64,000 nucleotides of DNA from an uncultured Gammaproteobacteria bacterium (GTDB taxonomy: Bacteria; Patescibacteriota; Microgenomatia; Daviesbacterales; UBA10151), in NCBI GenBank assembly GCA_964459095.1, contig CAYWKL010000001.1, forward strand, positions 21,253 to 85,252, written 5' to 3'. Made by a program: the position numbers and the translations under genes. The notes beneath the pieces are model-generated. The model worked only from the letters and a program-made list of their open reading frames with translations. It was not told the origin of the DNA and did not search any database. Of this stretch, positions 1 through 64,000 are shown piece after piece (within the stretch, counting starts at the first letter, position 1; the number at the start of each line of letters is the position of its first letter).

Positions 1-1
1 T

Positions 2-832
2 GCCTCAATTGACGAAATAAATGAGGAAGCAAACCCTGATTATGCTGTAGCAAATTTTGCCTGGGCAACAAGAGGATTTTACTGGTGGATGAACAGTTTA
101 CCTGAGGATTTTTTAAGATTTAATTTCCAAAAACCTATTGGTGTGCTTGAGTTTTCTTATCCAGCAATTGCTTTGCGGGAAATTGAACCATACTCTATAT
201 TTCCTGTTTTTAATACCTGGACTGCTCCGGATACAGACTTTATCGTAATTAAGGTTCCTAAGTTTAGGGTTTTAGATAAACAGGAGATTACAAAGTATGA
301 TTTCAGATCAAATACAAATAATTGGACTACGGAAGGATTATACTGGGAAGAAAATACTATTCTCTCATCTGAAGACGAAGGTCTAATAGTGGATAAACAA
401 TCGTCTAGACTGCCTAGTCCCAGATGGCAATCATCACCTGTAGATATTGATGGATGGAGGGGCTTTGAAATAGAATTCACAACAATAACAGAAACGGACT
501 CAGAAAAAATTAAAGGCGGATTTGTTTATGTAAATTTCTATAAAAGCCAAGAAGATGCGAAGCAGTCTAAAAACAGGATAGGGGTAAGAGTGAGTTCCAG
601 GACTAACGTGCCAAATATTTGGCTTAATAAATCATTGATTGGGACAGTGCCAAAAGATGCTAGATATATGACTATTGCTTTTTATGCATATGAAACATCA
701 ACTTCTAAAAGCATTTTACAGACATTAACTTTATATAAAGCGGATGTTGAGGTAGATTTGGGAGGAGTTAAAGTTACACCAATTCATATCGATCAAAATA
801 ATTTATTCCCCAACAGCCATGGGAACTTATAA
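2..832 (+). CDS. Hypothetical protein, 5'-partial. The reading frame is open back to the window edge.
   Basis: The ORF track gives 89..832. The same frame has no stop from nt 2, so the gene probably starts upstream of the window. I recognise no motifs. Confidence 0.45.
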   Translation, partial: ASIDEINEEANPDYAVANFAWATRGFYWWMNSLPEDFLRFNFQKPIGVLEFSYPAIALREIEPYSIFPVFNTWTAPDTDFIVIKVPKFRVLDKQEITKYDFRSNTNNWTTEGLYWEENTILSSEDEGLIVDKQSSRLPSPRWQSSPVDIDGWRGFEIEFTTITETDSEKIKGGFVYVNFYKSQEDAKQSKNRIGVRVSSRTNVPNIWLNKSLIGTVPKDARYMTIAFYAYETSTSKSILQTLTLYKADVEVDLGGVKVTPIHIDQNNLFPNSHGNL

Positions 833-855
833 ATTTTTTTGATAGAATAATCGAT

Positions 856-1860
856 ATGAAAAGATTAGCTCTTATAGGCTATGGGTATTGGGGACCTAAT
901 ATCTTAAGAAATTTATTTGATACTCCAAATACTGAAGTTGTTTATTTAGCTGATTTGTCAAAAGATAGACTTAATTTAGCAAAAAAAAGATACCCTTCAA
1001 TTAAAACAACTGAAAATATTGATTTAATTCTGAATGATCCTTCAATTGACGGAGTAATAATTGCAACACCTACAAAAACTCATTTTTCACTCGGACAAAA
1101 GTTTTTAAATCTAGGAAAAAATATTTTAATAGAAAAACCAATGACCCAAAATTTGGAAGAAGCAATTAACTTAGTTAGGCTTTCCAAAAAAAAGAAAAAA
1201 TTGCTTATGGTAGATCACACGTTTTTATTTAACGATGCAGTTATAAAAATCAAGGATTTAATTGATAAAGGAGAGTTAGGAAATATTTTATATATAGACT
1301 CAGTTAGGGCTAACCTTGGGCTTTTTCAAACAGATGTTAATGTAATCTATGATCTCGCTTCACATGATTTTTCAATAATTCAATATTTTCTTGAATCTAA
1401 ACCCAAATCAATAAAAGCAACAGGCGCATCCCATTACAGCAAACAGGAAGATGTTGCATACATTAGCGCAAAGTACCCAAATAATATAATGGCACATGTT
1501 CATGTAAGTTGGCTTTCTCCTTTAAAAATAAGAAGAATGATGATAATAGGAACAAAAAAAATGATAGTTTATGATGACACCGAAACTGCTGAAAAAATAA
1601 GAGTTTATGATAAAGGGATTATTATGGATTTAAATAGTGCATTAGCTGAGCAAATAAAGATTGGATACAGGTCTGGGGATGCTTGGTTACCGAAAGTAAA
1701 CATAATAGAACCATTAAGTCTAATGCTTGAAGAATTTGTTAGAGGTATAGAAAAGAAAAAGGGAGAAGTTAAAAGTTCCGGGAACTTTGCCTTAAGCGTG
1801 ATGGAAACTCTTGACGGCGCTACTAAATCCGTTAGAACAGGAAGAAAGGTAAATCTATAA
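856..1860 (+). CDS. Gfo/Idh/MocA-family NAD(P)-dependent oxidoreductase (WbpB/GnnA-like sugar-nucleotide 3-dehydrogenase)
   Basis: N-terminal Rossmann motif 'LALIGYGYWGPN'. Has the family's conserved 'EKP' motif ('ILIEKPM'). Lies immediately upstream of an acetyltransferase and an aminotransferase. Confidence 0.75.
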   Translation: MKRLALIGYGYWGPNILRNLFDTPNTEVVYLADLSKDRLNLAKKRYPSIKTTENIDLILNDPSIDGVIIATPTKTHFSLGQKFLNLGKNILIEKPMTQNLEEAINLVRLSKKKKKLLMVDHTFLFNDAVIKIKDLIDKGELGNILYIDSVRANLGLFQTDVNVIYDLASHDFSIIQYFLESKPKSIKATGASHYSKQEDVAYISAKYPNNIMAHVHVSWLSPLKIRRMMIIGTKKMIVYDDTETAEKIRVYDKGIIMDLNSALAEQIKIGYRSGDAWLPKVNIIEPLSLMLEEFVRGIEKKKGEVKSSGNFALSVMETLDGATKSVRTGRKVNL

Positions 1861-2330
1861 TGCCTGTTTCAAAAGATACAAAACTTGGAAAAAATGTAAA
1901 AATTTTCCATAAAGATTTAGTGAATATTTACGGATGCCAGATTGGTGATAATAGCATTATTGGTGCTTTTGTAGAAATTAAACCCACTGCTAAAATTGGA
2001 AAAAATGTAAAAATTCAAGCAGGAGCATTTATCCCTGAAGGTGTAATTATAGAAGACGGAGTTTTTATTGGACCCCATGTTGTTTTTACTAATGATCTTT
2101 ATCCAAGGGCTATTAATGAGGATGGGACTTTAAAGAAATCAAAAGATTGGCAGATAACTCCAACTTTTGTTAAAAAGGGTGCATCAATTGGTGCTAATGC
2201 AACTATACTTTGTGGAATAACAATTGGAGAAAAAGCAATGATTGGAGTAGGAGCTGTTGTGACAAAAAGTATCCCTGATAAAGCAATTGCTATTGGAAAC
2301 CCTGCAAAAATTAAAAGATATCTTAAATAA
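1860..2330 (+). CDS. Left-handed beta-helix (hexapeptide-repeat) N-acetyltransferase, WbpD/WlbB/PglD-like
   Basis: Repeated [LIV]-G-x-x-x-x hexapeptides ('IGDNSIIGAFVEI', 'IGKNVKIQAGAFI', 'IGANATILCGITIGEKAMIGVGAVV'). 156 aa. Its start shares 1 nt with the upstream stop (TAATG). Confidence 0.7.
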   Translation: MPVSKDTKLGKNVKIFHKDLVNIYGCQIGDNSIIGAFVEIKPTAKIGKNVKIQAGAFIPEGVIIEDGVFIGPHVVFTNDLYPRAINEDGTLKKSKDWQITPTFVKKGASIGANATILCGITIGEKAMIGVGAVVTKSIPDKAIAIGNPAKIKRYLK

Positions 2331-2332
2331 AT

Positions 2333-3439
2333 ATGCACATCCCCCTAGTAGACTTGAAATCTCAATACAAGGATATAGAAAGCTCAGTTAATAAAGAGGT
2401 ATTAAAAGTTTTAAGAGAAGGAGATTTCATTTTAGGTAAAAGTGTAGATAAGTTTGAAAAGAAATTTGCTGATTATATTGGGGTTAAATATTGTATTGGG
2501 GTGGCATCTGGGACTGACGCCCTACTTTTATCTCTAAAAGCTCTAGGTGTAGGCAAAGGAGATGAGGTAATTACAGTTCCAAATACTTTTATCGCTACAG
2601 TTTTTCCAATCATTCTCCTTGGGGCAAGGCCAGTTTTTGTGGACATAGATCCTAAAACTTATCAAATTGATACAGAAAAACTAAAGGAGACAGTCACTAA
2701 AAAAACAAAGGTAATTTTACCAGTACATTTATTTGGAATTCCTGCAAACATGAAAGAGATATTAAGTCTTGCAAGAAGTTCCAATATTTCTGTACTCGAG
2801 GATACTGCTCAAGCACATGGAAGTTCTATAGAAAGCAAAAAATGCGGATCATTTGGTGATATTTCTGCCTTTTCATTTTATCCAGGCAAAAATTTAGGCG
2901 CAGCAGGAGATGGCGGAGCTGTTGTCACAAATAGTGCAAGGCTTGCAAATCTAATAAAAAGTATGCGCAATATTGGGCAATCAAAAAAATATAAGCATGA
3001 TATTTTTGGGTTTAATAGCCGCCTTGACTCTCTGCAGGCAGCCGTACTTTTAGTAAAACTAAAACTTCTTGACAAGTGGAATACTAAAAGAAGAAGCCTT
3101 GCAAATAAGTATAAGCAGTTACTTAAAGATTTACCAATTATTTTACCACCGGATCTTCCTACTGGATTTTTAGAAAACTTTCATTTATATATAATCCGAA
3201 CAAAAAAAAGAGAAAAATTAATGGATTATTTAAAATCAAAAAAAGTTTTTTGCGGAATACATTATCCTATTCCAGTACATCTACAAAAATCACTGAAATA
3301 CTTAGGGTTTAAAAAGGGGGATTTCCCTATTACTGAAAAATATGCAAACGAAGTGCTCTCGCTTCCAATTTTTCCACAAATGAGTGAGGAGCAGGTATTT
3401 AGAGTTTCATCACTTATTCACAAATTTTTTAAAAAATGA
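2333..3439 (+). CDS. DegT/DnrJ/EryC1/StrS-family PLP-dependent sugar aminotransferase (WbpE-like)
   Basis: N-terminal 'IPLVDLKSQY'. 'GVASGTDALLLSLKALGVGKGDEVITVPNTFIAT'. Typical length of 368 aa. Confidence 0.85.
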   Translation: MHIPLVDLKSQYKDIESSVNKEVLKVLREGDFILGKSVDKFEKKFADYIGVKYCIGVASGTDALLLSLKALGVGKGDEVITVPNTFIATVFPIILLGARPVFVDIDPKTYQIDTEKLKETVTKKTKVILPVHLFGIPANMKEILSLARSSNISVLEDTAQAHGSSIESKKCGSFGDISAFSFYPGKNLGAAGDGGAVVTNSARLANLIKSMRNIGQSKKYKHDIFGFNSRLDSLQAAVLLVKLKLLDKWNTKRRSLANKYKQLLKDLPIILPPDLPTGFLENFHLYIIRTKKREKLMDYLKSKKVFCGIHYPIPVHLQKSLKYLGFKKGDFPITEKYANEVLSLPIFPQMSEEQVFRVSSLIHKFFKK

Positions 3440-4395
3440 GTAGTTTAAAAATTGTAGTTACAGGTGGGGCAGGTTTAATTGGATCTTGGGTAGTTGATTA
3501 TCTCCTATCAGATAAAGATCTTAAAGTAAAAGAAATTGTTGTTTTAGACAATTTTTTTAGGGGAACAAGAGCTAATTTAAGAGAAGTTTTAAAAAATAAA
3601 AAGGTAAAGGTAGTTAAGGGTGATATCAGAGATATAAGTCTTGTAAATAAAGTAATAAAAAACGCAGATTTTGTAATACATGAAGCAGCAATAAGAATCA
3701 CTCAATGTGCTGAAAATCCAAGAGAGTGTAATGAAGTATTGGTTGACGGGACTTTTAACATTTTAGAAGCTTGTGTTAAACAAAAGGTAAAAAAACTAAT
3801 TTTTAACTCTTCTGCTTCTGTTTATGGAGACCCCTCATATCTTCCAATGGATGAGGATCACCCATACAATAATTTAACAGCCTATGGAGCTGGAAAAATT
3901 GCAAATGAACATATGGCAAAAGCTTTTAGAAAAATGTATGGATTAAATTATATGTGTCTGCGCCCTTTTAATGTATACGGACCAAGAATGGATATTTACG
4001 GCGCATATACAGAAGTTTTAATAAGGTGGCTTGATAGAATAGATGAAGGGCTTCCGCCAGTTATTCATGGCGATGGCAAACAATCAATGGATTTTGTGTA
4101 TGTTGAAGACGTTGCTAAAGCCACAATGTTAGCGTTAAAGTCCAAGATTAATGAAGGTGTTTATAATGTAGGGACTGGAAAAGAAACTGATCTTAGAACT
4201 TTATTAAATTTGCTTTTAAAGGTAAATAAATCAAAGTTAAAACCTATTTTTGAAAAGCAAAGAACTGCAACTCATGTTTCAAGAAGAAGAGCTGATATAA
4301 AAAAAGCAAAAAAGGATTTAGGGTTTGTTGCTAAAACATCTGTTAAGGAGGGTTTAAAAAAGTTAATTGAATGGAAAAAAGAAAGCGTCTTGTAA
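3436..4395 (+). CDS. NAD-dependent epimerase/dehydratase (extended SDR)
   Basis: 'VTGGAGLIGSW' GxxGxxG motif. 'YGAGK' (YxxxK) catalytic motif. 319 aa. Has a 4-nt ATGA overlap with the upstream gene. Confidence 0.8.
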   Translation: MSSLKIVVTGGAGLIGSWVVDYLLSDKDLKVKEIVVLDNFFRGTRANLREVLKNKKVKVVKGDIRDISLVNKVIKNADFVIHEAAIRITQCAENPRECNEVLVDGTFNILEACVKQKVKKLIFNSSASVYGDPSYLPMDEDHPYNNLTAYGAGKIANEHMAKAFRKMYGLNYMCLRPFNVYGPRMDIYGAYTEVLIRWLDRIDEGLPPVIHGDGKQSMDFVYVEDVAKATMLALKSKINEGVYNVGTGKETDLRTLLNLLLKVNKSKLKPIFEKQRTATHVSRRRADIKKAKKDLGFVAKTSVKEGLKKLIEWKKESVL

Positions 4396-4399
4396 AACC

Positions 4400-5524
4400 A
4401 TGAATATCCCCTTAACAAAACCCTACTTCAGCAAAGATGAAGAAGATGCAGTCATTAAGACCCTTAGGTCTGGCTGGGTTACGCAGGGTCCAAAAGTAGA
4501 GGAATTTGAGAATTTGGTAGCAAAATATACAGGAGCTAAGTATGCTAGCGCTGTTTCATCGGCCACAACTGGACTCTTTTTATCCCTTTATGCATTAGGT
4601 GTAGATCCTGGGGATGAGGTAATTGTTCCTTCTTTTACTTTTATTGCCTGTGCAAATGTAATTGTGCACTTAGGAGGACAACCAGTATTTGTTGATATAG
4701 ATTCTGAAACATATAATCTTAGTCCAGCTCTGGTTGAGAAGAAAGTTACTAAAAAAACTAAAGCAATAATTGCTGTAGATCAAATAGGACTTCCTTGTAA
4801 TATAAAAGAAATTTTAAAAATTGCTAGAAGAAATAATATTCATATTGTTGAAGATGCAGCATGTGCCATTGGAAGCAAGGTTAATGGAAAAATGGTGGGC
4901 AGTTTAGGACATTTAACAGTTTTTAGTTTTCATCCAAGAAAATCAATAACAACTGGTGATGGGGGAGTAATAGTAACAAACAATAAATCCTTAGATAAAA
5001 AGCTAAAGATGTTGAGGCAACACGGAATGTCTGTTTCTGACGTTAAAAGGCATAAATCAAACAAAGTAATTAAAGAATCTTACCGGTTTGTTGGTTTTAA
5101 TTTCAGAATGACAGACCTTCAAGCTGCAGTTGGAGTAGAGCAAATGAAAAAGCTTCCTGAAATACTTAAAAAAAGAAGACTTTTAGCAGAACGTTATACT
5201 AATGCATTTAAAAATAAAAAAAATATAATCACTCCTTTTGTTCCCAAGGGTTTTGTTCACAATTATCAATCTTATATGATTAGATTAAATACTAAAAAAG
5301 TAAGTGTTGCTGCTTTGAGGCAAAGACTATTAAATTTAGGAGTTAATACCAGGTTTGGAATTATGGCTTCTCACCTAGAACCTGCATATACAAAAATGAT
5401 GGGGAAAATTTCTTTACCTGAAACAGAAAAAGCAACAAGGCAAACTTTGATTTTACCCCTCTATTATCATATGACAAAAGAGCAACAAGAATTTGTCATT
5501 GATGAGATTTTAAAGGCAACTTAA
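4400..5524 (+). CDS. DegT/DnrJ/EryC1/StrS-family sugar aminotransferase (second copy)
   Basis: 'MNIPLTKPYF…', 'VSSATTGLFLSLYALGVDPGDEVIVPSFTFIACANV'. The longest ORF starts at 4367 and overlaps the upstream gene. The ATG at 4400 fits the family's N-terminus better. Confidence 0.85.
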   Translation: MNIPLTKPYFSKDEEDAVIKTLRSGWVTQGPKVEEFENLVAKYTGAKYASAVSSATTGLFLSLYALGVDPGDEVIVPSFTFIACANVIVHLGGQPVFVDIDSETYNLSPALVEKKVTKKTKAIIAVDQIGLPCNIKEILKIARRNNIHIVEDAACAIGSKVNGKMVGSLGHLTVFSFHPRKSITTGDGGVIVTNNKSLDKKLKMLRQHGMSVSDVKRHKSNKVIKESYRFVGFNFRMTDLQAAVGVEQMKKLPEILKKRRLLAERYTNAFKNKKNIITPFVPKGFVHNYQSYMIRLNTKKVSVAALRQRLLNLGVNTRFGIMASHLEPAYTKMMGKISLPETEKATRQTLILPLYYHMTKEQQEFVIDEILKAT

Positions 5525-5531
5525 AAAATAA

Positions 5532-6653
5532 ATGGAAGATTTTGAGCACGGAATTCCTGACAATCCCTATAATAAGCATGCTTGGATACTGGGCAACCCT
5601 GAGATAGGGGAGGGTGTTTGGATAGGAGCCTTTTGTTTAATTGATGCTCTGCATTCACACTTAAAAATAGGGAAATGGTGTGATATTTCAAGCGGTGCAC
5701 AAATAATCACTCACTCAACTGTAAGAAGGTGCATATCTGAAAGAAAACTAAACTTTATTGATAAAGCACCAGTAGAGATTGGCGATTATTGCTTTATAGG
5801 GACAAATGCGGTAATTTTAATGGGAACAAAAATTGGCCACCACTCTGTTATAGCTGCAGGAGCGCTAGTAGAGGAAGATTCAAATATCCCCCCTTATTCT
5901 TTGGTTGCAGGCGTTCCTGCAAGAGTAATTGGGTCAAGCAGAAAGTACCTCAAAAATCTACCAATGGAGTCAGTGTCAGTTGTTATCCCTGCCTATAACG
6001 AGGAAGAAACAATAGAGGAGGTTGTCAAAGATGCCCTTAAAAATTTATCAATACTTGTAAAAGATTATGCGGTTGTCTTAGTTGATGATGGATCAAAAGA
6101 TAAAACAGGAAAAATTATTGATCAATTATCAAAGAAAAATAAGAAAGTAAGGGCTATTCATCACAAGAAAAATCAAGGATTTACAGGGGCCATAAAAACT
6201 AGTTTAAAATCTGGGACGAAAGATTTAATTTTTTTAGCTCCTGCTGATGGACAATTCAATTTTAAGGAACTAGGTGCTTTTATAAAAGCTATTAATGGAT
6301 ATGATTGTGCGGTTGGATACAGAATTAAAAACGAGGAGACTTTTATAAGAAAATTTAACTCCAAAGGCTTCCATTTGCTATCAAGAATTTTGCTAAATAT
6401 AAATTTAAAAGAGATTTCAACAGTATCAATGTGGAGAAAGACTATGATAGATTCATTAACAATAGATTCTAGCCAAGGGAGTGCAATGCTTCTACCTGAA
6501 ATTATAAGTAAGGCTATAAAAAGGGGGTTTAAATTTACTGAAGTACCTATTCACTGGTACGAGCGAAAAGGTGGGAAATCAAAAGGAGCTAATCCAATAG
6601 TTATAGTTAAAACATTTATAGAAATGCTTCGGTTGTCAATAAAGAATTTATAA
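5532..6653 (+). CDS. Two-domain fusion: an N-terminal hexapeptide acyltransferase (~aa 1-135) joined to a C-terminal GT2 DPM1/ArnC/GtrB-like polyprenyl-phosphate glycosyltransferase
   Basis: N-terminal hexapeptide repeats ('IGEGVWIGAFCLI', 'IGDYCFIGTNAVILMGTKIGHHSVIAAGALV', 'VAGVPARVIG'). Then 'VSVVIPAYNEEETIEEVV…VLVDDGSKDKT…HHKKNQGFTGA' in one uninterrupted ORF. Confidence 0.65.
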   Translation: MEDFEHGIPDNPYNKHAWILGNPEIGEGVWIGAFCLIDALHSHLKIGKWCDISSGAQIITHSTVRRCISERKLNFIDKAPVEIGDYCFIGTNAVILMGTKIGHHSVIAAGALVEEDSNIPPYSLVAGVPARVIGSSRKYLKNLPMESVSVVIPAYNEEETIEEVVKDALKNLSILVKDYAVVLVDDGSKDKTGKIIDQLSKKNKKVRAIHHKKNQGFTGAIKTSLKSGTKDLIFLAPADGQFNFKELGAFIKAINGYDCAVGYRIKNEETFIRKFNSKGFHLLSRILLNINLKEISTVSMWRKTMIDSLTIDSSQGSAMLLPEIISKAIKRGFKFTEVPIHWYERKGGKSKGANPIVIVKTFIEMLRLSIKNL

Positions 6654-6665
6654 ATAAGTTAATAC

Positions 6666-9401
6666 ATGCTAAGAAAATTTAGCTCAAAAATCTTTAAGTT
6701 CATAAATAATCATTTCTCACTTTTTTTATTGGCTGTAGTGTTTATCTCTTTAGGACAAATGATTTTTATGGATGTGTGGCAGGATGACCAAGCCCTTTTT
6801 TTTAAATTGGCCCACATAAATGAGCCAGCGGGATTCTTTGGGGATGGACCGTTTGGTGCAGGGCCCTATCGATATGCTGCTACCCCATTTATTCCGATTT
6901 ACCACTTCTTTAAATTTAACACTTACGCCTATTTTGCTTTTATGCTCACTTTATACGGTCTTGCAACCATTGCTTTATATAAAACTTTTAAACTTATTTT
7001 AGGAGATACTGCTGGAAAAGTTTCGGGATTCTTATTTGCAGCAGGGTACATAACTTCTGATGGCGCTTACAGAATGGCAAATAGTGTAACTACTAGTTTC
7101 TCAGTTATATTTGTGTCTTTAATTCTCTATTCTTACTGGAAATATTTAAGAAAAAGAGGAACTGTTTGGTATATTCTTGCACTTATCTTTTTCTTTCTAT
7201 CTCAAGAACTGGCTATTACAAGGATGCATTATTTTTTTGCAGTAATAATTATATTTGAGATTATTTTTTTTATCTGGGGGAGTTCAATCAAAAAAATATC
7301 CTTTGTAATTTTAAGATTAATCCCATTTTTTATAGTTTTTTATCATTACATGATTTCTGGTGGAGATCCACGAGTTGGAGAGTCTTCAAGTTATTTTTTT
7401 GCATTTCTAAACAATAAATTCTATTTATATTATGGATTTTTTGCATCCCTAGCTAATTTAATAATTCCTGACTGGCTACTTAAACCTATTTTCAATTTTT
7501 TATCTCAAGGCTCTAATTTAGGACTTTCAAATATTTCAAGATTAACACTTATTTTCTTGGTGCTTTTTTCTGCAACTGCTATTTTTTTTATTTTTAAAAA
7601 GAGTTTGAAGATTAAGATAACTTCATTTATCTTAATTATAAGTTGGCTCCTTTGGGCTAAAAACATTTTTAACACTCCTTTTTTAAGTCTTTCACCTTCT
7701 GATTTTTTTTCAGCTTATATAGGCGGAATAATATTAATAATTTATAGCTTAGGTATTTTTTACTTTGAGAGGTTTAAAAAAATTCTCATTTTTCTAGGAT
7801 TTTGGCTTGTGGGAAATATCATTGCATACTCAGCTTACTTCCCAACAGTTGCGTATGAAACAACTAACAGATATTTAACACATTCATTTCTGCCATTAGT
7901 AGCTATATACGGATTAATATTTAGCATTTGCATAAAAAAGAAGGGTTTTACTAAATATATAGCTTATTTAATTATGGTGATTGCCTTTCTTAATATTTTC
8001 GCTTCAATTCAATATCAGCAAAATATCCTAATTAGCAGAAGCTTTAAAACCAAGAGTTTTTATAGCCAGCTAAAAACTTTGCTCCCTGAAATAAAAAAGG
8101 GTGACATTATATTCTTTGATCTTGCTGATTCAAACCAAGGGATATATAAAGATGCTATCTCTGCCGCGATGATGCCCGATACTACCTCGTTTGCATGGAG
8201 ATATGGGATTGATAGGTATGATTTTAAGTTAACAAATGATTTCAATGAGTTATTAAAAATATTCTCTGATGAGAAAAAAAATCCCCAGCAAGTCCACTCT
8301 TTTTGGTTTTCAGGTAAAGACTTAGTTTCAACTTCCAAAGATGTAAGAAAATACTTACAGGGATCTCTAAATGTAGAAAAAGATATTGATCTTAACTTAA
8401 CATCAAATGCTCAATTAGAAAATAAAAACGACTCAACTTTATATAGTCAAGAAGATATTAAAATTGATTTTGAAGACCCAATTAAAAATTTGGTTCCATT
8501 AACTTTAAGTTTAATTATAAAAGCTAATCCTTTAGACTTAAGAGATCTGAAATTTCCACTAATAAACACTGCTTTAAATGAACCAACAAAAGTAAAATAT
8601 AGTTTGCTAGGTGTTAATGAAATTCTACATTTTTTTGAGTATCAAAAATTCAAGAATTCCTTCTATCAAAATTTAAAGTTAAAAACTTCAAGTAACTGGC
8701 AGGATAGAGTTTTAGAGAACTTGATGGATCAGGACTCATCTAGTGTTTGGCAATCTGATAGAGTTCTATGGAGGGATAACAGAGCTCTTGTAGAAATAGA
8801 ACTTCCGACCGAAAGTACGCTTAGTAAATTAGTTTGGGTAAATGGTTTTCCTAACAACACACCTATTTCCTATTCAATTGAAAGTTCCCTAGATGGAAAA
8901 AATTGGACTCAGGTATTAATAGTAAATAAAAATGAAAAAATAATTGACACAAGACCTCAAATAGTTAGTTTTAAACCTACAAAGGTAAAGCATATTCGTA
9001 TGGTTATAACAGCTACAATTGGAGGGGACTCCCCTAGCCTGTCAGAAATTTGGGTAGTTCCTTCAAGATTTAACGATTTGGAAATAGAAGAAGCTGAAAA
9101 TTATTTAACAAATCCCTTTCTGTATATCAGCGAAAAGAGCCATTTCTTCAACTTACTTAACTTAACCTCAAATACAGGCAAGACATCGCTTTATTGGAAA
9201 AATGATAAAAGTGAAGCTTTTCAAACAAGTAAAGATACACAAATTAATATAATCTATGATGGAATACCAAGAGTATACGAAACCCCTATTCCCGCAGGAG
9301 GATTAAACCTTTCAAGTATCATGTTATCGAATTTTACTATCCCCGGAGATATATCAATATTAAATATCAGCTCTTCAGTAAAGCCATTGAAAAAATTATG
9401 A
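6666..9401 (+). CDS. Large polytopic membrane protein (GT-C-like?) with a C-terminal F5/8-type-C (discoidin)-like carbohydrate-binding domain
   Basis: About 450 aa of hydrophobic helices with 'DVWQDDQ' near the N-terminus. The C-terminal domain 'SSSVWQSD…LVEIELPTESTLSKLVWVNGF…YSIESSLDGKNWTQ' matches the discoidin pattern. Confidence 0.55.
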   Translation: MLRKFSSKIFKFINNHFSLFLLAVVFISLGQMIFMDVWQDDQALFFKLAHINEPAGFFGDGPFGAGPYRYAATPFIPIYHFFKFNTYAYFAFMLTLYGLATIALYKTFKLILGDTAGKVSGFLFAAGYITSDGAYRMANSVTTSFSVIFVSLILYSYWKYLRKRGTVWYILALIFFFLSQELAITRMHYFFAVIIIFEIIFFIWGSSIKKISFVILRLIPFFIVFYHYMISGGDPRVGESSSYFFAFLNNKFYLYYGFFASLANLIIPDWLLKPIFNFLSQGSNLGLSNISRLTLIFLVLFSATAIFFIFKKSLKIKITSFILIISWLLWAKNIFNTPFLSLSPSDFFSAYIGGIILIIYSLGIFYFERFKKILIFLGFWLVGNIIAYSAYFPTVAYETTNRYLTHSFLPLVAIYGLIFSICIKKKGFTKYIAYLIMVIAFLNIFASIQYQQNILISRSFKTKSFYSQLKTLLPEIKKGDIIFFDLADSNQGIYKDAISAAMMPDTTSFAWRYGIDRYDFKLTNDFNELLKIFSDEKKNPQQVHSFWFSGKDLVSTSKDVRKYLQGSLNVEKDIDLNLTSNAQLENKNDSTLYSQEDIKIDFEDPIKNLVPLTLSLIIKANPLDLRDLKFPLINTALNEPTKVKYSLLGVNEILHFFEYQKFKNSFYQNLKLKTSSNWQDRVLENLMDQDSSSVWQSDRVLWRDNRALVEIELPTESTLSKLVWVNGFPNNTPISYSIESSLDGKNWTQVLIVNKNEKIIDTRPQIVSFKPTKVKHIRMVITATIGGDSPSLSEIWVVPSRFNDLEIEEAENYLTNPFLYISEKSHFFNLLNLTSNTGKTSLYWKNDKSEAFQTSKDTQINIIYDGIPRVYETPIPAGGLNLSSIMLSNFTIPGDISILNISSSVKPLKKL

Positions 9402-9935
9402 TTTCAATTGTTTAAGCAAGTCTTTAACACTGTCAATATTTATTTGGATATCTTTTTGTTGTGCACTTGGAACACTTATTTTAATTGAGTTAAGAACAAT
9501 AAGTTGTTTATCTAGGGACTCAATAATTTTTATCTTAAGTAAATCTGCTGTTTCATTATCTTCTCTGGATAGTTCTTCATATAAAGAAACAGCATTTTTT
9601 CTTCTGTTTTGAGCATTGCTCATGGTTTTCAATGCGTTACTATAACCTTTATTATTGTATAAATATTCACCTTCTATCAATCTCTTTTCAGATAAAGTTA
9701 AACTATATTCTGCTTTATTCGTTTTGCCAAACGTTATTAACTCTCTAATTGACTCTTTAAATTGTTTTAGTGGATAAAGCGGATCACCTAGCACCTTACC
9801 AGGAGTTATAGGAAAAAAGAGTTCATATGAGCTAGGAGGTGTTGCAGTTTTTTCTGCTTGGGCTTCCACCCTACCTACAATAAATATACCTGTAAACAAA
9901 AGGAGCGAAACAATGAATAAGTTAAGAATCTTCAT
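9396..9935 (-). CDS. Secreted hypothetical protein (signal peptide + coiled/low-complexity region)
   Basis: 'MKILNLFIVSLLLFTGIFIVGRVEAQAEK' looks like a signal peptide. No catalytic motifs. Confidence 0.5.
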   Translation of the reverse strand: MKILNLFIVSLLLFTGIFIVGRVEAQAEKTATPPSSYELFFPITPGKVLGDPLYPLKQFKESIRELITFGKTNKAEYSLTLSEKRLIEGEYLYNNKGYSNALKTMSNAQNRRKNAVSLYEELSREDNETADLLKIKIIESLDKQLIVLNSIKISVPSAQQKDIQINIDSVKDLLKQLKS

Positions 9936-10716
9936 CTTTAACTACAATATAGGAGATGTACATAGATGGTGTCAATAACCAATAAAAATAACTATCAAGT
10001 TTTTTTACAATCTTTAAACTCTCTCTGAGAAGTCTTTTATTTATAAGTCCTATCAATATTTCTGCAGGTAGAAATAATGTCCACACAGGGAGTCCTCTTG
10101 TAGTCAAAAGTTTAAACCCTTGCGTCCTTAGCAACTTAACTATATCCTTTTTGTAAAAACTTGTTGATTCAATTTCGGCAAAACTACTTCCTCTTAGTAA
10201 TGGTATTAAGCCTCCTAAATTTATAATGTTATACCCAATACTGTTTCTTTCTATTAATATTACTTTTCCATTCTTTTTTAGAATTTCTTTAATTTTTTTT
10301 ATAACTTTTATTTGCTCATTGAGGACTGTGATATACATCAGAGTTGTCACAATAATTATTACATCAAAACTTAGCGGTTTAAATTTAATTTCTTTTATAT
10401 CTCCAACATAAGCTTTAGCTCTTGGATTTAAAGAATTGTTGTAAATGTCAACGTAAGTTTTAGCAATGTCGATGCCGATTATATTTGCTTTTGGAAAATC
10501 TTTCAAAATTCTTTTTGATATTCTTCCAAATCCGCAGCCGAGATCTAAAATCTTTACTTTCTTTTCCTCATCAATTGCATTTTTAATAACCTCATACATC
10601 CATTCATCTAAATAGTCATTTACATACCTGGGTAAGGATTTGGGTAATACACCCTCAATTTTATCTTTATATTTTTTACTTCTTTCTTCCCAAGCACTAG
10701 TAATTTTGGCTTTCAT
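9922..10716 (-). CDS. Class I SAM-dependent methyltransferase
   Basis: Motif I 'ILDLGCGFGRISKRIL'. Also 'NIIGIDIAKTYVD' and 'VIIIVTTLMYI'. Confidence 0.7.
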   Translation of the reverse strand: MKAKITSAWEERSKKYKDKIEGVLPKSLPRYVNDYLDEWMYEVIKNAIDEEKKVKILDLGCGFGRISKRILKDFPKANIIGIDIAKTYVDIYNNSLNPRAKAYVGDIKEIKFKPLSFDVIIIVTTLMYITVLNEQIKVIKKIKEILKKNGKVILIERNSIGYNIINLGGLIPLLRGSSFAEIESTSFYKKDIVKLLRTQGFKLLTTRGLPVWTLFLPAEILIGLINKRLLRESLKIVKKLDSYFYWLLTPSMYISYIVVKDEDS

Positions 10717-11627
10717 TTTTTCAATTTTAGAGAAACTAAAACAAGAAATACACTCATCTCTGCTATTGTTAGTAAAAAACGAAATGCCAATGCGATTCCT
10801 GATGCTAGGCTAAGTGGAATCTGCGCATAGATACTTAAAAAATAAGCTAGGGAAACCTCAGTTACTCCAAGGCCTCCAGGAGCAATAATTGTTAGGTATC
10901 CAATTAACCAAGAGAAAGCATAAATTCCTGAAATAGTGAGAAGATTTAAATCTAGTTTATGAAGAAAGGCATATTGAATAAGGATAAGTCCGAGTCCATT
11001 GAGAACAAAGTTAAATACAAAAAAAGGGGAAGGGAGTAAAAGATTCCTATTATTTGGCAAGTTACCTCTTTCACCCACATCCTTTTTTGCAAGTTTCAGA
11101 AGTGTATTTAGAATTTTCCTACTTATGAATGGCATTAGTGTTAAGCTGCCTGCTATAAGAAAGAAAAACATAATAAACTTTACTTGGGATGAAGGTATAA
11201 TAAATTCAAGAGCGAATAAAGAAACAAAACAAGCAGCAAGAACAGATAAAAAAATCTCCTGAACTAAAGAAATGAGAGTTTTTTCCCTAGATATACTAAG
11301 CTCGCTTTTAGCAAGTTCTATCCTTCCTAAATATTGCCATACAGTTCCTGGTATGTACCTTGATGTAAGAGAAATTATCCATACACGTAAAGCTACAATT
11401 AGCTTAATTTTCCTGTCTCTTATTAGTAAATACCAACAGAAAGCAGCTTCTGGATAAACAAAAAGTAAAACTATAAATGAAACTGCTAAAATAGCGATGT
11501 CAAGATTTTGTAAATATCTTTCAAATTGAGCCCAATTTAACAACACATTCCTTAGAAGAAAGGAGAGTAAAAGAATAGGAATTAATACTTTAAAGATTGC
11601 CTTAAGTTTGCTTAAATCATTAAACAT
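10713..11627 (-). CDS. Flippase-like integral membrane protein (lysyl-phosphatidylglycerol-synthase TM-region family, UPF0104-like)
   Basis: Eight-helix hydrophobic profile. 'IAPGGLGVTEVSLAYFLS' (P-G-G-x-G-x-x-E) and 'RYIPGTVWQYLGR'. Confidence 0.55.
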   Translation of the reverse strand: MFNDLSKLKAIFKVLIPILLLSFLLRNVLLNWAQFERYLQNLDIAILAVSFIVLLFVYPEAAFCWYLLIRDRKIKLIVALRVWIISLTSRYIPGTVWQYLGRIELAKSELSISREKTLISLVQEIFLSVLAACFVSLFALEFIIPSSQVKFIMFFFLIAGSLTLMPFISRKILNTLLKLAKKDVGERGNLPNNRNLLLPSPFFVFNFVLNGLGLILIQYAFLHKLDLNLLTISGIYAFSWLIGYLTIIAPGGLGVTEVSLAYFLSIYAQIPLSLASGIALAFRFLLTIAEMSVFLVLVSLKLKK

Positions 11628-11681
11628 ATCAAAAACTCAACAATTGTATACTAAACTAAACCAATAGTATATTTAAGAAAA

Positions 11682-12851
11682 ATGTCACACTTTCACTCCC
11701 TTTATAGACAATTAAAAAATAAATTTCAAAAAAGCAATTTATTTAAACCCATTTCCTTTTTGTTACTTTTTTCCATCCCGAGCGTGTTAGTTACTTTTTT
11801 TTTACTTGAAATATTTGTAAGAATTTTTCTTCCAGTAAGCGATGCCCCAGATATTTACTTTGACCCAAACTTGGGAAATATATTTGTTCCAAACCAAAAA
11901 GGTGTTTTTGTCAAAGGAAAAAGTAGCGAAATCAAGGCCAAATATAATATTAATAACAAAGGCTGGAATTCCCCCTATGACTATGGGTACGAGAAACCCA
12001 CAGATACAATAAGAATTGCTGTTATTGGAGATTCCTATATCGAAGCTTTGCAAGTTGATTATGATAAATCCTATCCTTATTTACTAGAGAATTTACTGAA
12101 TAAGAATGACAATCACGGAAAGAAAGTTCAGGTTTATACTTTTGGACATTCTGGAGCAAATCTTTTCCACTACCAAAGCATCCTTACTGAAGTAGTTAAA
12201 AAATATAATCCGAACTTTGTAATTATTAACATAGTTTTAAATGACTTTGATGAAAGCTTTTACGGACTAAGCAGAAAAGATAACTGGTCCTTAATTTATG
12301 AGGATTCTAAGTTTAAAAAAGTCTTTCCAAAAGAAGTTAGTAATTTGCCTCTTAAAAAATTTCTTAGACACTCTGCAATTGTAAGATATCTGACTATAAA
12401 TCTCGATCTAGTCAATACTTCACCAATTTTCAACAAACTTTTTTATGCAGAAACAAGAAATTACAACAAAAATGAAACTCCTAAACAAATCGATAAAAAG
12501 ACTATTGCTTTATTGATTCGCTTTGTTTTAGAGAATATCAATAAAGAAAACAAACAAAATAATATAAAAACCATACTTATATTGGATACAGATAAGAAAA
12601 AAGTTTACGAAAATAATTACACCTTTAAAAATTTTTACATTTCAGAAACTAAGAATATTGCTCAACAGTTAGGGATACCTATTCTAAATCTTGAAGAAGT
12701 ATTTGAAAAGGATTGGAAAAATAATCATATGAGATTTAATTTCGAATTTGATGAGCATTGGAATGAATATGGTCATAAAACAATAGCTAATGCCCTTTTT
12801 GAGTTTTTAGACAAAAGGAATTTATATCTTAAGATTTTTGAGAGCAATTAG
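11682..12851 (+). CDS. Membrane-anchored SGNH/GDSL hydrolase-fold protein, AlgX/AlgJ-like glycan O-acyltransferase candidate
   Basis: N-terminal TM helix. Block I 'IAVIGDSYIEA'. 'VLNDF'. C-terminal 'FDEHWNEYGH' resembles the D-x-H-W signature of AlgX/AlgJ. Confidence 0.5.
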   Translation: MSHFHSLYRQLKNKFQKSNLFKPISFLLLFSIPSVLVTFFLLEIFVRIFLPVSDAPDIYFDPNLGNIFVPNQKGVFVKGKSSEIKAKYNINNKGWNSPYDYGYEKPTDTIRIAVIGDSYIEALQVDYDKSYPYLLENLLNKNDNHGKKVQVYTFGHSGANLFHYQSILTEVVKKYNPNFVIINIVLNDFDESFYGLSRKDNWSLIYEDSKFKKVFPKEVSNLPLKKFLRHSAIVRYLTINLDLVNTSPIFNKLFYAETRNYNKNETPKQIDKKTIALLIRFVLENINKENKQNNIKTILILDTDKKKVYENNYTFKNFYISETKNIAQQLGIPILNLEEVFEKDWKNNHMRFNFEFDEHWNEYGHKTIANALFEFLDKRNLYLKIFESN

Positions 12852-13937
12852 ACTTTTTGACGATGCTTTTTCCCAAGTAAACTGTCTTCCCCACTTAAGA
12901 GCTCCTTTAGACAACTGGTGATAAAGTTTTTTATTGGTTATTAATTTGTGAATTTCATTGGCTAAATCAACAGGACTTCTTTTAGTAATTATTCCACTTA
13001 TCCCATGCTTTACTGAATCTACCAAACCAGCAGATTTGTAAGCAACAACTGGAGTCCCTGCAATATTAGCTTCTATATTAACAAGTCCCCAACCTTCTCT
13101 TTTAGAGGGGTTTACTAATATATGAGCTTTTGACAATAATTCAAATTTCTTTTTTTCATCAATATGTCCTAAAAATTTAATCTTTTTTTTGAAATAAGCT
13201 TTTTCTACCTTCTTTTTTATTTTTTTCTCATACTCTTTTGTCTCCCCTTTTCCTACAACCCAAAAGGAATAATTCTTATTTTTTTTATATAGAAGTTCAA
13301 AGGTTTTAAGAACGTCTTCCATTCCTTTATCTCTTGATAATCTTCCCAAATACATTATGGTTGGGTTTTTCTCTTTCTTGTTTTTTTTGAATTTCACTAC
13401 ACTTACACCGTGATGGATTACATAAATATTACTTTTTTTGATACCAAAGGAAATTAAATCTTTTTTTGTAGAATCGGAAGCAGTAATAAAGATAGTATTT
13501 TTATATATACTAAATATAAGAGGTTCCAAAAGGTAACCTAACAATCCAACAATAAAATTTATTGGGAATTTAAAATGATTGAAGAACCATACTTCTTTTG
13601 CTACTTCCTGGATAATCGCCAATTTAGGATTTTTAACATATAAGGGTGTAAAAAAAGGGATTCCATGAAACTGATCTATTATCAAGTCAAAATTCTTTTT
13701 GTTTTTCAAGTAAAAAAATAACGCAGCAAGCTGAACACCCAAGTATTGATTCCCTTTCCTTATAATTTCTACCTGATCAATATTCTCTTTTCCCCTTGAA
13801 TTTTCAAATCTTGAAGAAAGAAGGGTTACTTTATGCCCTTTTTTTATCCACCCTTTAGAGTGTTCATGAATACTTTGTTCTGCACCTCCTGCTAAGGGGT
13901 GTTTGGGATCTCGCCAAGAAAGAATTAGAATATTCAT
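12822..13937 (-). CDS. GT4-family (GT-B) glycosyltransferase
   Basis: 'WRDPKHPLAGGAEQ' N-terminus. E-x7-E region 'EGWGLVNIEANIAGTPVVA'. Confidence 0.85.
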   Translation of the reverse strand: MNILILSWRDPKHPLAGGAEQSIHEHSKGWIKKGHKVTLLSSRFENSRGKENIDQVEIIRKGNQYLGVQLAALFFYLKNKKNFDLIIDQFHGIPFFTPLYVKNPKLAIIQEVAKEVWFFNHFKFPINFIVGLLGYLLEPLIFSIYKNTIFITASDSTKKDLISFGIKKSNIYVIHHGVSVVKFKKNKKEKNPTIMYLGRLSRDKGMEDVLKTFELLYKKNKNYSFWVVGKGETKEYEKKIKKKVEKAYFKKKIKFLGHIDEKKKFELLSKAHILVNPSKREGWGLVNIEANIAGTPVVAYKSAGLVDSVKHGISGIITKRSPVDLANEIHKLITNKKLYHQLSKGALKWGRQFTWEKASSKSLIALKNLKI

Positions 13938-13945
13938 TGCAAGAC

Positions 13946-15967
13946 CTAATTAATTACCTCCCAAATTTGCGAAATTGAATTTTCATATATTTTCACAATT
14001 TTATAATCTCCTGGAGAAAGTTTTAATCTATTTTCAAAACCTTGATTTTTACTTAAAATTATGTACTTTGCACCTAATTTATAAAGATATTCTCCTGCTT
14101 TTTTGTGATCAGTAATTCCAAAAAGCTTATTATTGTAGAGCAACTTTTTCCCAGATAGTACCCCAACATAGTCTCTTATATTTCCATAAGAAGGATTAGT
14201 ACTATCAAATGTGGCACAAACTAGACATTTTGAATCCTCAACAACTGTAACTCCTTTTTTCTTCACTTTTAAATGTAAAAGAGCGTCATATTCAGACTGA
14301 CTAATTATATATTTATGACTGAGTTTGTTTAAAACTAAGTATGTCACATAAGCACCGCTAATAACTGCAACTGTAAGTATTAACAAATAAAAAATACTAA
14401 GATGCTTTTTTGAAATAAGATAAATAGTAAAAAGAAATAATAAAACACTGGCTATTATAATAATTGGAGTTATAAGTTTGATTTTAGGTCTTATTAAGAA
14501 ATAGATTGTAGCGACAGATAGATTCCGAAGTTTAACTCCTTCTTTATCAACTGGGAAATTCTTATTAATCTGTATAGTAATGTCATCTCCAATCTTTACT
14601 TTAATATAGGGATGATTTAGAAGTTTTGATAAATCTTTTTGAGAAAAATTTTCGAAAACTATACTTTCCTTTTTTAAAATAATTTTTTTATTGTCAGATA
14701 AAGTTATTATTACACCAGCTCCGCTGTAAGATAAGTTAAAGGAATTTATATTATCAAATTTAACTACTGAACTAGGGTCATTTATCTTGTCAACAACAGA
14801 GGGTATGTTAATTAACAAATTGTCCTCTGTAACTTTATCTTTATAGAAAGGCTCCTGAAAGTTTTCTTGATATATCCTAAAATCAACTAATTCTATACTT
14901 TTGGTCTCTGGGTTAAATATAATTCCCATTCTATATTCAGGAGTTTGATACCAATAGCTCCGTACCTTGGTATTTAGAAGATCACTTCCTCCTATTAAAC
15001 TTGAGGGTGTTTCTTTAAATTTGGCTTTAAACCATTTTCCGAATTCTTCCATAGTTAGAAATTCCATTCCAGTCTTATTTGCCAAACCAACAAGTGTATC
15101 AAGCTGTGTCGAGTATGATTTAGAATAAACATCTTCTGGTAAATCCGCTTCTAGCCCAAATACAGCTTGACCAAAGAGGTTAGAGTTTTTTAAGGCATAA
15201 AGTTTAAATAGGTTTTTTAAATAGTCATTATTAAACCCCAAAGTTAAATAATCTTGACTGCTGTATTTACTTACAATTGAATCTCCATAAGCATTTAAAG
15301 GGTCCCTTGGAGCCCACTGAATTGTAACTACACCTAGCTTATTTTTCTCTGTGGCAGGAATTCCTGCATGAAACTTGCTCGGATAAAATGGATATGACCA
15401 ATATTGCCCCCAGATAGAGTAATTATCTGTTGAATACTGATCTGCCACAGAAAGGTTGGTAATTATTCCGTACTTTTTAAACATATACTCTAGCGAGAAA
15501 CTGTCTATCCACCAAGCCCCTACAGATTTTGGATAGAATCCAAATCTGCCTTTAAACTGCGCAAATAGTATATTTATCAATTTAATCCTCTCTTTTTGCT
15601 TATAACCTACTAAAAATAAAGACCGTGCTCTGTGCCAAGAATCAGAAGAATGATAATCTACACCAGCCCTTTTTGCTAAATCAGGTGTAACTTCAACAAA
15701 AATTCCTATTTCCTGTTTTTTGTCAAAATCTTTAATGAACTCAATAATTTTAGAATCTTCTAATACGTCGTAAGTTACAAGCCAAGTAGAGGGTAATCTT
15801 CTTTTTATTATTTCCTTATACTCTGCTTTAATACTTTCAAATGGAGTCTTGTTATAATTTGAAATCCTTACAGGATGGATAAGATTTATGTACTCTTGAT
15901 TTGCAAACACATTTTTTGGGAATAAAGAAAAAAAAATTACAAAAAAAAATAGGATAGTTGTTTTCAT
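13946..15967 (-). CDS. Secreted, C-terminally membrane-anchored protein carrying a conserved extracytoplasmic domain of unknown function (paralog of the N-terminal half of 44560..47982)
   Basis: Signal peptide. 'FVEVTP…SVGAWWIDSFSLEYM…DQYSTDNYSIWGQYWSYPFYP…VVTIQWAPRDP' aligns by eye with 'FLEVTP…SVGAWFIDSFSLNYM…DQYSTDNYQIWGQYFGYPYYP…VVITQWAPRDP' in the 1140-aa protein. Late TM segment 'IIIIASVLLFLFTIYLI'. Confidence 0.5.
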   Translation of the reverse strand: MKTTILFFFVIFFSLFPKNVFANQEYINLIHPVRISNYNKTPFESIKAEYKEIIKRRLPSTWLVTYDVLEDSKIIEFIKDFDKKQEIGIFVEVTPDLAKRAGVDYHSSDSWHRARSLFLVGYKQKERIKLINILFAQFKGRFGFYPKSVGAWWIDSFSLEYMFKKYGIITNLSVADQYSTDNYSIWGQYWSYPFYPSKFHAGIPATEKNKLGVVTIQWAPRDPLNAYGDSIVSKYSSQDYLTLGFNNDYLKNLFKLYALKNSNLFGQAVFGLEADLPEDVYSKSYSTQLDTLVGLANKTGMEFLTMEEFGKWFKAKFKETPSSLIGGSDLLNTKVRSYWYQTPEYRMGIIFNPETKSIELVDFRIYQENFQEPFYKDKVTEDNLLINIPSVVDKINDPSSVVKFDNINSFNLSYSGAGVIITLSDNKKIILKKESIVFENFSQKDLSKLLNHPYIKVKIGDDITIQINKNFPVDKEGVKLRNLSVATIYFLIRPKIKLITPIIIIASVLLFLFTIYLISKKHLSIFYLLILTVAVISGAYVTYLVLNKLSHKYIISQSEYDALLHLKVKKKGVTVVEDSKCLVCATFDSTNPSYGNIRDYVGVLSGKKLLYNNKLFGITDHKKAGEYLYKLGAKYIILSKNQGFENRLKLSPGDYKIVKIYENSISQIWEVIN

Positions 15968-16710
15968 CTTTTTATATGTTTCCTAGTGTAGAAATTAGTT
16001 TTTAATCTAAAATATACTCCTAAAGTATCCAAAAACATCCGAAAAATTGTTTTCCAAGAAATCCTACTGGTTTTTTTATCAAATTTAACTTCTAAAGGCG
16101 CTTCAAATATTCTCTTAAATCCCAAAGCTCTTGCAACTGCTAAAAGCTCTATATCCATTGCATATTTTTTCACAAACATTCTTGGTAGGACCTTTTTTAT
16201 CACATTTCTTTTAAATATTTTTATTCCACTTTGAGTATCAGTTAAAGGAAGTCCAAATAACGCCTTAACAAATATATGATAACCAATGCTTAAAGTTCTT
16301 CTTAGGAGTGGATAATTTACCCTTGAAACAGGATGCCTTTTTGAACCAATAATTATATCTGCATTATACCAAGTCATATGCGACATCAACATCATAATAC
16401 TAGCCGGGGAAATTTCTCTTCCTGCATCTATAAATGAAACGAGCTCTCCCCTACTTCTCATAATCCCATACCTTACCGCAAATCCCTTACCCCTATTTTG
16501 AGGGTAGTCAAAAATTCTAATCCTCTTTGATTTTAAATTTTTTACTTTTCTTTTAGTCTCTTCAGGATCACCATCGATCACACAAATAATTTCAAAATTA
16601 AAATTTTTTAGCCCTTCTAGTAAAACTTTTTCTATAGTTTGTAAATCTTTTCTTAAAGTTCTTGCCTGTTTGTAAGCGGGTACGATAACTGATAGTAATT
16701 TCTTTCTCAT
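15964..16710 (-). CDS. GT2-family glycosyltransferase
   Basis: 'LSVIVPAYKQARTL', 'ICVIDGDPEETK'. 248 aa. Confidence 0.8.
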   Translation of the reverse strand: MRKKLLSVIVPAYKQARTLRKDLQTIEKVLLEGLKNFNFEIICVIDGDPEETKRKVKNLKSKRIRIFDYPQNRGKGFAVRYGIMRSRGELVSFIDAGREISPASIMMLMSHMTWYNADIIIGSKRHPVSRVNYPLLRRTLSIGYHIFVKALFGLPLTDTQSGIKIFKRNVIKKVLPRMFVKKYAMDIELLAVARALGFKRIFEAPLEVKFDKKTSRISWKTIFRMFLDTLGVYFRLKTNFYTRKHIKR

Positions 16711-16749
16711 TGCAGAAACCTATTGTATATTTTTTTAGCTGATTATCAA

Positions 16750-18003
16750 TCACCTTCTAAGGAGGATTATTGTAAGGATTGAAAGTATTATTAGCATAAT
16801 AAATGAAACCATCAACGAAACCATTATTACTTGTATTAAACTACTATGAAAATAAACTATTAAAATTATTTGAAGTAATGCTCCTATACAAGGGATAAAA
16901 ACAGTTTTAACTTTTCCTATTGATAAATTGAAATTTATTACTACCCAAGCTAGCGACAAAACAGTAATAAATAACCCATATGGAAGCAAAATCTGTGAAC
17001 CACTTAGGTAGGCTTTTCCAAAAAGAAGGGATATTGCTAAATCCGGAAATAAAAAATATATAAAAATAATGACCGAACTAAAAAATAATGTAATACCTAG
17101 TGTTAATAAAAAAACCTTAATGAATTTTTCATTATTTGAATTTTTCATCGAAATTATCGGAAACATTACTGAAGTAACTGGGGCAACTGCAAAGAAAATT
17201 ATTTTACCAAGGGAGGATACTGATGCGTAAATCCCTGCATTGAAACTATCAAAAAAATGCTTAACAAGAAGAACATCAGATGAGTAAAATGAAGTTAAGG
17301 TTATAAATTGCAAAAAGACCGGAATTGTATAAAGAAAGATAGATTTCATCTTTATTATAGAGTTTGATTTTTGAGTTCTCCTAATGTCTTTTAAGAAGTA
17401 AAAACTAAGTCCCCATCCAGCTATTGAGGCAATTAGAATCCCTAGTAAAGCTCCAAAAACTTTAAGTCCTAACAATACTAGTGCAAACCATAAAAAAAGT
17501 TTAATTAAAGTGTCAGAAAAAATACTTCCGACAAAAAGCCCGAACCTCAACATTCCTTGTAGGATTGCGCGATAAAATGCAGCCGGGATAAAGAAAAAAA
17601 ACCCAATTGAAACCAAATACAATAAAAAAGTATTATTAATATTTAAAAAGTCTGATATATTTGATGAAAAGATAGAAATTATAAATACTAAACCAAAACT
17701 TAAATAATAGATTTTTTTATTCAATAAGCTATAAATTAAGCGAATTTCATTTTTGCTTTTTGCTGATGATACAAATTTAACTATTACAAGGCTAAGAGAT
17801 TGCGGAAATATCGCCAAAATGGTTACCAAAGATATTAGAGCTGCAAGCACTCCATAATCAGAGGGTCCTAGCACTCTGCCCATAGTCATATGATAAATAT
17901 AATTAATTGCATTTGCGCCGTTGGTCCCAAGAACCATAATTAAACTACCTGAAAAAAAAGGGTGTCCAACCACTAGTAAAAAATTTTTCCTCATGATACC
18001 CAA
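16750..18003 (-). CDS. Wzx-like (MOP-superfamily) polysaccharide biosynthesis/flippase protein
   Basis: About 12 predicted helices. N-terminal 'GANAINYIYHMTMGRVLGPSDYGVLAAL' is typical of Wzx/RfbX. Confidence 0.6.
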   Translation of the reverse strand: MGIMRKNFLLVVGHPFFSGSLIMVLGTNGANAINYIYHMTMGRVLGPSDYGVLAALISLVTILAIFPQSLSLVIVKFVSSAKSKNEIRLIYSLLNKKIYYLSFGLVFIISIFSSNISDFLNINNTFLLYLVSIGFFFFIPAAFYRAILQGMLRFGLFVGSIFSDTLIKLFLWFALVLLGLKVFGALLGILIASIAGWGLSFYFLKDIRRTQKSNSIIKMKSIFLYTIPVFLQFITLTSFYSSDVLLVKHFFDSFNAGIYASVSSLGKIIFFAVAPVTSVMFPIISMKNSNNEKFIKVFLLTLGITLFFSSVIIFIYFLFPDLAISLLFGKAYLSGSQILLPYGLFITVLSLAWVVINFNLSIGKVKTVFIPCIGALLQIILIVYFHSSLIQVIMVSLMVSFIMLIILSILTIILLRR

Positions 18004-19151
18004 TATCCTCTAAAAAAAAGCGAACTTTCTATAAAGAGCAAAACTCCTGACACAATTATATATAAGAATCTAAAAAAGATTGGCAATTTAGCCAAAATTA
18101 TTCCTAAAAAAATAAAACCAGGGAAAAGGACTAGCACATAACGCGGAAGAGAAGAAAAACTACCTTGGAATGTTGGTACAATAAATCCTAATACCAAATA
18201 TATCATGTATTGGTAATTAATTTTTTTGACAAATCCAAATATGATTAAAAAAATAAAAAGTAGTGCGCTAATAAATTCCAAAATTATAGTTTGATAGATC
18301 ATATTCCATTGATTAATATTCAGAAGTATTCTTATATATCTAAATATTATCTGCGGTATGGTAACAATTCCTTGCTGATGTTGTTCCCCAACAATAAGTT
18401 GTTGGTTATAAAAGGCAAATGGATCTTGGGCAACAATAATAAGATTAATCATATATACGATTAATCCCAGTGGAATAATAAATATCCAAAAAAATTTAAA
18501 TCTATTTTTCCCAAAAAACTTTGGAACGAACGAAAAGAAAATTAATATCCCGAAAATTCTTGTTACAGATGCAAAAAGACCAAAAATTGATGAGTATAAC
18601 CACTTATTTTTCCTTGCCAAATAAAAAGAAACCAAAGTCAAAAATAGAAATAATGATTCAGAATATACTGCGCCAAAAAAAAATGAGGTAGGATATAAGA
18701 CTAAGCTCAAAACAGCCAAAAAAGCAATTTTTCTAGAATGATCAATTCTAATTAAATCATAAAGAACTATTAACGATAGCAAAAAGAACAAATTATTAAC
18801 TAATACTCCTATAAAAATCGGATAAAAGTAACTTGTGAAATCATTTACGATGAGTGGTTGTGATAAATAGCCAATCACCTTAGGATATAGAGGGAAGAAG
18901 GCATACTGTAGGGGTTTGTAACCATTAACTGCTATTGAAATAAAATGTTCTCCATCAAAGTTTGCCCAAGAAAAAAATTCTGGTAGAAGAGAGAAGTTTT
19001 TATATGTGCCGCCTAAAAACTTGTCTGTTGAGAAAATTGTCAAATATCTACTTGAGAAAAAGAGCGCTAAAAAAGTAATTAGTTTCCAGGAAAAAAAAAT
19101 TCCTAATATTGCCCAGAAATCAGATCTTATTTTTTTAATCTCCCAAAGCAT
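17991..19151 (-). CDS. Polytopic membrane glycosyltransferase-like protein, PIG-V/DUF2029-type (GT-C superfamily)
   Basis: 'WANFDGEHFISIAVNGY' resembles the conserved D-x-E-H/Y…IA..GY loop of PIG-V/GT87-type mannosyltransferases. The longest ORF starts at 19241. The internal Met at 19151 removes a 107-nt overlap with the upstream GT4. Confidence 0.45.
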   Translation of the reverse strand: MLWEIKKIRSDFWAILGIFFSWKLITFLALFFSSRYLTIFSTDKFLGGTYKNFSLLPEFFSWANFDGEHFISIAVNGYKPLQYAFFPLYPKVIGYLSQPLIVNDFTSYFYPIFIGVLVNNLFFLLSLIVLYDLIRIDHSRKIAFLAVLSLVLYPTSFFFGAVYSESLFLFLTLVSFYLARKNKWLYSSIFGLFASVTRIFGILIFFSFVPKFFGKNRFKFFWIFIIPLGLIVYMINLIIVAQDPFAFYNQQLIVGEQHQQGIVTIPQIIFRYIRILLNINQWNMIYQTIILEFISALLFIFLIIFGFVKKINYQYMIYLVLGFIVPTFQGSFSSLPRYVLVLFPGFIFLGIILAKLPIFFRFLYIIVSGVLLFIESSLFFRGYWVS

Positions 19152-20169
19152 ACTTATAAACCTCAATTGTTTCTTCTGTGCATCTGCTCCATGAGAATCT
19201 CTTAATATTCTCAAACCCCTTTTGTACGAGCTTCTTTGCAAGTCTTGGATCGCCTAAAAGTTTTCTTATCCCCTCTTCAATTGAGGAGGGATTGTATGGA
19301 TTAACATAAATTACACCTTCTCCTCCTACCTCTTTCATAGCTGATATTGGGCTTGTAATAACTGGAGTTCCGCAAGCTTGTGATTCAACAATAGGTAACC
19401 CAAACCCTTCATAAAATGATGCAAGAATAGTTATCTTTGCAAGATTAATTGTGCAGACCAAATCTTCAGTCGGCATAAATCCTTTAAGGTGTATTAATGG
19501 ACTTTCTTTAAACCTATCAAGAAACTTCTTATAAGAAGATAACTCTTTGTGTTCTGAAATTGTAGTAGTGAAACTGTTTCCTATCATTACTAAGTTAACG
19601 TTTGCCGACTCCGCGGCTTCTGCAATCCCATAAAGATTTTTATTCCAATTTATATCCCCATAATAAACAATGAATTCTGAAGGAAGGTTATATTTTTTTG
19701 AAACATTATCTAATTTATTTTGGCCCTCTATTTTAGTGAATTCTCTAGAAGGGGCAAGGTATATCGGAAATACCTTTTCTTCCTTTACTGACAATTTTTT
19801 TTCAATATCTTTTTTTGAGGAATAAGAATCTGTGATTATGCAGCTAACTTGTCTTAAAGATAGTTTCTGTCTTAAGAGATTAATGCCTCCTTTTATACCT
19901 TTGGGATAATGCTCTGGGAAGAGTAATGGAATCACATCATGTATTGTCACAACAATAGGGAAGTTTTTAAAAAGAGGCAGAGTGTGATTGAAAAAATCAA
20001 AGGTTGGGTAATGAACAAGATCAACTCTTCCTAGAGCAGACAAGTCCTCAAATTCAATTACTGAAATTTTTTTCTTTCTCAAATTTAGAATGAGATTTCT
20101 TGTATAGTTACCTATTCCTCTTTTATCATGACCCTCTTTTAAATTTCTAATACTTATACCAACTTTCAT
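19135..20169 (-). CDS. GT4-family glycosyltransferase
   Basis: 'EGFGLPIVESQACGTPVITS' E-x7-E motif. Confidence 0.85.
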   Translation of the reverse strand: MKVGISIRNLKEGHDKRGIGNYTRNLILNLRKKKISVIEFEDLSALGRVDLVHYPTFDFFNHTLPLFKNFPIVVTIHDVIPLLFPEHYPKGIKGGINLLRQKLSLRQVSCIITDSYSSKKDIEKKLSVKEEKVFPIYLAPSREFTKIEGQNKLDNVSKKYNLPSEFIVYYGDINWNKNLYGIAEAAESANVNLVMIGNSFTTTISEHKELSSYKKFLDRFKESPLIHLKGFMPTEDLVCTINLAKITILASFYEGFGLPIVESQACGTPVITSPISAMKEVGGEGVIYVNPYNPSSIEEGIRKLLGDPRLAKKLVQKGFENIKRFSWSRCTEETIEVYKYALGD

Positions 20170-21041
20170 TGTCTTAAATATCTGTAGTATGCCCTTGGGA
20201 ATCTTAATGAGGAAAAAAAAGAAAAAATAATTCCAGGAACTCCATCTAAAATCCCTTTATGCCTTATTAAAGTCATAAAAAACCAAACAGATGGTTTAAT
20301 TAAAAAGTAGTTAATTCCTTCAAAAATATTTTTTTGAACATGTTCACGAATAAGTTCATCTTTAATTAAATTTACATACCTAGAATTCCTATCAAGATAT
20401 CTTTTAAAGGTTGGGTCTGCAATATGAAGTAAGTCATTTTCTAACCAACCCACCTTTCCATTCACTACAATTTGCTCATGTACGCTTTTGCAAGGAAAGT
20501 ATGCTTTTCCTTTTTTTACCAACCTTATTACTCCATCCGGATAAACACCTCCGTACTTTAGAAAGCTTCCAAGAAAATAGTTTAGACGCGGTATAAAAAA
20601 TGCACAATATTCTTTAGTATCTTTGCCTATATTTCCATCTCTTTTCTCAAGCAAGGCTACATGTTCCCTGAATAATTTTCTTTTTTTTAATCCTTTCTCG
20701 TATTGATCAACTTCCTCATCTTTCATATTCAAAACCAAAATTATCTCTTTTCCTAAGGACTCAGTAACTCTTTCATCCGCATCAAGTTGCAGAATCCACT
20801 CATTAGTGGCTGCATCAAGTGCTTTTTGTTTGTTTATATGAAATATTGGTGGGTTTTCAGTCTCAATGATTTTTGCATTAAATTTCCTAGCAATTTCAAG
20901 AGTATGATCGCTAGATCCTCCATCAACAACAACGACTTCTGAGGCTATATTTTTTACTGAGCTCAAACATTCCTCTAGTGTTTTTTCTTCATTATAAACA
21001 GCAAGCACAATTGATAAATTTTTCATATTATTTAGCTGCAA
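20166..21041 (-). CDS. GT2-family glycosyltransferase (KdtX/WaaE-like)
   Basis: 'LSIVLAVYNEEKTLEECL…VVVVDGGSSDHTLEIA…QLDADERV'. Confidence 0.8.
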   Translation of the reverse strand: MQLNNMKNLSIVLAVYNEEKTLEECLSSVKNIASEVVVVDGGSSDHTLEIARKFNAKIIETENPPIFHINKQKALDAATNEWILQLDADERVTESLGKEIILVLNMKDEEVDQYEKGLKKRKLFREHVALLEKRDGNIGKDTKEYCAFFIPRLNYFLGSFLKYGGVYPDGVIRLVKKGKAYFPCKSVHEQIVVNGKVGWLENDLLHIADPTFKRYLDRNSRYVNLIKDELIREHVQKNIFEGINYFLIKPSVWFFMTLIRHKGILDGVPGIIFSFFSSLRFPRAYYRYLRQ

Positions 21042-22647
21042 TTAAATAAAAAGCCGTACCACCATCTGGAAAATAAACTATTTTCTTAATTTCAAAATCA
21101 TTTATGTATCTTAATCCATCATACTGACTTGAAGTAACTACATAAAGCCTTGCTGGTTGAGGAAAAACCTCAATTGGTTCCCAGTACTCAAATATATATC
21201 TGTCAAACGCGGAAACTAGATTAAAACTCCTAGTGTGTGAATTATTATACTCGACTTCTTTAACATATTCCTCTAATGGCTTTTTTGTATAGAAAAGGAA
21301 AAAAATATAAGGTTGTGATCTTACGTTGGTCATATAAACTTCTTTGTATTCTGGGTGTTTTTGTACATATTCAACAATTTGCTTCATACCATATTGCCAA
21401 TCTATAGCATACCTTTTTGCATATTCTGAATAATATTTTTGGCAATATTGATTAAAGTTCAAAAGAAAGAAGAATAAAAGTATAAAGCCTGTGATTATCT
21501 GAACCCAGCCCAATTTAGAAATGGTTAGGAACCTATAAATTCCGTAAGCCTCAATTATTTGCCAACTACCTAGAGAAAACATAGCTCTTGCCGCATGAGG
21601 TACTTCTGTACTAAATGAGGCAGCAAGGGGTGCAAGTATCGCTACAATTAAAATCACTAAGCCTGTTTTTTTTCTCGATAATAAAATTAGCACCGAACCC
21701 AAAATTAAAAAGGGTAGATCTAGCAAATAAAATTCTCCTGTTACTCGTGAGGATAATCTTGGATTTTTATCCCCATTTTTAAAAAGATAGTCGTAAGAAA
21801 AGTGTGATAAATAATTACTTAGAACTACGTTTACTTTTCCTAAACTTAAATTCTCGGTTTTAGAGAAAATATAAGTTTTTTTGGCTAAATCATCAGGTAT
21901 TAAGGTTTGCTTTGCTCGCGAAATTCCTAAAAGAGCTGGGTTAAAAAATACTACTCCTCCAATCAAAAATATTAAGATTAAACCAATTAATAAATCAGTC
22001 CTTTTGCTTTTTAGCTCATTGTAAAAAAGTACAAAAAGTAAAATTAAAACAATAGGGACAATAATTTTGGGACTATGATAACTTAAAAAGGTAACCCCAA
22101 AAGTAAGAAAAGAGAGCCCTAAAAATCCATTTTTTTTATCAAGGCCTTTAAAAAATAAATAAAGACTAAGCAGGAAAAAGAAAACTGTGAAGTTTAACTC
22201 ATGATTAAATCTTGAAAAATGAATAGCATATGGCGAGATGGCTAGCAGAAATGATGCTATTAGCCCTATTAAATTATTTTTAAAGACAACTCTTCCAAGA
22301 AAGAAAATTATTAAAACATTTAATGTCCCAAAAAATACTGAGGGCAATCTAACGCTAAGTTCTGAAAGCCCAAGGATCTTTACAAAAATAGCAGTTAAAT
22401 AAATATGAACAGGGTGCTTGTCATCCAAAAAGGAAATAAAATATGCTGGGAAGAAATTCCCTCTCTCATCTCTTCCATAACTCGCGATTGTCCATGCATT
22501 ATAACCTACTGCAGCCTCATCCCAGGAAATAGATGGAGGTACCTCTGTAATTTTATAAATCCTTACAATACCAGCAAAAGCAATAATAAGTATTAAAATA
22601 AACCAAACTTTATACTTAAAAACTTGTTCTAATTTATTCATATACAC
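21028..22647 (-). CDS. GT-C glycosyltransferase, PMT/ArnT-like (GT39/GT83-type), paralog 1
   Basis: N-terminal TM, then 'PPSISWDEAAVGYNAWTIASYGRDERGNFFP' (loop-1 DE motif). More than 10 helices. Soluble C-terminal domain. Confidence 0.7.
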   Translation of the reverse strand: MYMNKLEQVFKYKVWFILILIIAFAGIVRIYKITEVPPSISWDEAAVGYNAWTIASYGRDERGNFFPAYFISFLDDKHPVHIYLTAIFVKILGLSELSVRLPSVFFGTLNVLIIFFLGRVVFKNNLIGLIASFLLAISPYAIHFSRFNHELNFTVFFFLLSLYLFFKGLDKKNGFLGLSFLTFGVTFLSYHSPKIIVPIVLILLFVLFYNELKSKRTDLLIGLILIFLIGGVVFFNPALLGISRAKQTLIPDDLAKKTYIFSKTENLSLGKVNVVLSNYLSHFSYDYLFKNGDKNPRLSSRVTGEFYLLDLPFLILGSVLILLSRKKTGLVILIVAILAPLAASFSTEVPHAARAMFSLGSWQIIEAYGIYRFLTISKLGWVQIITGFILLFFFLLNFNQYCQKYYSEYAKRYAIDWQYGMKQIVEYVQKHPEYKEVYMTNVRSQPYIFFLFYTKKPLEEYVKEVEYNNSHTRSFNLVSAFDRYIFEYWEPIEVFPQPARLYVVTSSQYDGLRYINDFEIKKIVYFPDGGTAFYLIAAK

Positions 22648-24157
22648 TAAATATTGCTTTTCCGGAGAGATCTTTTATAGTTTTTGTCTTTTCTCTACTA
22701 CCAACGTATTCCCCTGGTTTAGCAAATATAATTAGTTTCTTGTCTTTCTCGTTTTCTAATTCACTCAAGTTAAAGGAGAAGTTATTAAAGCTTTTGACTA
22801 AAGAATGTCCCCATTTATCTGGAGGATTATATTCAACTGTTTTTTGGAACTTATCAGGAGGAAACTCTAAATAGTATAAAGCAAATATATAAGGTTGCCC
22901 TAAATAATCAGATATGAAGACTTTATCGTATTTTCTTAAATCAATACTCCCTTTAAATATTTCTTTATAAGGGTATTGCCAATCTAAAGAGGATCTTAAG
23001 TTGTAGTTTTTAATAAAATCATAAAAATAGGCGAAGAAAAAGATAGCATAAAAAAACAATACAACGCAGTAGAAAAATCTTAACTTGAAAGCATCCTTTA
23101 AATAAACAATTCCATAAGCAGTAATGATAGATATAAATGGTATAAATAAAATAGCCCTTAGGGCATGAGGCGATTCTTTGCTGATTGCCGCAGGAATTAA
23201 ACTCAAAAATAATATATAGAAAATTACACCTGACTTTTTTTGTTTTTGCTTAAGGACCGCAAAAATTCCCACCGAAATAAAAATAATATCTAGCAAATAG
23301 AGCATCCCTCCAAACCCTGTGTGGCTTCTTAAGTTTTTGTCTCCATTTGTAAAAAGAAAGTCAGGGCTCAAATCTGATAAATAGTTGGAAGTGAAATTAT
23401 ATAATACATTTACTGGACTATCTCCCTGGCTTAAAATACTGGTAGTCTTAAATCTTGAAGTTTGCTCAACGACATTTAACTTAAATGCAGGATAAAAAGA
23501 TATAAGAAATAATAAAAGAAGCAAGGGTAAGTAAACCAAACTCTTTCTATTTAAATTTTTAAGCCAACTAATAAAAACCCATATAAGAAAAAGGGGAGTA
23601 ATTATTCTAAAACTGTTATAGCTGTAAATGCTCGGTATAAAGGCAAGGATTGTTACTAATTTTACTAAGAAAGAATTTTTGGAGTTCAAAAAAGAAAAAA
23701 ATCCAAGACAAAAAAATGCTATACCTGCTGTTGCCTCAAAACCCGCTCTGCTCACTATAAAAAACCAAGGAGATATGGACAATAAAAAGGAAGATAAGAG
23801 TCCTATTTTTTCTCCCTGTTTTGTAAATAGTTTCCGGCAAATTAAAATAATTAACATCATTGTTGCAAATGCATATAAACTTGCAGGAACTCTTACAGAC
23901 CATTCATTTAAGCCGAAAAGTTTTACAAAAAAGGCAACTGAGTAAATATAAACAGGTAATTTAAATTCACCAAATGCTCTAAAATGGACTGGTAAAAATT
24001 TACCCCACTCATCTTTTAGACTCTCTGATATAGAATAAGCATTATATCCAATGGATGCTTCGTCCCAGTACAAGGAGGCAGGTATTTGAGGTAAAAATAT
24101 TAATCTTGTTGAAAGAAAGAAGAGAGTTATTAAAAAAAATGCTATTTTTATTTTCAC
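22634..24157 (-). CDS. GT-C glycosyltransferase, PMT/ArnT-like, paralog 2
   Basis: 'PASLYWDEASIGYNAYSISESLKDEWGKFLP'. Same architecture as 21028..22647. Confidence 0.7.
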   Translation of the reverse strand: MKIKIAFFLITLFFLSTRLIFLPQIPASLYWDEASIGYNAYSISESLKDEWGKFLPVHFRAFGEFKLPVYIYSVAFFVKLFGLNEWSVRVPASLYAFATMMLIILICRKLFTKQGEKIGLLSSFLLSISPWFFIVSRAGFEATAGIAFFCLGFFSFLNSKNSFLVKLVTILAFIPSIYSYNSFRIITPLFLIWVFISWLKNLNRKSLVYLPLLLLLFLISFYPAFKLNVVEQTSRFKTTSILSQGDSPVNVLYNFTSNYLSDLSPDFLFTNGDKNLRSHTGFGGMLYLLDIIFISVGIFAVLKQKQKKSGVIFYILFLSLIPAAISKESPHALRAILFIPFISIITAYGIVYLKDAFKLRFFYCVVLFFYAIFFFAYFYDFIKNYNLRSSLDWQYPYKEIFKGSIDLRKYDKVFISDYLGQPYIFALYYLEFPPDKFQKTVEYNPPDKWGHSLVKSFNNFSFNLSELENEKDKKLIIFAKPGEYVGSREKTKTIKDLSGKAIFSVYE

Positions 24158-25807
24158 TTAATTTTCAACAATTTCAAAAGCTATATCTCCATTTAGAAAA
24201 TTTATAGTTTTAAGTTTTTCTTTTCTAGAAAAATCTCCATATTTACCAATAAAGAGGATTTTTTTATCTGGATACTTTTTTACAATATCTGCATATGTAG
24301 TCCCTTTATCAGCTAAATCAGGAAAATAGAACTTGTCAAAATTTAAAACTCTTATCCAATCGTAAGTTTCAAATCTATTTAAGTTAGGATCATTTTGAAA
24401 CTTACTTGGGTCATATTTAGAAAAAAATAAAGTAAACATGTGTGGCTCGCCGTAATGTCTAGAGAATACAATTAGGTCGTAGTTCTCTTTATTTCGATTT
24501 ATATAATCCACAACCTGTTTATAACCATACTGCCAATCCCTTGAATATCTTGTTGAGTACAAACCGTAGTAAAGATAAAAATAGTATCCAATAGAAATAA
24601 TGAGAATAAATATAGTAAAAAAAATAGATGCAAGAAATAGTCTGCTTTTTCTAAATATCCAACCAAAAAATATTGATAGACCATAGGCTGTAAGTACTGA
24701 ATAAGCTGGAGCTACAATAAGAGTCCTTAAAGCATGAGGGGTACTATCGTTTGTTACCGATACTGGAATAATTCCTAAAAGTATCCAAGAAAAAATAAAA
24801 AAAGCAAATCTCTCTCTTCTTTTTACAAGAAAATATACTCCTAATAAAATGAATGGTGCTTGAAAAAGAAAAAGTTCACCCATTCTCTGAACATGGTGTT
24901 GTTTATGAGGTGCTCCGCTAATAAACAAAAAGTCAGGTGTGAAGTGGGCTAAATAATTTGAAATGAAATATAAACTAACATACGTGACTCTGTTATGGAT
25001 TAAAACGGGGAGCGGATCAGGCAGATTTGAATTTCCTCTTGCTTCATTAATCCTGGGAACCAACCCTGGATCATCTGTGATACTTACGAGTTTATATCTA
25101 GCACTCCCTTCCCCACTTAAAACAAAAGGGATCATCGGAATCAAAAGAATAAAAAAAAGTACTAAACTTATTAAAAAATATTTTTTGTAATTTATTAAAT
25201 ATTTAAAATAAAATGTCCAGTTAGCTAAAAGAAATAGCGGAGTAAAAACTCTTGCGCTATTGTAGGTATACAAAGAGATTGCCAGCGGTATACTCGAGAC
25301 TACTAGGTATTTACTTTTAGAAAAACCTTTAATTAATAGCCAAAAACCCAAGAGGATCCAGAATATAGAGAAAGACGATTCAAAAGAAGCTCTTGTTAGG
25401 TGTATATGCCAAGGAGAGATACTTAATAAAAATGCAGAAATTAATCCTATTTCAAATTTTTTAAATAACTCTTTAGTGAGAAGAAAAATTAGTAAAACGC
25501 TAAGAGTCCCATAAACTACAGGTGTAATTCTAACACCAAGTTCATTTAACCCAAATATCCAAATTCCTGGAATTGAAAAATAAATTTGAACAGGAAGTTT
25601 GTACTCACCATAAGATTTAAAATGCAGTGGAAAAGATACTCCCCATTCGTCTTTTCCAGTCTTTAGAATTGAATAAGCATTGTATCCTATAGATACTTCA
25701 TCCCAGTTTAAAGACGGAGGAATCTCAGCAACTTTATATATTCTTAGAAATAAGGCTAAAAAAAGAATAAATGAAAGAAAAAATATTGTTATTTTGGTTC
25801 GTTGCAT
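24158..25807 (-). CDS. GT-C glycosyltransferase, PMT/ArnT-like, paralog 3
   Basis: 'PPSLNWDEVSIGYNAYSILKTGKDEWGVSFP'. Confidence 0.7.
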   Translation of the reverse strand: MQRTKITIFFLSFILFLALFLRIYKVAEIPPSLNWDEVSIGYNAYSILKTGKDEWGVSFPLHFKSYGEYKLPVQIYFSIPGIWIFGLNELGVRITPVVYGTLSVLLIFLLTKELFKKFEIGLISAFLLSISPWHIHLTRASFESSFSIFWILLGFWLLIKGFSKSKYLVVSSIPLAISLYTYNSARVFTPLFLLANWTFYFKYLINYKKYFLISLVLFFILLIPMIPFVLSGEGSARYKLVSITDDPGLVPRINEARGNSNLPDPLPVLIHNRVTYVSLYFISNYLAHFTPDFLFISGAPHKQHHVQRMGELFLFQAPFILLGVYFLVKRRERFAFFIFSWILLGIIPVSVTNDSTPHALRTLIVAPAYSVLTAYGLSIFFGWIFRKSRLFLASIFFTIFILIISIGYYFYLYYGLYSTRYSRDWQYGYKQVVDYINRNKENYDLIVFSRHYGEPHMFTLFFSKYDPSKFQNDPNLNRFETYDWIRVLNFDKFYFPDLADKGTTYADIVKKYPDKKILFIGKYGDFSRKEKLKTINFLNGDIAFEIVEN

Positions 25808-27378
25808 ATTTTAGAGGCATTTACTTTGTATGCAGTTAATCTATCATAACCGGAAATATCCTTGACTTCAAATTCATATTTGAGATTATGAATCCTTGCC
25901 TGAATATCTGATATTGCTACATTATCCCCTACTAACATGATCTTGCTTTTGCAATCAGCAATTTTCCAGTCAATTGGCTTAAACTTGATATTATTGACGG
26001 TATATATTTCATATACTTTCACGTCTTTCGAATAGTAGGGACTCTCAAGTTGAGAACGAAGCTCTTTTTGTAAATTTTTAGGGTCAAAACTGGTTAAATA
26101 TGCTAATCTTAATCCTGCACCAGGGTCTCGGGCTGAATCTATAATTATTTTGTAATCCTTGTATTTATTTAATTTTTGGAATAGGGAAAGGTAAACATTT
26201 CCATAATCTTTTGCCCGTTCATACTTAAATAAAATAAAATACGAGAAATAAAATGACACCAGGGATTGAATTACGATAAGGATTAATACCGCAAATCCTA
26301 TTTTGCCTGGAAAATATTTAATGATTTTAAAAAAACCTAAAGATATGATAAGTGCGAATATCCAAATAGATTCTAGAGCTCTGAGTGGATAATAACTGTC
26401 CCCAGTTAGCGCTGCAGAAACTGGAGTAATAATTATTAAGATTAAAACTAGCTTAAAAAATTTTTTGTTTAGTGACTCTCTTAAGCTTTTAATACCAAAA
26501 ATAAATGGAATAATAAATATCGTGTAAAAAACCCCAAGTGTTGGCGGCATTCTCCCGAGTGCTGATCCCAAGTCAAAGAACAAATTTCTAGGTGAAAAAT
26601 AGATTAAATATCTTTTTATAAATTCTCCCAAAAAAGAGTGTGTCGTTCCTAAATATCCGACCTCAACTAAACGCCTAGTTAAAGCTCCCGTTGTCAAAAG
26701 AAAAAGGTGCGGCATCATTAAAATGATAAACGCGAATAAACCTAAAATTAGTCCTTTTTTATGTTTAAGGAAATACTGTCTAAAAAGAAAAATGAAACTA
26801 GGTAGAAAGAGTAAGCTTATAATTCTCTCACTGTAGTAAGCATGAGTTGATAAAGCAAGAAGAGTTGTAGCAACCACAAAAAACCAAATTTTTCTTAAGG
26901 AAAGGGTAAAAAATAAAAGACTGCTAACAAAAAATAAAACTCCCAAATTCCCTTCAGCAACCAAACGGCTAAAATATATAGACCAGGGAGAAATCGCAAT
27001 AATAAGTGATGAGATAAGCGCTAGCTCTTGTCTTTTTTTAACGCTAAATAGCTCTAAGCTCAAAAAGTAAGTAATTAGAACCAACAACGTACCTGCTAGA
27101 GCAGAAACAGATCTTGCGGACTCTACTCTGTTTCCAAATATTGAAATTGGAATGGTTGCAAAATAAGTATATAACGGAGGCTGGTAGGACCCGAATGATC
27201 TAAAAAGTAAGGGGAAAGGTTGTCCATATCTATCTTTACCAGACTGCATTAGAGAAAACGCGTTATATCCATGTGACTCTTCATCCCTGTGGATTCCAGC
27301 AGGAATCTCTCCCAGCTTATAAAATCTCAGTGAAAAAGCAAGAATAAGTATAAACGACAAAAGGATTTTTGATTTCAT
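25789..27378 (-). CDS. GT-C glycosyltransferase, PMT/ArnT-like, paralog 4
   Basis: 'PAGIHRDEESHGYNAFSLMQSGKDRYGQPFP'. Confidence 0.7.
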   Translation of the reverse strand: MKSKILLSFILILAFSLRFYKLGEIPAGIHRDEESHGYNAFSLMQSGKDRYGQPFPLLFRSFGSYQPPLYTYFATIPISIFGNRVESARSVSALAGTLLVLITYFLSLELFSVKKRQELALISSLIIAISPWSIYFSRLVAEGNLGVLFFVSSLLFFTLSLRKIWFFVVATTLLALSTHAYYSERIISLLFLPSFIFLFRQYFLKHKKGLILGLFAFIILMMPHLFLLTTGALTRRLVEVGYLGTTHSFLGEFIKRYLIYFSPRNLFFDLGSALGRMPPTLGVFYTIFIIPFIFGIKSLRESLNKKFFKLVLILIIITPVSAALTGDSYYPLRALESIWIFALIISLGFFKIIKYFPGKIGFAVLILIVIQSLVSFYFSYFILFKYERAKDYGNVYLSLFQKLNKYKDYKIIIDSARDPGAGLRLAYLTSFDPKNLQKELRSQLESPYYSKDVKVYEIYTVNNIKFKPIDWKIADCKSKIMLVGDNVAISDIQARIHNLKYEFEVKDISGYDRLTAYKVNASKICNEPK

Positions 27379-27381
27379 AAT

Positions 27382-28029
27382 TTATGCAAAATATTTCTTA
27401 AAAGAACCTAGAGTATAAATTATCCCAAGACTAATAATAGAAACAATCACAGGAAAAAGCGCGATTGGTCCAAAATTATTTCCTATATCTGTAAGACCAG
27501 AAATCAATATAATTAGGGAAAAAGAAGCGGCTAGCCACTTATTAAGAAATGTGAGTAAGTAAAATGCTCCAACAAGTGCAAAGGGAAGAAAAAGTAATGG
27601 AAATTTAGAGGGAAAGTAGTTTTCGATGTCAAATAGCCTTGCTTCATTATTAAAATACTTAACCAAAGGAGGCCTTGTTTTGTTTATGTAGAAAACAAAA
27701 AGTCTATTACTTGCAAAATAAAAATCAAATTCCTTAAAAAAGTATTGATATCTATCTTTAATTTGAATTTCTTCAAGCTCTGAATTTCTAAAAATGCTTT
27801 GATCTGAAAAGTTATATAGTAAGTAACCCAAAAGAATTAAAAACAAACTACAGATCAAAAATACCCTGAATTTGGATATTTTTTTATTTACTAAGAAACT
27901 TAGTAAAGAATAGCTTAGTAGTAGGCTAGCTAGTCCTTGGAATAAATTAATTTTAAAGATCACAAAAAACCAAGATGTAAAAAAGCAAACTGTAATAACA
28001 AGAAGTACTAAAAAAAATTCTTTTCTCAT
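27382..28029 (-). CDS. Small integral membrane protein, function unknown
   Basis: Hydrophobic 215-aa ORF. The longest ORF (to 28101) overlaps upstream by 73 nt. The Met at 28029 gives a 1-nt stop/start overlap. Confidence 0.4.
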   Translation of the reverse strand: MRKEFFLVLLVITVCFFTSWFFVIFKINLFQGLASLLLSYSLLSFLVNKKISKFRVFLICSLFLILLGYLLYNFSDQSIFRNSELEEIQIKDRYQYFFKEFDFYFASNRLFVFYINKTRPPLVKYFNNEARLFDIENYFPSKFPLLFLPFALVGAFYLLTFLNKWLAASFSLIILISGLTDIGNNFGPIALFPVIVSIISLGIIYTLGSFKKYFA

Positions 28030-29450
28030 TAAATTACAAAAAGTCGCCAAATAAAGGGAAGATGCAGTTTTGAAAGGAATGTTTGAGGTCCTAAAATGCA
28101 CTCAGCTCCTTGACAAGAGATTTCATAATGAGAGTAAATATATTTAATATTAAAATAAAATCCTGTGATAATAACGAAGATTAATATTAATCTTATTAGA
28201 TTCTTTAAAAAGGAGGCTTTTAATATCTCGTTTATTATTGAAGGAAAAAGTAGAAAGCCCAAAGTCAACCTAAAACCCAGTGGCTGGATGTTTGGATTAA
28301 AGGCATTAACCAGTAAACTTCTTCCCCCAAGGAGCATACCAACTGCAATAAAAGAGGTAAAAAAATTTGCTTTTTTTATTAAATAAATAAGACCCCAACT
28401 TCCCATAATTGAAAGAAACGGAAAAAGAGGATACCTATACCAGGCAAGTAAATCACCTTCGCCTCCTGAAATCATAATTATAATAAGCCAATAAACAAAA
28501 CTAAAAGGGATTATTATTAGCTTTTTTGAAGGAGGAGAAAAAATAAAGTAAACTGCACAGAGTAGAGTAAAAACATACCAACTATCAGTAAGGGTTGTCC
28601 AGTCATAAGATGGAGAAGTAAAAAACCAAGCTAAACTTTTAAATCCAACTGGTCTAAAAGATTGAACTGAAGTAATTTTCCAGAAGATTTCTGCATCGAA
28701 ATAAATCCCATATGCAAAGAAAATTAAAATAAAAGGGATTGTAGAAAAAAAAATATAAATTGCATTTCTTATCATTCTTTGTTCAAAAAGGATAAATAAT
28801 ACCAAGGGCATAATAAAAAAGCCTGTGGGTTTTGCAAGTCCTGCAACACCACAAAGAACTGGGATTGGAAGAAGATAAATCTTTTTTCTTTGGTCCTTAA
28901 ATTTTATTAATAAAAAAATTATAATTATTAAAGATAACGCAATTAGATTTTCAGGAACTGCCATTCTTGAACTTAAAACAAATATAGGAACAGTTCCATA
29001 AATCAACATAGATAGTATTCCAACCCAAAAGTAAGTTAATTTTTTGGCAACTAAAAAAATAAAAATTGAAGTAAGGGTAGAAATAAATATAACTGGAAAC
29101 CTTATAAATGCTGTGGGGATCCAATCTGTCCTATCAGCTTTATAAAAATGACCAAACCATCCCACTAAAAGAGAAAAAAGAGGTGGCTCATCAAGCCAAG
29201 GTTTATAAAGTGACACTCCCCCTTTTGGAAGTCCTCCTTTATAATCAATCGTTCCCCTAAAAACTTCTGCCTTTTTTGGATAATCCAGAGTTGACCAAGA
29301 AACGGGAACTCCGGTTTCAACAAGGTAAATCCCTGACCAACCATAGAGCATTTCCTCAAGATTTCCCATAAAAGGGGATCTTTCATAATTGTGCGCTCTT
29401 AAAATAAATGTAAATATAAATGCCAATAAAAATATCACAATTTTTATCAT
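28029..29450 (-). CDS. Polytopic membrane protein, divergent GT-C-like
   Basis: '…KPWLDEPPLFSLLVGWFGHFY' acidic loop motif. 'GLAKPTGFF'. About 11 helices. Confidence 0.45.
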   Translation of the reverse strand: MIKIVIFLLAFIFTFILRAHNYERSPFMGNLEEMLYGWSGIYLVETGVPVSWSTLDYPKKAEVFRGTIDYKGGLPKGGVSLYKPWLDEPPLFSLLVGWFGHFYKADRTDWIPTAFIRFPVIFISTLTSIFIFLVAKKLTYFWVGILSMLIYGTVPIFVLSSRMAVPENLIALSLIIIIFLLIKFKDQRKKIYLLPIPVLCGVAGLAKPTGFFIMPLVLFILFEQRMIRNAIYIFFSTIPFILIFFAYGIYFDAEIFWKITSVQSFRPVGFKSLAWFFTSPSYDWTTLTDSWYVFTLLCAVYFIFSPPSKKLIIIPFSFVYWLIIIMISGGEGDLLAWYRYPLFPFLSIMGSWGLIYLIKKANFFTSFIAVGMLLGGRSLLVNAFNPNIQPLGFRLTLGFLLFPSIINEILKASFLKNLIRLILIFVIITGFYFNIKYIYSHYEISCQGAECILGPQTFLSKLHLPFIWRLFVI

Positions 29451-29466
29451 TTTATTAATTTTATCT

Positions 29467-30216
29467 TTATTTTAAGTTAGAGTAATATTTAAATTTAATA
29501 ATTTTATATTTATGTAATTTGTAAAAGAATAAATACAAAAAAGTCTCTAAAATAAATTTAATTCCTTTTATAACTTTTATTGAGGAGGCTTTATCATGAT
29601 ACCTAGTAGGAATAGGAATTTCTCCAATTCTAAAACCATGACTAAGTGAAGAAAAGACCATTTGTTGATCAAAAACAAAATCATCAGAAAAATTTTTAAA
29701 TGGCACTGTTTCCAAAACTTTTCTAGAATATGCCCGAAAACCTGAAAAGTGCTCAGTAAAATTAACTCCTAAAATGATATTTTCAAAAAAACAAACTAGC
29801 CGATTTATGAAATATTTAAGTTTAGGCATTCCACCCTGCAGGGCTGAAATTTTACTTTGTATTCGACTTCCAAACATAAAGTCAAATCTTCTTTGAATTA
29901 TTGGCCTGATTAATTCTTTTATTAAACGAGCGTCATATTGGTAATCTGGGTGAAGCATTACTACTATCCCAGCCTTTTCTTCTAAGGCCTTTTCATAGCA
30001 TGTTTTTTGATTACCTCCATAACCTAAATTTTTTTTATGAGTTAGTACTTTTATCCCTAAACCTTTCGCAACATCAACAGTATTATCTGTGCTTTTATCA
30101 TCAACAAGAAGTATGTTTTGTGATAAGTTTTTTGGGATCTCATTAAAAGTGTCTTGTAGTGTGCGCGCAGCATTATAGGCTGGCATAACGATTATTACTT
30201 TGCGAAAATTTCTCAT
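29467..30216 (-). CDS. GT2 DPM1/GtrB/ArnC-like polyprenyl-phosphate sugar synthase
   Basis: 'VIIVMPAYNAARTLQDTFNEIPKNL…ILLVDDKSTDNTVDVAKGLGIKVLTHKKNLGYGGNQKT'. Confidence 0.75.
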   Translation of the reverse strand: MRNFRKVIIVMPAYNAARTLQDTFNEIPKNLSQNILLVDDKSTDNTVDVAKGLGIKVLTHKKNLGYGGNQKTCYEKALEEKAGIVVMLHPDYQYDARLIKELIRPIIQRRFDFMFGSRIQSKISALQGGMPKLKYFINRLVCFFENIILGVNFTEHFSGFRAYSRKVLETVPFKNFSDDFVFDQQMVFSSLSHGFRIGEIPIPTRYHDKASSIKVIKGIKFILETFLYLFFYKLHKYKIIKFKYYSNLK

Positions 30217-31850
30217 AATTTTATAGCATAAAAAGCTGGCTCTTTATTATAAAAGTAAAAGGTTTTAAGAATTTTATTTTTTTCAACACTCTTTATAGGA
30301 ATGCTCCAAGAACTGGCAATAACTAAAGTATTTTTATTTTTTTTATCTTCTCCCCAATTTAGTTTCCTTATAGAGAATTTATCAAAAAGGACTTCTCTTT
30401 CTTTTTTCCCTAACTTATATTCATTTTGCATTTTTTGCGGGTTTAGTTTTCCATAATAGGCCAGATAATAATGTGCGCCTGTGCCAATTCTGGGACTTAC
30501 GTCCCCATATTCTGGGTCAAAAATAATTTGGTTGAAACTGCTATAGTTTGCCCAAATAAATAGTGATACTTCTTTAAAGGGATATTGCAAATCTTGGGAT
30601 TTTTCTCTTGGGTAATTAACAAAGTAAATCATTAGAAAGAAGCCAAAGTTCAAAAGAATTAGAACAGGAATTAATATATATATTGGATACCTAAACTTAA
30701 TTTTTTTTTCTTTTAAAATATTAAAGGCAAAATAAAATCCACAAGCTGATATTATATTTAGCATAGTAAATACCATTATGCTTCTGTGGGGGCTGTGAGC
30801 CTCAAAAGTTAGGCCGCTTGGTATTGTTCCAAGAATTACCCAAGCAAGGATAAATTTTTTTGCGCTAGAAAAATTGCGTAATTTAATCAAATAAATTAAT
30901 CCTAAAATAAAAAAAGGAAATTGCAGAAAATACAAAGGGCCTGAGTCAATTAACCCCTGATTGGTAAGATCAAGTCCGTCTACAAATAAAAAAGTCGGAT
31001 TAAATTGGATCAATAATCTATTAAAACTATACTTGATGATCATTAATTTTTCTTGTACGTAGCTTATTTCTGGGTTTTTTTGTTTGACAAACTGAATTAG
31101 TTCTCCAAGTACTGGATCTTGAGTTATAAACACTGTTTTCGATCTGTATTGTGCATTCGGATTTGTTAAAATAATCAGATAAAGAGGCATTAACAAAAAT
31201 AAAAAGACAAGTATTGGCCAAAAGAAAATCTTTAAATTGTAAGAGGGTTGATTTCTAAAAATTAGAATAAAGGAAATAATCACTAATGGAATAATTAGCG
31301 CATGCGAAAAGTAAGTATACATTGCTAAAGCTAATAGTCCAAAACCAAAATAAAGACTAACTCTTTTTTTAGAAAGTAAAAGACCAAAACCCAAAAGCAT
31401 AAAAAAAATTCCTGCTCCGTTTTCAAAACTTTTGCGTGAAAAAAATATTTCGAAAGGTGCTATAGCAGTAAAAAAGCTGGCTATTAGAGCTACCCGATTA
31501 TTTCTTAATAGCTTAGTAACAAAAAAGTACACTGCAAAAATGTTTAAACTCCCAAAAATTGCTGCTGGAATCCTAATGGTAATTTCTCCTCCACCTAAAA
31601 GAAAAAAGATGGGTACTGTTATATAAGTATAAAAAGGAGATTTGTAATCATTAACTGAAGTAAAAATTGTAGGTAGGAAATTACCATATATATCTTTTCC
31701 GGTTTGCGCTATAGATATAGCATCATAAAGTTGTGTTACCTCATCATGATTTAGTTGTATAGGAAACTCTCCTAACTTGTAAAATCTTAAAAAAACTCCC
31801 AGTAGAAAAATTAATACTAAAATTAAAAATTCTTTGTTCAGTTTAAGCAT
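30213..31850 (-). CDS. GT-C glycosyltransferase, PMT/ArnT-like, paralog 5
   Basis: 'PIQLNHDEVTQLYDAISIAQTGKDIYGNFLP'. Confidence 0.7.
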   Translation of the reverse strand: MLKLNKEFLILVLIFLLGVFLRFYKLGEFPIQLNHDEVTQLYDAISIAQTGKDIYGNFLPTIFTSVNDYKSPFYTYITVPIFFLLGGGEITIRIPAAIFGSLNIFAVYFFVTKLLRNNRVALIASFFTAIAPFEIFFSRKSFENGAGIFFMLLGFGLLLSKKRVSLYFGFGLLALAMYTYFSHALIIPLVIISFILIFRNQPSYNLKIFFWPILVFLFLLMPLYLIILTNPNAQYRSKTVFITQDPVLGELIQFVKQKNPEISYVQEKLMIIKYSFNRLLIQFNPTFLFVDGLDLTNQGLIDSGPLYFLQFPFFILGLIYLIKLRNFSSAKKFILAWVILGTIPSGLTFEAHSPHRSIMVFTMLNIISACGFYFAFNILKEKKIKFRYPIYILIPVLILLNFGFFLMIYFVNYPREKSQDLQYPFKEVSLFIWANYSSFNQIIFDPEYGDVSPRIGTGAHYYLAYYGKLNPQKMQNEYKLGKKEREVLFDKFSIRKLNWGEDKKNKNTLVIASSWSIPIKSVEKNKILKTFYFYNKEPAFYAIKL

Positions 31851-33430
31851 ATATCTGCTAACAAATAAACCCTTTCCGTATTCGTTGAATCTTTGAATAC
31901 CTTGTTAAACTTTACGCTTTCAAAATATCGTTTTAATCTTTTTATGTCTTTTTCAGTTACATAAGCTCTAGTTTTTGTTAAAGAATACTCGCACCGATTA
32001 AATTTCTCATCCGAGTTAATAGTCCTTATTTGCCATAGTGAACTTTGGTTAAATTTATAAGGAAATTTCAAATTCTCAAAATTATTATCTGGCCTAAAAT
32101 TTGTATTCCATGCAACATAAGGAATAATATCAGTAATAATTTTGTCAGAATAAGCAACAGGGGTATTTCCAAAACTGCTACTTGCATCATCTATCACATT
32201 TTGAATCCAGACAGGACGAATGTTGTTAGTTTTTTTAATAAAACTTATAGGAAAAACTAAATTTAAAATCAACTCAAATAAAGCAAGAATTAAGATTAGG
32301 GAAGATACTCCTAGTCTTAATTTAGAAAGACCTAATGCTATGATCATAGCTACAAATGGCATAAAAAATATAAAGGTTTCTATTGCCGAATTTTGGAAAA
32401 TTAATGGGTAGGTAAAAACAATTATAAAACCTAAAAGGAATCTATAGTTTGTCTCATATCTTATAAGGGTGTAAACTCCTATTAAAAAAGGGATTATCAA
32501 TATTTTTTCCCATACCCCTATTAGGGGAAAATTTATTACTCCTTGGCTATCAAGTTCTCCAAAAAGTTTATCTAAACTTATGTTTGAAAGGTATGAAGAT
32601 AAATTATAGGTTACGTAGTGTGTTTTATTGAAAAATATCTTGCCAAGAATTTGCGCCAAGTTAGCATCATAAACCTGCCCTCTAAGTCTATTAATACCAT
32701 TACTTATACTAAGATCATAAAAATTTAAAAAGTTATTCTCAAGTAAACTCCTTAAGCCTTGTTCAATATTAAGATAAACTATTAAACTTAAAGCAGATAG
32801 GAAAAAGGGTGTTGCGCAAATTAACCATTTATGCTTATTTCCCCATTTTTTTTGCACAAAACATATTGTATAGATTACAAATATTGGCAAGATAAACCAA
32901 GCTATTTTTTCTGTTAATATTATTAGCAGAAATAAAACAATTAGAAGGAAATAGTTTATCTTAGGTCTAATCAAGTAGTAAAATGTAAGGGCAAATAACA
33001 CTGTTAAAACTATTTCCTCATTTGGCACTTTTGAAAGAAAATAAAGGGGAGGAGCAAAAGCTACTAAAACACTCGTATACAAACTAATTGATTTATCTTT
33101 AAATAAGCTTTTTGAGATTAAATAAGAAATCAGAATTAAAAAAGTACCTATAACGATAAATGGCAATCTTACTCCTATCTCATTTTTTCCAAAAAACAGC
33201 TCTCCAAAGGCTACAATATAGGAAACAAGCGGGAGCCGATAGTCACTTAGAGAATTAAATAAAAAAGGTAAGTTTCTTCCTAGCTCATCTGTGGCGAAGT
33301 GAGAAAGTGTATACCCTCTGTACGCAATCCTCGCTTCTTCCTCGGTAAAGTATGGGAAATCAAAATTTATTAATCTAATTAAAAATCCCAAACTCAAAAT
33401 AACAATTATCAGATTTATATTTTTGGTCAT
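31838..33430 (-). CDS. GT-C glycosyltransferase-like, divergent PMT-type
   Basis: 'FPYFTEEEARIAYRGYTLSHFATDELGRNLP'. Polytopic. Confidence 0.6.
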   Translation of the reverse strand: MTKNINLIIVILSLGFLIRLINFDFPYFTEEEARIAYRGYTLSHFATDELGRNLPFLFNSLSDYRLPLVSYIVAFGELFFGKNEIGVRLPFIVIGTFLILISYLISKSLFKDKSISLYTSVLVAFAPPLYFLSKVPNEEIVLTVLFALTFYYLIRPKINYFLLIVLFLLIILTEKIAWFILPIFVIYTICFVQKKWGNKHKWLICATPFFLSALSLIVYLNIEQGLRSLLENNFLNFYDLSISNGINRLRGQVYDANLAQILGKIFFNKTHYVTYNLSSYLSNISLDKLFGELDSQGVINFPLIGVWEKILIIPFLIGVYTLIRYETNYRFLLGFIIVFTYPLIFQNSAIETFIFFMPFVAMIIALGLSKLRLGVSSLILILALFELILNLVFPISFIKKTNNIRPVWIQNVIDDASSSFGNTPVAYSDKIITDIIPYVAWNTNFRPDNNFENLKFPYKFNQSSLWQIRTINSDEKFNRCEYSLTKTRAYVTEKDIKRLKRYFESVKFNKVFKDSTNTERVYLLADICLN

Positions 33431-33441
33431 CTTTTATCAAC

Positions 33442-34920
33442 TTATTTTACATATATGCTATATTCTTCTAAAGACGATTTTATTTGTCTAAATCCTTGCT
33501 TATTTAAGGTTTCTTTATCTGCCGAACTAGCAAGTAAAACATCTCCGTCTAAAAGTTTCACTCCTGGCCTCCACATTTTTAAAGGTTTGCTAAAATAAGC
33601 TTTCTCAAAAAACTTTGCTGCGCTAGATTCCTTTTGATAATAATCCCAAAGAATAACTGGTTTAAGTTTATATTTTTTTGAATATTTAGATAGCTCCTTA
33701 AAAGTTATATTTGATGTGCTAGAAAAATCTGTAACAACCTGTCTAGGATATTCGTTCCAATAATAGGAGACAAATTCAATGTAATTTATAAAAACTAAAC
33801 ATAAAATTAAGAAAAAAATTAACTTACTTTTTTTAAGTAAAAAAGATATTCCTTGAGTAGAGATTATTGCAAAAAAAGGCATTAATGCCATTAATCTACT
33901 AGCTCTGTAAATTTGATCAGTCAGCCCGAAAAAAATAGGCGTTAGGAAAAAACAAGCCAAAGCAAAATAAAGAGGCATGCTTTTTTTGGCAACACCCTGG
34001 TAAATACCTGTTAGGAAAAAAGGTAAGGTAAAAAATAAAAACATCCCGTGTTTGCCTGTAGAATGATAAGCAGTAGCATCTCCTTTTAAGAATAAGAAAC
34101 TTAGGTCAAAGGAAGATAAATATGGAAGAAAAAAATCCTGATAATTTGCTAGATGAACTGGCTGGTTATAGTTGAGTAGTGCCCCAGGATATTTGATTAA
34201 ACCGACAGCTATGAATAAAAGTGTAGGTAAAAACCCAGCTAAAAAAAACCTAAGAGACTCCAGCTTTGATTTATTCTTTTTTGTTCTATCAAGTAGGATA
34301 GCTCCTATACCAACTAAAGCATATACAGGTACAATGAGTCTCATACCGTTATATGAAAATATACTTAAACCTAAAGAAATACTCCCCAGGAGCAAATAAA
34401 TATTGCGATTAAGTTTAAAATATTTAAACATCATTAAAATCCAAAAACATATAAAAGGCAAGGGAGCAATATTTTCACTAGCTAAATGGCTTTGTATCAA
34501 AAGCAAGGGTGACATTGAAAAAATTAACAAGCCTATTAAAGATTCTAAGTTAGCGAAAATCTGTTTTAAAATTAAAAAAAGTAAAGTAACACTAACTAAA
34601 GCTATAAAAACACTAACTAACCTTAAATTGAACAAAGATTTTCCAAGTATTTTGAAAACTATGATACTTGAATATATTGTGATAGGCTGCTTCCATTCTT
34701 TTTTGTCTAAGGTTAGAATAAACAAAGGAATAATTCTTTTATTCTCATCACGTAAAGTCTCAGATATAAGAATACTGTTTAAACCAATAGCTGCTTCATC
34801 TCCATTTATTCCAGGAGGTATAGATTCAAGTTTGTACGAAAAAATAAAGAAAAAAATTAAGGATATTAAAAAAATAAATAATATTTCTTTCTTTACGGCA
34901 ATAATTCCCAAACTTTTCAC
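33442..34920 (-). CDS. GT-C glycosyltransferase-like, PMT-type
   Basis: 'PPGINGDEAAIGLNSILISETLRDENKRIIP'. Confidence 0.6.
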   Translation of the reverse strand: MKSLGIIAVKKEILFIFLISLIFFFIFSYKLESIPPGINGDEAAIGLNSILISETLRDENKRIIPLFILTLDKKEWKQPITIYSSIIVFKILGKSLFNLRLVSVFIALVSVTLLFLILKQIFANLESLIGLLIFSMSPLLLIQSHLASENIAPLPFICFWILMMFKYFKLNRNIYLLLGSISLGLSIFSYNGMRLIVPVYALVGIGAILLDRTKKNKSKLESLRFFLAGFLPTLLFIAVGLIKYPGALLNYNQPVHLANYQDFFLPYLSSFDLSFLFLKGDATAYHSTGKHGMFLFFTLPFFLTGIYQGVAKKSMPLYFALACFFLTPIFFGLTDQIYRASRLMALMPFFAIISTQGISFLLKKSKLIFFLILCLVFINYIEFVSYYWNEYPRQVVTDFSSTSNITFKELSKYSKKYKLKPVILWDYYQKESSAAKFFEKAYFSKPLKMWRPGVKLLDGDVLLASSADKETLNKQGFRQIKSSLEEYSIYVK

Positions 34921-34923
34921 TTA

Positions 34924-35772
34924 CTATTTCTTTCCTAACTTTTGACTAATAAATATACTTAAGCGAATTAATAAGCCAATTAGAAACCCGTGGAAGATGT
35001 TTGCACTTTTTATCTGGTAATATTTCCTTCCTGTTTTCTCTAAGGGGGTAAGTTCAGATAAAAATCCACCATTACCGGTCTTTACTTCATCTTCACTACC
35101 TCCTAGTACATGAGATATTCTTGCTCCAGGAATATAGTAAACTTTAAGTCCTACTTTTTTTATACTCCTACAAAGATCTAGATCCTCATAGTAGAGAAAA
35201 TATTTCTCGTTAAACCCTCCTACTCTTTCAAAAGTATTTTTTTTAATCATCATACATGTCCCATATGCACTTTCCACCTCAATATTGCCCCCTGTCTTTG
35301 GAGCATACTCTGAGTATAAATTTTCTTTGCCAAATACATATTCTCCTATTGCGCGATTTAATGTAGGAAGATTTCTAACCGAAGGTTGTATCTTCCCATT
35401 CATTGTAAAAATTGCAGGAACAACTATTCCTACCTTTTCATTCTTACTAATAAATTCATATAAGATTTCTAAGGTATTCTTATATAGTTTTGTATCAGGA
35501 TTCAAAAAAACTAAATAACTGTTTGAAGCTATATTTGCTCCTATATTATTTGCTACAGAGAATCCAGAATTTTCAGCGCATTCGATTAATTTTATTTTCT
35601 TTTTTTCATTTAAAGCTTTAAACTCTAATATTTTCTGGCAAGTCCTATCACTTGAATTATTATCAACAATAATTAGTTCGGAATCCTCAGAGATGCTTTC
35701 AGCAGTAGATTTAAGATATTCATCTATAGTTTTTTCATTATTGTAAGTAACAGTTATTATTGACAGCTCCAT
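34924..35772 (-). CDS. GT2-family glycosyltransferase
   Basis: 'LSIITVTYNNEKTIDEYL…LIIVDNNSSDRT'. Confidence 0.8.
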   Translation of the reverse strand: MELSIITVTYNNEKTIDEYLKSTAESISEDSELIIVDNNSSDRTCQKILEFKALNEKKKIKLIECAENSGFSVANNIGANIASNSYLVFLNPDTKLYKNTLEILYEFISKNEKVGIVVPAIFTMNGKIQPSVRNLPTLNRAIGEYVFGKENLYSEYAPKTGGNIEVESAYGTCMMIKKNTFERVGGFNEKYFLYYEDLDLCRSIKKVGLKVYYIPGARISHVLGGSEDEVKTGNGGFLSELTPLEKTGRKYYQIKSANIFHGFLIGLLIRLSIFISQKLGKK

Positions 35773-36893
35773 TAGTTTTTTATTAGATTTTTTATTTTCT
35801 TTTCAAAATGTTCTTCAGAAAATATTAAAGCCTTTTGTTTAGCATTTTTTCTCAATTTTCTAATTTTTTCCTCACTACCTTTTATTATGTTTAATGTATA
35901 CTCCTTTAACTTCGAGAGGTCATTCCATAAAAAACCATTAATACCCTGATCAATTATTTCAGGTTGACCCCCTAAGTTTATAACAACAGGAATGCATTCA
36001 GCAGACATAGCCTCCACAGTTGAAATTCCAAAATGTTCAAACTTTTTAGGATTATTTTCACCAAATCCTGTTGCGTGCCAATAAATTGAGGATTTGCCAT
36101 ATAGCTTTACCAGATCCCCAAAACTTATATTTTCAAAAAACTCAACAGGGTAATTTTTTGCAAGGTTTTTAAGGTATTCAAAGTATTTTTCATTCCCTGA
36201 ACTTAAACCTCCAGCTAAACAAAGCCTCCAATCTTTTAAGCCTTTGTCAACCATTTCTTTAAAAACTTTTATCAGGACATCATGCTTTTTTGGTTTAGAA
36301 AGTGAAAAAAAACCTACAGATAGTATTTGTTTTTCTTTTTTCAAAGGGGCAAGTTTATCTACTTCAACAGGAGGATAGATTACTTCACCCGCTAGATTTA
36401 GGTATTTTTCAATATTCTCTTTTGTAAATTGGGAATTATAAATTGCTTTTGTCCAAGATTTAAGCTTTATCTTTCCAAAAAGGCCACTAGTTTTAACTAC
36501 ATCAAGTGGTGACTGAAAATGTATGAAACTTTTTTTTGCTCCTGATAAAAAAATACTCCCATCAGATAGATAGAAGAAAACATCATATTTAGTTAAAAAT
36601 AAATACCTACTTAGAGCGTTTGAACCAATTCCAAAAGGACCTTTTTTAAAATTAACTTTAGAAAGATTTAAGTCATGAAAGAGGTGTATTTTCTTTTTTA
36701 TTAGATAAATTCCAAGAGAAAATAAATGTGCATCAAGAAGCACGTCTACACTATGCTCTTTAGATAAAACTTCTGCAATTGTTAAAACGTACCTTTCACC
36801 ACCACCTGATGTATCCAAATAGGGTGTATAGATTGCAATTCTCACTCTATTAAGTATTATACTTAATTTAAAAATTACTCTACATATCCCCAA
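35772..36893 (-). CDS. GT4-family glycosyltransferase
   Basis: 'FGISTVEAMSAECIPVVINLGGQPEII'. Confidence 0.8.
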   Translation of the reverse strand: MGICRVIFKLSIILNRVRIAIYTPYLDTSGGGERYVLTIAEVLSKEHSVDVLLDAHLFSLGIYLIKKKIHLFHDLNLSKVNFKKGPFGIGSNALSRYLFLTKYDVFFYLSDGSIFLSGAKKSFIHFQSPLDVVKTSGLFGKIKLKSWTKAIYNSQFTKENIEKYLNLAGEVIYPPVEVDKLAPLKKEKQILSVGFFSLSKPKKHDVLIKVFKEMVDKGLKDWRLCLAGGLSSGNEKYFEYLKNLAKNYPVEFFENISFGDLVKLYGKSSIYWHATGFGENNPKKFEHFGISTVEAMSAECIPVVINLGGQPEIIDQGINGFLWNDLSKLKEYTLNIIKGSEEKIRKLRKNAKQKALIFSEEHFEKKIKNLIKN

Positions 36894-38362
36894 AGAGATT
36901 CAGTAAGATTTAAATCCTCAGCAGAGCAAAGCTCCTTAAGGTTTTGAAAATCCTTTTCTCTAGGCTTAACTACTCCAATTATTCCTGAACGGAAATCTAT
37001 TTTCTCATCAGATAAATAAAAAGGTAAAGATATATTATAGACTGGTACATCAAGGGATGGCTTTGTTAGTTTAAGACCATTCAGATAAAAAATATACCTG
37101 AAGCCAAATTGGTTCCCAATTGATGTTATATATGAAATTCCAACACAAGGAAAATTTCTTTTTTTACTATCCTTAAGAATATATGAAGTAATTTCTTGTC
37201 TTTCCTTATATCCAAAATTTGCACTGTCTTTTATATTTACTAACAGATTTAAATTATTTACAAGTATTGCAAAAAACAATATAAGAATTATACGTATTCC
37301 AATTTTTTTGAATTTAACAATATATGCTAGCGCAAATACTATTATTATAAGAAATAAAGTGTCAATATTTGTAAAATAATATTCAGAAATCCCTTTACTT
37401 GAAAAACTAAAAAATAAAACCATTGATGCAAACCATGTAAAAATGATCAGAAAAATTCTTTTGCTTATAAATGCTTTGTAAGAAAGAAAGAATAAAATTA
37501 ACAGGAGTGCTGTCGCAACTATTAAATTTGTTGGAAAGCTGCCTCGCTCTGGAAAAAATAATAAGCCATACGAGTTTGAACTTACGTGAGATAAAACTTT
37601 AATAAATTTTTCGGTGAAGTTGGAGCTTTCCTGACTAAGAATAAAAGAATTAAAAATCGCTTTTAACTGAATAAAACCGTGCCTTGTTTCAAACAGTATT
37701 AATGGTACTACAGGAACTAAAAAAGCTATAAAAGTTTTAATTAGATCTTTTTTAGAAGGTAGCTTTCTGGCCAAAAATAAAGCAACAATAGCAGAGAGTA
37801 GAAGTGGTGCTTCAGCTAAACTGATATGCCAAATAAGTCCAGATAAAAACCCCAAAAGAGGTAAGAAATTTAAATTACCTTTGGCTATATTTACAACTGT
37901 ATAAAAAAACCAGATCTCCCAGATAAACATAGTATTTGTTGGAACTACCCAGCGATCATGCAAAACTCGAGTAAGTAAAACTGATTGCAAAAAAGCCGCC
38001 ATTAAACCTACCCAAACATTAACAAGCTTCTTAAAGATATAAAAATAACTTAAGATTGTTAGAATAGAAAGAACCAACCCAAATAATATTGCACCTGTTG
38101 GAAGCATATTAGTTATCAAAAAAAATGGAACAAGTGAATAATAAAATAACGGGCCAATGAAGATACCTGTTTGGCTTGTTTCTTGCCCTATCAACCTTAA
38201 GTGTTTGTTTACTACAATGTCCTTTACTATCCAGGAATAGATATCCCCATCATGTGCATATTCAAATCTTTCGTATGCTTTGTAAGCTCTAAAAAAAACT
38301 GAAATACAGATTATTATCAATAAAAGAAGCAAAATCTTTTTCCTGAAAAAAAACTTTTTCAT
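36875..38362 (-). CDS. Polytopic membrane protein, PMT_2-like GT-C candidate (paralog of 58007..59503)
   Basis: '…FEYAHDGDIYSW…LIGQETSQTGIFIGPLFYY' parallels 'FLGDEGRDALVVKK…LGPPTSVGNMYLGPLYYY' in 58007..59503. Confidence 0.5.
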   Translation of the reverse strand: MKKFFFRKKILLLLLIIICISVFFRAYKAYERFEYAHDGDIYSWIVKDIVVNKHLRLIGQETSQTGIFIGPLFYYSLVPFFLITNMLPTGAILFGLVLSILTILSYFYIFKKLVNVWVGLMAAFLQSVLLTRVLHDRWVVPTNTMFIWEIWFFYTVVNIAKGNLNFLPLLGFLSGLIWHISLAEAPLLLSAIVALFLARKLPSKKDLIKTFIAFLVPVVPLILFETRHGFIQLKAIFNSFILSQESSNFTEKFIKVLSHVSSNSYGLLFFPERGSFPTNLIVATALLLILFFLSYKAFISKRIFLIIFTWFASMVLFFSFSSKGISEYYFTNIDTLFLIIIVFALAYIVKFKKIGIRIILILFFAILVNNLNLLVNIKDSANFGYKERQEITSYILKDSKKRNFPCVGISYITSIGNQFGFRYIFYLNGLKLTKPSLDVPVYNISLPFYLSDEKIDFRSGIIGVVKPREKDFQNLKELCSAEDLNLTESLWGYVE

Positions 38363-39172
38363 TTAAAGCTTAAAGGAGAAGTTGTTCCTCAGGAGTTCTT
38401 CATCTATTTCTTTATAAATTTGTTCTCTTGTTTTAGGTTGTTGAAACTCCCAAAGTCTTATATAAGTAATAATTAAGCTGAATACTTGTAGTATTGAATC
38501 TATCACCCCAATAGTTCCTGAGAAAAAACCTTTTTTTATAATCCCTTGATTTATTGTTTCAGTAAGTAAAATTCTAAGCAGTCTCCACCCAACCATTTTT
38601 GGATGTCCTGATCTTAATCTTAAGTTTGCATCTATTTTTGAGTAGTCGAGACTTTTAAGAACTATTTGATCAATATTTCTGTGGGTTAAGTGTAGAAGGG
38701 ATTTTTTTGTATATCCTAAGGATCCTTTAAATGTAGCATACTCATGTACACTCCCTACCCAACTTATAAAATCAGATTTTTTAATAAGTCTTATAACCCA
38801 GTCTGGCCAAAAGGGACCATATTTTTCTTCCTTACCAAAAATTATATTTTTTCTTGACAGTGCATATGCTGAGTGCTCTGAATTAGAAACCAAAGTAAGT
38901 ATTTCTTCCTTTAAATCCTTTAGCACTCTTTCATCAGCATCTACATATAAAATCCAGTCTCCTTTAGTTTTATCAAATGCAAAGGTTCGCAAACTTGAAA
39001 AATCTTCCATTTCTACAGAAAAAATTTTTTCTGTGTATTTTTTTGCAATATCTTTAGTTTTATCAGTTGAAGCGTTATCAACAACAATTATCTCATCAGC
39101 CCATTTAACAGATTCTAGACATGTTGAGATTTTATCTTCTTCGTTTTTTGCTATGACTGCAACGCTTAACAT
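38363..39172 (-). CDS. GT2-family glycosyltransferase (KdtX/WaaE-like)
   Basis: 'LSVAVIAKNEEDKISTCLESVKWADEIIVVDNASTDKT'. Confidence 0.75.
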   Translation of the reverse strand: MLSVAVIAKNEEDKISTCLESVKWADEIIVVDNASTDKTKDIAKKYTEKIFSVEMEDFSSLRTFAFDKTKGDWILYVDADERVLKDLKEEILTLVSNSEHSAYALSRKNIIFGKEEKYGPFWPDWVIRLIKKSDFISWVGSVHEYATFKGSLGYTKKSLLHLTHRNIDQIVLKSLDYSKIDANLRLRSGHPKMVGWRLLRILLTETINQGIIKKGFFSGTIGVIDSILQVFSLIITYIRLWEFQQPKTREQIYKEIDEELLRNNFSFKL

Positions 39173-39192
39173 TATTAAAATTTATCATATCA

Positions 39193-40038
39193 TTACAAAC
39201 TCCCTTTTCCAAACTTACATAAAAGAAAATCTATAAAAGCTTTGCGTTTTGCAGAATTCCTTAAATTCCTTAGTGCCTCCCTAATTAATGCTAATCTTGT
39301 TCGAAATGGTAAAAACTTTGAAGCAAGAAGTAATCTATTTCTTGTAATATAGTAGTCCTGTAAGGAGGAACCAAGACCTGTTGATTTTGCGTTATCATGA
39401 AAAATAAGTGCCTGGGGAACATACATTATTTTAAAACCTGCTTTTTTAGCCCGCAAACAAAAATCCGTGTCTTCATAATATAAAAAGTATCTCACATCAA
39501 ATATACCAATTTTTTCAAACACTTTCGCCCTTACAAATATTGCTGCGCCGGTTGCAAAGTCCACTTCTAAATCCTTATCAAATTGACCTTCATCTTTTTG
39601 ATCTACTCCGATATGAGACCCTAATACATTCTCAGAATCAAATTCTCCACCCGCATACCAAATTATTTTAGAGTTTGCAAAATAAATTTTGGGGCTTGAG
39701 ATGTCTGAGGAGTGCTCCTTAGACTTCTCAAGAAGTACCCGAATAGTATTTTTTTCAATATAGGTGTCTGGGTTTAAAATAAAAACATACTCATTTTTTT
39801 CTTCTAGTGCTTTTTTTATACCAACATTATTTCCACCACTGTAACCTAGATTTTCACCTGTTTGCATAAATGTAAGATTATTCTTTTTTGGAAGTCCTTC
39901 CTCCAGGCCATCCCCTGAGTTATTATCCAATACAATGATTTGTAAATCCTTATAAGAAGAATTTAAGACTGACCTTACACACTTTAAGGTTAAGTCCTTA
40001 ACTTTGTAATTCAAAATTACAACAGCGATTTTTTCCAT
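39193..40038 (-). CDS. GT2-family glycosyltransferase
   Basis: 'IAVVILNYKVKDLTLKCVRSV…IIVLDNNSGDG'. Confidence 0.8.
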   Translation of the reverse strand: MEKIAVVILNYKVKDLTLKCVRSVLNSSYKDLQIIVLDNNSGDGLEEGLPKKNNLTFMQTGENLGYSGGNNVGIKKALEEKNEYVFILNPDTYIEKNTIRVLLEKSKEHSSDISSPKIYFANSKIIWYAGGEFDSENVLGSHIGVDQKDEGQFDKDLEVDFATGAAIFVRAKVFEKIGIFDVRYFLYYEDTDFCLRAKKAGFKIMYVPQALIFHDNAKSTGLGSSLQDYYITRNRLLLASKFLPFRTRLALIREALRNLRNSAKRKAFIDFLLCKFGKGSL

Positions 40039-40943
40039 CAGTTTGAAATTTTATTTTTGGCTTTTTGTACAAGCCTTTTGAGGAGATTTTTTGGAAGATT
40101 GCCATATTTAAACCAATAATCAATTTCCTTTTGCGCTTGCCTTTTTTCTAAATCCAAATCAGCTAGCGAAATCTCTTTCTCCTGGAACTTTTCATATTCC
40201 CACATTCTTAAATATAGAACAAAAAAAGAAAAAGCCTGAAGTACGCTTAAGGCTAGACCATGCAGCCCATCTTTGAAACCTTTATTTGCAAAAAAACGCC
40301 CTAAAAACTCAGAAGTGGGTTTTTTTATTAGATCTTTCCAGTCAAATTTATATCCTTCTTTTCTAAGCTCTTTTGCTTGGATTTCACTGTAACGGATCAT
40401 TCTTTGTAAGTACTGGCTAATTGAATTGTAGTGATAGTGGATTATTGCCCATCTTTCCTCTGGTGGTACTTTTACACCCTGGCCTTCTACTTTTGGTTTA
40501 CTATGTATTTTGTTCCCCCAAAAACTTCTGCCTTTTCTAAAAAAACGTATTTGATAGTCTGGCCACCACAAAGAAGCCTTCATCCATTTTCCGAAAATAA
40601 TGTTTTTTCTTGGTATCTCCAGGTAGTTTGATACTGTGTGTTTGTTTACAAAATCCTTTATATAATCTGCTAAGGAAGAAGGTATTTCCTCGTCTGCATC
40701 AACTATTAAAACCCACTCGTGAGATGCTTTTGAAATCACAAAATTTCTTGCTGGCTCAACATATCCTATTCTCTTGTGAAAAATAACTATCGCTCCTAAT
40801 TTTTTTGCAATTACTGGGGTATCATCATCAGAGTGCATATCACAAACTACAATCTCATCTACCCAGCTTAGTGAGTTAATCACCCTCTCGATAGTTTTTT
40901 CTTCATTAAAAGTATTTATTACAGCAGTAATTTTTCCATTCAT
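40038..40943 (-). CDS. GT2-family glycosyltransferase (KdtX/WaaE-like)
   Basis: 'ITAVINTFNEEKTIERVINSLSWVDEIVVCDMHSDDDT'. Confidence 0.75.
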   Translation of the reverse strand: MNGKITAVINTFNEEKTIERVINSLSWVDEIVVCDMHSDDDTPVIAKKLGAIVIFHKRIGYVEPARNFVISKASHEWVLIVDADEEIPSSLADYIKDFVNKHTVSNYLEIPRKNIIFGKWMKASLWWPDYQIRFFRKGRSFWGNKIHSKPKVEGQGVKVPPEERWAIIHYHYNSISQYLQRMIRYSEIQAKELRKEGYKFDWKDLIKKPTSEFLGRFFANKGFKDGLHGLALSVLQAFSFFVLYLRMWEYEKFQEKEISLADLDLEKRQAQKEIDYWFKYGNLPKNLLKRLVQKAKNKISN

Positions 40944-40965
40944 GATATTTCTACTATACTAAAAT

Positions 40966-42582
40966 TTAGTTCATCTTGAAAATTAATTTCTCTTCACCTA
41001 GTGGATTTGATATCGCTTGATATCCCTCTAATTTATCTTTATCAGTATTTGAAGTAATAAAAAGTGACTTTCCTTCTAGATTTTTGGCAAAATCTTCAAA
41101 ATCTTGGGCAGGTAAATTACCTATATAAACATTATCAAATTTTTTAAATTCTTTATTTAACAATTTGTTTCTTTTTTTATTTTGGGAAATAATTTTTTCA
41201 GGTTTTTGATCTGCAAAAAGAGGGTAAGCATATTCAATATTATCTATCTTGTCAGATAGTATTACAAAATCAAACTTTTTTTTATTAATGTTTGCAAATT
41301 CTGAAGCTTTCTTTGCAGAATATGACCAAAAGTCGCCGTATAGATTTGGTGACAAAAAGAAAAGTTTTTCTATAAAGAAAATAAGTTGCATTCCAATAAG
41401 AAAAATCAAGCAAAAACCAATTACTTTTCCCCATTTTAAAGAAAATAGATAAATAAATCCTGAACCTGAAGCTAAAATTAGCGGCGGGAGCATAAAAGAA
41501 CTTCTTAAGAAATGAGTTACACCCAAAAAAGCGGTTGGCACAGGTGAAATTAGAATCCAGAAAAAATTTAAGAAAAATATTTTTTTACTCTTTTTGAATA
41601 AAAAGATTAAACCAAAAAAAAGAGCAATAATTTGGGAAAAATATATTGCTCCAAAATTTGCCATATTATGACGAGGGTTTCCATCACCGCTAAAAATAAG
41701 AAATTGTGGCGAAAAATTTTCAAAATATGATTTTAAAAATAGCACAAAATATTCATTAGCTTTGTTGTGAAAAATTGATGAAATTTCTCTTGGTAATGAG
41801 CTCAACGATCTTTCTTCATTGATTTTTTGAATTACAAATGTATTTTTTTCTGGATCCGAAAAAATGTTTAACTTTGAAAATCTTTCCTCAGATCCCAGAT
41901 AAATAGTTTGATAAAAAGAGGCAAAAGCAAAAGACCCTAATATCAACACAGCAAAAATTACCTGCAACTTAACTTTTAAAAGATTTGAAATCTTATTTGT
42001 AAAAAGAACCAATGTAGGGATGAATAAAAAAAGAGTTAATTTATAAGTTGGATAAGTATGAATAGCAAATCCAAAAAGAAGGGCAGAGAGTGGATAATAC
42101 CAACCATTTTCTTTTCCTTTAAGGTACAGGAAAACTCCAAGTACTGATAAAAATAAGGCAAAGTGAGCTTCAAATCCTGCTCTACTTAAAGATATGTCCC
42201 AGGTTGAAATAGCCATTAGGGAGGCTGCAAAAAGACCGGCTTTTTCAGAAATCAACTTTTTGCCAATTAAAAAAATTAGAAGTACTAAAAGGACCCCAGA
42301 CAATGCTGACAGGCTTCGTACACCTAAGGTACTATCTTGAAAAAAAGCAACAAAAGGGATTGATGCATAGACATATACTGGGGGTCTACCACCTCCCATT
42401 GAAAAAAATAGTGGAAAACTTTGGCCTGTTTGATCTTTTCCTGTTTGGTAAAGAGATTTTGCATCCAATACTATAGTCAACTCATCTCCATAAAGTGCGG
42501 GTGGATTGTTGGAAAGATCAATAAATCTTAAAAAAAAGCTAAAAAGTAAAATTAAAGCAAGCAGTATTGTTGTTTTTTTCAT
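40966..42582 (-). CDS. GT-C glycosyltransferase, PMT/ArnT-like, paralog 6
   Basis: 'PPALYGDELTIVLDAKSLYQTGKDQTGQSFP'. Confidence 0.7.
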   Translation of the reverse strand: MKKTTILLALILLFSFFLRFIDLSNNPPALYGDELTIVLDAKSLYQTGKDQTGQSFPLFFSMGGGRPPVYVYASIPFVAFFQDSTLGVRSLSALSGVLLVLLIFLIGKKLISEKAGLFAASLMAISTWDISLSRAGFEAHFALFLSVLGVFLYLKGKENGWYYPLSALLFGFAIHTYPTYKLTLFLFIPTLVLFTNKISNLLKVKLQVIFAVLILGSFAFASFYQTIYLGSEERFSKLNIFSDPEKNTFVIQKINEERSLSSLPREISSIFHNKANEYFVLFLKSYFENFSPQFLIFSGDGNPRHNMANFGAIYFSQIIALFFGLIFLFKKSKKIFFLNFFWILISPVPTAFLGVTHFLRSSFMLPPLILASGSGFIYLFSLKWGKVIGFCLIFLIGMQLIFFIEKLFFLSPNLYGDFWSYSAKKASEFANINKKKFDFVILSDKIDNIEYAYPLFADQKPEKIISQNKKRNKLLNKEFKKFDNVYIGNLPAQDFEDFAKNLEGKSLFITSNTDKDKLEGYQAISNPLGEEKLIFKMN

Positions 42583-44567
42583 ATTTTATAAATTCTTATT
42601 CCTCCTTCATCATAAATCAGCTCAAAACTTTTTGGTACGTTTAAAAGTTCTTGATCGGGTTCTAAATATAAATATCTAGCAGAATATTTCTCGGCAAAGT
42701 TTTCTAGCTTTTTTCCGGTATCATCCTTAAAGGCCTCTTCTCTAATTCTTAATAAGTCATCTATTCTGTACCCCATTATTTTGACCTGTTCCTCATCCGA
42801 TAAAAGTGTCTTTCTTCCTGAAAATGCAGAAACATAACCGGTGTCGTACCAATTGTATATTGGTTTCGGGGGATAAGTTTTAGATCCTTTATATTTATCA
42901 AAAGGAACTGTAAGAATAATATCAGAAGGATTAGAAACCTTATTCAAAAAGGTAAGAGCATCTAAAGATTCATAGGTTATTTTTGAAAGAGGTTGATTTG
43001 TATAAAATTGCAATAATAATCCAACTTGCGTAGGAATAGAAAGTATTATTATAAAAAATGAAATGACTATTTTTAATAATTTGTGCCTTAGGGCTTTTAT
43101 GAGATCTGCTACTGTAATCGCTGCAAGAAAACCGAAAAGCAAAAGAAAGTACTGGTTAAATTGAATTGTATTCCAGGCAACTCCCTTTTGTAGAAAAAAC
43201 ACAGGAATAAAGAAAGAGAGCGTTGTTATAATAATAAAAAATAAATTAAAAAAATCTTTATATATTTTTTTGGAGGTAAGTTTAAAGTAGGTAAAAAATC
43301 CTATAAACCTCATGCCTAAATTGCCAAAAAGGAAAATCAAAAATGCAGTTGCTTCAACTTGAATAACTCTTTTCCAGTTATTTTCTGCTATGTATGTTTG
43401 TCTTCTAAGTTCAAGATCTAACCAATTTAACCGGTCAGGAGCAACCACCATTGTTCTTATAAACCACCATGGCTCATACACTAAAAATTCCTTAGAATTT
43501 TTGCTATTTGGCAAATAAATAAGCATTGAAAAAATCAACGTATACAAAAAAATAATTGAAATCTGGAGCTTTCTTTTTATGATCAATTCAAATAGTCCTG
43601 TTGCTAAAAGCCCCCCTAAAATTAAAAGACCAGCATAAATTTTAAATTCAATTATTATTGCACCAAAAAAAATGCTAAGCCAAAAATATGTTTTGTTTCT
43701 TTCTTTAATAAAATTAAAAAAGGAGATTAAAAAGGCAATTAGAATAATAAATGCTGACGCGTGAGGAGGATTTCCTAACACAGAATGAGTTTGGGAAACC
43801 CAAAAAATAGTTTCACCTGAAAGGTTATGATTTTGTGGGATTGTAAGTAAGTAACCAAAACTTCCTACAAAAAATACAAAAAACATCGACCAAAGGCCAG
43901 CAATTTTACTTCCAGACCACTTTCTAACAAGTAAATAGCTTGAAAGACCAAGAAGAAGAGAAAAAACAACAGGCATTAATCTAAAATAGATATCTAAATT
44001 AGAAAATTTATAAAGTCTGCTCATCTCTGACATTAATAAATCTGAAAAAAAATGATAATTTTGTAGAGGCTTTCCTAAATATTCAGGATTTTTAAAAGGG
44101 AAGTCTCCCCTTTTTAATTCTTCCATTAAACTTAAATGCCAAACACCATCATGGCCGTGTGAGCTGTAAAAATAAATCCCATCTTCATATTTCATACCTG
44201 AAGGAGCATTAACAGCAACCTGAAAAATTATTCCTAGGATCAGTAGAGTAAAGAAAAATTTATTATTCTTTATCCATCCTCTCAGCAATTCAAAATCAAG
44301 CTTATTTAAGGATTTAATCAAAACTAGCAAACCTAAGACCGGAATCAGCCAAATAAGAAATTTTAAATAAAGAAATGTTAAAACGTATGCACTGATTGTA
44401 AAAAAAGCAATTCCAAAAATGCTCGCTATAGTAAAGTCCTCCAAAAATCCTCTTGAGCGATAATTAATTAATCTAAGAATCACATAAGATGGAAGGGTAA
44501 AAGAGATAAGTGAAACAGTTAGAAATAAAAATAGAAGTAAAAACTGAATCAAAATATTTTCAATCAT
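42579..44567 (-). CDS. Polytopic membrane protein of an unclassified family with a 'GHDGVWH' motif (paralog of the C-terminal half of 44560..47982)
   Basis: 'FYSSHGHDGVWHLSL…NYHFFSDLL…FIGNLGMRF' versus 'GPNGHDGVWHVAL…NYHYLYDLL…FIGNLGVRF'. Both C-terminal soluble tails are alike. Confidence 0.5.
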   Translation of the reverse strand: MIENILIQFLLLFLFLTVSLISFTLPSYVILRLINYRSRGFLEDFTIASIFGIAFFTISAYVLTFLYLKFLIWLIPVLGLLVLIKSLNKLDFELLRGWIKNNKFFFTLLILGIIFQVAVNAPSGMKYEDGIYFYSSHGHDGVWHLSLMEELKRGDFPFKNPEYLGKPLQNYHFFSDLLMSEMSRLYKFSNLDIYFRLMPVVFSLLLGLSSYLLVRKWSGSKIAGLWSMFFVFFVGSFGYLLTIPQNHNLSGETIFWVSQTHSVLGNPPHASAFIILIAFLISFFNFIKERNKTYFWLSIFFGAIIIEFKIYAGLLILGGLLATGLFELIIKRKLQISIIFLYTLIFSMLIYLPNSKNSKEFLVYEPWWFIRTMVVAPDRLNWLDLELRRQTYIAENNWKRVIQVEATAFLIFLFGNLGMRFIGFFTYFKLTSKKIYKDFFNLFFIIITTLSFFIPVFFLQKGVAWNTIQFNQYFLLLFGFLAAITVADLIKALRHKLLKIVISFFIIILSIPTQVGLLLQFYTNQPLSKITYESLDALTFLNKVSNPSDIILTVPFDKYKGSKTYPPKPIYNWYDTGYVSAFSGRKTLLSDEEQVKIMGYRIDDLLRIREEAFKDDTGKKLENFAEKYSARYLYLEPDQELLNVPKSFELIYDEGGIRIYKI

Positions 44568-47500
44568 TTCTTTTCGAATAAATAATTACATCTTCGTTTT
44601 CAAAAAGAACTTTGTAATTTTCTCCATCTAGAAAACTGTTGTAAAACTTAGGGATATAAATATACTCAATTCCATTGTCAGTAAGAAACGATTTTGCTTC
44701 TCCTTTTGATGCAAAAAATTCTTTTGACTGAATTCTTCTTTTTTTATAATCAATTCCTAAAATCTCATTTTGAACTTCATCTTCCAAAAAAACTGGTTTT
44801 TCAGAAAAAGCTGAAACATATGAAGAGGTATCATATGCGAAAAGGGGCAGCGGGTCAGACAATTTTATTTTCGTAGAAGATTCATAAGGATATGTTAAGA
44901 CAATTCCTTTTTCTTGTTCCTGTAAAAAATCTAACCCTTTAAGTTCACCACTGCTAATATAGGTATGCGGCAGAGGATATAAATAACCTTTTGCAACAGC
45001 TACAGAATTTATTGGTGCTAATATTAGTATGAATCCTAAAAGTAATATATTTAATATTGAAGGTAATTTTAGATAAATAAATGCAACAAAAATCCCTGCA
45101 TAAATGGCAGAGAAATAAAGAAAATAATAAAAAAATTGAATTGTATTCCAAGGAGTTCCTATTTGTATAAAAAGAAGAGGTAAAATAAAAGAAAAAATTA
45201 AAATACAGAAAGTTAAAAATACCAAACTATTTTTTAAATACTTAAGATAAAGTAAACCTATCAAAACAAAAAATCTTACCCCTAGGTTTCCTATAAAAAA
45301 TAAAAATACACCTAAGGATTCAACTAAAAAAAACTTAAACATCTCTCCTCTTTGCAGATACGCAGATCTTGCTCCAGACAATCTTATCCAACCAATTCTG
45401 TCAGGGGTATCAATCATTGTATGAACAAGCCATAAAGGAGCAAATAAAAAGTTTTGAGAAATTTTAAAATTAGGAATAAAAATTCCAAGTGACAAAATCG
45501 AACCCAAAAGTAAAACAAATATCAAATATATTTTTTTTCTAAAGAATTGAAAAATCATTAAAATAAAAACGGATATAAAAATGAGAATCGATGAATAAGC
45601 TTTAAAACCAATTAGCCCCCCCAAAAGCATTCCGCTAACAGCTATCATCCCCCACTGTCTAGTATTTAACTTGCTTATTAGGAGCAAACTGGCAATAACT
45701 AAAATGAATGAGATCGCAAAAGGCGGATTTAAATTAAAAGATATCGATTGATTTGCCCAAAAAGAAGATTCTCCAGATAAAACTCTTTCTTTTATCCAAG
45801 TTACAACCCACCCAAAACTACCTGCAAAATATACAAAGTAAAGTGGAATTAAATATAAGGAAATGGTGTTTTTAATTTTCTCAAATTTTAGGGGTAAATT
45901 ACTTATAAAACTTACTACACCTAATCCCAAAAGAATTGAGAATAAAATAGGAAAGAATCTAAAAACTAAATCCTCTGTTGAAATGAAACTCAAACTGGAC
46001 GTAGTTGCTATTAAAAGATCATATAAATAATGATAGTTTTTTAGAACTTCACCAGAAAAAACGGGATTTTCTGGGGGTAGGCCATTTTTTATTTGATTTG
46101 CTAGTGCAACATGCCATACTCCATCATGACCATTAGGTCCCCAAAAACCCATTCCATAAATAAATGAAAGACCACTTTTAAAGGTGGGCATCACTTGGAA
46201 TATTGTTCCTAAAATTATTAAACCTAATATATATAAATTAGGCATTTTTAGGTTAAATTTATACTTTCCCTTATAAATAATACTTAAAATTAAAAACACC
46301 AAAATATAAAAAAAGAGGAGAAGGTTAAGTTTAAAAAAGCCAGCTATATAAGAGACTAATGTTAAACTCGTTAGTCCAATTACAGTTGATAAGAATACTT
46401 CTTCAACTAAAGTATTGTAGATTTTTGAAATGAACTTTCTAACTATGAAAAGTCCTGGAATAAAAATCCCAATAATAAAAAAGATTGTGAATTTAAGTGA
46501 GTTTAAAATTGCTTGAAGTGGTTTCCAAAGTAATTGCGTATCTAAAACATTTGAATTTTGTTTAGGCTCCAGAGTATTTTTTAAGGCATTTAAAATGACT
46601 CCATCAATTGAAGAAATTTGTTTATCAATGGAAATATCACGAGTCATAAAAGCAATCTCTCTATTATTCCCTGCCTGATTTTTATACGATATTAAAAAGT
46701 CACTGTTAATCCTTTTGTAATTTAAATCACTTATCTTACCTTCATCTATAACTAATTTTTGCCCAAAACTTACTTCATCTAAAACTCTTGTTGCAGATGT
46801 TGCAAAATTTAGTGTCTCACAACTGTGTTTAAAACAAAGTTCTTCTTGATTGTCCAAATATTGTCTAACATCTCTCAAAATTGAACCATCTCTTCCATAA
46901 AACCAGGCAGCTCTATAAAAAACATCCATAAACCAGACAGATTTATTTTCAGTTCCTAGTGGATCATTTGAAACAATTATTTGTTCAGGGGATAGATTTG
47001 GAAAAGTTTTTTTGTAAATTTCAGAGAATTCGCTCATGGTAAGAAAGGTTAGCTTTCTTTTTTTTCGATCTTGATCCAAAACGTCCATTTGCTTCGTATA
47101 CTCCCCTTTATACTTATTCCATGAATATGAATTCTCAAGCCCTACAACTATTTGATTAACCTGATTATATTGTTGATCTAGATATAGACTTGTTATTTTT
47201 TTAAAATAATTAATATCTAAATCATGAAAATCTATATAATCATTTGGTTGAACGCTTAAAGTACTCTCTTCAACTGCTTTTCCATAACCATTCACTGGAT
47301 CCCTTGGGGCCCATTGAGTTATTACAACTGGAATTTTATTTTCTAATGTTTGAGCCGGCAAAAGAGTATGAGTCTTTTGAGGGTAATAAGGATAACCAAA
47401 ATATTGGCCCCAAATTTGATAATTATCAGTTGAGTATTGATCTGAAACTATTAAGGCAGCGCTGATACCGTATTTTTCGTACATGTAATTCAAGGAAAAA

Positions 47501-47982
47501 CTGTCTATAAACCATGCCCCAACTGATTTCGGATAATCACCAAATGTATCTTTGAATTTACTAAAGGAGGCATCTATTAATTTAACTCTATCTTCCTTTG
47601 AATAACCTGTTAAAAATACACTTCCTGCCCAATGCCAATTCCCGGATTCGTTGTATTTGATATTAGCAAGACTAGCAAACTGTGGAGTTACTTCCAGAAA
47701 TACTCCCTTTTCATAACTCCTTTCGTTTTTTAGTAAATTTATTATTTTTGCATTTGTAAAAACATCAGGCCTTATCAAAAATGTTGCAGGAATATTTCTC
47801 TTTTTTAACTCATCAAGCTCTCCTTTAACTGCATCTTCGGGTTTTTGATCTTTAGGATCCCAAAAATCTGCTCCTCTTACGGGATTTACTACAGTAACAT
47901 AGGAGTTAGAAGCTGCAAGAATCTTATTGGGGTAAAGAAGAGTTACTACTAAAGTTAAAACAAATAAAGTTATTTTAAACAT
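44560..47982 (-). CDS. 1140-aa protein: signal peptide + conserved extracytoplasmic domain (shared with 13946..15967) + 'GHDGVWH'-family polytopic membrane domain + C-terminal soluble tail
   Basis: See the two paralogy observations above. N-terminal 'MFKITLFVLTLVVTLLYPNKILAASNS' signal peptide. Confidence 0.5.
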   Translation of the reverse strand: MFKITLFVLTLVVTLLYPNKILAASNSYVTVVNPVRGADFWDPKDQKPEDAVKGELDELKKRNIPATFLIRPDVFTNAKIINLLKNERSYEKGVFLEVTPQFASLANIKYNESGNWHWAGSVFLTGYSKEDRVKLIDASFSKFKDTFGDYPKSVGAWFIDSFSLNYMYEKYGISAALIVSDQYSTDNYQIWGQYFGYPYYPQKTHTLLPAQTLENKIPVVITQWAPRDPVNGYGKAVEESTLSVQPNDYIDFHDLDINYFKKITSLYLDQQYNQVNQIVVGLENSYSWNKYKGEYTKQMDVLDQDRKKRKLTFLTMSEFSEIYKKTFPNLSPEQIIVSNDPLGTENKSVWFMDVFYRAAWFYGRDGSILRDVRQYLDNQEELCFKHSCETLNFATSATRVLDEVSFGQKLVIDEGKISDLNYKRINSDFLISYKNQAGNNREIAFMTRDISIDKQISSIDGVILNALKNTLEPKQNSNVLDTQLLWKPLQAILNSLKFTIFFIIGIFIPGLFIVRKFISKIYNTLVEEVFLSTVIGLTSLTLVSYIAGFFKLNLLLFFYILVFLILSIIYKGKYKFNLKMPNLYILGLIILGTIFQVMPTFKSGLSFIYGMGFWGPNGHDGVWHVALANQIKNGLPPENPVFSGEVLKNYHYLYDLLIATTSSLSFISTEDLVFRFFPILFSILLGLGVVSFISNLPLKFEKIKNTISLYLIPLYFVYFAGSFGWVVTWIKERVLSGESSFWANQSISFNLNPPFAISFILVIASLLLISKLNTRQWGMIAVSGMLLGGLIGFKAYSSILIFISVFILMIFQFFRKKIYLIFVLLLGSILSLGIFIPNFKISQNFLFAPLWLVHTMIDTPDRIGWIRLSGARSAYLQRGEMFKFFLVESLGVFLFFIGNLGVRFFVLIGLLYLKYLKNSLVFLTFCILIFSFILPLLFIQIGTPWNTIQFFYYFLYFSAIYAGIFVAFIYLKLPSILNILLLGFILILAPINSVAVAKGYLYPLPHTYISSGELKGLDFLQEQEKGIVLTYPYESSTKIKLSDPLPLFAYDTSSYVSAFSEKPVFLEDEVQNEILGIDYKKRRIQSKEFFASKGEAKSFLTDNGIEYIYIPKFYNSFLDGENYKVLFENEDVIIYSKRND

Positions 47983-49453
47983 TTCTTAGAGATTTTATAT
48001 CGTTTTTGATTTTGTCTTTTCCAAAAATAAAGATCAATGTAAAATAACAGCTCACCCCTATAAATATTGCCAGTATTAACGAAAAAACCTCTCTTACAAA
48101 GAAAATTGAAAATGTATAAACCAATATTGCCATGAGCAGTGAGGAAATTGTGGGGAGTGCAACAGCCTCTAAAACTTTTATAGCTAAGACTTTTTTGACA
48201 TAAATAATCGTTAGTACAGAGCTGAAAGAAATTACAAATGAGGAAACTGCCACCCCTTGAAAACCTATTACTAAACTAAGTATTGGTGTCAGTATAAAAG
48301 TAAGAACAGTCCACATTACCATTAACTTCAAAGTAATTTTTATTTGCCCTATTGCATTAAGGGTATTTGTAAATGTTGTAGAAATTACAGCCCAATAAGT
48401 CGAGAATGCAAAAAGGTAAAAACTAAAAACAGCGGGTTTCCATTTATCAGAAACAACAAATTCAACTAAAGATGGTAGAATTGCTCCAATCCCAAAAAGA
48501 ACTGGATAAACTAAAAGCGAAGTTATAAAAAGTGATTTTTCAACTAATTTAGATAAATTTTCTTTGTCTTCTTGCAGTCTTGAAAAAGCAGGAAAAGTAA
48601 TTCTTATAACAACATTCATTATTTCAAGAGGTAAAAGTGCCAGTGATTGGGACCATGTAACATATCCAACACCGGATGTTCCTATTATCTTTGCTACAAC
48701 TAGTGGGACAAGACGGTCCTTTGCTAGAGCCAACAAAGTATTTAGCTGGAAAGGCACCCCAAAAGATAAAAGTCTTTTTGCTGAAATTTTATCAACACCT
48801 ATGCCGATTTTAACCGGGGCAACTATATATATTGCTAATACTCCTAAAAATGATCTGGAAAAGGAAGCAATTGTAAAACTCCAAAGATCAAAATTTAAAA
48901 AAACTAAAGCAATCAATAGTCCGTTAAAAACAAATGTTTCAAGAATTTCCACCCCAACAAGAGGTTTAAAATTTAAATTACGCTCAAGCATTACTGAGGG
49001 TATAACTTTAAGAGAAGTTAAAAAAAAGCAGATCCCAAGTACTCTTACCAACCACACCCCATTTTCATCTAAACCATAAAATGACGAAAGAAGTGGGGCT
49101 AAAACAACAATAATAACACTTAGTGCACTAACAAGAGTTTGTTGAATTGTAAAGGTTGTTTTTATATCCTGATGAGTTATCTCATCTTTTTTTTGTATTA
49201 AGGAAGCTCCTAAACCTACATCAGAAAAGAAAGCAAAAAAAGAAATGACTGCAGTAGCTATATTAAAAACTCCTAATGTATCAACAGGTAAAACTCGAGC
49301 AAGGATTATATTTATTGTCAAAAACCCTATTGCTCGAAGAGCAATTTGTCTTGCTGTGAGAGTAATGAAGGAAGATTTTATTCTTCCTTTAATCTCAGAA
49401 AGACTTAAATAAGCAGAGCTTTTCTTAGAATAAGCAGAACTGGATAAATCCAT
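47975..49453 (-). CDS. Wzx-like (MOP-superfamily) oligosaccharide flippase / polysaccharide biosynthesis protein
   Basis: 'ARQIALRAIGFLTINIILARVLPVDTLGVFNIATAV' N-terminus. About 14 helices over 492 aa. Confidence 0.7.
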   Translation of the reverse strand: MDLSSSAYSKKSSAYLSLSEIKGRIKSSFITLTARQIALRAIGFLTINIILARVLPVDTLGVFNIATAVISFFAFFSDVGLGASLIQKKDEITHQDIKTTFTIQQTLVSALSVIIVVLAPLLSSFYGLDENGVWLVRVLGICFFLTSLKVIPSVMLERNLNFKPLVGVEILETFVFNGLLIALVFLNFDLWSFTIASFSRSFLGVLAIYIVAPVKIGIGVDKISAKRLLSFGVPFQLNTLLALAKDRLVPLVVAKIIGTSGVGYVTWSQSLALLPLEIMNVVIRITFPAFSRLQEDKENLSKLVEKSLFITSLLVYPVLFGIGAILPSLVEFVVSDKWKPAVFSFYLFAFSTYWAVISTTFTNTLNAIGQIKITLKLMVMWTVLTFILTPILSLVIGFQGVAVSSFVISFSSVLTIIYVKKVLAIKVLEAVALPTISSLLMAILVYTFSIFFVREVFSLILAIFIGVSCYFTLIFIFGKDKIKNDIKSLRNV

Positions 49454-49480
49454 AAGTTAATTTTAACAAAGAAGCTTAGT

Positions 49481-50752
49481 TCATACATTTCCCAAATTCT
49501 TTTTTGAAAAAAATGAGTAAAAATAATAAGTGCAGGCCCCAACAAAAATACTTTGGATAATACTTCTTGAGAAATTATAATCTAAGCTTATATTTAGAGA
49601 CTGCCAAATACTGACTGAATCATATAAATTAGGCGCAATAGGAGAGAAAAGTCCTATTGTTAGTCCGGGATCAAAAAAGAAAAGGGAAGCAAACCAACTA
49701 AAAAGAATTAAACTTAAAGGAATTAAACTCTCAAATCCTGAACGGATTAGGTGAATTGCCAAAAATGGTGTTACCCATAGTAACCATTGAGGATGAAAGT
49801 GAGTAAAAATAAAAAAAGACAAAAGTATAATTAAAAAAATATTCCATAAGTTTTTTCTCTCAATACCCTTTATAGAGATAAAGATATAAAGAAATATTAA
49901 AAGGGTAGGAAAAAGTAATATTGACTCGCCTCCTGAAATTGGAACTGCGGCGTAAAAACTTTTCAAAGTTTGATTTGCTACTAACGCTGAGTTCTTGAAA
50001 CCACTTGAGCTTAAAAAGGGGAGTATGAGTATTATATAGGGAATTAGCCCTAAGAAAAAAATTCCTGCTCTTTCAAAAAAACTCTTTTTTATTAAGGCTA
50101 AGGATACTAAAAGAAAAAGTGGGTAGATTTTAAAAGCTATACCTAACCCTAAACTTATTGAGGCAAAAGACGTAAATTTTGAATATTGAGAGCGTGCTAC
50201 AAAGTAAATTGCCAAAATTGAAAAAAAAGTAGGGATAATATCAAATTGTCCCATCATATAAGTTGCATAAATATCAATTGGATTAAACATCCAAAACATA
50301 AGTATTAAAAACTTATCCTTTTTTTCTGTAAATAATTTCATTAATAAAAAGGCTACACTTAAATCAAAAATCAAATAGGGTATTTTGAGTGTCAAAAGAT
50401 GCACGAGAAGGGAAGAGGACAAAAGAGTATCTTTAATGTTGATTAAAAAGTTAATTCTAAACTCCTCACCTACAACTAAAGCAAAAGGTGCTCCAAAACC
50501 TCCAAGGAAAAAATATACAGCAGGGGGATAGTTAAAATTAAACTGCCCAAAGGTTTTATTTATTGGATTCCCCTTTGATAAATTTGGAAGATAATCATAA
50601 AAATTTAAAGGATTAGTTTTTGATAAAACATATCCACCTAGATCAAAAATTTGAATATCAGAGTGATAAGTAAAAGGGGAAATAAGCAACCTTAAAAGTA
50701 TACCTACTATTAAAATGGCAGCGAATTTGTTCACTATTAAATCATATAACAA
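49481..50752 (-). CDS. Polytopic membrane protein, possible GT-C-type (DUF2029-like?)
   Basis: Hydrophobic throughout. 'FTYHSDIQIFDLGGY' early loop. I recognise no firm family motif. Confidence 0.4.
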   Translation of the reverse strand: MLYDLIVNKFAAILIVGILLRLLISPFTYHSDIQIFDLGGYVLSKTNPLNFYDYLPNLSKGNPINKTFGQFNFNYPPAVYFFLGGFGAPFALVVGEEFRINFLINIKDTLLSSSLLVHLLTLKIPYLIFDLSVAFLLMKLFTEKKDKFLILMFWMFNPIDIYATYMMGQFDIIPTFFSILAIYFVARSQYSKFTSFASISLGLGIAFKIYPLFLLVSLALIKKSFFERAGIFFLGLIPYIILILPFLSSSGFKNSALVANQTLKSFYAAVPISGGESILLFPTLLIFLYIFISIKGIERKNLWNIFLIILLSFFIFTHFHPQWLLWVTPFLAIHLIRSGFESLIPLSLILFSWFASLFFFDPGLTIGLFSPIAPNLYDSVSIWQSLNISLDYNFSRSIIQSIFVGACTYYFYSFFSKKNLGNV

Positions 50753-52418
50753 CTCTTTTAAATTTAGAACCCAAACTTATGAAAAACAAAGCAGTAATCA
50801 AAGATATAATTGAAACGATATCTAATGCCACTTTCCATGGTATTTCAGTAAAATAAATTCTTATTTTACTTTTCCCTGCTGGAATTTTCACGGTAATTTC
50901 ACCAAATTTTTCACCTGGGATGATTTTAGTTGGATTGTTATTCAACTGTGCAACCCAACCTGGAAAAAAATATTTATTAAATCTTAATATTCCAGAATTT
51001 GAGCTTTCTAGTAAAAATAAGTAATTAAATTCTGAATTCTTTCTTGTATTTATAATCTTAAGATCAGAGTAAGAAACAATAGGATAAAGTTTATTAGGTC
51101 TTACAGAAGTCTCCTTTGGAAGCCTTAGATATTCTTCTTGAGTGTCTTGATATTCAGTATTCGCCTTTGGGTAAGGGATATATCTTTTTAAATAATATTC
51201 GTCAGTTCTCCCAAGAAAATCTTCTGGTCTAAAGTAATTAAAACTTATAAGTATTGTTAGAAATATCAAAATTATTCCCGCTAAGTTAGAGTATTTAAAA
51301 AATTTAAATGGAATTATAAAAAATGGTAGGAAGAATGTTGTTAACATTAAAAAGCGCCAGGGAAACTGAAAATATGGGAAAAACGGAAAATTTGACCAAA
51401 TAAAACTTGACCTAAAATTCATCAAAAAAATTGCTATCAGAAGGGAAAGAATTGCCCAAATAAGAAGAGATTTCTCTGTTAAACTAGTTTTTTTCCAAAG
51501 TGATATTAACAACAATATACCTGTTATAAAGGCAAAAATACCTGGTAAACCGAGGAAAAACGAAATGCCATCATATGGGCCGGGGACTGAGGCACCATAC
51601 CCCCAGTACGGTTTAAAAAGTTGCAAAAGGGAAGGGAAGTGGTCAGCAAAATTAAACACAGTATCGTATTTCATTAACCTGCTCTCTGTTATTGCAGGCA
51701 ACCAAAAATAAATGCTCACTAATAGTCCAAGAAAAAAACCAAAGAAAGTTTCAACTAAAGGTTTTAGGGAAAATCTAACATTTATTAATCTTGTTAAACA
51801 AAATAAAAGAGCAAAAGGAATAAACATATACGCGCTTATATTGTGCGACAAGATAAGACCCCCTACTGATAGTGCACAAATCCCTATCCATTTAAGGTTT
51901 CTTTTTTGTTTTGTTATTTTTATTATTGAAAGAATAATTAAAGGTAAAAAAATAAAGGCAACTGTCTCCCCTATTGCCCCTCTTACATAAATATCTACTG
52001 CTCTGTATGGGGCATATATATAAATTAGTGCTCCTGCAAGAGATAAAAGCCTGCCGACAAACTCTCTAAGTAAAAAAAACATTGCAAATCCTGATGTAAA
52101 CAAACTTAAAGCAAAAACAGCTTTTATACTATCGACAAAGTTTAAGCTTAAAAGATGAAACATCTCACCAAAATAAAAAGGTAAGGGAAAAACAAAATTA
52201 AAAAGAGGGTAACCAAATCCAAAACTTAAATCTGGCACAAATCTTGGTGGAATCTGCCCAGCTCTTAGTGTTCTATCCATCTCAAAAAGCCAAGCAATAT
52301 GCAAATCGTCAGACGCTCCGTAGTACCCGGGTACAAGAAGTGAAAAAGTAGTTGGACTAATTAAAACAAACAGTAAAATCCACCAATATTTATTTAGAAA
52401 ATATTTTTTGCTTTCCAT
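50742..52418 (-). CDS. Polytopic membrane protein, unclassified GT-C-like family with 'DDLxI…RWVPD…GFGYP' motif, tandem paralog A
   Basis: 'PGYYGASDDLHIAWLFEMDRTLRAGQIPPRFVPDLSFGFGYPLFNF'. C-terminal beta-rich domain plus a terminal TM. Confidence 0.5.
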   Translation of the reverse strand: MESKKYFLNKYWWILLFVLISPTTFSLLVPGYYGASDDLHIAWLFEMDRTLRAGQIPPRFVPDLSFGFGYPLFNFVFPLPFYFGEMFHLLSLNFVDSIKAVFALSLFTSGFAMFFLLREFVGRLLSLAGALIYIYAPYRAVDIYVRGAIGETVAFIFLPLIILSIIKITKQKRNLKWIGICALSVGGLILSHNISAYMFIPFALLFCLTRLINVRFSLKPLVETFFGFFLGLLVSIYFWLPAITESRLMKYDTVFNFADHFPSLLQLFKPYWGYGASVPGPYDGISFFLGLPGIFAFITGILLLISLWKKTSLTEKSLLIWAILSLLIAIFLMNFRSSFIWSNFPFFPYFQFPWRFLMLTTFFLPFFIIPFKFFKYSNLAGIILIFLTILISFNYFRPEDFLGRTDEYYLKRYIPYPKANTEYQDTQEEYLRLPKETSVRPNKLYPIVSYSDLKIINTRKNSEFNYLFLLESSNSGILRFNKYFFPGWVAQLNNNPTKIIPGEKFGEITVKIPAGKSKIRIYFTEIPWKVALDIVSIISLITALFFISLGSKFKRVVI

Positions 52419-54072
52419 AAAAATAAATTAAAACTAAAAAGACCATTGTTAAAGCCGTTAGAATATTTGCAACTTCTCTAACTTTCGTATTCTCAAAAAT
52501 ACCCTTTATTTCATACTCTCCCTTTGGTAAATCTATTTCTATTCTTCCTAATAGATTGTTGTTTGAGTGGGTTATTTTTTTACCGTTTTCATAAACTGTC
52601 CAATTCGGAAAATCAAAAACTGGGATTTCTATTTTTGATTCTTTTTTTGCATCCGCATTGAATGAAAAATTGCTCGAGTGATTTGAGAAGTTAAATATTT
52701 TTGCATTACCTGATTTTACCAAAGGAGCGTCCGGGGCTTTTTCTCTTGGTTCATATGCAGTTTTAGGTAGATAATCTAATATTGCGGCTTTTTGTTGTTC
52801 TTCAAATAACTTTCCAGACAACTTTTGAGTATCAGTTAAATTATAAATTCTTTGTGGTCTAAAATATGTCCAGTTTAAAAAAATTACAGCTGATGAAATT
52901 GCGAAAAATATTAAAAGGGAGAACTTTTTTGGAAAAATACTAACAAAGAATCCTCCAAGTAAACTAGCTGAAAAAACTGATAAAGCCAAAAATCTCCAAG
53001 GAAACTGAGTAAATTGCAAAGTGTCAGAAAGCTCCCAAATAAATGCAGATTTGTTATGCATCATAAATACTGAAAATGAAAACATAGTAAGTCCAAACAA
53101 AACAATAAATAGATTTTTAATTCGTTCCCTTTTTCTTTGAAGGAAGAAAAAAATTAGCCCTAATATAGAAAGAGGGGCAAAAAACCACAAAGGCCATCCT
53201 ATTTGAAATGATATGGTATCTTTATCCCCAGGCACTGAAGCACCATACCCCCAGAACCTATCCAGAAAAATTTGCTTAATTGAAACAAAATGGGCCCTGA
53301 AATTTAAATCCCCTATCCTTAAGGAATCTGTATTAACTAAGTCTTTCTCAAAATACGCTGGAATAGTGAAAAATGCTGATAAACCAAATCCTCCCAAAAA
53401 GGCTAAAATTAGAAGTAGAGGATTTTTTCTTTCATAAATAATCCAAAAAATACACCAAAGAAAAATCCAAGGTAAAAATAAAATTGTCATTATTGTATGA
53501 CTGGTAAAAAATGCTCCTAATAATAAAGAACTAAATAAAAAATATTTGTAAGTATTTTTGTCTATTAATTTTAAAAGAATGTAAAAAAGTAAAGGAACTA
53601 GGGCAATTGCAAAACTTTCTGATAGTGCACCTCTTACATAAGTATCTAAAGCCCTGTATGGAGCGAACATAAATAAAACAGCACCTGTTACCCCAGAAAT
53701 TTTTCCCCAAAGATCTTTTACAAAAATATACATCCCTAACGAACCTATTATTAAAGGAATTAAAAAGAGTATTTTTGCTGAAATGATATATCCAAAAATG
53801 AAACTTAAAAATGCACCTACATAAAAGGAGAGAGGGTTGTAATAATTGTAAAGAGGGAATCCATTTCCAAACCCCATATCAGGAACCCATCTGCAGGGAA
53901 TTTGAAAATCAACCAAACATTTTCTCATCTCAAAAAGCCTCATAATTTGAAGATCATCATGGTGAGAAAAATAACCGGGGAGAAGAAGTGGCCAGATTGT
54001 GAGGATAACAAGAGTTGTTAAACAAAAGATCTCCCAGTTTTTAGTAAATCTTTTTTTTAGAGTAGTAAACAT
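52390..54072 (-). CDS. Same family, tandem paralog B
   Basis: 'PGYFSHHDDLQIMRLFEMRKCLVDFQIPCRWVPDMGFGNGFPLYNY'. Confidence 0.5.
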   Translation of the reverse strand: MFTTLKKRFTKNWEIFCLTTLVILTIWPLLLPGYFSHHDDLQIMRLFEMRKCLVDFQIPCRWVPDMGFGNGFPLYNYYNPLSFYVGAFLSFIFGYIISAKILFLIPLIIGSLGMYIFVKDLWGKISGVTGAVLFMFAPYRALDTYVRGALSESFAIALVPLLFYILLKLIDKNTYKYFLFSSLLLGAFFTSHTIMTILFLPWIFLWCIFWIIYERKNPLLLILAFLGGFGLSAFFTIPAYFEKDLVNTDSLRIGDLNFRAHFVSIKQIFLDRFWGYGASVPGDKDTISFQIGWPLWFFAPLSILGLIFFFLQRKRERIKNLFIVLFGLTMFSFSVFMMHNKSAFIWELSDTLQFTQFPWRFLALSVFSASLLGGFFVSIFPKKFSLLIFFAISSAVIFLNWTYFRPQRIYNLTDTQKLSGKLFEEQQKAAILDYLPKTAYEPREKAPDAPLVKSGNAKIFNFSNHSSNFSFNADAKKESKIEIPVFDFPNWTVYENGKKITHSNNNLLGRIEIDLPKGEYEIKGIFENTKVREVANILTALTMVFLVLIYFYGKQKIFSK

Positions 54073-55750
54073 AAAAAAGAAAAACTACAAATACTAAGCT
54101 GGTTAAGGTTAAATAATCTCCGATACTTCTAATGAAAGTATTTGTAAGTCTTGCTTCTATTATATGACGGCCAGGGCTAACATCAAAAGTAATTAAACCT
54201 AAACAAAACTCTTGCCTCCTACAATCATTATAAATGTGTTTTACTTCTTTCCCATCAATAAAAACTTTCATCCCTGGGAAATGAAATAAGGGAAGGCGCA
54301 ATCTAGATTTTTCGAAAACTAAAATTTCTCCTTTCTGCGAACTGGCTTTTTTTACATAACTAATAAAATCAACATCACCACTCATTACCTCGGGCAATTT
54401 CGGAGCTTTTTCTATTGGAGGAAGTTTTGCATAAATTGGTAAGTAGTCAAAAATACTAATTGTTAATTGTTTCTCCCAAAGGTTTCCTGAGAATTTATCT
54501 TTGTCAGAAATATTTAACCATTTTAAAGGTTGAAAAAAGCTTGCGTACATAACAAATGCAATAACTACTGATAGTATCCCAACAACTAAAGAAGCTATAT
54601 TACTTTTTTTAAAATGCAGTTTAGAAATTTGATAAATTGAGATTGCGCTTAATGCGGAGAGTAAAAAAATACTGACTGCATTAAATCTCCATGGAAACTG
54701 CAGGTAAGTTAAGAAGGGAATTGGCGACCAAAGAAAAGAAGATTTTTGGTGCATCATAAAAAGAACCAAAAGTTCAACCATTGATAAAACAAAAGTAAGT
54801 ATTGCCAATTCCTTATTTTTCCTAAAATTTACAATCCCTAGAATTACCGCTAATAAAGAAAGAACCCACTGAACATGCCCGGTTGTTAGGGATAAATCGT
54901 CTCCAGGCCCTAAATAAGAAGATCCAAACCCCCAGTGATTTGAGATAAACAATTGATAAACGTCCACAAAGTGTTGTCTATAATCAAAATACCCTCCTAA
55001 AAGGGACTCTGTATGAGCAAATTGTCTCTCAAATAAAACAGGTAATGTAAAAAAAGCGGCAAGTCCTAAGCCAAAAAGCCCTGACAAACCAATTTTAATA
55101 GTCTCTTTCCATTTTTTTTCTAAAATTATTAAAGATAAAATCCAAATTCCTAAAACAGGAAAAAATATCAAAGACATTAAGTTATGGGTTGTAAGTAGAA
55201 GTGCAACAGATATTGCAAAAAAACAAAAATAATTTAATCCTCTTTTCTTGATTAGCATATAAGATGACCAAAAAAGTAATGGAAAAAAGACTAACGCCCA
55301 AAACTCACTCATTGCTCCCCTTACATAAACCTCAACTGCTTTATAAGGAATATATGTATAAAGAAGGGTTCCAACAAATCCCGGCCAAATACCTAAAAAA
55401 TTTCTCAAAAACAAAAACATTGCAAAAGCACTAAAGACAAACCCCACTGCAAAAAGTATTTTTACAGAATCTATAAATTGGAATCCTATTAAGTGAATTA
55501 TTTCTCCTAGATAATAAACACCTGGAGGGTAATATATAAATTGCGGGTAACCGTACTGATAACCTGGATCAGGAACCCATCTACAAGGAAATTGTAATTC
55601 TTGAAAGCATTTGTCCATTTCAAAAATCCTAAAAGCTTGCAGATCATCTTGCATTGGGAAAAATCCTGGGCGCACCAAGCTATAAAAGGTAGGAATTGTA
55701 AAAATAAAAAGTAAAATCCAAACAAAGATCTTAGGTTTTAAGATATTCAT
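54041..55750 (-). CDS. Same family, tandem paralog C
   Basis: 'PGFFPMQDDLQAFRIFEMDKCFQELQFPCRWVPDPGYQYGYPQFIY'. Confidence 0.5.
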   Translation of the reverse strand: MNILKPKIFVWILLFIFTIPTFYSLVRPGFFPMQDDLQAFRIFEMDKCFQELQFPCRWVPDPGYQYGYPQFIYYPPGVYYLGEIIHLIGFQFIDSVKILFAVGFVFSAFAMFLFLRNFLGIWPGFVGTLLYTYIPYKAVEVYVRGAMSEFWALVFFPLLFWSSYMLIKKRGLNYFCFFAISVALLLTTHNLMSLIFFPVLGIWILSLIILEKKWKETIKIGLSGLFGLGLAAFFTLPVLFERQFAHTESLLGGYFDYRQHFVDVYQLFISNHWGFGSSYLGPGDDLSLTTGHVQWVLSLLAVILGIVNFRKNKELAILTFVLSMVELLVLFMMHQKSSFLWSPIPFLTYLQFPWRFNAVSIFLLSALSAISIYQISKLHFKKSNIASLVVGILSVVIAFVMYASFFQPLKWLNISDKDKFSGNLWEKQLTISIFDYLPIYAKLPPIEKAPKLPEVMSGDVDFISYVKKASSQKGEILVFEKSRLRLPLFHFPGMKVFIDGKEVKHIYNDCRRQEFCLGLITFDVSPGRHIIEARLTNTFIRSIGDYLTLTSLVFVVFLFYVYYSKKKIY

Positions 55751-57276
55751 TTTGCAGGTGTTACTTTAAAAAGTAAAATTGATAAAGGAGGTGCTTTAAA
55801 ACCCTCTGCTTTAGGATAATCTTTAATCAGAGTAAATCCCTCTTCAAAATTAGATAGGTTCTGAGCGTTAGCTACATAAAAAGTGGGAACTTCTTTTGCA
55901 GTTATCCTTAAATCCTTAGGAAAATCCTTATTGCTTGGGGCAATTTTAATATTGGTATTTTTATCCAAATAAATTTGTAGGCCATCTGGCAGAGTCCCGA
56001 ATGTCCCTTGTGCTCCAACAACAATTTCCCTACCGCCTGACTCACTTTTCAAATAATTTGCTATTTCCTTTAAACCATAACCAGCTGTCCAGTCCTCTAG
56101 ATACCCTCTTCTTTCGTTTTTGGGTAAGGGGGTTTTTGAGGGATTAGCTAAAACATAATAATTAAAATAAGCAGTTTGAGGAAGAATTAGTAAAAGAAAG
56201 ATCAAAATCTTAATCAATGATTTTATTTTTAACTTTCTGTCTATTTCAGATATTACCCAGGCCGCTATAACAAGAAGCGGGGGGATTGAAAATAAAATAT
56301 ACCTTGCTGTAAAAGTTCTTAAGAATGCCATTTCAATAAGTAGCGGAATTAGCGCCCAAGCGCAAACAGCTAAAGCACTTCTGTTTCTTAAAACAAAACT
56401 TAAAAAAATTCCTGAAATAATAAGGACCAAAATAGGTATTGTTATTATTTTAGGAAACCAGTCTATTAAATCATTTAAATGAGGTATAAAAGGATCCAGG
56501 GGTCTTGGTATCAATTCCTGGACAGAAAAGATATAGTCTTGATTTCTTAAGCTTAATGAAGAAAATCCTGGCCCAAGTCTTAAAAGATTGTACATCATCA
56601 ACCCAATCAGAATAGAAACAATAAAAAATCCAATTGATTTAAAAAATCTCTTAGTTAAAATTCTTTTTGAAAAATTAAAGGTAAAAAAAACTGCAGGGAT
56701 AGATAAAAAATTAAACATTCCTGGAGTTTTAGTTAAATAACCTCCTCCTAAAATAAATCCTAAAATCAAGCTTAAGTCGAGTCTTGGATTTTTAATAAGT
56801 AAAAGAGAAAAAATTAAGGCCCAAATTGAAAAAAAAGAAAGCATTGAATCAACCAAAGCCATCCTGTCAAAAAAGATCACCATAGGAGTTATAACTATTA
56901 AAAAACCTGCCCAAAGTCCTACTTGTCTGTTAAAAAATTTCCAACCTAAAAATATTGCTCCTAAAAAAGTTAATAAACCTGAAAAAACTGAAAGTATTCT
57001 CCCTGCAAATAAAGGATCTGAAAAAACTTTAAACATTGGCATCAATACCCACATAAAAAGTGGTGTTTTCCCATCAGATAAAGGAAGAAATCGCAAAGTT
57101 GGCTCTGCTCTCATAACTTGTGCCCATCTTATATAGATTGCCTCATCTGCAAAAATTGGCTGAAGAGTTAAATTAGGGAGTCTTAAGACAAAATATGAAA
57201 TACAAAGAAAAAATAAAATAATTAAAGAAAATTTATTTTTTTTAAAAAAATAGCGCATTTTAACTGTATCTTCCAA
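55747..57276 (-). CDS. GT-C glycosyltransferase, ArnT-like (GT83-type)
   Basis: 'LTLQPIFADEAIYIRWAQVM' resembles the ArnT D-E-x-R/Y loop. Polytopic. Sits directly upstream of a DPM1-like GT2. Confidence 0.65.
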   Translation of the reverse strand: MEDTVKMRYFFKKNKFSLIILFFLCISYFVLRLPNLTLQPIFADEAIYIRWAQVMRAEPTLRFLPLSDGKTPLFMWVLMPMFKVFSDPLFAGRILSVFSGLLTFLGAIFLGWKFFNRQVGLWAGFLIVITPMVIFFDRMALVDSMLSFFSIWALIFSLLLIKNPRLDLSLILGFILGGGYLTKTPGMFNFLSIPAVFFTFNFSKRILTKRFFKSIGFFIVSILIGLMMYNLLRLGPGFSSLSLRNQDYIFSVQELIPRPLDPFIPHLNDLIDWFPKIITIPILVLIISGIFLSFVLRNRSALAVCAWALIPLLIEMAFLRTFTARYILFSIPPLLVIAAWVISEIDRKLKIKSLIKILIFLLLILPQTAYFNYYVLANPSKTPLPKNERRGYLEDWTAGYGLKEIANYLKSESGGREIVVGAQGTFGTLPDGLQIYLDKNTNIKIAPSNKDFPKDLRITAKEVPTFYVANAQNLSNFEEGFTLIKDYPKAEGFKAPPLSILLFKVTPAK

Positions 57277-58006
57277 CTAAATCATTTATCCTAATTCTGA
57301 ACATATCATAAATTGCGGCCAGAGCATCTTTTACAACTTGCACTCTTTCTGTATCTACATAATTCCAGGTAACTTCAACTTCTGCAATTTTAAACCCGTA
57401 TTTTTTTGCCAAATATAAAAGTTCTACGTCAAAGCCAGCATTAACTGCCCCACCGCTAAAGTGTACTACTCCCCACTCTTTTTCTATTTTGGGAATAATT
57501 TTATCAATTGAGGATCTGTTAAAAGCTTTAAAACCACACTGCGTATCTGAAAAAGGTAATCCTAAAATTATTCCTCTTAAAACTGAGAAACCCCAAGCTG
57601 CAATAACTCGAATTGCTGGGGCTCCTTTTCTTCCTTTTCTTGATCCGATCACTAAATTAAAACCATCTTCAAACTTAGGGAGAAATTTTTCTATTTCAGA
57701 AATTGGAGTAGCTTGATCCATATCTGTAAAAAGCACAATTTCTCCTTTTGATCTGAGTAAACCTGTTAAAACTGCTTTTGCCTTACCACCATGAGAATTT
57801 TCTATCAACCTAAAGTTTTGATATTTTTTTGTTTCCTCGTTTATAAGTTCTATCGAATCATCACTAGACCCATCATCAACAACAATTATCTCATATGTGT
57901 ATTTCTGATCCTTTAAGTAGTCAAAAACTTTCTCTAAACTTCCTTTCCTTATATTACTTGCTTCATTGTAGGAAGGTATAACAATTGACAGAATTACTTT
58001 TTCCAT
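57260..58006 (-). CDS. GT2 DPM1/ArnC-like polyprenyl-phosphate sugar synthase
   Basis: 'LSIVIPSYNEASNIRKGSLEKVFDYL…IIVVDDGSSDDS…LFTDMDQATP'. Confidence 0.8.
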   Translation of the reverse strand: MEKVILSIVIPSYNEASNIRKGSLEKVFDYLKDQKYTYEIIVVDDGSSDDSIELINEETKKYQNFRLIENSHGGKAKAVLTGLLRSKGEIVLFTDMDQATPISEIEKFLPKFEDGFNLVIGSRKGRKGAPAIRVIAAWGFSVLRGIILGLPFSDTQCGFKAFNRSSIDKIIPKIEKEWGVVHFSGGAVNAGFDVELLYLAKKYGFKIAEVEVTWNYVDTERVQVVKDALAAIYDMFRIRINDLVGRYS

Positions 58007-59503
58007 TTAATTAGGACTACCTCCTGGGTTAGGAACTAACTTAAAAACTTTTACCCCATCAACATTTTCCTCATTTTCTATTTTTGCATATCCAAAAGCA
58101 GATATCTCATATTTAGGGTGGTTTATTGGGTTACACACTTTATCCTCACAAACAACAAAAAGCTGGCCAGTGTTAGCCTCGCTTAAATGTTTTGGAGGGT
58201 TCCCTAATTTGTAAAGATAAAATTGATAAGCTGAGTCATAATTTCTCTCTGCAATTAAAGCAAAATTAAAGGCTTCACCTTTTGATTTTTTAAATATATA
58301 TTCTGAGATCATTTTTGTTTTTAGGTATTGATTATTTGGAGGAATAAATAATGGGCTATTTATTAAGCTGATATAACCAACAACTAATATAGCTAAAACA
58401 ACAAATGGAAATTTAAAAGGTTTCTTAATTATAAAAATAAATGCGCCTAGTAGTAGATAAGGTGTCGGATTTAAAAAACCTAAGTAATGATCATAAACAG
58501 CTTGTCTATAAAGGGAAAGTCCTATTAAACCAAAAACCAACCAGCAACTTAATAGCAAAATAGGGTAATTAATTTTTTTGTATCTAACGAAGTTATATAA
58601 ATTGGTAAAAATCGGGATAGCAATGATTACGGACAGTACCCAAATTACAAAACTTATACCTGAAGCTATATACCTTCCAATTAAATTATCTGAATAGATT
58701 GGCAAAAACCTAATAATTGGCGAAGCCAGCTCTTTATCTATTGGGGTCTCTTTTCCAGAAATTATATTCATTAAGGATCGAAAATTTAAAAAATTATACT
58801 TAAAATCAAAAATTACAAGGGGCAGCATTAAAAAAATAAACGAAAGTATCCCGAGTGAAGTTCCTAAAAATAAAGACTTTTTAGGCAATTTTCTTGATGC
58901 TTCATAAAAATAAAAAACTATTATTGTAGGAAGTAATAGAAGAGCTAAATAGTGCATTTGGATTGCAAAAGCGAACGCTATTCCTATTAAAACAAACCAT
59001 CTAAAATCGCCAGTTTTATGGATTTTATACAAACCAAGAATTACAAGGGAGGCAAAAAAAGGTTCAGGGTTAGGATTCCATGAGGATTTAGAATAAATTA
59101 TATTTACTGGTGAAATTGAATAAGTTAAAGATGCTAGTATGGCTGGCAAAAATCCAAACCAAGATCTTGAAAGATAATAAATCAGAACAACAGTTAAACT
59201 GCCAATTAGTGCAACCATTCCTGCTGCTCCAACTGGATCAAGCCAAAAAATTGCCATAGGAACACTCATCATGTAGTAATAAAGAGGGCCTAAATACATA
59301 TTTCCTACTGAAGTAGGGGGACCAAGCAAAGGATAATCTTTGTCCACTAAAATTTTCTTAACCACCAAAGCGTCTCTTCCTTCATCACCTAAAAAGGTCA
59401 TGTACTCATCCAGACGATAAAAACGAAAGAAAATAGTGATAAGAATTATTAGTGCAAAAACTAAAACTTCTAATTTATGTTTATTTATTTTTTCGATAAT
59501 CAT
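58007..59503 (-). CDS. GT-C glycosyltransferase-like, PMT_2-type
   Basis: 'FLGDEGRDALVVKKILVDKDYPLLGPPTSVGNMYLGPLYYY'. Confidence 0.55.
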   Translation of the reverse strand: MIIEKINKHKLEVLVFALIILITIFFRFYRLDEYMTFLGDEGRDALVVKKILVDKDYPLLGPPTSVGNMYLGPLYYYMMSVPMAIFWLDPVGAAGMVALIGSLTVVLIYYLSRSWFGFLPAILASLTYSISPVNIIYSKSSWNPNPEPFFASLVILGLYKIHKTGDFRWFVLIGIAFAFAIQMHYLALLLLPTIIVFYFYEASRKLPKKSLFLGTSLGILSFIFLMLPLVIFDFKYNFLNFRSLMNIISGKETPIDKELASPIIRFLPIYSDNLIGRYIASGISFVIWVLSVIIAIPIFTNLYNFVRYKKINYPILLLSCWLVFGLIGLSLYRQAVYDHYLGFLNPTPYLLLGAFIFIIKKPFKFPFVVLAILVVGYISLINSPLFIPPNNQYLKTKMISEYIFKKSKGEAFNFALIAERNYDSAYQFYLYKLGNPPKHLSEANTGQLFVVCEDKVCNPINHPKYEISAFGYAKIENEENVDGVKVFKLVPNPGGSPN

Positions 59504-60204
59504 CTTAGGCGGTATTTAATCCAAAATTTGACCAAATCAATAAAAGAATTAATTATGACTTTTAAACTTGCTCCAGTTGGTTTGCCGAAAAGCCTTGGAT
59601 AGTGATTTACACCAATTTGAACAATATTAAATCCATATTTTTCTGCCTTTATAACAAGCTCTGCATTAATCATCCCCCCTCTTGTTGACTCAAGGTGAGG
59701 AATTGTGTCTAGGAATCTCTTACTTACTATTTTAAAACCGCAGTCTACATCCTTGAGCTTTAATCCAAAAAAAATAAAAAGTAAAATTGCCCACCCTTTT
59801 GCGATTACTAAACGAATAAACGGATCATTTCTTTTTATTCTATATCCAATGATTAAATCTGCCTCAAAAGTTTTGTCTATAAATTTAGTTACCTCAGAAA
59901 AATCAAACTGTCCGTCAGCGTCCGTGTATGTAATCCAATCAAATTTGGATTGATAAAATCCAGCCTGCAGCGCAGCACCATACCCTCCATTTCTTTGATG
60001 AATCACCTTAATTTTGTCGTGTTTTTTAGCGTAGTTTTCTGCTTTTTCCCCTGTTTTGTCTCTTGAGCCATCATCAACAACAATTATCTCGTAGTCCTCA
60101 AGGTCAAGATTTTCCAGCACTTTTTGGGCTTTTTCAACAGTTGAAACAATATTCCCCTCTTCATTAAAGCATGGAAAAAAGACAGAAAGCTTTTGAACAG
60201 ACAT
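59500..60204 (-). CDS. GT2 DPM1/ArnC-like polyprenyl-phosphate sugar synthase
   Basis: 'LSVFFPCFNEEGNIVSTVEKA…IIVVDDGSRDKTGEKA…TDADGQF'. The longest ORF extends to 60240. That would overlap the divergent plus-strand gene, so the Met at 60204 is preferred. Confidence 0.75.
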   Translation of the reverse strand: MSVQKLSVFFPCFNEEGNIVSTVEKAQKVLENLDLEDYEIIVVDDGSRDKTGEKAENYAKKHDKIKVIHQRNGGYGAALQAGFYQSKFDWITYTDADGQFDFSEVTKFIDKTFEADLIIGYRIKRNDPFIRLVIAKGWAILLFIFFGLKLKDVDCGFKIVSKRFLDTIPHLESTRGGMINAELVIKAEKYGFNIVQIGVNHYPRLFGKPTGASLKVIINSFIDLVKFWIKYRLR

Positions 60205-60227
60205 GTTTACTATGCTAACATCAAATT

Positions 60228-61373
60228 GTGTCCAAAACAATTAAAAATCTATTAATTTTGAGTCTAACAGCAATATTTCTAACTATACTTATTTGGCTTC
60301 CGTCAATTTTGGGGTTGAAGAATTTTTATTACATGGATTTTTCGCAAGGTTTCGCGAATATTTATAGAAATTATGATGGTCTTGAATATATAGTAATTGC
60401 AAAAACATTCTATAATCCAACATTAATAGCTAATCTTGGCCAGACTCTTCCTGCAAATTATTATGCTGCCCATTTCCCAGGATATTCATTTCTAATTTTG
60501 ATCTTTGCACCAGTTTTTGGAATGTTAAAGTCTATGCTTTTTGTTTCAAGTTTATTCACGATTCTTTCAGTGTGGGCTTTTTATTTTTTGGTTAAAGACT
60601 TTAAACTCTCGTCTAATCCGCTTTTGCTCTCCATAATTTTTCTTATTCTTCCTGCAAGGTGGCTTATTGTACACTCGATTGGCTCCTCAGAACCCATATT
60701 TATTTTCTTCATAATCTTAGCACTTTATTTTTTCATGAAATTTGAAGAGATTCCAAAACAAAAGTTTATCTGGGCTGCAGCATTTTTTGGTTTAGGAGCA
60801 CAGATAACAAGACCTCCTGGGATTTTACTTTTTGCCTGTCTAGGACTTTACTTAATATGGAAATATCGGGAAAAAATCCTTACTAAAATTTGGAAGTTTT
60901 ATCCCCTTTTACTTATTTCTTTAGGATTACTGGGCGTATTTTATTGGTATTTACTTTCTTATGGTGATTTTTGGGCATATTTTAAAAGTGGAGACAATAT
61001 TCATTTATTATTTCCCCCATTCCAGGTATTTAACTCAAACCAGTTTTGGGTTGGGCAGCATTGGTTGGAAGATATAATTTTAGTTTTTATTTTAGGACTA
61101 TATGGTGGAATTTTACTTATAAAACAAAAACTTCTGCCTTTAGGATTTTTTGTATTAATTTATATTACAGCGTCCTTTTTTGTAGCTCATAGAGATATAA
61201 GTAGATACACACTCCCAGTTTTTCCATTTGTTTTAATTGCATTTGAAAAAGTTTTAGTAAGCAGAGAGTTTAGATTAGTTTTGATAATTTTAGCGCTAGC
61301 TATTTACCTTTATGTCCAAAATTTTATATTAAATAATATTGCACCAATTCCTAATTTAAAGGTTTTTGATTAA
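60228..61373 (+). CDS. Polytopic membrane protein, PIG-V/DUF2029-like GT-C candidate (paralogous motif to 17991..19151)
   Basis: 'YDGLEYIVIAKTFY' parallels 'FDGEHFISIAVNGY'. GTG start at 60228, with an in-frame TAA 12 nt upstream. Confidence 0.45.
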   Translation: MSKTIKNLLILSLTAIFLTILIWLPSILGLKNFYYMDFSQGFANIYRNYDGLEYIVIAKTFYNPTLIANLGQTLPANYYAAHFPGYSFLILIFAPVFGMLKSMLFVSSLFTILSVWAFYFLVKDFKLSSNPLLLSIIFLILPARWLIVHSIGSSEPIFIFFIILALYFFMKFEEIPKQKFIWAAAFFGLGAQITRPPGILLFACLGLYLIWKYREKILTKIWKFYPLLLISLGLLGVFYWYLLSYGDFWAYFKSGDNIHLLFPPFQVFNSNQFWVGQHWLEDIILVFILGLYGGILLIKQKLLPLGFFVLIYITASFFVAHRDISRYTLPVFPFVLIAFEKVLVSREFRLVLIILALAIYLYVQNFILNNIAPIPNLKVFD

Positions 61374-61441
61374 GAATTAAACTAATTTCCTGATCTTCTG
61401 ATACACAAAACTGCTATAGCTTAGCGTTGTATCAGACTTAG

Positions 61442-61466
61442 ATATCACACCCCGGGGGTGTGATAT
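61442..61466. repeat. Perfect inverted repeat ATATCACACCCC-G-GGGGTGTGATAT (12-bp arms) in the only sizeable intergenic gap. Candidate operator or hairpin.
   Basis: Read directly: arm 61442-61453 is the exact reverse complement of 61455-61466. There is no downstream T-run, so it is not a canonical intrinsic terminator. Confidence 0.6.
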
Positions 61467-61500
61467 TAATTGCACGATGTCGCGCATATTGATTATAGTA

Positions 61501-61528
61501 TTGACAATTGGGGTTTTATATTTATAAT
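61501..61528 (+). promoter_or_regulatory. Consensus sigma70-type promoter: TTGACA (61501-61506), 16-nt spacer, TATAAT (61523-61528). It sits 7 nt upstream of the ATG at 61536.
   Basis: Both hexamers are perfect consensus with 16-nt spacing. It would produce a leaderless or near-leaderless mRNA for the 61536 ORF. Confidence 0.4.
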
Positions 61529-61535
61529 TCTGATT

Positions 61536-62375
61536 ATGTCTAGAGGAACCCCAGAGTTTACGCCTACAAGTCACATGACAATTAAAGCAGGAGTACCTTT
61601 TAGATTACCTAATATTTATGTTCAGAGTGACATACCAAGATATCCAAGTCATGTAGAAGAATTGTCAGAAGTTACCCTACAAATTCATACTGGAATTTGG
61701 AGAGTTCTGGAAGACCATTTTGTAGCAATTCAAGATCTTCAAGGGATATCAGTTGGTAGATTGCGAAGTTTAAGAAAAGTTAATTTTGAGGGTGCTGATT
61801 TAGACAGACTAAGTAGTGGCAGAAGCGACTCGGAGGCATATATAAACCCAGTTGGGCATTTTTTCCCAAAATTCGATGTAGGGGATGGTCGAGTTCAGGT
61901 TGAGGAAAGTACTTTACCCAGACAAGTAGAATTTGCTCTGTCAGTAGATGGGCCAATACGGTTTGATTCCTTGGGATTCATGATGATTTACCGCGGGGGT
62001 GAAAGAATTGGAGCTAGAGACAGAGACGAACCTAGTTTAGTAGTAGCTCGACCAGGACTTTATTTGGACCGGGTAGACGATCCAATTGATGGAATTATAC
62101 TCCACCCTTTCTGTGCATCTGTTTGCAACGATTATGCAAAAGTGCTATTCCCTCCTGCCAAAATGCATTCTAATCAAGATTTCTTAAGGTATCCATGGTG
62201 GGTTATTTACGATGGAGCCCGACCACCTCTCGAGAATCTCTACAGAATGATTGATGAAATTGACCATCAGCAAAGACAAGAAAATGCACAAAGAATTATG
62301 GCATCTATAGAGGCAGCTGCGAGTAGCGAAACAGACAACCGAGCTCCATCCGATCTTAGCGAAACACACGACTGA
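61536..62375 (+). CDS. Hypothetical soluble protein, compositional outlier (clearly higher G+C and R/D/G/P-rich). Alternative TTG start at 61470.
   Basis: An uninterrupted roughly 900-nt ORF. Local G+C is visibly about 45% against about 30% in the flanks. No TM segment and no recognisable motif. Confidence 0.45.
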   Translation: MSRGTPEFTPTSHMTIKAGVPFRLPNIYVQSDIPRYPSHVEELSEVTLQIHTGIWRVLEDHFVAIQDLQGISVGRLRSLRKVNFEGADLDRLSSGRSDSEAYINPVGHFFPKFDVGDGRVQVEESTLPRQVEFALSVDGPIRFDSLGFMMIYRGGERIGARDRDEPSLVVARPGLYLDRVDDPIDGIILHPFCASVCNDYAKVLFPPAKMHSNQDFLRYPWWVIYDGARPPLENLYRMIDEIDHQQRQENAQRIMASIEAAASSETDNRAPSDLSETHD

Positions 62376-62385
62376 AATCCTTAAA

Positions 62386-63567
62386 CTAATCTCCTTTGTT
62401 TCTCCATGTTATAAAGTGATTAATTGTAAAATTCCAAATCATAACAGGTGGGATTGTGGCAAAGAAATACAAATTATAGTAGGCAACATTAACTCCTAAA
62501 ATATTTACTGTTCCTTCCCCATAAATTAAATCCAAAAGTTTGACTATTAAAACTCCAATAAGTAATCCTCCCAAACTAATTAAATTGAATGTTGCAAACT
62601 TAGAATAAATTGGACTTGTATTTTTTCTGTGTCTAAAGGTCCAAACGTGATTGAGGATAAAGTTATTAACAATTGCTATTTCTGTAGAAAATGCTTTAGA
62701 AGTTGCAGGAGGTGTTCCCAAATAGACTATGAAAACATTATAAAAAATAAAGTCTACTGTTGTTCCTGTTACACCAACTAATCCAAATTTTATTAAAGTT
62801 TTTGCCCTTCTTGTTAAATAAAAGATAGGAATATGTATTCCCCAAGAATTCAGCCTAATATCAAGCGAATAAGTAATAACATCGTAAATATAATTTATAA
62901 CTTTATTTTTTGAATATCCTTCTGCTCTGTTTTTAAAAACAAGCGGGATTTCTTTATACTTCTTGGTATGTAGAGTCAGCTCATGAAGCATTGCAGGTTG
63001 AATAATAAAAGTTTTTTCTTTCCAAGGAAGTTTTTGAATATCTAGCTTGTTAAAAAGTTCTGGGATAAAAGCTCTTGTGGAATTAGTAAACTCATGAACC
63101 TTAAAAGGTCCCATCAGAATTCTACAAAAAAAAGATGCTCCTGAACTAAAAAATTTTCTAGAAGGGGCTAGTAAATTTTTTCCACCTAGAACAAATCTTG
63201 AGCCAATTGCCAGATCATTTCCTTCTTCTATGGTTTTAATTAAACGCACAATTATCTCAGGATCAACTTGCTCGTCAGCATCTATCTGAATCAAAATATC
63301 AGGGTTCAAGTGTTCTAGAGCATATTGATGACCTTTCATTATGGCAACCCCTAATCCTTTTTCCACACTTAAATAATGTACATTTGGGTATTTTTTTTCT
63401 AAGTCTTTTGCAATTCTTGCTGTACCATCTAAAGAGAGGCTATCTACTATTAATATTTCAAGTTTGTGTCCAGGCAGTTTCGTTCCTTGAGATAAAACAT
63501 CTTCTACCATGCTTTTTATGTTCCCCACCTCATTAAAAGTAGGAAGAAGTACTGAGACTGTTTTCAT
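62386..63567 (-). CDS. GT2 DPM1-like polyprenyl-phosphate sugar synthase fused to a C-terminal GtrA-like 4-TM domain
   Basis: 'VSVLLPTFNEVGNIKSMVEDV…ILIVDSLSLDGT…IDADEQV'. C-terminal 'VGVTGTTVDFIFYNVFIVYLG…IVNNFILNHVWTFR' (GtrA signature N-x3-N-x2-W-T-F). Confidence 0.75.
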   Translation of the reverse strand: MKTVSVLLPTFNEVGNIKSMVEDVLSQGTKLPGHKLEILIVDSLSLDGTARIAKDLEKKYPNVHYLSVEKGLGVAIMKGHQYALEHLNPDILIQIDADEQVDPEIIVRLIKTIEEGNDLAIGSRFVLGGKNLLAPSRKFFSSGASFFCRILMGPFKVHEFTNSTRAFIPELFNKLDIQKLPWKEKTFIIQPAMLHELTLHTKKYKEIPLVFKNRAEGYSKNKVINYIYDVITYSLDIRLNSWGIHIPIFYLTRRAKTLIKFGLVGVTGTTVDFIFYNVFIVYLGTPPATSKAFSTEIAIVNNFILNHVWTFRHRKNTSPIYSKFATFNLISLGGLLIGVLIVKLLDLIYGEGTVNILGVNVAYYNLYFFATIPPVMIWNFTINHFITWRNKGD

Positions 63568-63590
63568 TTATTTAAGAGATTGTAATTTAT

Positions 63591-64000
63591 TTAGGAGAAT
63601 TTAGCGAGATCAGAATCCACCATCATTCCTATTAACTCTTTGAACTTTATTTTTGCTTCCCAACCTAGAGTTTGTTTTGCTTTTGCAGGGTTACCACACA
63701 AAGGACCAGTTTCTAAAGGTCTTATAAATCGATCCGAAACCTCTACATGATCTTGCCAATTTAAACCTGCGTGAGCAAAGGCAACCTCAACCATTTCTCT
63801 TATAGAATGAGTCTCGCCTGTTGCTATTACAAAATCATCAGGAGTCTCTTGTTGCATAATCAAATAAATTGCTTCAATGTATTCTTTTGCATACCCCCAG
63901 TCACGCTGCGCGTCCAAATTGCCCATTTCCAATTTCCAGTCTCTTGTAACAATTGGTCTTCCTGCTTCGTTTAAAGGAGGGCTTTTAACTTTGTTTGCAA
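63591..64000 (-). CDS. gmd: GDP-mannose 4,6-dehydratase, C-terminal part (the gene continues beyond the window end)
   Basis: 'GNLDAQRDWGYAKEYIEAIYLIMQQETPDDFVIATGETHSIREMVEVAF' matches the GMD C-terminal signature 'GNxDxxRDWGHAKDYVEAMWLMLQQ..PxDFVIATG'. The frame stays open upstream to position 64000. Confidence 0.8.
   Translation of the reverse strand, partial: ANKVKSPPLNEAGRPIVTRDWKLEMGNLDAQRDWGYAKEYIEAIYLIMQQETPDDFVIATGETHSIREMVEVAFAHAGLNWQDHVEVSDRFIRPLETGPLCGNPAKAKQTLGWEAKIKFKELIGMMVDSDLAKFS

Follow-up and report, generated by a model that had tools for sequence, protein, structure and literature searches.

Organization of the locus

Three consecutive genes, P3, P2 and P1, lie on the minus strand of a 64,000-nucleotide window, the term used here for the whole stretch of DNA that was analysed (Table 1). 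The open reading frame (ORF) listing gives exactly the lengths (569, 560 and 558 aa) and the overlaps (32 and 29 nt) that a first-pass annotation had described. The three proteins are related, as that annotation had also claimed: pairwise BLASTP aligns them over nearly their full length at 29.7–35.9% identity (E 1e-60 to 1e-112), a similarity far above chance. P3 and P2 share 35.9% identity (E ~1e-108 to 1e-112, depending on the direction of the search), and P1 is the most divergent of the three.

Table 1 Position and assignment of features in and around the triplet.
Feature	Position	Strand	Details and basis
Paralogous 1140-aa and 662-aa proteins, oligosaccharyltransferase-like GT-C fold	42579-47982	minus	AF2, Foldseek
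MOP/Wzx-type flippase	47975-49453	minus	Polysacc_synt_3 1.4e-55; MOP flippase 6.6e-39
423-aa polytopic membrane protein, downstream of P1	49481-50752	minus	Synteny; no family match
P1, last gene of triplet	50742-52418	minus	558 aa, ATG start; ORF listing
EL1 motif, P1 residues 30-71	52206-52331	minus	PGYY...DDL...RFVPD...GYP
P2 stop/P1 start overlap	52390-52418	minus	29 nt
P2, middle gene	52390-54072	minus	560 aa, ATG start; ORF listing
P2 beta-sandwich, residues 451-526	52495-52722	minus	Eight strands, predicted extracytoplasmic, followed by TM12 (530-552); DSSP of AF2 model
EL1 motif, P2 residues 32-73	53854-53979	minus	PGYF...DDL...RWVPD...GFP
P3 stop/P2 start overlap	54041-54072	minus	32 nt
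P3, first gene of triplet	54041-55750	minus	569 aa, ATG start; ORF listing
EL1 motif, P3 residues 28-69	55544-55669	minus	PGFF...DDL...RWVPD...GYP
PMT_2-type GT-C gene, directly upstream of P3	55747-57276	minus	Pfam PMT_2 3.6e-11
Small GT2, PgfS/ArnC/PpgS/DPM1-like	57260-58006	minus	NCBIfam matches, all below equivalog cut-offs
Second small GT2, polyprenyl-phosphate sugar synthase-like	59500-60240	minus	NCBIfam

The triplet also overlaps its neighbours: P3 shares 4 nt with the PMT_2-type gene upstream, and P1 shares 11 nt with the gene of the 423-aa protein downstream. Translational coupling at the two overlaps within the triplet is probable. In related loci the P3/P2 overlap ranges from 4 to 53 nt, and an overlap of 29 nt between adjacent family genes is found in 17 related loci, chiefly at the P2/P1 junction. 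The P2/P1 overlap of this window contains an A-run; such runs are coding sequence for Lys-rich cytoplasmic tails. A programmed frameshift or slippage joining P2 to P1 was considered and rejected, the overlap sequence being unconserved and holding no in-frame slippery heptamer. A promoter and terminator scan of positions 47000-61500 returned counts no higher than the shuffled expectation.

The triplet is part of a conserved Microgenomates cluster for surface-glycan assembly, which contains many cytoplasmic GT2 and GT4 enzymes besides the Wzx flippase. The PMT_2-type gene upstream of P3 is syntenic in most related loci, and the window holds 12 PMT_2/ArnT-type paralogs. The small GT2 at 57260-58006, whose best NCBIfam match is PgfS, far under its cut-off, probably makes a lipid-linked donor; the second small GT2 is 37% identical to it. 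Altogether six DPM1/ArnC/PgfS-like GT2 genes are present in the window, and one carries a fused GtrA domain. In other genomes, too, the gene of the 423-aa protein frequently lies downstream of P1, and the protein had no match in Pfam and NCBIfam searches. The 1140-aa and 662-aa proteins are paralogs (E 2e-66) with no Pfam match; the model of the 662-aa protein (pLDDT 84) is similar to AglB (Foldseek E 7e-9) and PglB (E 3e-8). Comparison by hhalign of the 423-aa and 662-aa proteins with the PF10131 and PMT_2 profiles gave nothing significant (probability 24% for the 423-aa protein against PMT_2, and 7-8%).

Assignment to family PF10131

P2 matches the Pfam family PF10131 (PTPS_related) with 40.5 bits, above the gathering cut-off of 26.4, and P1 (18.2 bits) and P3 (17.3 bits) score below it. 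Most of their orthologs do match the family: 15 of 23 in the P1 class (best E 1.8e-20) and 18 of 22 in the P3 class. A profile search with the triplet proteins retrieved 16,847 cluster representatives (50%-identity clusters, E<=1e-3), and PF10131 is carried by nearly all of the 120 homologs listed, the best 120 of 2080. The proteins are thus members of a large catalogued family and no new kind of enzyme, and their earlier description as unclassified, possibly a new GT-C clade, is not supported.

Of the 621 positions of the PF10131 model, 1-341 are matched by P2, 2-311 by P1 and 1-313 by P3, so that none of the three matches it at full length. The model begins at about residue 75, which places TM1 and the DD...RWVPD loop outside it. 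Because the match of P2 is limited to positions 1-341, the C-terminal half is unlike that of typical family members. This half forms a different module, made up of a beta-sandwich and a terminal TM helix, and the triplet therefore constitutes a divergent PF10131 subfamily. It has the membrane core (TM2-TM11) in common with typical members and lacks a PTPS domain.

Further searches delimit the assignment. No NCBIfam model matches P1, P2 or P3, and none of the three matches Pfam PMT_2 or PMT above the cut-off; weak PMT_2 matches are found in 12 of 23 P1-class and 8 of 22 P3-class orthologs. Profile comparison nevertheless detects homology between the triplet family and the PMT_2 paralogs of the window over TM2-TM7 (hhalign probability 97%, E 6e-11). 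When profiles A1 and A2 were searched against the sequences of PDB chains, the outcome was either nothing or chance matches at E=1 to phosphomevalonate kinase. Family PF10131 is a listed member of the GT-C clan CL0111, with function unknown (PMC7801869). Our literature search for PF10131/PTPS_related retrieved no functional study, characterised member, solved structure or published motif analysis, and a search for GT-C enzymes or oligosaccharyltransferases in Patescibacteria found no functional study. Donor, acceptor and even catalysis are therefore argued by analogy in what follows.

Predicted fold

The AF2 model of P2 (pLDDT 86, pTM 0.88) has 11 TM helices, an eight-strand beta domain (residues 451-526) and a terminal TM helix (530-552), giving 12 TM helices in total. 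This agrees with the architecture proposed at first sight, about 11 helices followed by a beta-rich domain and a last TM helix, and hydropathy of all three proteins, each with a C-terminal hydrophobic segment, is in accord. The count falls in the range of 7-13 of the GT-C superfamily, with its conserved N-terminal membrane module. By the positive-inside rule both termini of each protein are predicted to be cytoplasmic (N-in/C-in), which puts all the conserved motifs on the outer face. Class-specific Cys pairs are confined to loops predicted to be outside: P1 lacks the pair of the first outer loop, and a pair is conserved in the beta-sandwich of the P3 class.

In the Foldseek search of the P2 model against the PDB, every match that spans the membrane domain is a GT-C enzyme. 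The top match is STT3 (8age_A, E 4e-4), and AglB (3waj), ArnT (5ezm), Pmt4 (9i5k), EmbC, PglB (5ogl), AftA, DPY19, ALG12 and AftD are also found; transporter folds appear at chance level. The clan membership, the profile similarity to PMT_2 and these fold matches agree in identifying P1, P2 and P3, on the predicted structure, as GT-C enzymes, as had been suspected. A confident match to a non-GT family, the observation named beforehand as counting against this identity, was sought and none was found, so the identity stands in this respect. Locally, the beta-sandwich weakly resembles accessory domains with a beta-sandwich fold in glycoside hydrolases (Foldseek ranks 25, 32 and 38-47), and it is a candidate acceptor-binding (CBM-like) module.

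STT3 and AglB use diphosphate-linked donors. Since they are the best fold matches and PF10131 is listed without a function, the triplet might be thought to use diphosphate-linked oligosaccharides, by polymerase, ligase or oligosaccharyltransferase chemistry, or to have a non-catalytic role in transport or as a scaffold. We regard this as very unlikely. TM-scores of the P2 model with STT3, AglB and PglB are just ~0.35-0.46, although some homologs carry a precomputed STT3 Pfam match. The regular expression WWD[YWFN]G, for the WWDYG-type motif, has no match in P1, P2 or P3, whose WG[YF]G lies at about residue 273 in the TM7-TM8 loop, outside any C-terminal domain, and the AglB-like C-terminal globular domain is lacking. 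The neighbouring 662-aa protein resembles oligosaccharyltransferases much better than P2 does (E 7e-9 compared with 4e-4), a DPM1-like GT2 fused to a P3-like protein (see below) points to monophosphate donors, and the chance-level transporter matches weigh against transport.

Candidate active site

The motifs cited in the first-pass annotation are in the first extracytoplasmic loop, directly after TM1 (EL1). They are PGYY30, DDL37, RFVPD59 and GYP69 in P1; PGYF32, DDL39, RWVPD61 and GFP71 in P2; and PGFF28, DDL35, RWVPD57 and GYP67 in P3, which places the Asp pair at residues 37/38, 39/40 and 35/36, respectively. Other blocks common to the three are PY.A..YVRGA..E, H192, WG[YF]G and QFPWRF.

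Conservation was assessed in a family alignment of 131 sequences (130 cluster representatives and P2). In P2 numbering, D39 is kept in 126, R61 in 130, G71 in 127 and P73 in 130 of the 131, and the second Asp, D40, in just 77. The motif had been called invariant; it holds for the three proteins and only partly for the wider family. The polar residues that are invariant in the family and present in P1, P2 and P3 comprise D39, R61 and D65 in EL1, R147 and E152 in the second outer loop, Q356-F-P-W-R360 in the fifth, and K100, H192 and E242. They are found in 122-131 of the aligned sequences (D65 in 107) and, with the exception of E242, are at least 90% conserved within each ortholog class.

In the model of P2, D39 caps the N terminus of a helix (41-54) right after TM1 (13-30). 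The proposed catalytic Asp of published GT-C structures likewise comes after the first TM helix (PMC11127046), and a DxD-type motif is located in an outer loop of GT-C enzymes (PMC8035078). From its place in the topology D39 is a candidate catalytic base, and R61 is a candidate phosphate ligand. The presence of a GT-C-like acidic loop, pointed out in the first-pass annotation, is thus borne out. The accompanying statement that the loop falls outside known signatures is correct in that it is no documented signature; the arrangement itself, D-[DE] followed by an amphipathic helix, is that of the PMT_2 paralogs of the window, in which the acidic pair is 'DE' rather than 'DD'. By contrast, RWVPD, YVRGA..E and QFPWRF are specific to the triplet family, and the C-terminal domain differs from that of PMT_2/ArnT proteins (CAZy GT39/GT83-like).

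Orthology and gene fusions

In the tree the triplet proteins fall into three pure orthologous clades (33 P1, 37 P2 and 37 P3 sequences), with 47-61% identity between orthologs and ~31% between paralogs. Of 80 Microgenomates genomes at species level, about 38 carry overlapping genes in the order P3-P2-P1. The pure clades and the recurring order indicate that the duplication is ancient. A recent triplication within this genome is ruled out by tree and synteny; of the proposal that the genes were triplicated in situ, what survives is that the copies stand in tandem in a single slot of a conserved cluster. At 13 positions residues are fixed inside each class yet differ between classes.

Fusions between family members and GT2 enzymes also occur. 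In cluster representative P0145 a P3-like protein is fused to a homolog of the GT2 at 57260-58006 (DPM1-like), and in P0124, P0130, P0131 and P0189 rhamnosyltransferase-like GT2 domains are fused to P3-like proteins; in these natural fusions the GT2 sits at the cytoplasmic N terminus of the P3-like protein. Uninterrupted ORFs of ~790-860 aa, seen by ORF length, are present in loci L029, L034, L041, L046 and L079. The cluster representative P0121 (1093 aa) is an in-frame fusion of a P2-like and a P1-like protein with a short cytoplasmic linker, and P0122 contains two family copies.

Pmt1-Pmt2 and EmbA-EmbB are hetero-oligomeric GT-C complexes, and P1, P2 and P3 could similarly be subunits of one complex that carries out a single step or a processive reaction. 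The conserved order and the start/stop overlaps would fit stoichiometric co-translation, P0121 and P0122 join family copies in one chain, and fold matches of P2 were deposited as dimers, namely a Pmt4 homodimer and an EmbA-EmbB complex (entry titles; PMC12705809). We nevertheless find this arrangement improbable. The slot holds between 1 and 5 copies in related genomes, also in other orders (P3-P1-P2, P2-P2), so a fixed heterotrimer is no property of the family; all three proteins have the complete set of candidate catalytic residues, which is unexpected for scaffolding subunits; and the P2-P1 fusion is known from one cluster and could reflect a frameshift error.

Proposed function

We favour, with a probability of roughly 0.6, the reading in which P3, P2 and P1 would be three non-redundant, co-expressed GT-C glycosyltransferases of family PF10131 that act in the surface-glycan cluster by the following mechanism. 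Nearby DPM1/GtrB-like GT2 enzymes would load a sugar on polyprenyl phosphate at the cytoplasmic face, and the product would be flipped across the membrane. Each PF10131 enzyme would bind the lipid-linked sugar at the outer leaflet, with the phosphate held by basic residues. D39, where the first loop helix begins, would act as catalytic base, and the enzyme would pass the sugar on to an acceptor outside the cytoplasm. The likeliest acceptor would be the glycan that the adjacent Wzx flippase exports, whether in its lipid-linked form or after attachment; the beta-sandwich, held at the membrane through TM12, may position it. Differences between the paralogs would concern the sugar, the linkage or the acceptor position, and the steps they catalyse would be successive or parallel.

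Transfer outside the cytoplasm from polyprenyl-phosphate sugars is suggested by the gene context, namely the DPM1-like GT2 genes, the natural GT2 fusions, the Wzx flippase, the many PMT_2 genes and an oligosaccharyltransferase-like protein. A lipid-monophosphate donor is proposed because GT2 genes are nearby and GT2 domains are fused to P3-like proteins. Non-redundancy is proposed because of the three pure clades, the recurring order and the 13 class-specific positions. As to the donor link, the GT2 genes beside the triplet might instead serve the neighbouring PMT_2 enzymes, and some of the fused GT2s belong to a type whose usual task is to lengthen lipid-linked glycans, not to make monophosphate donors.

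The logic of GT2, flippase and GT-C is established for modification of LTA, WTA and O-antigen (PMC8035078, PMC11127046). In Bacillus subtilis and Staphylococcus aureus, YfhO (PF09586) uses C55-P-GlcNAc to decorate lipoteichoic acid with GlcNAc and works in concert with CsbB, a GT2, and GtcA, a flippase; this multi-component mechanism is the model adopted for the triplet (PMC8035078). YfhO belongs to the same clan, and the genomic logic is shared as well, in that a GT-C enzyme is paired with a small GT2 that makes polyprenyl-phosphate sugar; the sequence similarity is weak: P1 scores 19.6 bits with PF09586, below the cut-off of 28.5, some orthologs reach E 2e-9, and P2 and P3 have no match to this model. 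YfhO proteins are also longer (835-position model), and no GtrA-only flippase gene adjoins the triplet. To our knowledge, teichoic acids are not documented in the Patescibacteria host.

Sets of GT-C paralogs that act on one glycan are known from the ER lumen (ALG3, ALG9 and ALG12) and from mycobacteria (EmbA, EmbB and EmbC; AftA-D), the Emb paralogs being encoded in tandem and partly heteromeric. The triplet may be analogous to these sets as diverged, catalytically intact paralogs using lipid-monophosphate sugars outside the cytoplasm. ALG12, EmbC and AftA are among the fold matches of P2; they show no specific relationship to the triplet in sequence, and the functional likeness is one of gene context, not of membership.

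Another function, PMT/TMTC-like protein O-glycosylation, is in our view quite unlikely. Single sugars would then pass directly from polyprenyl-phosphate donors to Ser/Thr residues of proteins that are secreted or exposed at the surface, for example S-layer proteins or pilins, with separate protein targets for each paralog. This function would accord with the homology to PMT_2-type genes and the PMT_2 matches of orthologs, with PgfS as the best match of the neighbouring GT2, and with the oligosaccharyltransferase-like proteins of the cluster, which hint at protein glycosylation. However, the triplet proteins have no MIR or TPR acceptor-binding domain, their beta-sandwich resembling carbohydrate-associated modules instead; a Wzx flippase with many cytoplasmic GT2 and GT4 enzymes is typical of oligosaccharide or polysaccharide building; and no acceptor protein was found.

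More speculatively, and at rather long odds, the favoured mechanism could be placed in an ER- or archaeal-like lipid-linked oligosaccharide pathway conserved across Microgenomates, with the triplet as its outer-face extension stage. Cytoplasmic GT2 and GT4 enzymes would assemble a lipid-linked glycan, Wzx would flip it, and the PF10131 trio and the PMT_2 paralogs would extend it outside from polyprenyl-phosphate sugars, a step functionally equivalent to ALG3/9/12 and ALG6/8/10. The oligosaccharyltransferase-like proteins at 42579-47982 would then attach the glycan en bloc to protein or to the cell wall. Were this correct, PF10131 would gain its first function, and glycan assembly in ultra-small uncultivated bacteria would be seen to follow a eukaryote-style division of labour.

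General knowledge of GT-C enzymes is unchanged by the triplet. The locus offers a testable hypothesis for PF10131, with candidates for the catalytic Asp and the phosphate ligands partly beyond the Pfam model, lipid-monophosphate donors from neighbouring or fused GT2s, and three conserved specificities; its practical value lies in improved annotation and in targets for glyco-engineering. In small-genome Microgenomates, surface glycan assembly is encoded in a conserved one-strand array of ~50 kb.

A triplet of GT-C proteins from a known family

P1, P2 and P3 are tandem minus-strand genes, transcribed in the order P3-P2-P1, and the ORF listing bears out the overlaps of 29 and 32 nt reported in the first-pass annotation. 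Their products align over near-full length with pairwise identities of 29.7-35.9% (BLASTP, E 1e-60 to 1e-112) and, judged by sequence, are collinear paralogs. The loop motif noted earlier is present in every copy at residues ~28-73 (PG[YF][YF], DDL, R[FW]VPD and G[FY]P), and multiple alignment of the paralogs (A1) adds the common blocks PY.A..YVRGA..E, WG[YF]G.S and QFPWRF, as well as an invariant His (H192; P2 numbering is used throughout). The AlphaFold2 model of P2 (41 sequences in the alignment; pLDDT of 86 and pTM of 0.88) has the architecture that had been read from the sequence: 11 TM helices, followed by a beta domain of eight strands (451-526) and, last, a single TM helix (530-552). 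The N and C termini and the short inner loops of P1-P3 are rich in Lys and Arg, which places both termini in the cytoplasm and therefore all of the conserved motifs and the beta domain outside. A Cys pair (C52/C60) is present in the first loop of P2 and P3 and absent from P1; the beta domain of P3 contains a further conserved Cys pair.

P2 matches the Pfam family PF10131 (PTPS_related) with 40.5 bits at a gathering cut-off of 26.4 bits, and P1 and P3 score under the threshold (18.2 and 17.3 bits; P1 also scores 19.6 bits with YfhO). In the ortholog scan, PF10131 is matched by 15 of 23 P1-class proteins (best E 1.8e-20) and by 18 of 22 P3-class proteins (best E 5.6e-13), with PMT_2 and YfhO as secondary matches. 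No NCBIfam model matches P1, P2 or P3. A word-indexed search with P2 yielded 2,080 homologs; PF10131 is precomputed in nearly all of the best 120. Where these carry a name, it is '6-pyruvoyl-tetrahydropterin synthase-related protein', 'glycosyltransferase family 39 protein' or hypothetical, and the organisms are Microgenomates, Daviesbacteria and Woesebacteria among them. The profile of P1-P3 retrieves 16,847 representatives of 50%-identity clusters at E<=1e-3, of which 5,149 pass the stricter limit of E<=1e-30. The proteins are thus not unclassified, as had been thought. Nor are they a new GT-C clade, since PF10131 is already catalogued, with 'function unknown', in the GT-C clan CL0111 (PMC7801869); our literature search for PF10131 found no functional work. 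Within this GT-C family, which is known but uncharacterised, the triplet represents a subfamily that is divergent and rich in CPR members.

The assignment to GT-C itself holds, on the Pfam match of P2, on the alignment of the triplet family with the window's PMT_2 paralogs (hhalign probability of 97%, E 6e-11, TM2-TM7) and on the fold. All PDB entries that cover the membrane domain of the P2 model in Foldseek are GT-C enzymes (yeast and human STT3, AglB, ArnT, Pmt4, EmbC/EmbB, PglB, AftA, DPY19, ALG12 and AftD), with modest scores (best E 4e-4, TM 0.35-0.46). The beta domain alone gives weak matches to beta-sandwich accessory domains of glycoside hydrolases. No match to a non-GT family was found. 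PDB sequence searches with the triplet profiles returned nothing, so a solved structure is absent for this family.

The first loop and conserved residues

The PF10131 model starts at about residue 75 of P1-P3, so that TM1 and the entire DD...RWVPD...G[FY]P loop lie outside the curated model, which is why the motif could not be placed at first reading. In the P2 model, D39-D40 caps the first loop helix (41-54) at its N-terminal end, immediately past TM1. The proposed catalytic Asp of GT-C enzymes also lies after the first TM helix (PMC11127046; PMC8035078), and in the window's PMT_2 paralogs the corresponding position is taken by 'DE' with a helix behind it (FADEAIY, LGDEGRD and YGDELT are examples). 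Across 131 aligned sequences (130 representatives and P2), H192, P358 and W359 are invariant (131/131); R61, R147, E152, Q356 and R360 are each kept in 130, D39 in 126, E242 in 124, K100 in 122, D65 in 107 and D40 in 77. With the exception of E242, these residues are at least 90% conserved within each of the three ortholog classes; at the level of sequence, therefore, none of P1-P3 resembles a dead enzyme.

An ancient duplication

A scan with one genome per species (GTDB) yielded 554 relatives, from which 80 loci were kept. These loci carry one to five copies of the family (family HMM on ORFs), and ~38 of the 80 have orthologs in the P3-like, P2-like, P1-like order on one strand, mostly overlapping (best-hit assignment). 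The 29-nt overlap of adjacent copies recurs in 17 loci, in most cases between P2 and P1. The window proteins share 47-61% identity with their orthologs, compared with ~31% among the paralogs. A neighbour-joining tree built from 188 sequences resolves the P1, P2 and P3 classes as pure clades with 33, 37 and 37 members, respectively, and the proteins of one- or two-copy lineages fall outside them. In more distant Microgenomates this slot, flanked by a PMT_2 gene and Wzx, is occupied by a single copy. The clades, the synteny and this single-copy slot indicate an ancient tandem duplication whose three products have since been kept as distinct genes; the earlier proposal of triplication in situ is right about tandem duplication at one slot, and the three separate ortholog clades show that it was not recent.

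Three ancient classes with intact candidate catalytic residues argue for three specificities. A rival explanation, that P1, P2 and P3 make up a hetero-oligomeric complex, would account for the conserved overlaps and for P0121, a homolog in which P2-like and P1-like copies are joined in frame, but sits poorly with the varying copy number. Five further cluster representatives from other genomes carry a GT2 fused N-terminally to a P3-like PF10131 protein: DPM1/PgfS-like in P0145 and rhamnosyltransferase-like in P0124, P0130, P0131 and P0189. Such fusions to cytoplasmic GT2 enzymes confirm the cytoplasmic N terminus of the family and tie it to these enzymes. Uninterrupted ORFs of ~790-860 aa, of unconfirmed GT2 content, occupy the family slot at five other loci (L029:7569-10004, L034:7485-9983, L041:7593-10010, L046:9050-11638 and L079:9305-11674).

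The surrounding glycan cluster

The triplet lies in a ~50-kb array given over to glycan assembly, which is remarkably much DNA for a Microgenomates genome, at ~1 Mb, to spend on this purpose. The array holds 11 PMT_2/PMT-type GT-C genes and cytoplasmic GT2 and GT4 genes; totals for the window are 12 PMT_2/PMT-type GT-C, one PIG-V-like, three PF10131, ~10 GT2 and three GT4 genes and two MOP flippases. Five small GT2 genes resemble polyprenyl-phosphate sugar synthases, with best NCBIfam matches to PgfS, ArnC, PpgS, dolichyl-phosphate hexose transferase and AglJ, every one scoring well under its equivalog cut-off. The block is syntenic across Microgenomates in the order GT2-GtrA / PMT_2 / GT2 / PMT_2 / GT2 / PMT_2 / P3-P2-P1 / (423-aa protein) / Wzx / 1140-aa / 662-aa / PMT_2 / GT2 x3 / GT4.

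Genes and regions of the cluster, in window coordinates
Feature	Position	Strand	Remarks
Array	9396-60240	minus	nearly gap-free
P1	50742-52418	minus	ORF, 558 aa, ATG start
P2	52390-54072	minus	ORF, 560 aa, ATG start
P3	54041-55750	minus	ORF, 569 aa, ATG start
423-aa polytopic membrane protein	49481-50752	minus	overlaps P1 by 11 nt; no Pfam/NCBIfam match
MOP/Wzx flippase	47975-49453	minus
MOP/Wzx flippase	16750-18003	minus
1140-aa protein	44560-47982	minus	upstream of 662-aa gene; no Pfam/NCBIfam match
662-aa protein	42579-44567	minus	no Pfam/NCBIfam match
PIG-V-like GT-C	17991-19241	minus	within array
Twelfth PMT_2/PMT-type GT-C	60228-61373	plus
GT2-GtrA fusion	62386-63567	minus	one of five small GT2; just outside array
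Acetyltransferase-GT2 fusion	5532-6653	plus	one of five small GT2; just outside array
Sixth synthase-like GT2	29467-30216		grouped with the other five by BLAST similarity only
Nucleotide-sugar modification operon	856-6653	plus
911-aa protein	6666-9401	plus	cluster edge
DUF5667 protein	9396-9935	minus	cluster edge
ORF	89-832	plus	no Pfam match
ORF	10713-11627	minus	no Pfam match
ORF	13946-15967	minus	no Pfam match
ORF	27382-28101	minus	no Pfam match
495-aa ORF	36875-38362	minus	no Pfam match
ORF	61470-62375	plus	no Pfam match

The gene for the 423-aa protein often directly follows P1 in other genomes. Its product has invariant H30 and D32 near the N terminus ('YHSDIQIF') and an invariant 'H.H.QW' block. 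It may be another unrecognised GT-C, but its hhalign probability with PMT_2 is only 24%.

The 662-aa protein is predicted to adopt an AglB/PglB/STT3-like oligosaccharyltransferase fold. Its AlphaFold2 model (pLDDT of 84 and pTM of 0.89) matches AglB (7e9s_A, E 7e-9), PglB (3rce_A, 3e-8) and human STT3A (6s7o_A, 5e-8) in Foldseek, and the C-terminal globular part separately matches the C-terminal domain of AglB-S2 (3vu0, probability of 0.99-1.0). The best 120 of its 673 homologs carry no Pfam domains. The protein has a WWDYG-like 'NWYDTGY', the Asp of which is not strictly conserved. The C-terminal half of the 1140-aa protein is its paralog (E 2e-66). Both are membrane proteins with a shared 'GHDGVWH' motif, and the 1140-aa protein has in addition an N-terminal soluble domain of ~480 aa. 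Our literature search found no paper tying oligosaccharyltransferases to Patescibacteria, and the 662-aa protein may be more novel than the triplet.

Such neighbours bear on the chemistry of P1-P3. A diphosphate donor, as a rival reading would have it, is disfavoured by the lack in P1-P3 of the WWDYG motif of STT3, AglB and PglB, and by the better oligosaccharyltransferase-like candidates near the triplet. Taken with Wzx, the numerous GT-C genes and the glycosyltransferases of the cytoplasm, these candidates suggest an ER-like or archaeal-like pathway that would build, flip, extend and then transfer en bloc, although we consider this unlikely.

A proposed role for the triplet

By analogy, the best-supported reading for the triplet is the multi-component scheme of GT2 lipid-sugar synthase, flippase and GT-C transferase, which is established elsewhere (PMC8035078; PMC11127046). 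The analysis shows the fold class, topology, conservation, orthology, synteny and fusions; the donor, acceptor, catalytic residues and order of action of P1-P3 are what we infer. A polyprenyl-phosphate sugar would be bound at the outer leaflet by each PF10131 enzyme and passed on to an exported glycan; D39 would serve as base, and the invariant Arg and Lys residues would contact the donor phosphate. The tethered beta-sandwich would help to keep the acceptor in place, in the manner of the carbohydrate-binding modules of Emb, AftD and GT136 enzymes (PMC11127046). Direct protein O-glycosylation by P1-P3 is a rival to this scheme. The multi-component reading provides a testable functional hypothesis for PF10131, alongside a conserved Microgenomates glycan cluster around the triplet.

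Further features of the locus

The GT2-GtrA gene, which carries a GtrA/DPMS transmembrane domain and thus pairs a polyprenyl-phosphate sugar synthase with a putative flippase module, is conserved at the head of the syntenic block in many genomes. Other genomes also have the 495-aa ORF in their syntenic cluster. The nucleotide-sugar modification operon encodes a GFO/IDH/MocA oxidoreductase, a hexapeptide acetyltransferase, two DegT-type aminotransferases, an NAD epimerase/dehydratase and the acetyltransferase-GT2 fusion, a gene content that suggests a product containing a di-amino, N-acetylated sugar. At the cluster edge lie the 911-aa protein, which has an F5/8 type C (discoidin, galactose-binding-like) domain, and the DUF5667 protein; these may be lectin-like proteins that are secreted, or glycoproteins that act as partners in the pathway. 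Many MAG records (TPA assemblies) titled 'uncultured Gammaproteobacteria bacterium' or 'Pseudomonadales' carry the Microgenomates-type cluster with 50-55% identity and the same synteny (L005, L007-L012, L014, L016, L018 and many more), as do single records titled Bdellovibrionales and Clostridia; these taxonomic titles are probably wrong.

What the first reader, a model, noticed from the sequence alone, without database searches (positions are those of the whole stretch)
61470..62375. GC-rich, compositionally foreign ORF wedged between glycosyltransferase genes
The ~0.9 kb ORF has visibly higher G+C and a different amino-acid flavour (R/D/G/P-rich, no TM) from everything around it. It has its own consensus promoter. 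Its stop is only 10 nt from the convergent GT2-GtrA gene.

It is a candidate for horizontal acquisition. It has no motif I can recognise.
Basis: seen in the sequence. Interest (0 to 1): 0.55.

Follow-up and report, generated by a model that had tools for sequence, protein, structure and literature searches.

The report
Orphan gene inserted in glycosylation cluster
A 1-kb single-gene insertion with its own strong promoter sits between two sugar-transferase genes of a Candidatus Daviesbacteria genome; its protein has no detectable relative in about 15 billion sequences, and its high G+C comes mostly from an arginine/aspartate-rich, lysine-poor protein, not from foreign codon usage.

Summary
The ORF (61470/61536..62375, 301/279 aa) is the G+C maximum of the whole 64-kb window: 0.418 against 0.312 +/- 0.021. 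A 12/12 sigma-70 consensus promoter sits upstream, and the stop lies 10 nt from the convergent GT2-GtrA gene.

It is a real coding frame. Its codon-frame score equals the mean of 49 host genes, and its 301 open codons exceed the maximum of 193 in 5000 shuffles.

About 85% of the G+C excess is amino-acid composition (R/(R+K) 0.83, pI 5.1). Synonymous usage is at the edge of the host range, not outside it.

The gene is an insertion. About 17 related Daviesbacteria lineages keep the same gene order and lack it. The two closest lineages (neighbours 80-89% identical) have an empty junction of 0-9 nt. A 15-nt direct repeat of native host sequence flanks a 989-bp insert (P about 8e-5).

The insert holds two hairpins, the promoter, an AUG 7 nt after the -10 box (so probably leaderless) and the ORF. 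It has no terminator, terminal inverted repeats or recombinase.

The protein is a strict orphan: only itself is found in 1.84 billion representatives, Pfam, NCBIfam, PHROGs, PADLOC, PDB, phages, plasmids and IMG/VR. Its function is unknown. I read it as a moron-like accessory cassette in a variable slot of a surface-glycan locus. Interest is modest.

The parts
60228..61373 (+). Left flanking gene, a PMT_2 (GT-C type) membrane glycosyltransferase. Its stop TAA is at 61371-61373.
   Evidence: Pfam PMT_2, E 4.6e-09. Orthologues are 54-84% identical in all related loci.
61377..61391 (.). Left copy of the 15-nt direct repeat, TTAAACTAATTTCCT. It is a relic copy of the spacer, the stop and the last two codons of GT2-GtrA. 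One C>T change turns GAT (D) into AAT.
   Evidence: these are the only two copies in 64 kb. P(>=14/15 at the two junctions) is about 8e-5; the same sequence is present once at the empty site of L035.
61392..62380 (+). The inserted segment proper, 989 bp. It is absent from every related locus.
   Evidence: empty junctions; no blastn or tblastn hit in 340 kb of relatives' loci.
61397..61436 (+). Hairpin 1 of the upstream non-coding leader.
   Evidence: MFE fold of 61374-61540 is -45.2 kcal/mol, z = -3.98, and 0 of 200 shuffles fold as well.
61441..61467 (+). Hairpin 2, built on a perfect 12+12 palindrome ATATCACACCCC-G-GGGGTGTGATAT (61442-61466). It is unique in the window.
   Evidence: (I4). 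No T-tract follows it, so it is not a canonical intrinsic terminator.
61501..61528 (+). Sigma-70-type consensus promoter, TTGACA-16 nt-TATAAT (12/12).
   Evidence: it is the only 12/12 match in the window, where 0.23 are expected per 64 kb on both strands.
61536..62375 (+). Orphan ORF of 279 aa from ATG 61536. The ATG lies 7 nt after the -10 hexamer, which implies a leaderless mRNA. The TTG at 61470 would give 301 aa but would translate through the promoter. The predicted protein is soluble, acidic (pI 5.1) and lysine-poor.
   Evidence: frame score 0.18, equal to the host mean; the other five frames are negative; no homologue.
62324..62380 (+). Imperfect 33-nt tandem duplication at the 3' end of the ORF (62324-62347 and 62357-62380). 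CGA in copy 1 corresponds to the TGA stop in copy 2. Copy 2 ends at the last base of the insert.
   Evidence: D1, 24 nt, 79%.
62381..62395 (.). Right copy of the 15-nt direct repeat, TTAAACTAATCTCCT. This is the functional copy. It holds 5 nt of spacer, the GT2-GtrA stop (CTA = TAG) and the last two codons (G, D).
62386..63567 (-). Right flanking gene, GT2 + GtrA (dolichol-phosphate-mannose-synthase-like). It is convergent with the ORF and intact.
   Evidence: Pfam Glycos_transf_2 1.8e-22 and GtrA_DPMS_TM 2e-19. There are 607 homologues at E<=1e-100, the closest at 86% and 84% identity.

Best explanation
SHOWN
- The window comes from a Candidatus Daviesbacteria (CPR/Patescibacteria) genome.
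- In the ancestor, the PMT_2 gene and the convergent GT2-GtrA gene abutted, stop to stop, about 8-9 nt apart.
- After the split from the closest sampled relatives, a 989-bp segment was inserted two codons before the GT2-GtrA stop.
- Fifteen base pairs of host sequence were duplicated, so GT2-GtrA kept its C-terminus.
- The segment is a self-contained expression cassette: two hairpins, a perfect sigma-70-type promoter, and one real protein-coding ORF of 279 aa. It has no terminator.
- The high G+C is mainly a property of the protein (R, D, P and E high; K, N, F, L and I low). It is not a foreign mutational signature.

INFERRED
- The mRNA is leaderless, because the AUG lies 7 nt after the -10 hexamer.
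- The relic repeat copy is still 14/15 identical, so the insertion is young relative to neutral decay. The AT-rich third positions (AGA-dominated Arg codons) were therefore probably already present on arrival. The donor was then another AT-rich genome or mobile element of the same milieu, not a G+C-rich organism.
- The lysine avoidance is a selected feature of the protein.

FUNCTION (inference only)
- The product is a cytoplasmic soluble accessory protein, expressed constitutively and independently of its neighbours, like a phage 'moron'.
- My best guess (about 0.35) is a strain-specific accessory factor of the surface-glycan pathway. Where the same slot in relatives holds a gene with a Pfam match, it is a sugar-nucleotide-type enzyme (NUDIX, SDR epimerase/dehydratase).
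- Next (about 0.3) is a conflict-related cargo gene (phage or host interaction) that merely landed there.
- The rest is an unclassifiable or decaying passenger.
- With no terminator, its transcription should also run antisense into GT2-GtrA.
For: - Coding: the frame score is 0.18, equal to the mean of 49 host genes (0.180 +/- 0.028), and the other five frames score -0.27 to -0.58. The open run is 301 codons, against a maximum of 193 in 5000 shuffles.
- Composition.
- Promoter.
- Hairpins.
- Insertion: the gene order GMD / GT2-GtrA / PMT_2 / GT2 / PMT_2 / GT2 is conserved in relatives. The junction is 2-40 bp in 10 lineages. It is 0-9 nt in the two closest lineages, whose neighbours are 80-89% identical.
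- Repeat: the 15-nt direct repeat sits exactly at both borders, with empirical P about 8e-5. The repeat is native sequence, present once at the L035 empty site.
- Not an assembly artefact: a Logan contig from SRR12113420 is an exact 1993-bp match spanning both junctions.
- Orphan status: protein databases; family libraries; PDB; phages, plasmids; IMG/VR; no paralogue in the window.
- Variable slot in relatives: NUDIX (L015/L017), NAD-dependent epimerase/dehydratase (L006/L019), a 1152-aa membrane protein (L003).
Against: - There is no homologue, so selection (dN/dS) cannot be measured and no expression data exist. The gene could be a recently arrived, non-functional passenger.
- AlphaFold2 on the single sequence gives no confident fold: mean pLDDT 34, with only a C-terminal helix at about 232-263.
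- There is no recombinase, no terminal inverted repeat and no second copy, so the insertion mechanism is unresolved. A target-site duplication from a staggered cut and an att core cannot be told apart.
- Synonymous usage is not perfectly host-like: the z-score is -2.6 against its own null, GC3s is +1.7 sd, and CGA is 21% of Arg codons against 4%. A somewhat G+C-richer donor with partial amelioration therefore remains possible.
- The 'young insertion' argument rests on one 15-nt repeat with one mismatch, which gives a very wide confidence interval.
- The link to glycan function is guilt by association only. The filled slots in other lineages have no flanking repeats and are unrelated to this insert.
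Confidence: 0.75

Rival explanations
1. The gene came from a clearly G+C-richer donor (about 45-60% G+C, as suggested by GC1 0.55, GC2 0.40 and R>>K). Its third codon positions have since ameliorated to the host's AT bias, so the event is old rather than young.
For: The amino-acid profile has R/(R+K) 0.83, against 0.09-0.47 in 49 host genes. Residual excesses remain: GC3s is +1.7 sd, CGA/CGG Arg codons are 29% against 7%, and observed minus expected G+C is +0.016, or 1.7 sd. The insertion can only be dated as later than the split from relatives that are 84-86% identical in GtrA.
Against: Amelioration of GC3 from about 0.5 to 0.26 needs of the order of one substitution per neutral site. The non-functional left repeat copy still matches at 14 of 15 positions. 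Ala (6.1%) and Gly (6.5%) are not at high-G+C levels, and Ile is 6.8%. No G+C-rich homologue exists in any database searched.
Confidence: 0.15
2. The unit is an autonomous or non-autonomous mobile element. Either the ORF is a novel recombinase or transposase, or the cassette is mobilised in trans by an integrase that makes about 15-bp duplications at gene 3' ends.
For: There is an exact-border 15-nt duplication of host sequence at the 3' end of a gene. That is the length casposases produce (PMC5137440). It is also compatible with the att core of a tyrosine integrase.
Against: There are no terminal inverted repeats. The protein is acidic (pI 5.1) and has no DDE, HTH, Cas1 or integrase signal in Pfam, NCBIfam or PHROGs. 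It is single-copy in the window, and nothing like it appears anywhere in about 15 billion proteins. That is the opposite of what a proliferating element shows.
Confidence: 0.07
3. The ORF is an ancestral or housekeeping gene of unusual composition that the relatives lost.
For: The same junction holds other genes in six lineages, so gene content there does change.
Against: It is absent in all of about 17 lineages, including the two closest, where the stops abut. The flanking duplication of native sequence marks an insertion, not a deletion in the others. There is no homologue anywhere.
Confidence: 0.03
4. The feature is an artefact: a chimeric assembly or contaminant fragment, a chance ORF, or a G+C-rich structured RNA instead of a gene.
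For: G+C-rich islands in AT-rich genomes are often RNA genes. The source is a metagenome-assembled genome. The upstream 167 nt fold unusually well.
Against: An exact 1993-bp Logan contig spans both junctions. The codon-frame score is host-like in one frame only, and the ORF length exceeds all 5000 shuffles. Rfam gives no match at E<=1. The other five frames have no Pfam match.
Confidence: 0.03

Closest known systems
Phage 'morons': independent transcription units added between conserved genes
   Same: A single extra ORF lies between two genes that abut in relatives. Its G+C differs from its neighbours and it has its own promoter. This matches the definition in PMC3594210.
   Different: It is not in a prophage: the surroundings are a chromosomal glycosyltransferase array. 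It has no terminator of its own. It has no PHROGs, phage or IMG/VR match. Classical morons are not described with a 15-bp flanking duplication.
Variable accessory genes in surface-polysaccharide loci (O-antigen or capsule type loci with atypical-G+C genes). This comparison rests on my general knowledge, not on a test here.
   Same: It is a strain-specific gene inside a conserved glycan-synthesis cluster. The slot is recurrently variable, and in two lineages it holds sugar-nucleotide enzymes (NUDIX, SDR epimerase).
   Different: There is no glycan-related domain or any other domain. The gene is transcribed from its own promoter, convergent to one neighbour. A functional link is not shown.
Casposons and other elements that integrate by staggered nicks
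   Same: There is a 15-bp duplication of the target at the 3' end of a gene. The A. boonei casposase makes 15-bp duplications next to the 3' end of tRNA-Pro (PMC5137440).
   Different: There are no terminal inverted repeats, no Cas1 and no PolB. The size is 1 kb instead of many kb. The organism is a bacterium of the CPR.
Integron gene cassettes
   Same: It is a unit of about 1 kb with a single ORF, very little non-coding DNA after the stop, and an imperfect or perfect palindrome in the non-coding part.
   Different: The palindrome lies upstream, not downstream, of the ORF. The repeat does not contain the GTTRRRY core (TTAAACTAATYTCCT; its reverse complement has GTTTAA). The cassette has its own promoter. 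No integron integrase was seen in the window's ORF translations. Only part of the window was scanned against Pfam.
ORFans / lineage-specific hypothetical proteins of CPR genomes
   Same: There is no detectable homologue and no domain. The protein is short and soluble.
   Different: Here the orphan's arrival can be reconstructed to the base pair from an empty site in a relative. Its composition (R/(R+K) 0.83, pI 5.1) is the extreme of its genome.

Membership tests
Horizontally or secondarily acquired genomic islet | Absent from the orthologous, syntenic position in close relatives | tested here: met
   The junction is 0-40 nt in 12 lineages, including the two closest (neighbours 80-89% identical). 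No tblastn or blastn hit in 340 kb of related loci.
Horizontally or secondarily acquired genomic islet | Flanking direct repeats that duplicate the target sequence | tested here: met
   A 15-nt repeat, 14/15 identical, lies at both borders with P about 8e-5. The sequence occurs once at the empty site of L035.
Horizontally or secondarily acquired genomic islet | Atypical nucleotide signature (synonymous codon usage or GC3) relative to the host | tested here: inconclusive
   Total G+C is about 6 sd above the host genes, but 85% of the excess is explained by amino-acid content. GC3s is +1.7 sd, and the synonymous likelihood is second lowest of 50 genes.
Horizontally or secondarily acquired genomic islet | Associated mobility gene (integrase or transposase) or a tRNA target | tested here: not met
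   The only ORF has no recombinase signal. The target is the 3' end of a protein-coding gene. The rest of the genome beyond the window could not be read.
Phage moron | Independent transcription unit with its own promoter | tested here: met
   A 12/12 consensus promoter at 61501-61528 lies inside the insert. This is a sequence prediction only, with no expression data.
Phage moron | Own terminator | tested here: not met
   No terminator-like site lies between the stop (62375) and the convergent gene, which is only 10 nt away.
Phage moron | Located within a phage or prophage genome | tested here: not met
   The neighbours are PMT_2 and GT2 glycosyltransferases that are conserved chromosomally in relatives. 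No PHROGs, phage or IMG/VR match.
Casposon or casposase-mobilised element | Target-site duplication of about 14-15 bp | tested here: met
   A 15-nt duplication. The reference value is from PMC5137440.
Casposon or casposase-mobilised element | Terminal inverted repeats, with Cas1 and PolB genes | tested here: not met
   No inverted repeat joins the two ends of the insert. The single ORF has no Pfam hit.
Integron gene cassette | attC site 3' of the ORF with GTTRRRY core sites, and an integron integrase nearby | tested here: not met
   Only 5 nt lie between the stop and the repeat. The palindrome is 5' of the ORF. The repeat lacks GTTRRRY. IntI was not searched for specifically.
EF-hand / DxDxDG calcium-binding proteins (a lead from the weak PDB hit) | Canonical 12-residue loop with D at position 1 and E at position 12, at significant similarity | tested here: not met
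   The best PDB match is mnemiopsin at E 0.099, with per-domain i-E-values of 13 and 81. The aligned loops read ALSVDGPIRFDS and DDPIDGIILHPF. The first lacks D at position 1 and both lack the E at position 12.

The most novel reading that the evidence does not exclude
The 989-bp unit would be the first sighting of an undescribed class of recombinase-less, single-gene expression cassettes in CPR bacteria, made of hairpins, a consensus promoter and a leaderless ORF. An integrase acting in trans would insert such cassettes at the 3' ends of genes with a 15-bp duplication. This one would deliver a lysine-depleted, acidic protein of a new fold, selected for an interaction role. That role could be an effector or anti-defence protein that evades lysine-directed modification, or a new sugar-nucleotide or glycan-modifying activity.
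Probability: 0.08. Interest if true: 0.6.

Novelty: new member of a known kind. Interest (0 to 1): 0.3.

Why it matters
It is a clean, base-pair-resolved example of how an orphan gene enters a streamlined CPR genome. The empty site, the 15-bp duplication, the imported promoter and the intact host gene are all visible.

It also carries a methodological caution. A 10-point G+C jump in an AT-rich genome can be almost entirely an amino-acid-composition effect, and does not by itself indicate a G+C-rich donor.

If the protein is functional, it is a completely uncharacterised family in a surface-glycosylation locus, in a lineage thought to live attached to host cells. Its extreme lysine avoidance in a 31% G+C genome needs explaining. 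As it stands, it is one more hypothetical protein with no testable biochemical lead, so the practical importance is modest.

Tried and rejected
1. Homology:
- The word-indexed search of 5.8 billion clusters at E<=0.001 and again at E<=10 returned only the query itself.
- The exhaustive phmmer search of 1.84 billion representatives also returned only itself.
- Pfam, NCBIfam, PHROGs and PADLOC gave nothing.
- tblastn against phages and plasmids gave nothing.
- The IMG/VR scans with the protein and with the palindrome gave nothing.

2. PDB sequence search: a weak hit to ctenophore photoproteins (E 0.099). I rejected it because the per-domain E-values are 13-160 and both aligned EF-hand loops lack the E at position 12, the first also the D at position 1.

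3. AlphaFold2 without an alignment: mean pLDDT 34. I did not run a fold search, because matches to such a model would be meaningless.

4. Structured-RNA reading: Rfam gave no match at E<=1.

5. Hidden pseudogene in another frame: no Pfam match in the five other frames.

6. Shared origin with the inserts at the same junction in other lineages: no blastn or tblastx similarity and no flanking repeats there.

7. Terminal inverted repeats, other copies of the 15-mer or palindrome, and a paralogue in the window: none found.

8. Shine-Dalgarno as a way to choose the start codon: uninformative, because most genes of the window lack one.

9. Reading the rest of the 100,933-bp source contig through the exact-protein index: not on record. 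The search for SRR12113420 in papers found nothing.
Full report
OBSERVATION

The ORF exists as described. It runs 61470..62375 on the + strand and is 301 aa from TTG. An in-frame ATG at 61536 gives 279 aa.

The window as a whole is 31.3% G+C. Forty-nine other long ORFs range from 0.285 to 0.351 (mean 0.313, sd 0.017), whereas this ORF is 0.409-0.418. With an 840-nt sliding window, the G+C maximum of the entire 64 kb (0.418) falls exactly at 61536. The best value anywhere else is 0.369. The fine profile shows 0.41-0.44 from about 61700 to 62400.

The amino-acid flavour is also as described. R is 8.6% against 3.4%, D 8.6 against 3.8, P 7.2 against 4.0 and E 6.5 against 4.3, and K is only 1.8% against 8.0%. 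There is no transmembrane segment.

TTGACA-16-TATAAT at 61501-61528 is a 12/12 match. It is the only one in the window on either strand, where 0.23 are expected per 64 kb. The ORF stop (62373-62375) lies 10 nt from the stop of the convergent GT2+GtrA gene.

IS IT A GENE?

Yes. I trained a codon log-odds score on 49 host genes, comparing in-frame with out-of-frame codons. It gives 0.18 for the annotated frame, which equals the host mean (0.180 +/- 0.028). The other five frames score -0.27 to -0.58, and the result holds in each quarter of the ORF.

The 301-codon open run exceeds the longest run in 5000 shuffles of the same 1012 bp (maximum 193). Rfam finds no RNA family at E<=1. The other five frames have no Pfam match.

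A Logan contig from run SRR12113420 is an exact 1993-bp match to window 61039-63031 and spans both junctions. A chimeric MAG join is therefore unlikely.

WHAT THE COMPOSITION MEANS

The excess G+C is in codon positions 1 and 2 (GC1 0.546, GC2 0.397; both the highest of the 49 genes compared). GC3 is 0.285, within the host range.

If the host's own synonymous codon frequencies are applied to this amino-acid sequence, the expected G+C is 0.402 against 0.418 observed. About 85% of the excess is therefore protein composition.

The synonymous signal is marginal. GC3s is 0.257 against 0.211 +/- 0.027 (maximum 0.270). Observed minus expected G+C is +0.016 (1.7 sd). The synonymous likelihood is second lowest of 50 genes. 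Arg codons are 62% AGA against 65% in the host, with an excess of CGA (21% against 4%).

The protein itself is the true outlier. R/(R+K) is 0.83 against 0.09-0.47 in all 49 other genes. Its pI is 5.1, while most of the 49 compared proteins have a pI of 8.4-10.6 (two others are acidic or neutral, 5.2 and 6.8).

CONTEXT AND ORIGIN

The flanking genes identify the organism as Candidatus Daviesbacteria. The order GMD / GT2-GtrA / convergent PMT_2 / GT2 / PMT_2 / GT2 is conserved in 10 genome loci and about a dozen metagenome loci.

In 10 lineages the two convergent stops are 2-40 nt apart. In six lineages the junction is filled, each time with something different:
- 318 bp of non-coding DNA (L002);
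- a small membrane ORF (L005);
- a NUDIX gene (L015/L017);
- an NAD-dependent epimerase/dehydratase gene (L006/L019);
- a 1152-aa membrane protein (L003).

None of these resembles the window's insert, and none has flanking repeats.

A search with the GtrA protein then found much closer relatives: 86% identity in two Logan contigs and 84% in the NCBI MAG GCA_964546175.1. In these, all neighbours are 80-89% identical and in the same order. The junction is empty, at 0 nt and 9 nt.

THE INSERTION SCAR

A 15-nt direct repeat lies exactly at the two borders: TTAAACTAATTTCCT at 61377-61391 and TTAAACTAATCTCCT at 62381-62395. These are the only two copies in the window. The probability of a 14/15 match between two junction-sized segments drawn from this window is about 8e-5.

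The right copy contains the last two codons (G, D), the stop of GT2-GtrA and 5 nt of spacer. The left copy lies 3 nt after the PMT_2 stop.

Deleting 61377-62380 reconstructs TAA-GAATTAAA-CTA-ATC-TCC-TTT... The empty site of L035 reads TAA-CTCTTAAAA-TTA-ATC-TCC-CTT..., and both encode ...WRNKGD*.

The repeat is therefore host sequence duplicated on insertion, and the insert proper is 61392-62380 (989 bp). This could be a fill-in of a staggered cut (a target-site duplication) or the core of a site-specific recombination. The data do not distinguish the two. There are no terminal inverted repeats and no recombinase.

ANATOMY OF THE INSERT

- 61397-61436 and 61441-61467 are two adjacent hairpins. 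The second is a perfect 12+12 palindrome that is unique in the window. The region folds with z = -3.98.
- 61501-61528 is the consensus promoter.
- 61536 is the ATG, 7 nt after the -10 hexamer. By standard sigma-70 promoter geometry (established knowledge from E. coli, applied here by inference), transcription would start at or next to the A of the AUG, giving a leaderless mRNA.
- Most genes of the window lack a recognisable Shine-Dalgarno sequence, so its absence here is not unusual.
- The 22 extra residues of the 301-aa reading are simply the translated promoter.
- The ORF ends at 62375. Its last 57 nt contain an imperfect 33-nt tandem duplication in which CGA corresponds to the TGA stop.
- Five nucleotides later the right repeat begins. 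There is no terminator, so transcription should continue antisense into GT2-GtrA. This is an inference.

DONOR (INFERENCE)

The left repeat copy has no function and still matches at 14 of 15 positions. Little neutral change has therefore accumulated since insertion, although one 15-mer gives a wide interval.

If so, the AT-rich third positions and the AGA-dominated Arg codons were already present on arrival. That points to an AT-rich donor with similar codon habits, such as another CPR bacterium or one of their mobile elements, and not a G+C-rich organism.

The rival is an older acquisition from a G+C-richer donor with ameliorated third positions. It keeps about 0.15, because of the residual CGA/CGG and GC3s excess.

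THE PROTEIN

It is a strict singleton. Only itself was recovered from 5.8 billion clusters at E<=10 and from an exhaustive phmmer scan of 1.84 billion representatives of about 15 billion proteins. Nothing was found in Pfam, NCBIfam, PHROGs or PADLOC, in phages, plasmids or IMG/VR, or elsewhere in the window.

The best PDB match (ctenophore photoproteins, E 0.099) aligns two 'DG-x-I' segments to EF-hand loops, but both loops lack the E at position 12 and the first also lacks the D at position 1, so the match is not significant.

AlphaFold2 without an alignment gave mean pLDDT 34, with only a C-terminal helix (about 232-263) above 70. I did not run a fold search on such a model.

The sequence shows a soluble, acidic protein with no signal peptide, no transmembrane segment, two Cys residues (CxxxC at 194-198) and an acidic, probably disordered tail. 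The function cannot be assigned.

MOST LIKELY EXPLANATION

This is a moron-like, self-contained expression cassette captured into a recombination-prone, stop-to-stop junction of a surface-glycan locus. Morons are defined as extra genes with their own promoter and terminator and deviant G+C (PMC3594210). This unit meets the promoter and G+C criteria but has no terminator and is not in a prophage.

The 15-bp duplication equals the length made by the A. boonei casposase next to the 3' end of a tRNA gene (PMC5137440). The defining inverted repeats and Cas1 are absent, however.

For function I give about 0.35 to a strain-specific accessory role in the glycan pathway, because in two lineages the slot holds sugar-nucleotide enzymes. 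I give about 0.3 to a conflict-related cargo gene. The remainder goes to a functionless passenger.

VERDICT

The finding is real, and the acquisition hypothesis is well supported. The 'foreign composition' argument is largely an amino-acid effect. The object is an orphan gene insertion, a known kind of thing, documented here unusually cleanly, in a group of bacteria where hypothetical proteins are common. Interest is 0.3.

Noticed in passing
window 13946-63567: This stretch is an almost uninterrupted, mostly minus-strand array. It holds about 19 paralogous polytopic membrane proteins of 420-570 aa (Pfam PMT_2/PMT, GT-C-type glycosyltransferases) interleaved with GT2 genes. That is an unusually large tandem expansion for a small CPR genome.
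   Followed up: partly
L015 3746-4216, L017 5187-5657, L006 11157-11897, L003 11181-14639, L005 11180-11475, L002 7849-8166: The GT2-GtrA/PMT_2 junction is a recurrent variable slot across Daviesbacteria. It holds a NUDIX gene, an NAD-dependent epimerase/dehydratase gene that overlaps the GtrA 3' end by 26 nt, a 1152-aa membrane protein with no Pfam hit, a small membrane ORF, or 318 bp of 43% G+C non-coding DNA. None has flanking repeats.
   Followed up: partly
window 62324-62380: There is an imperfect 33-nt tandem duplication at the 3' end of the orphan ORF (SETDNRAP... / SETHD*). The stop codon TGA corresponds to CGA in the first copy, and the second copy ends on the last base of the insert.
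   Followed up: partly
window 61442-61466: A perfect 25-nt palindrome, ATATCACACCCCGGGGGTGTGATAT, is unique in the window and absent from IMG/VR. Its centre lies about 80 nt upstream of the predicted transcription start. It could be an operator, an insulating hairpin or a recombination structure.
   Followed up: partly
window, all gene starts: Most of the 49 long ORFs have no recognisable Shine-Dalgarno sequence within 25 nt of the start. Several have TATAAT-like hexamers 3-11 nt upstream of the ATG. This suggests that very short leaders or leaderless mRNAs may be common in this organism. The starts used are the longest-ORF starts, so this is tentative.
   Followed up: no
window 25789-27378 (-): This 529-aa membrane protein has the most deviant synonymous codon usage in the window (z -3.65, more extreme than the orphan ORF) and a high GC3 of 0.283.
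   Followed up: no
window 44560-47982 (-), 36875-38362 (-), 49481-50752 (-): Large ORFs inside the glycosyltransferase array (1140, 495 and 423 aa) have no Pfam match at E<=0.001. The member at 52390-54072 matches PTPS_related instead of PMT_2.
   Followed up: no
L008, L011, L033/L034 junctions: In several relatives the convergent PMT_2 and GT2-GtrA genes share or directly abut their stop codons (0-2 nt apart). The two genes therefore have no room for terminators between them.
   Followed up: no
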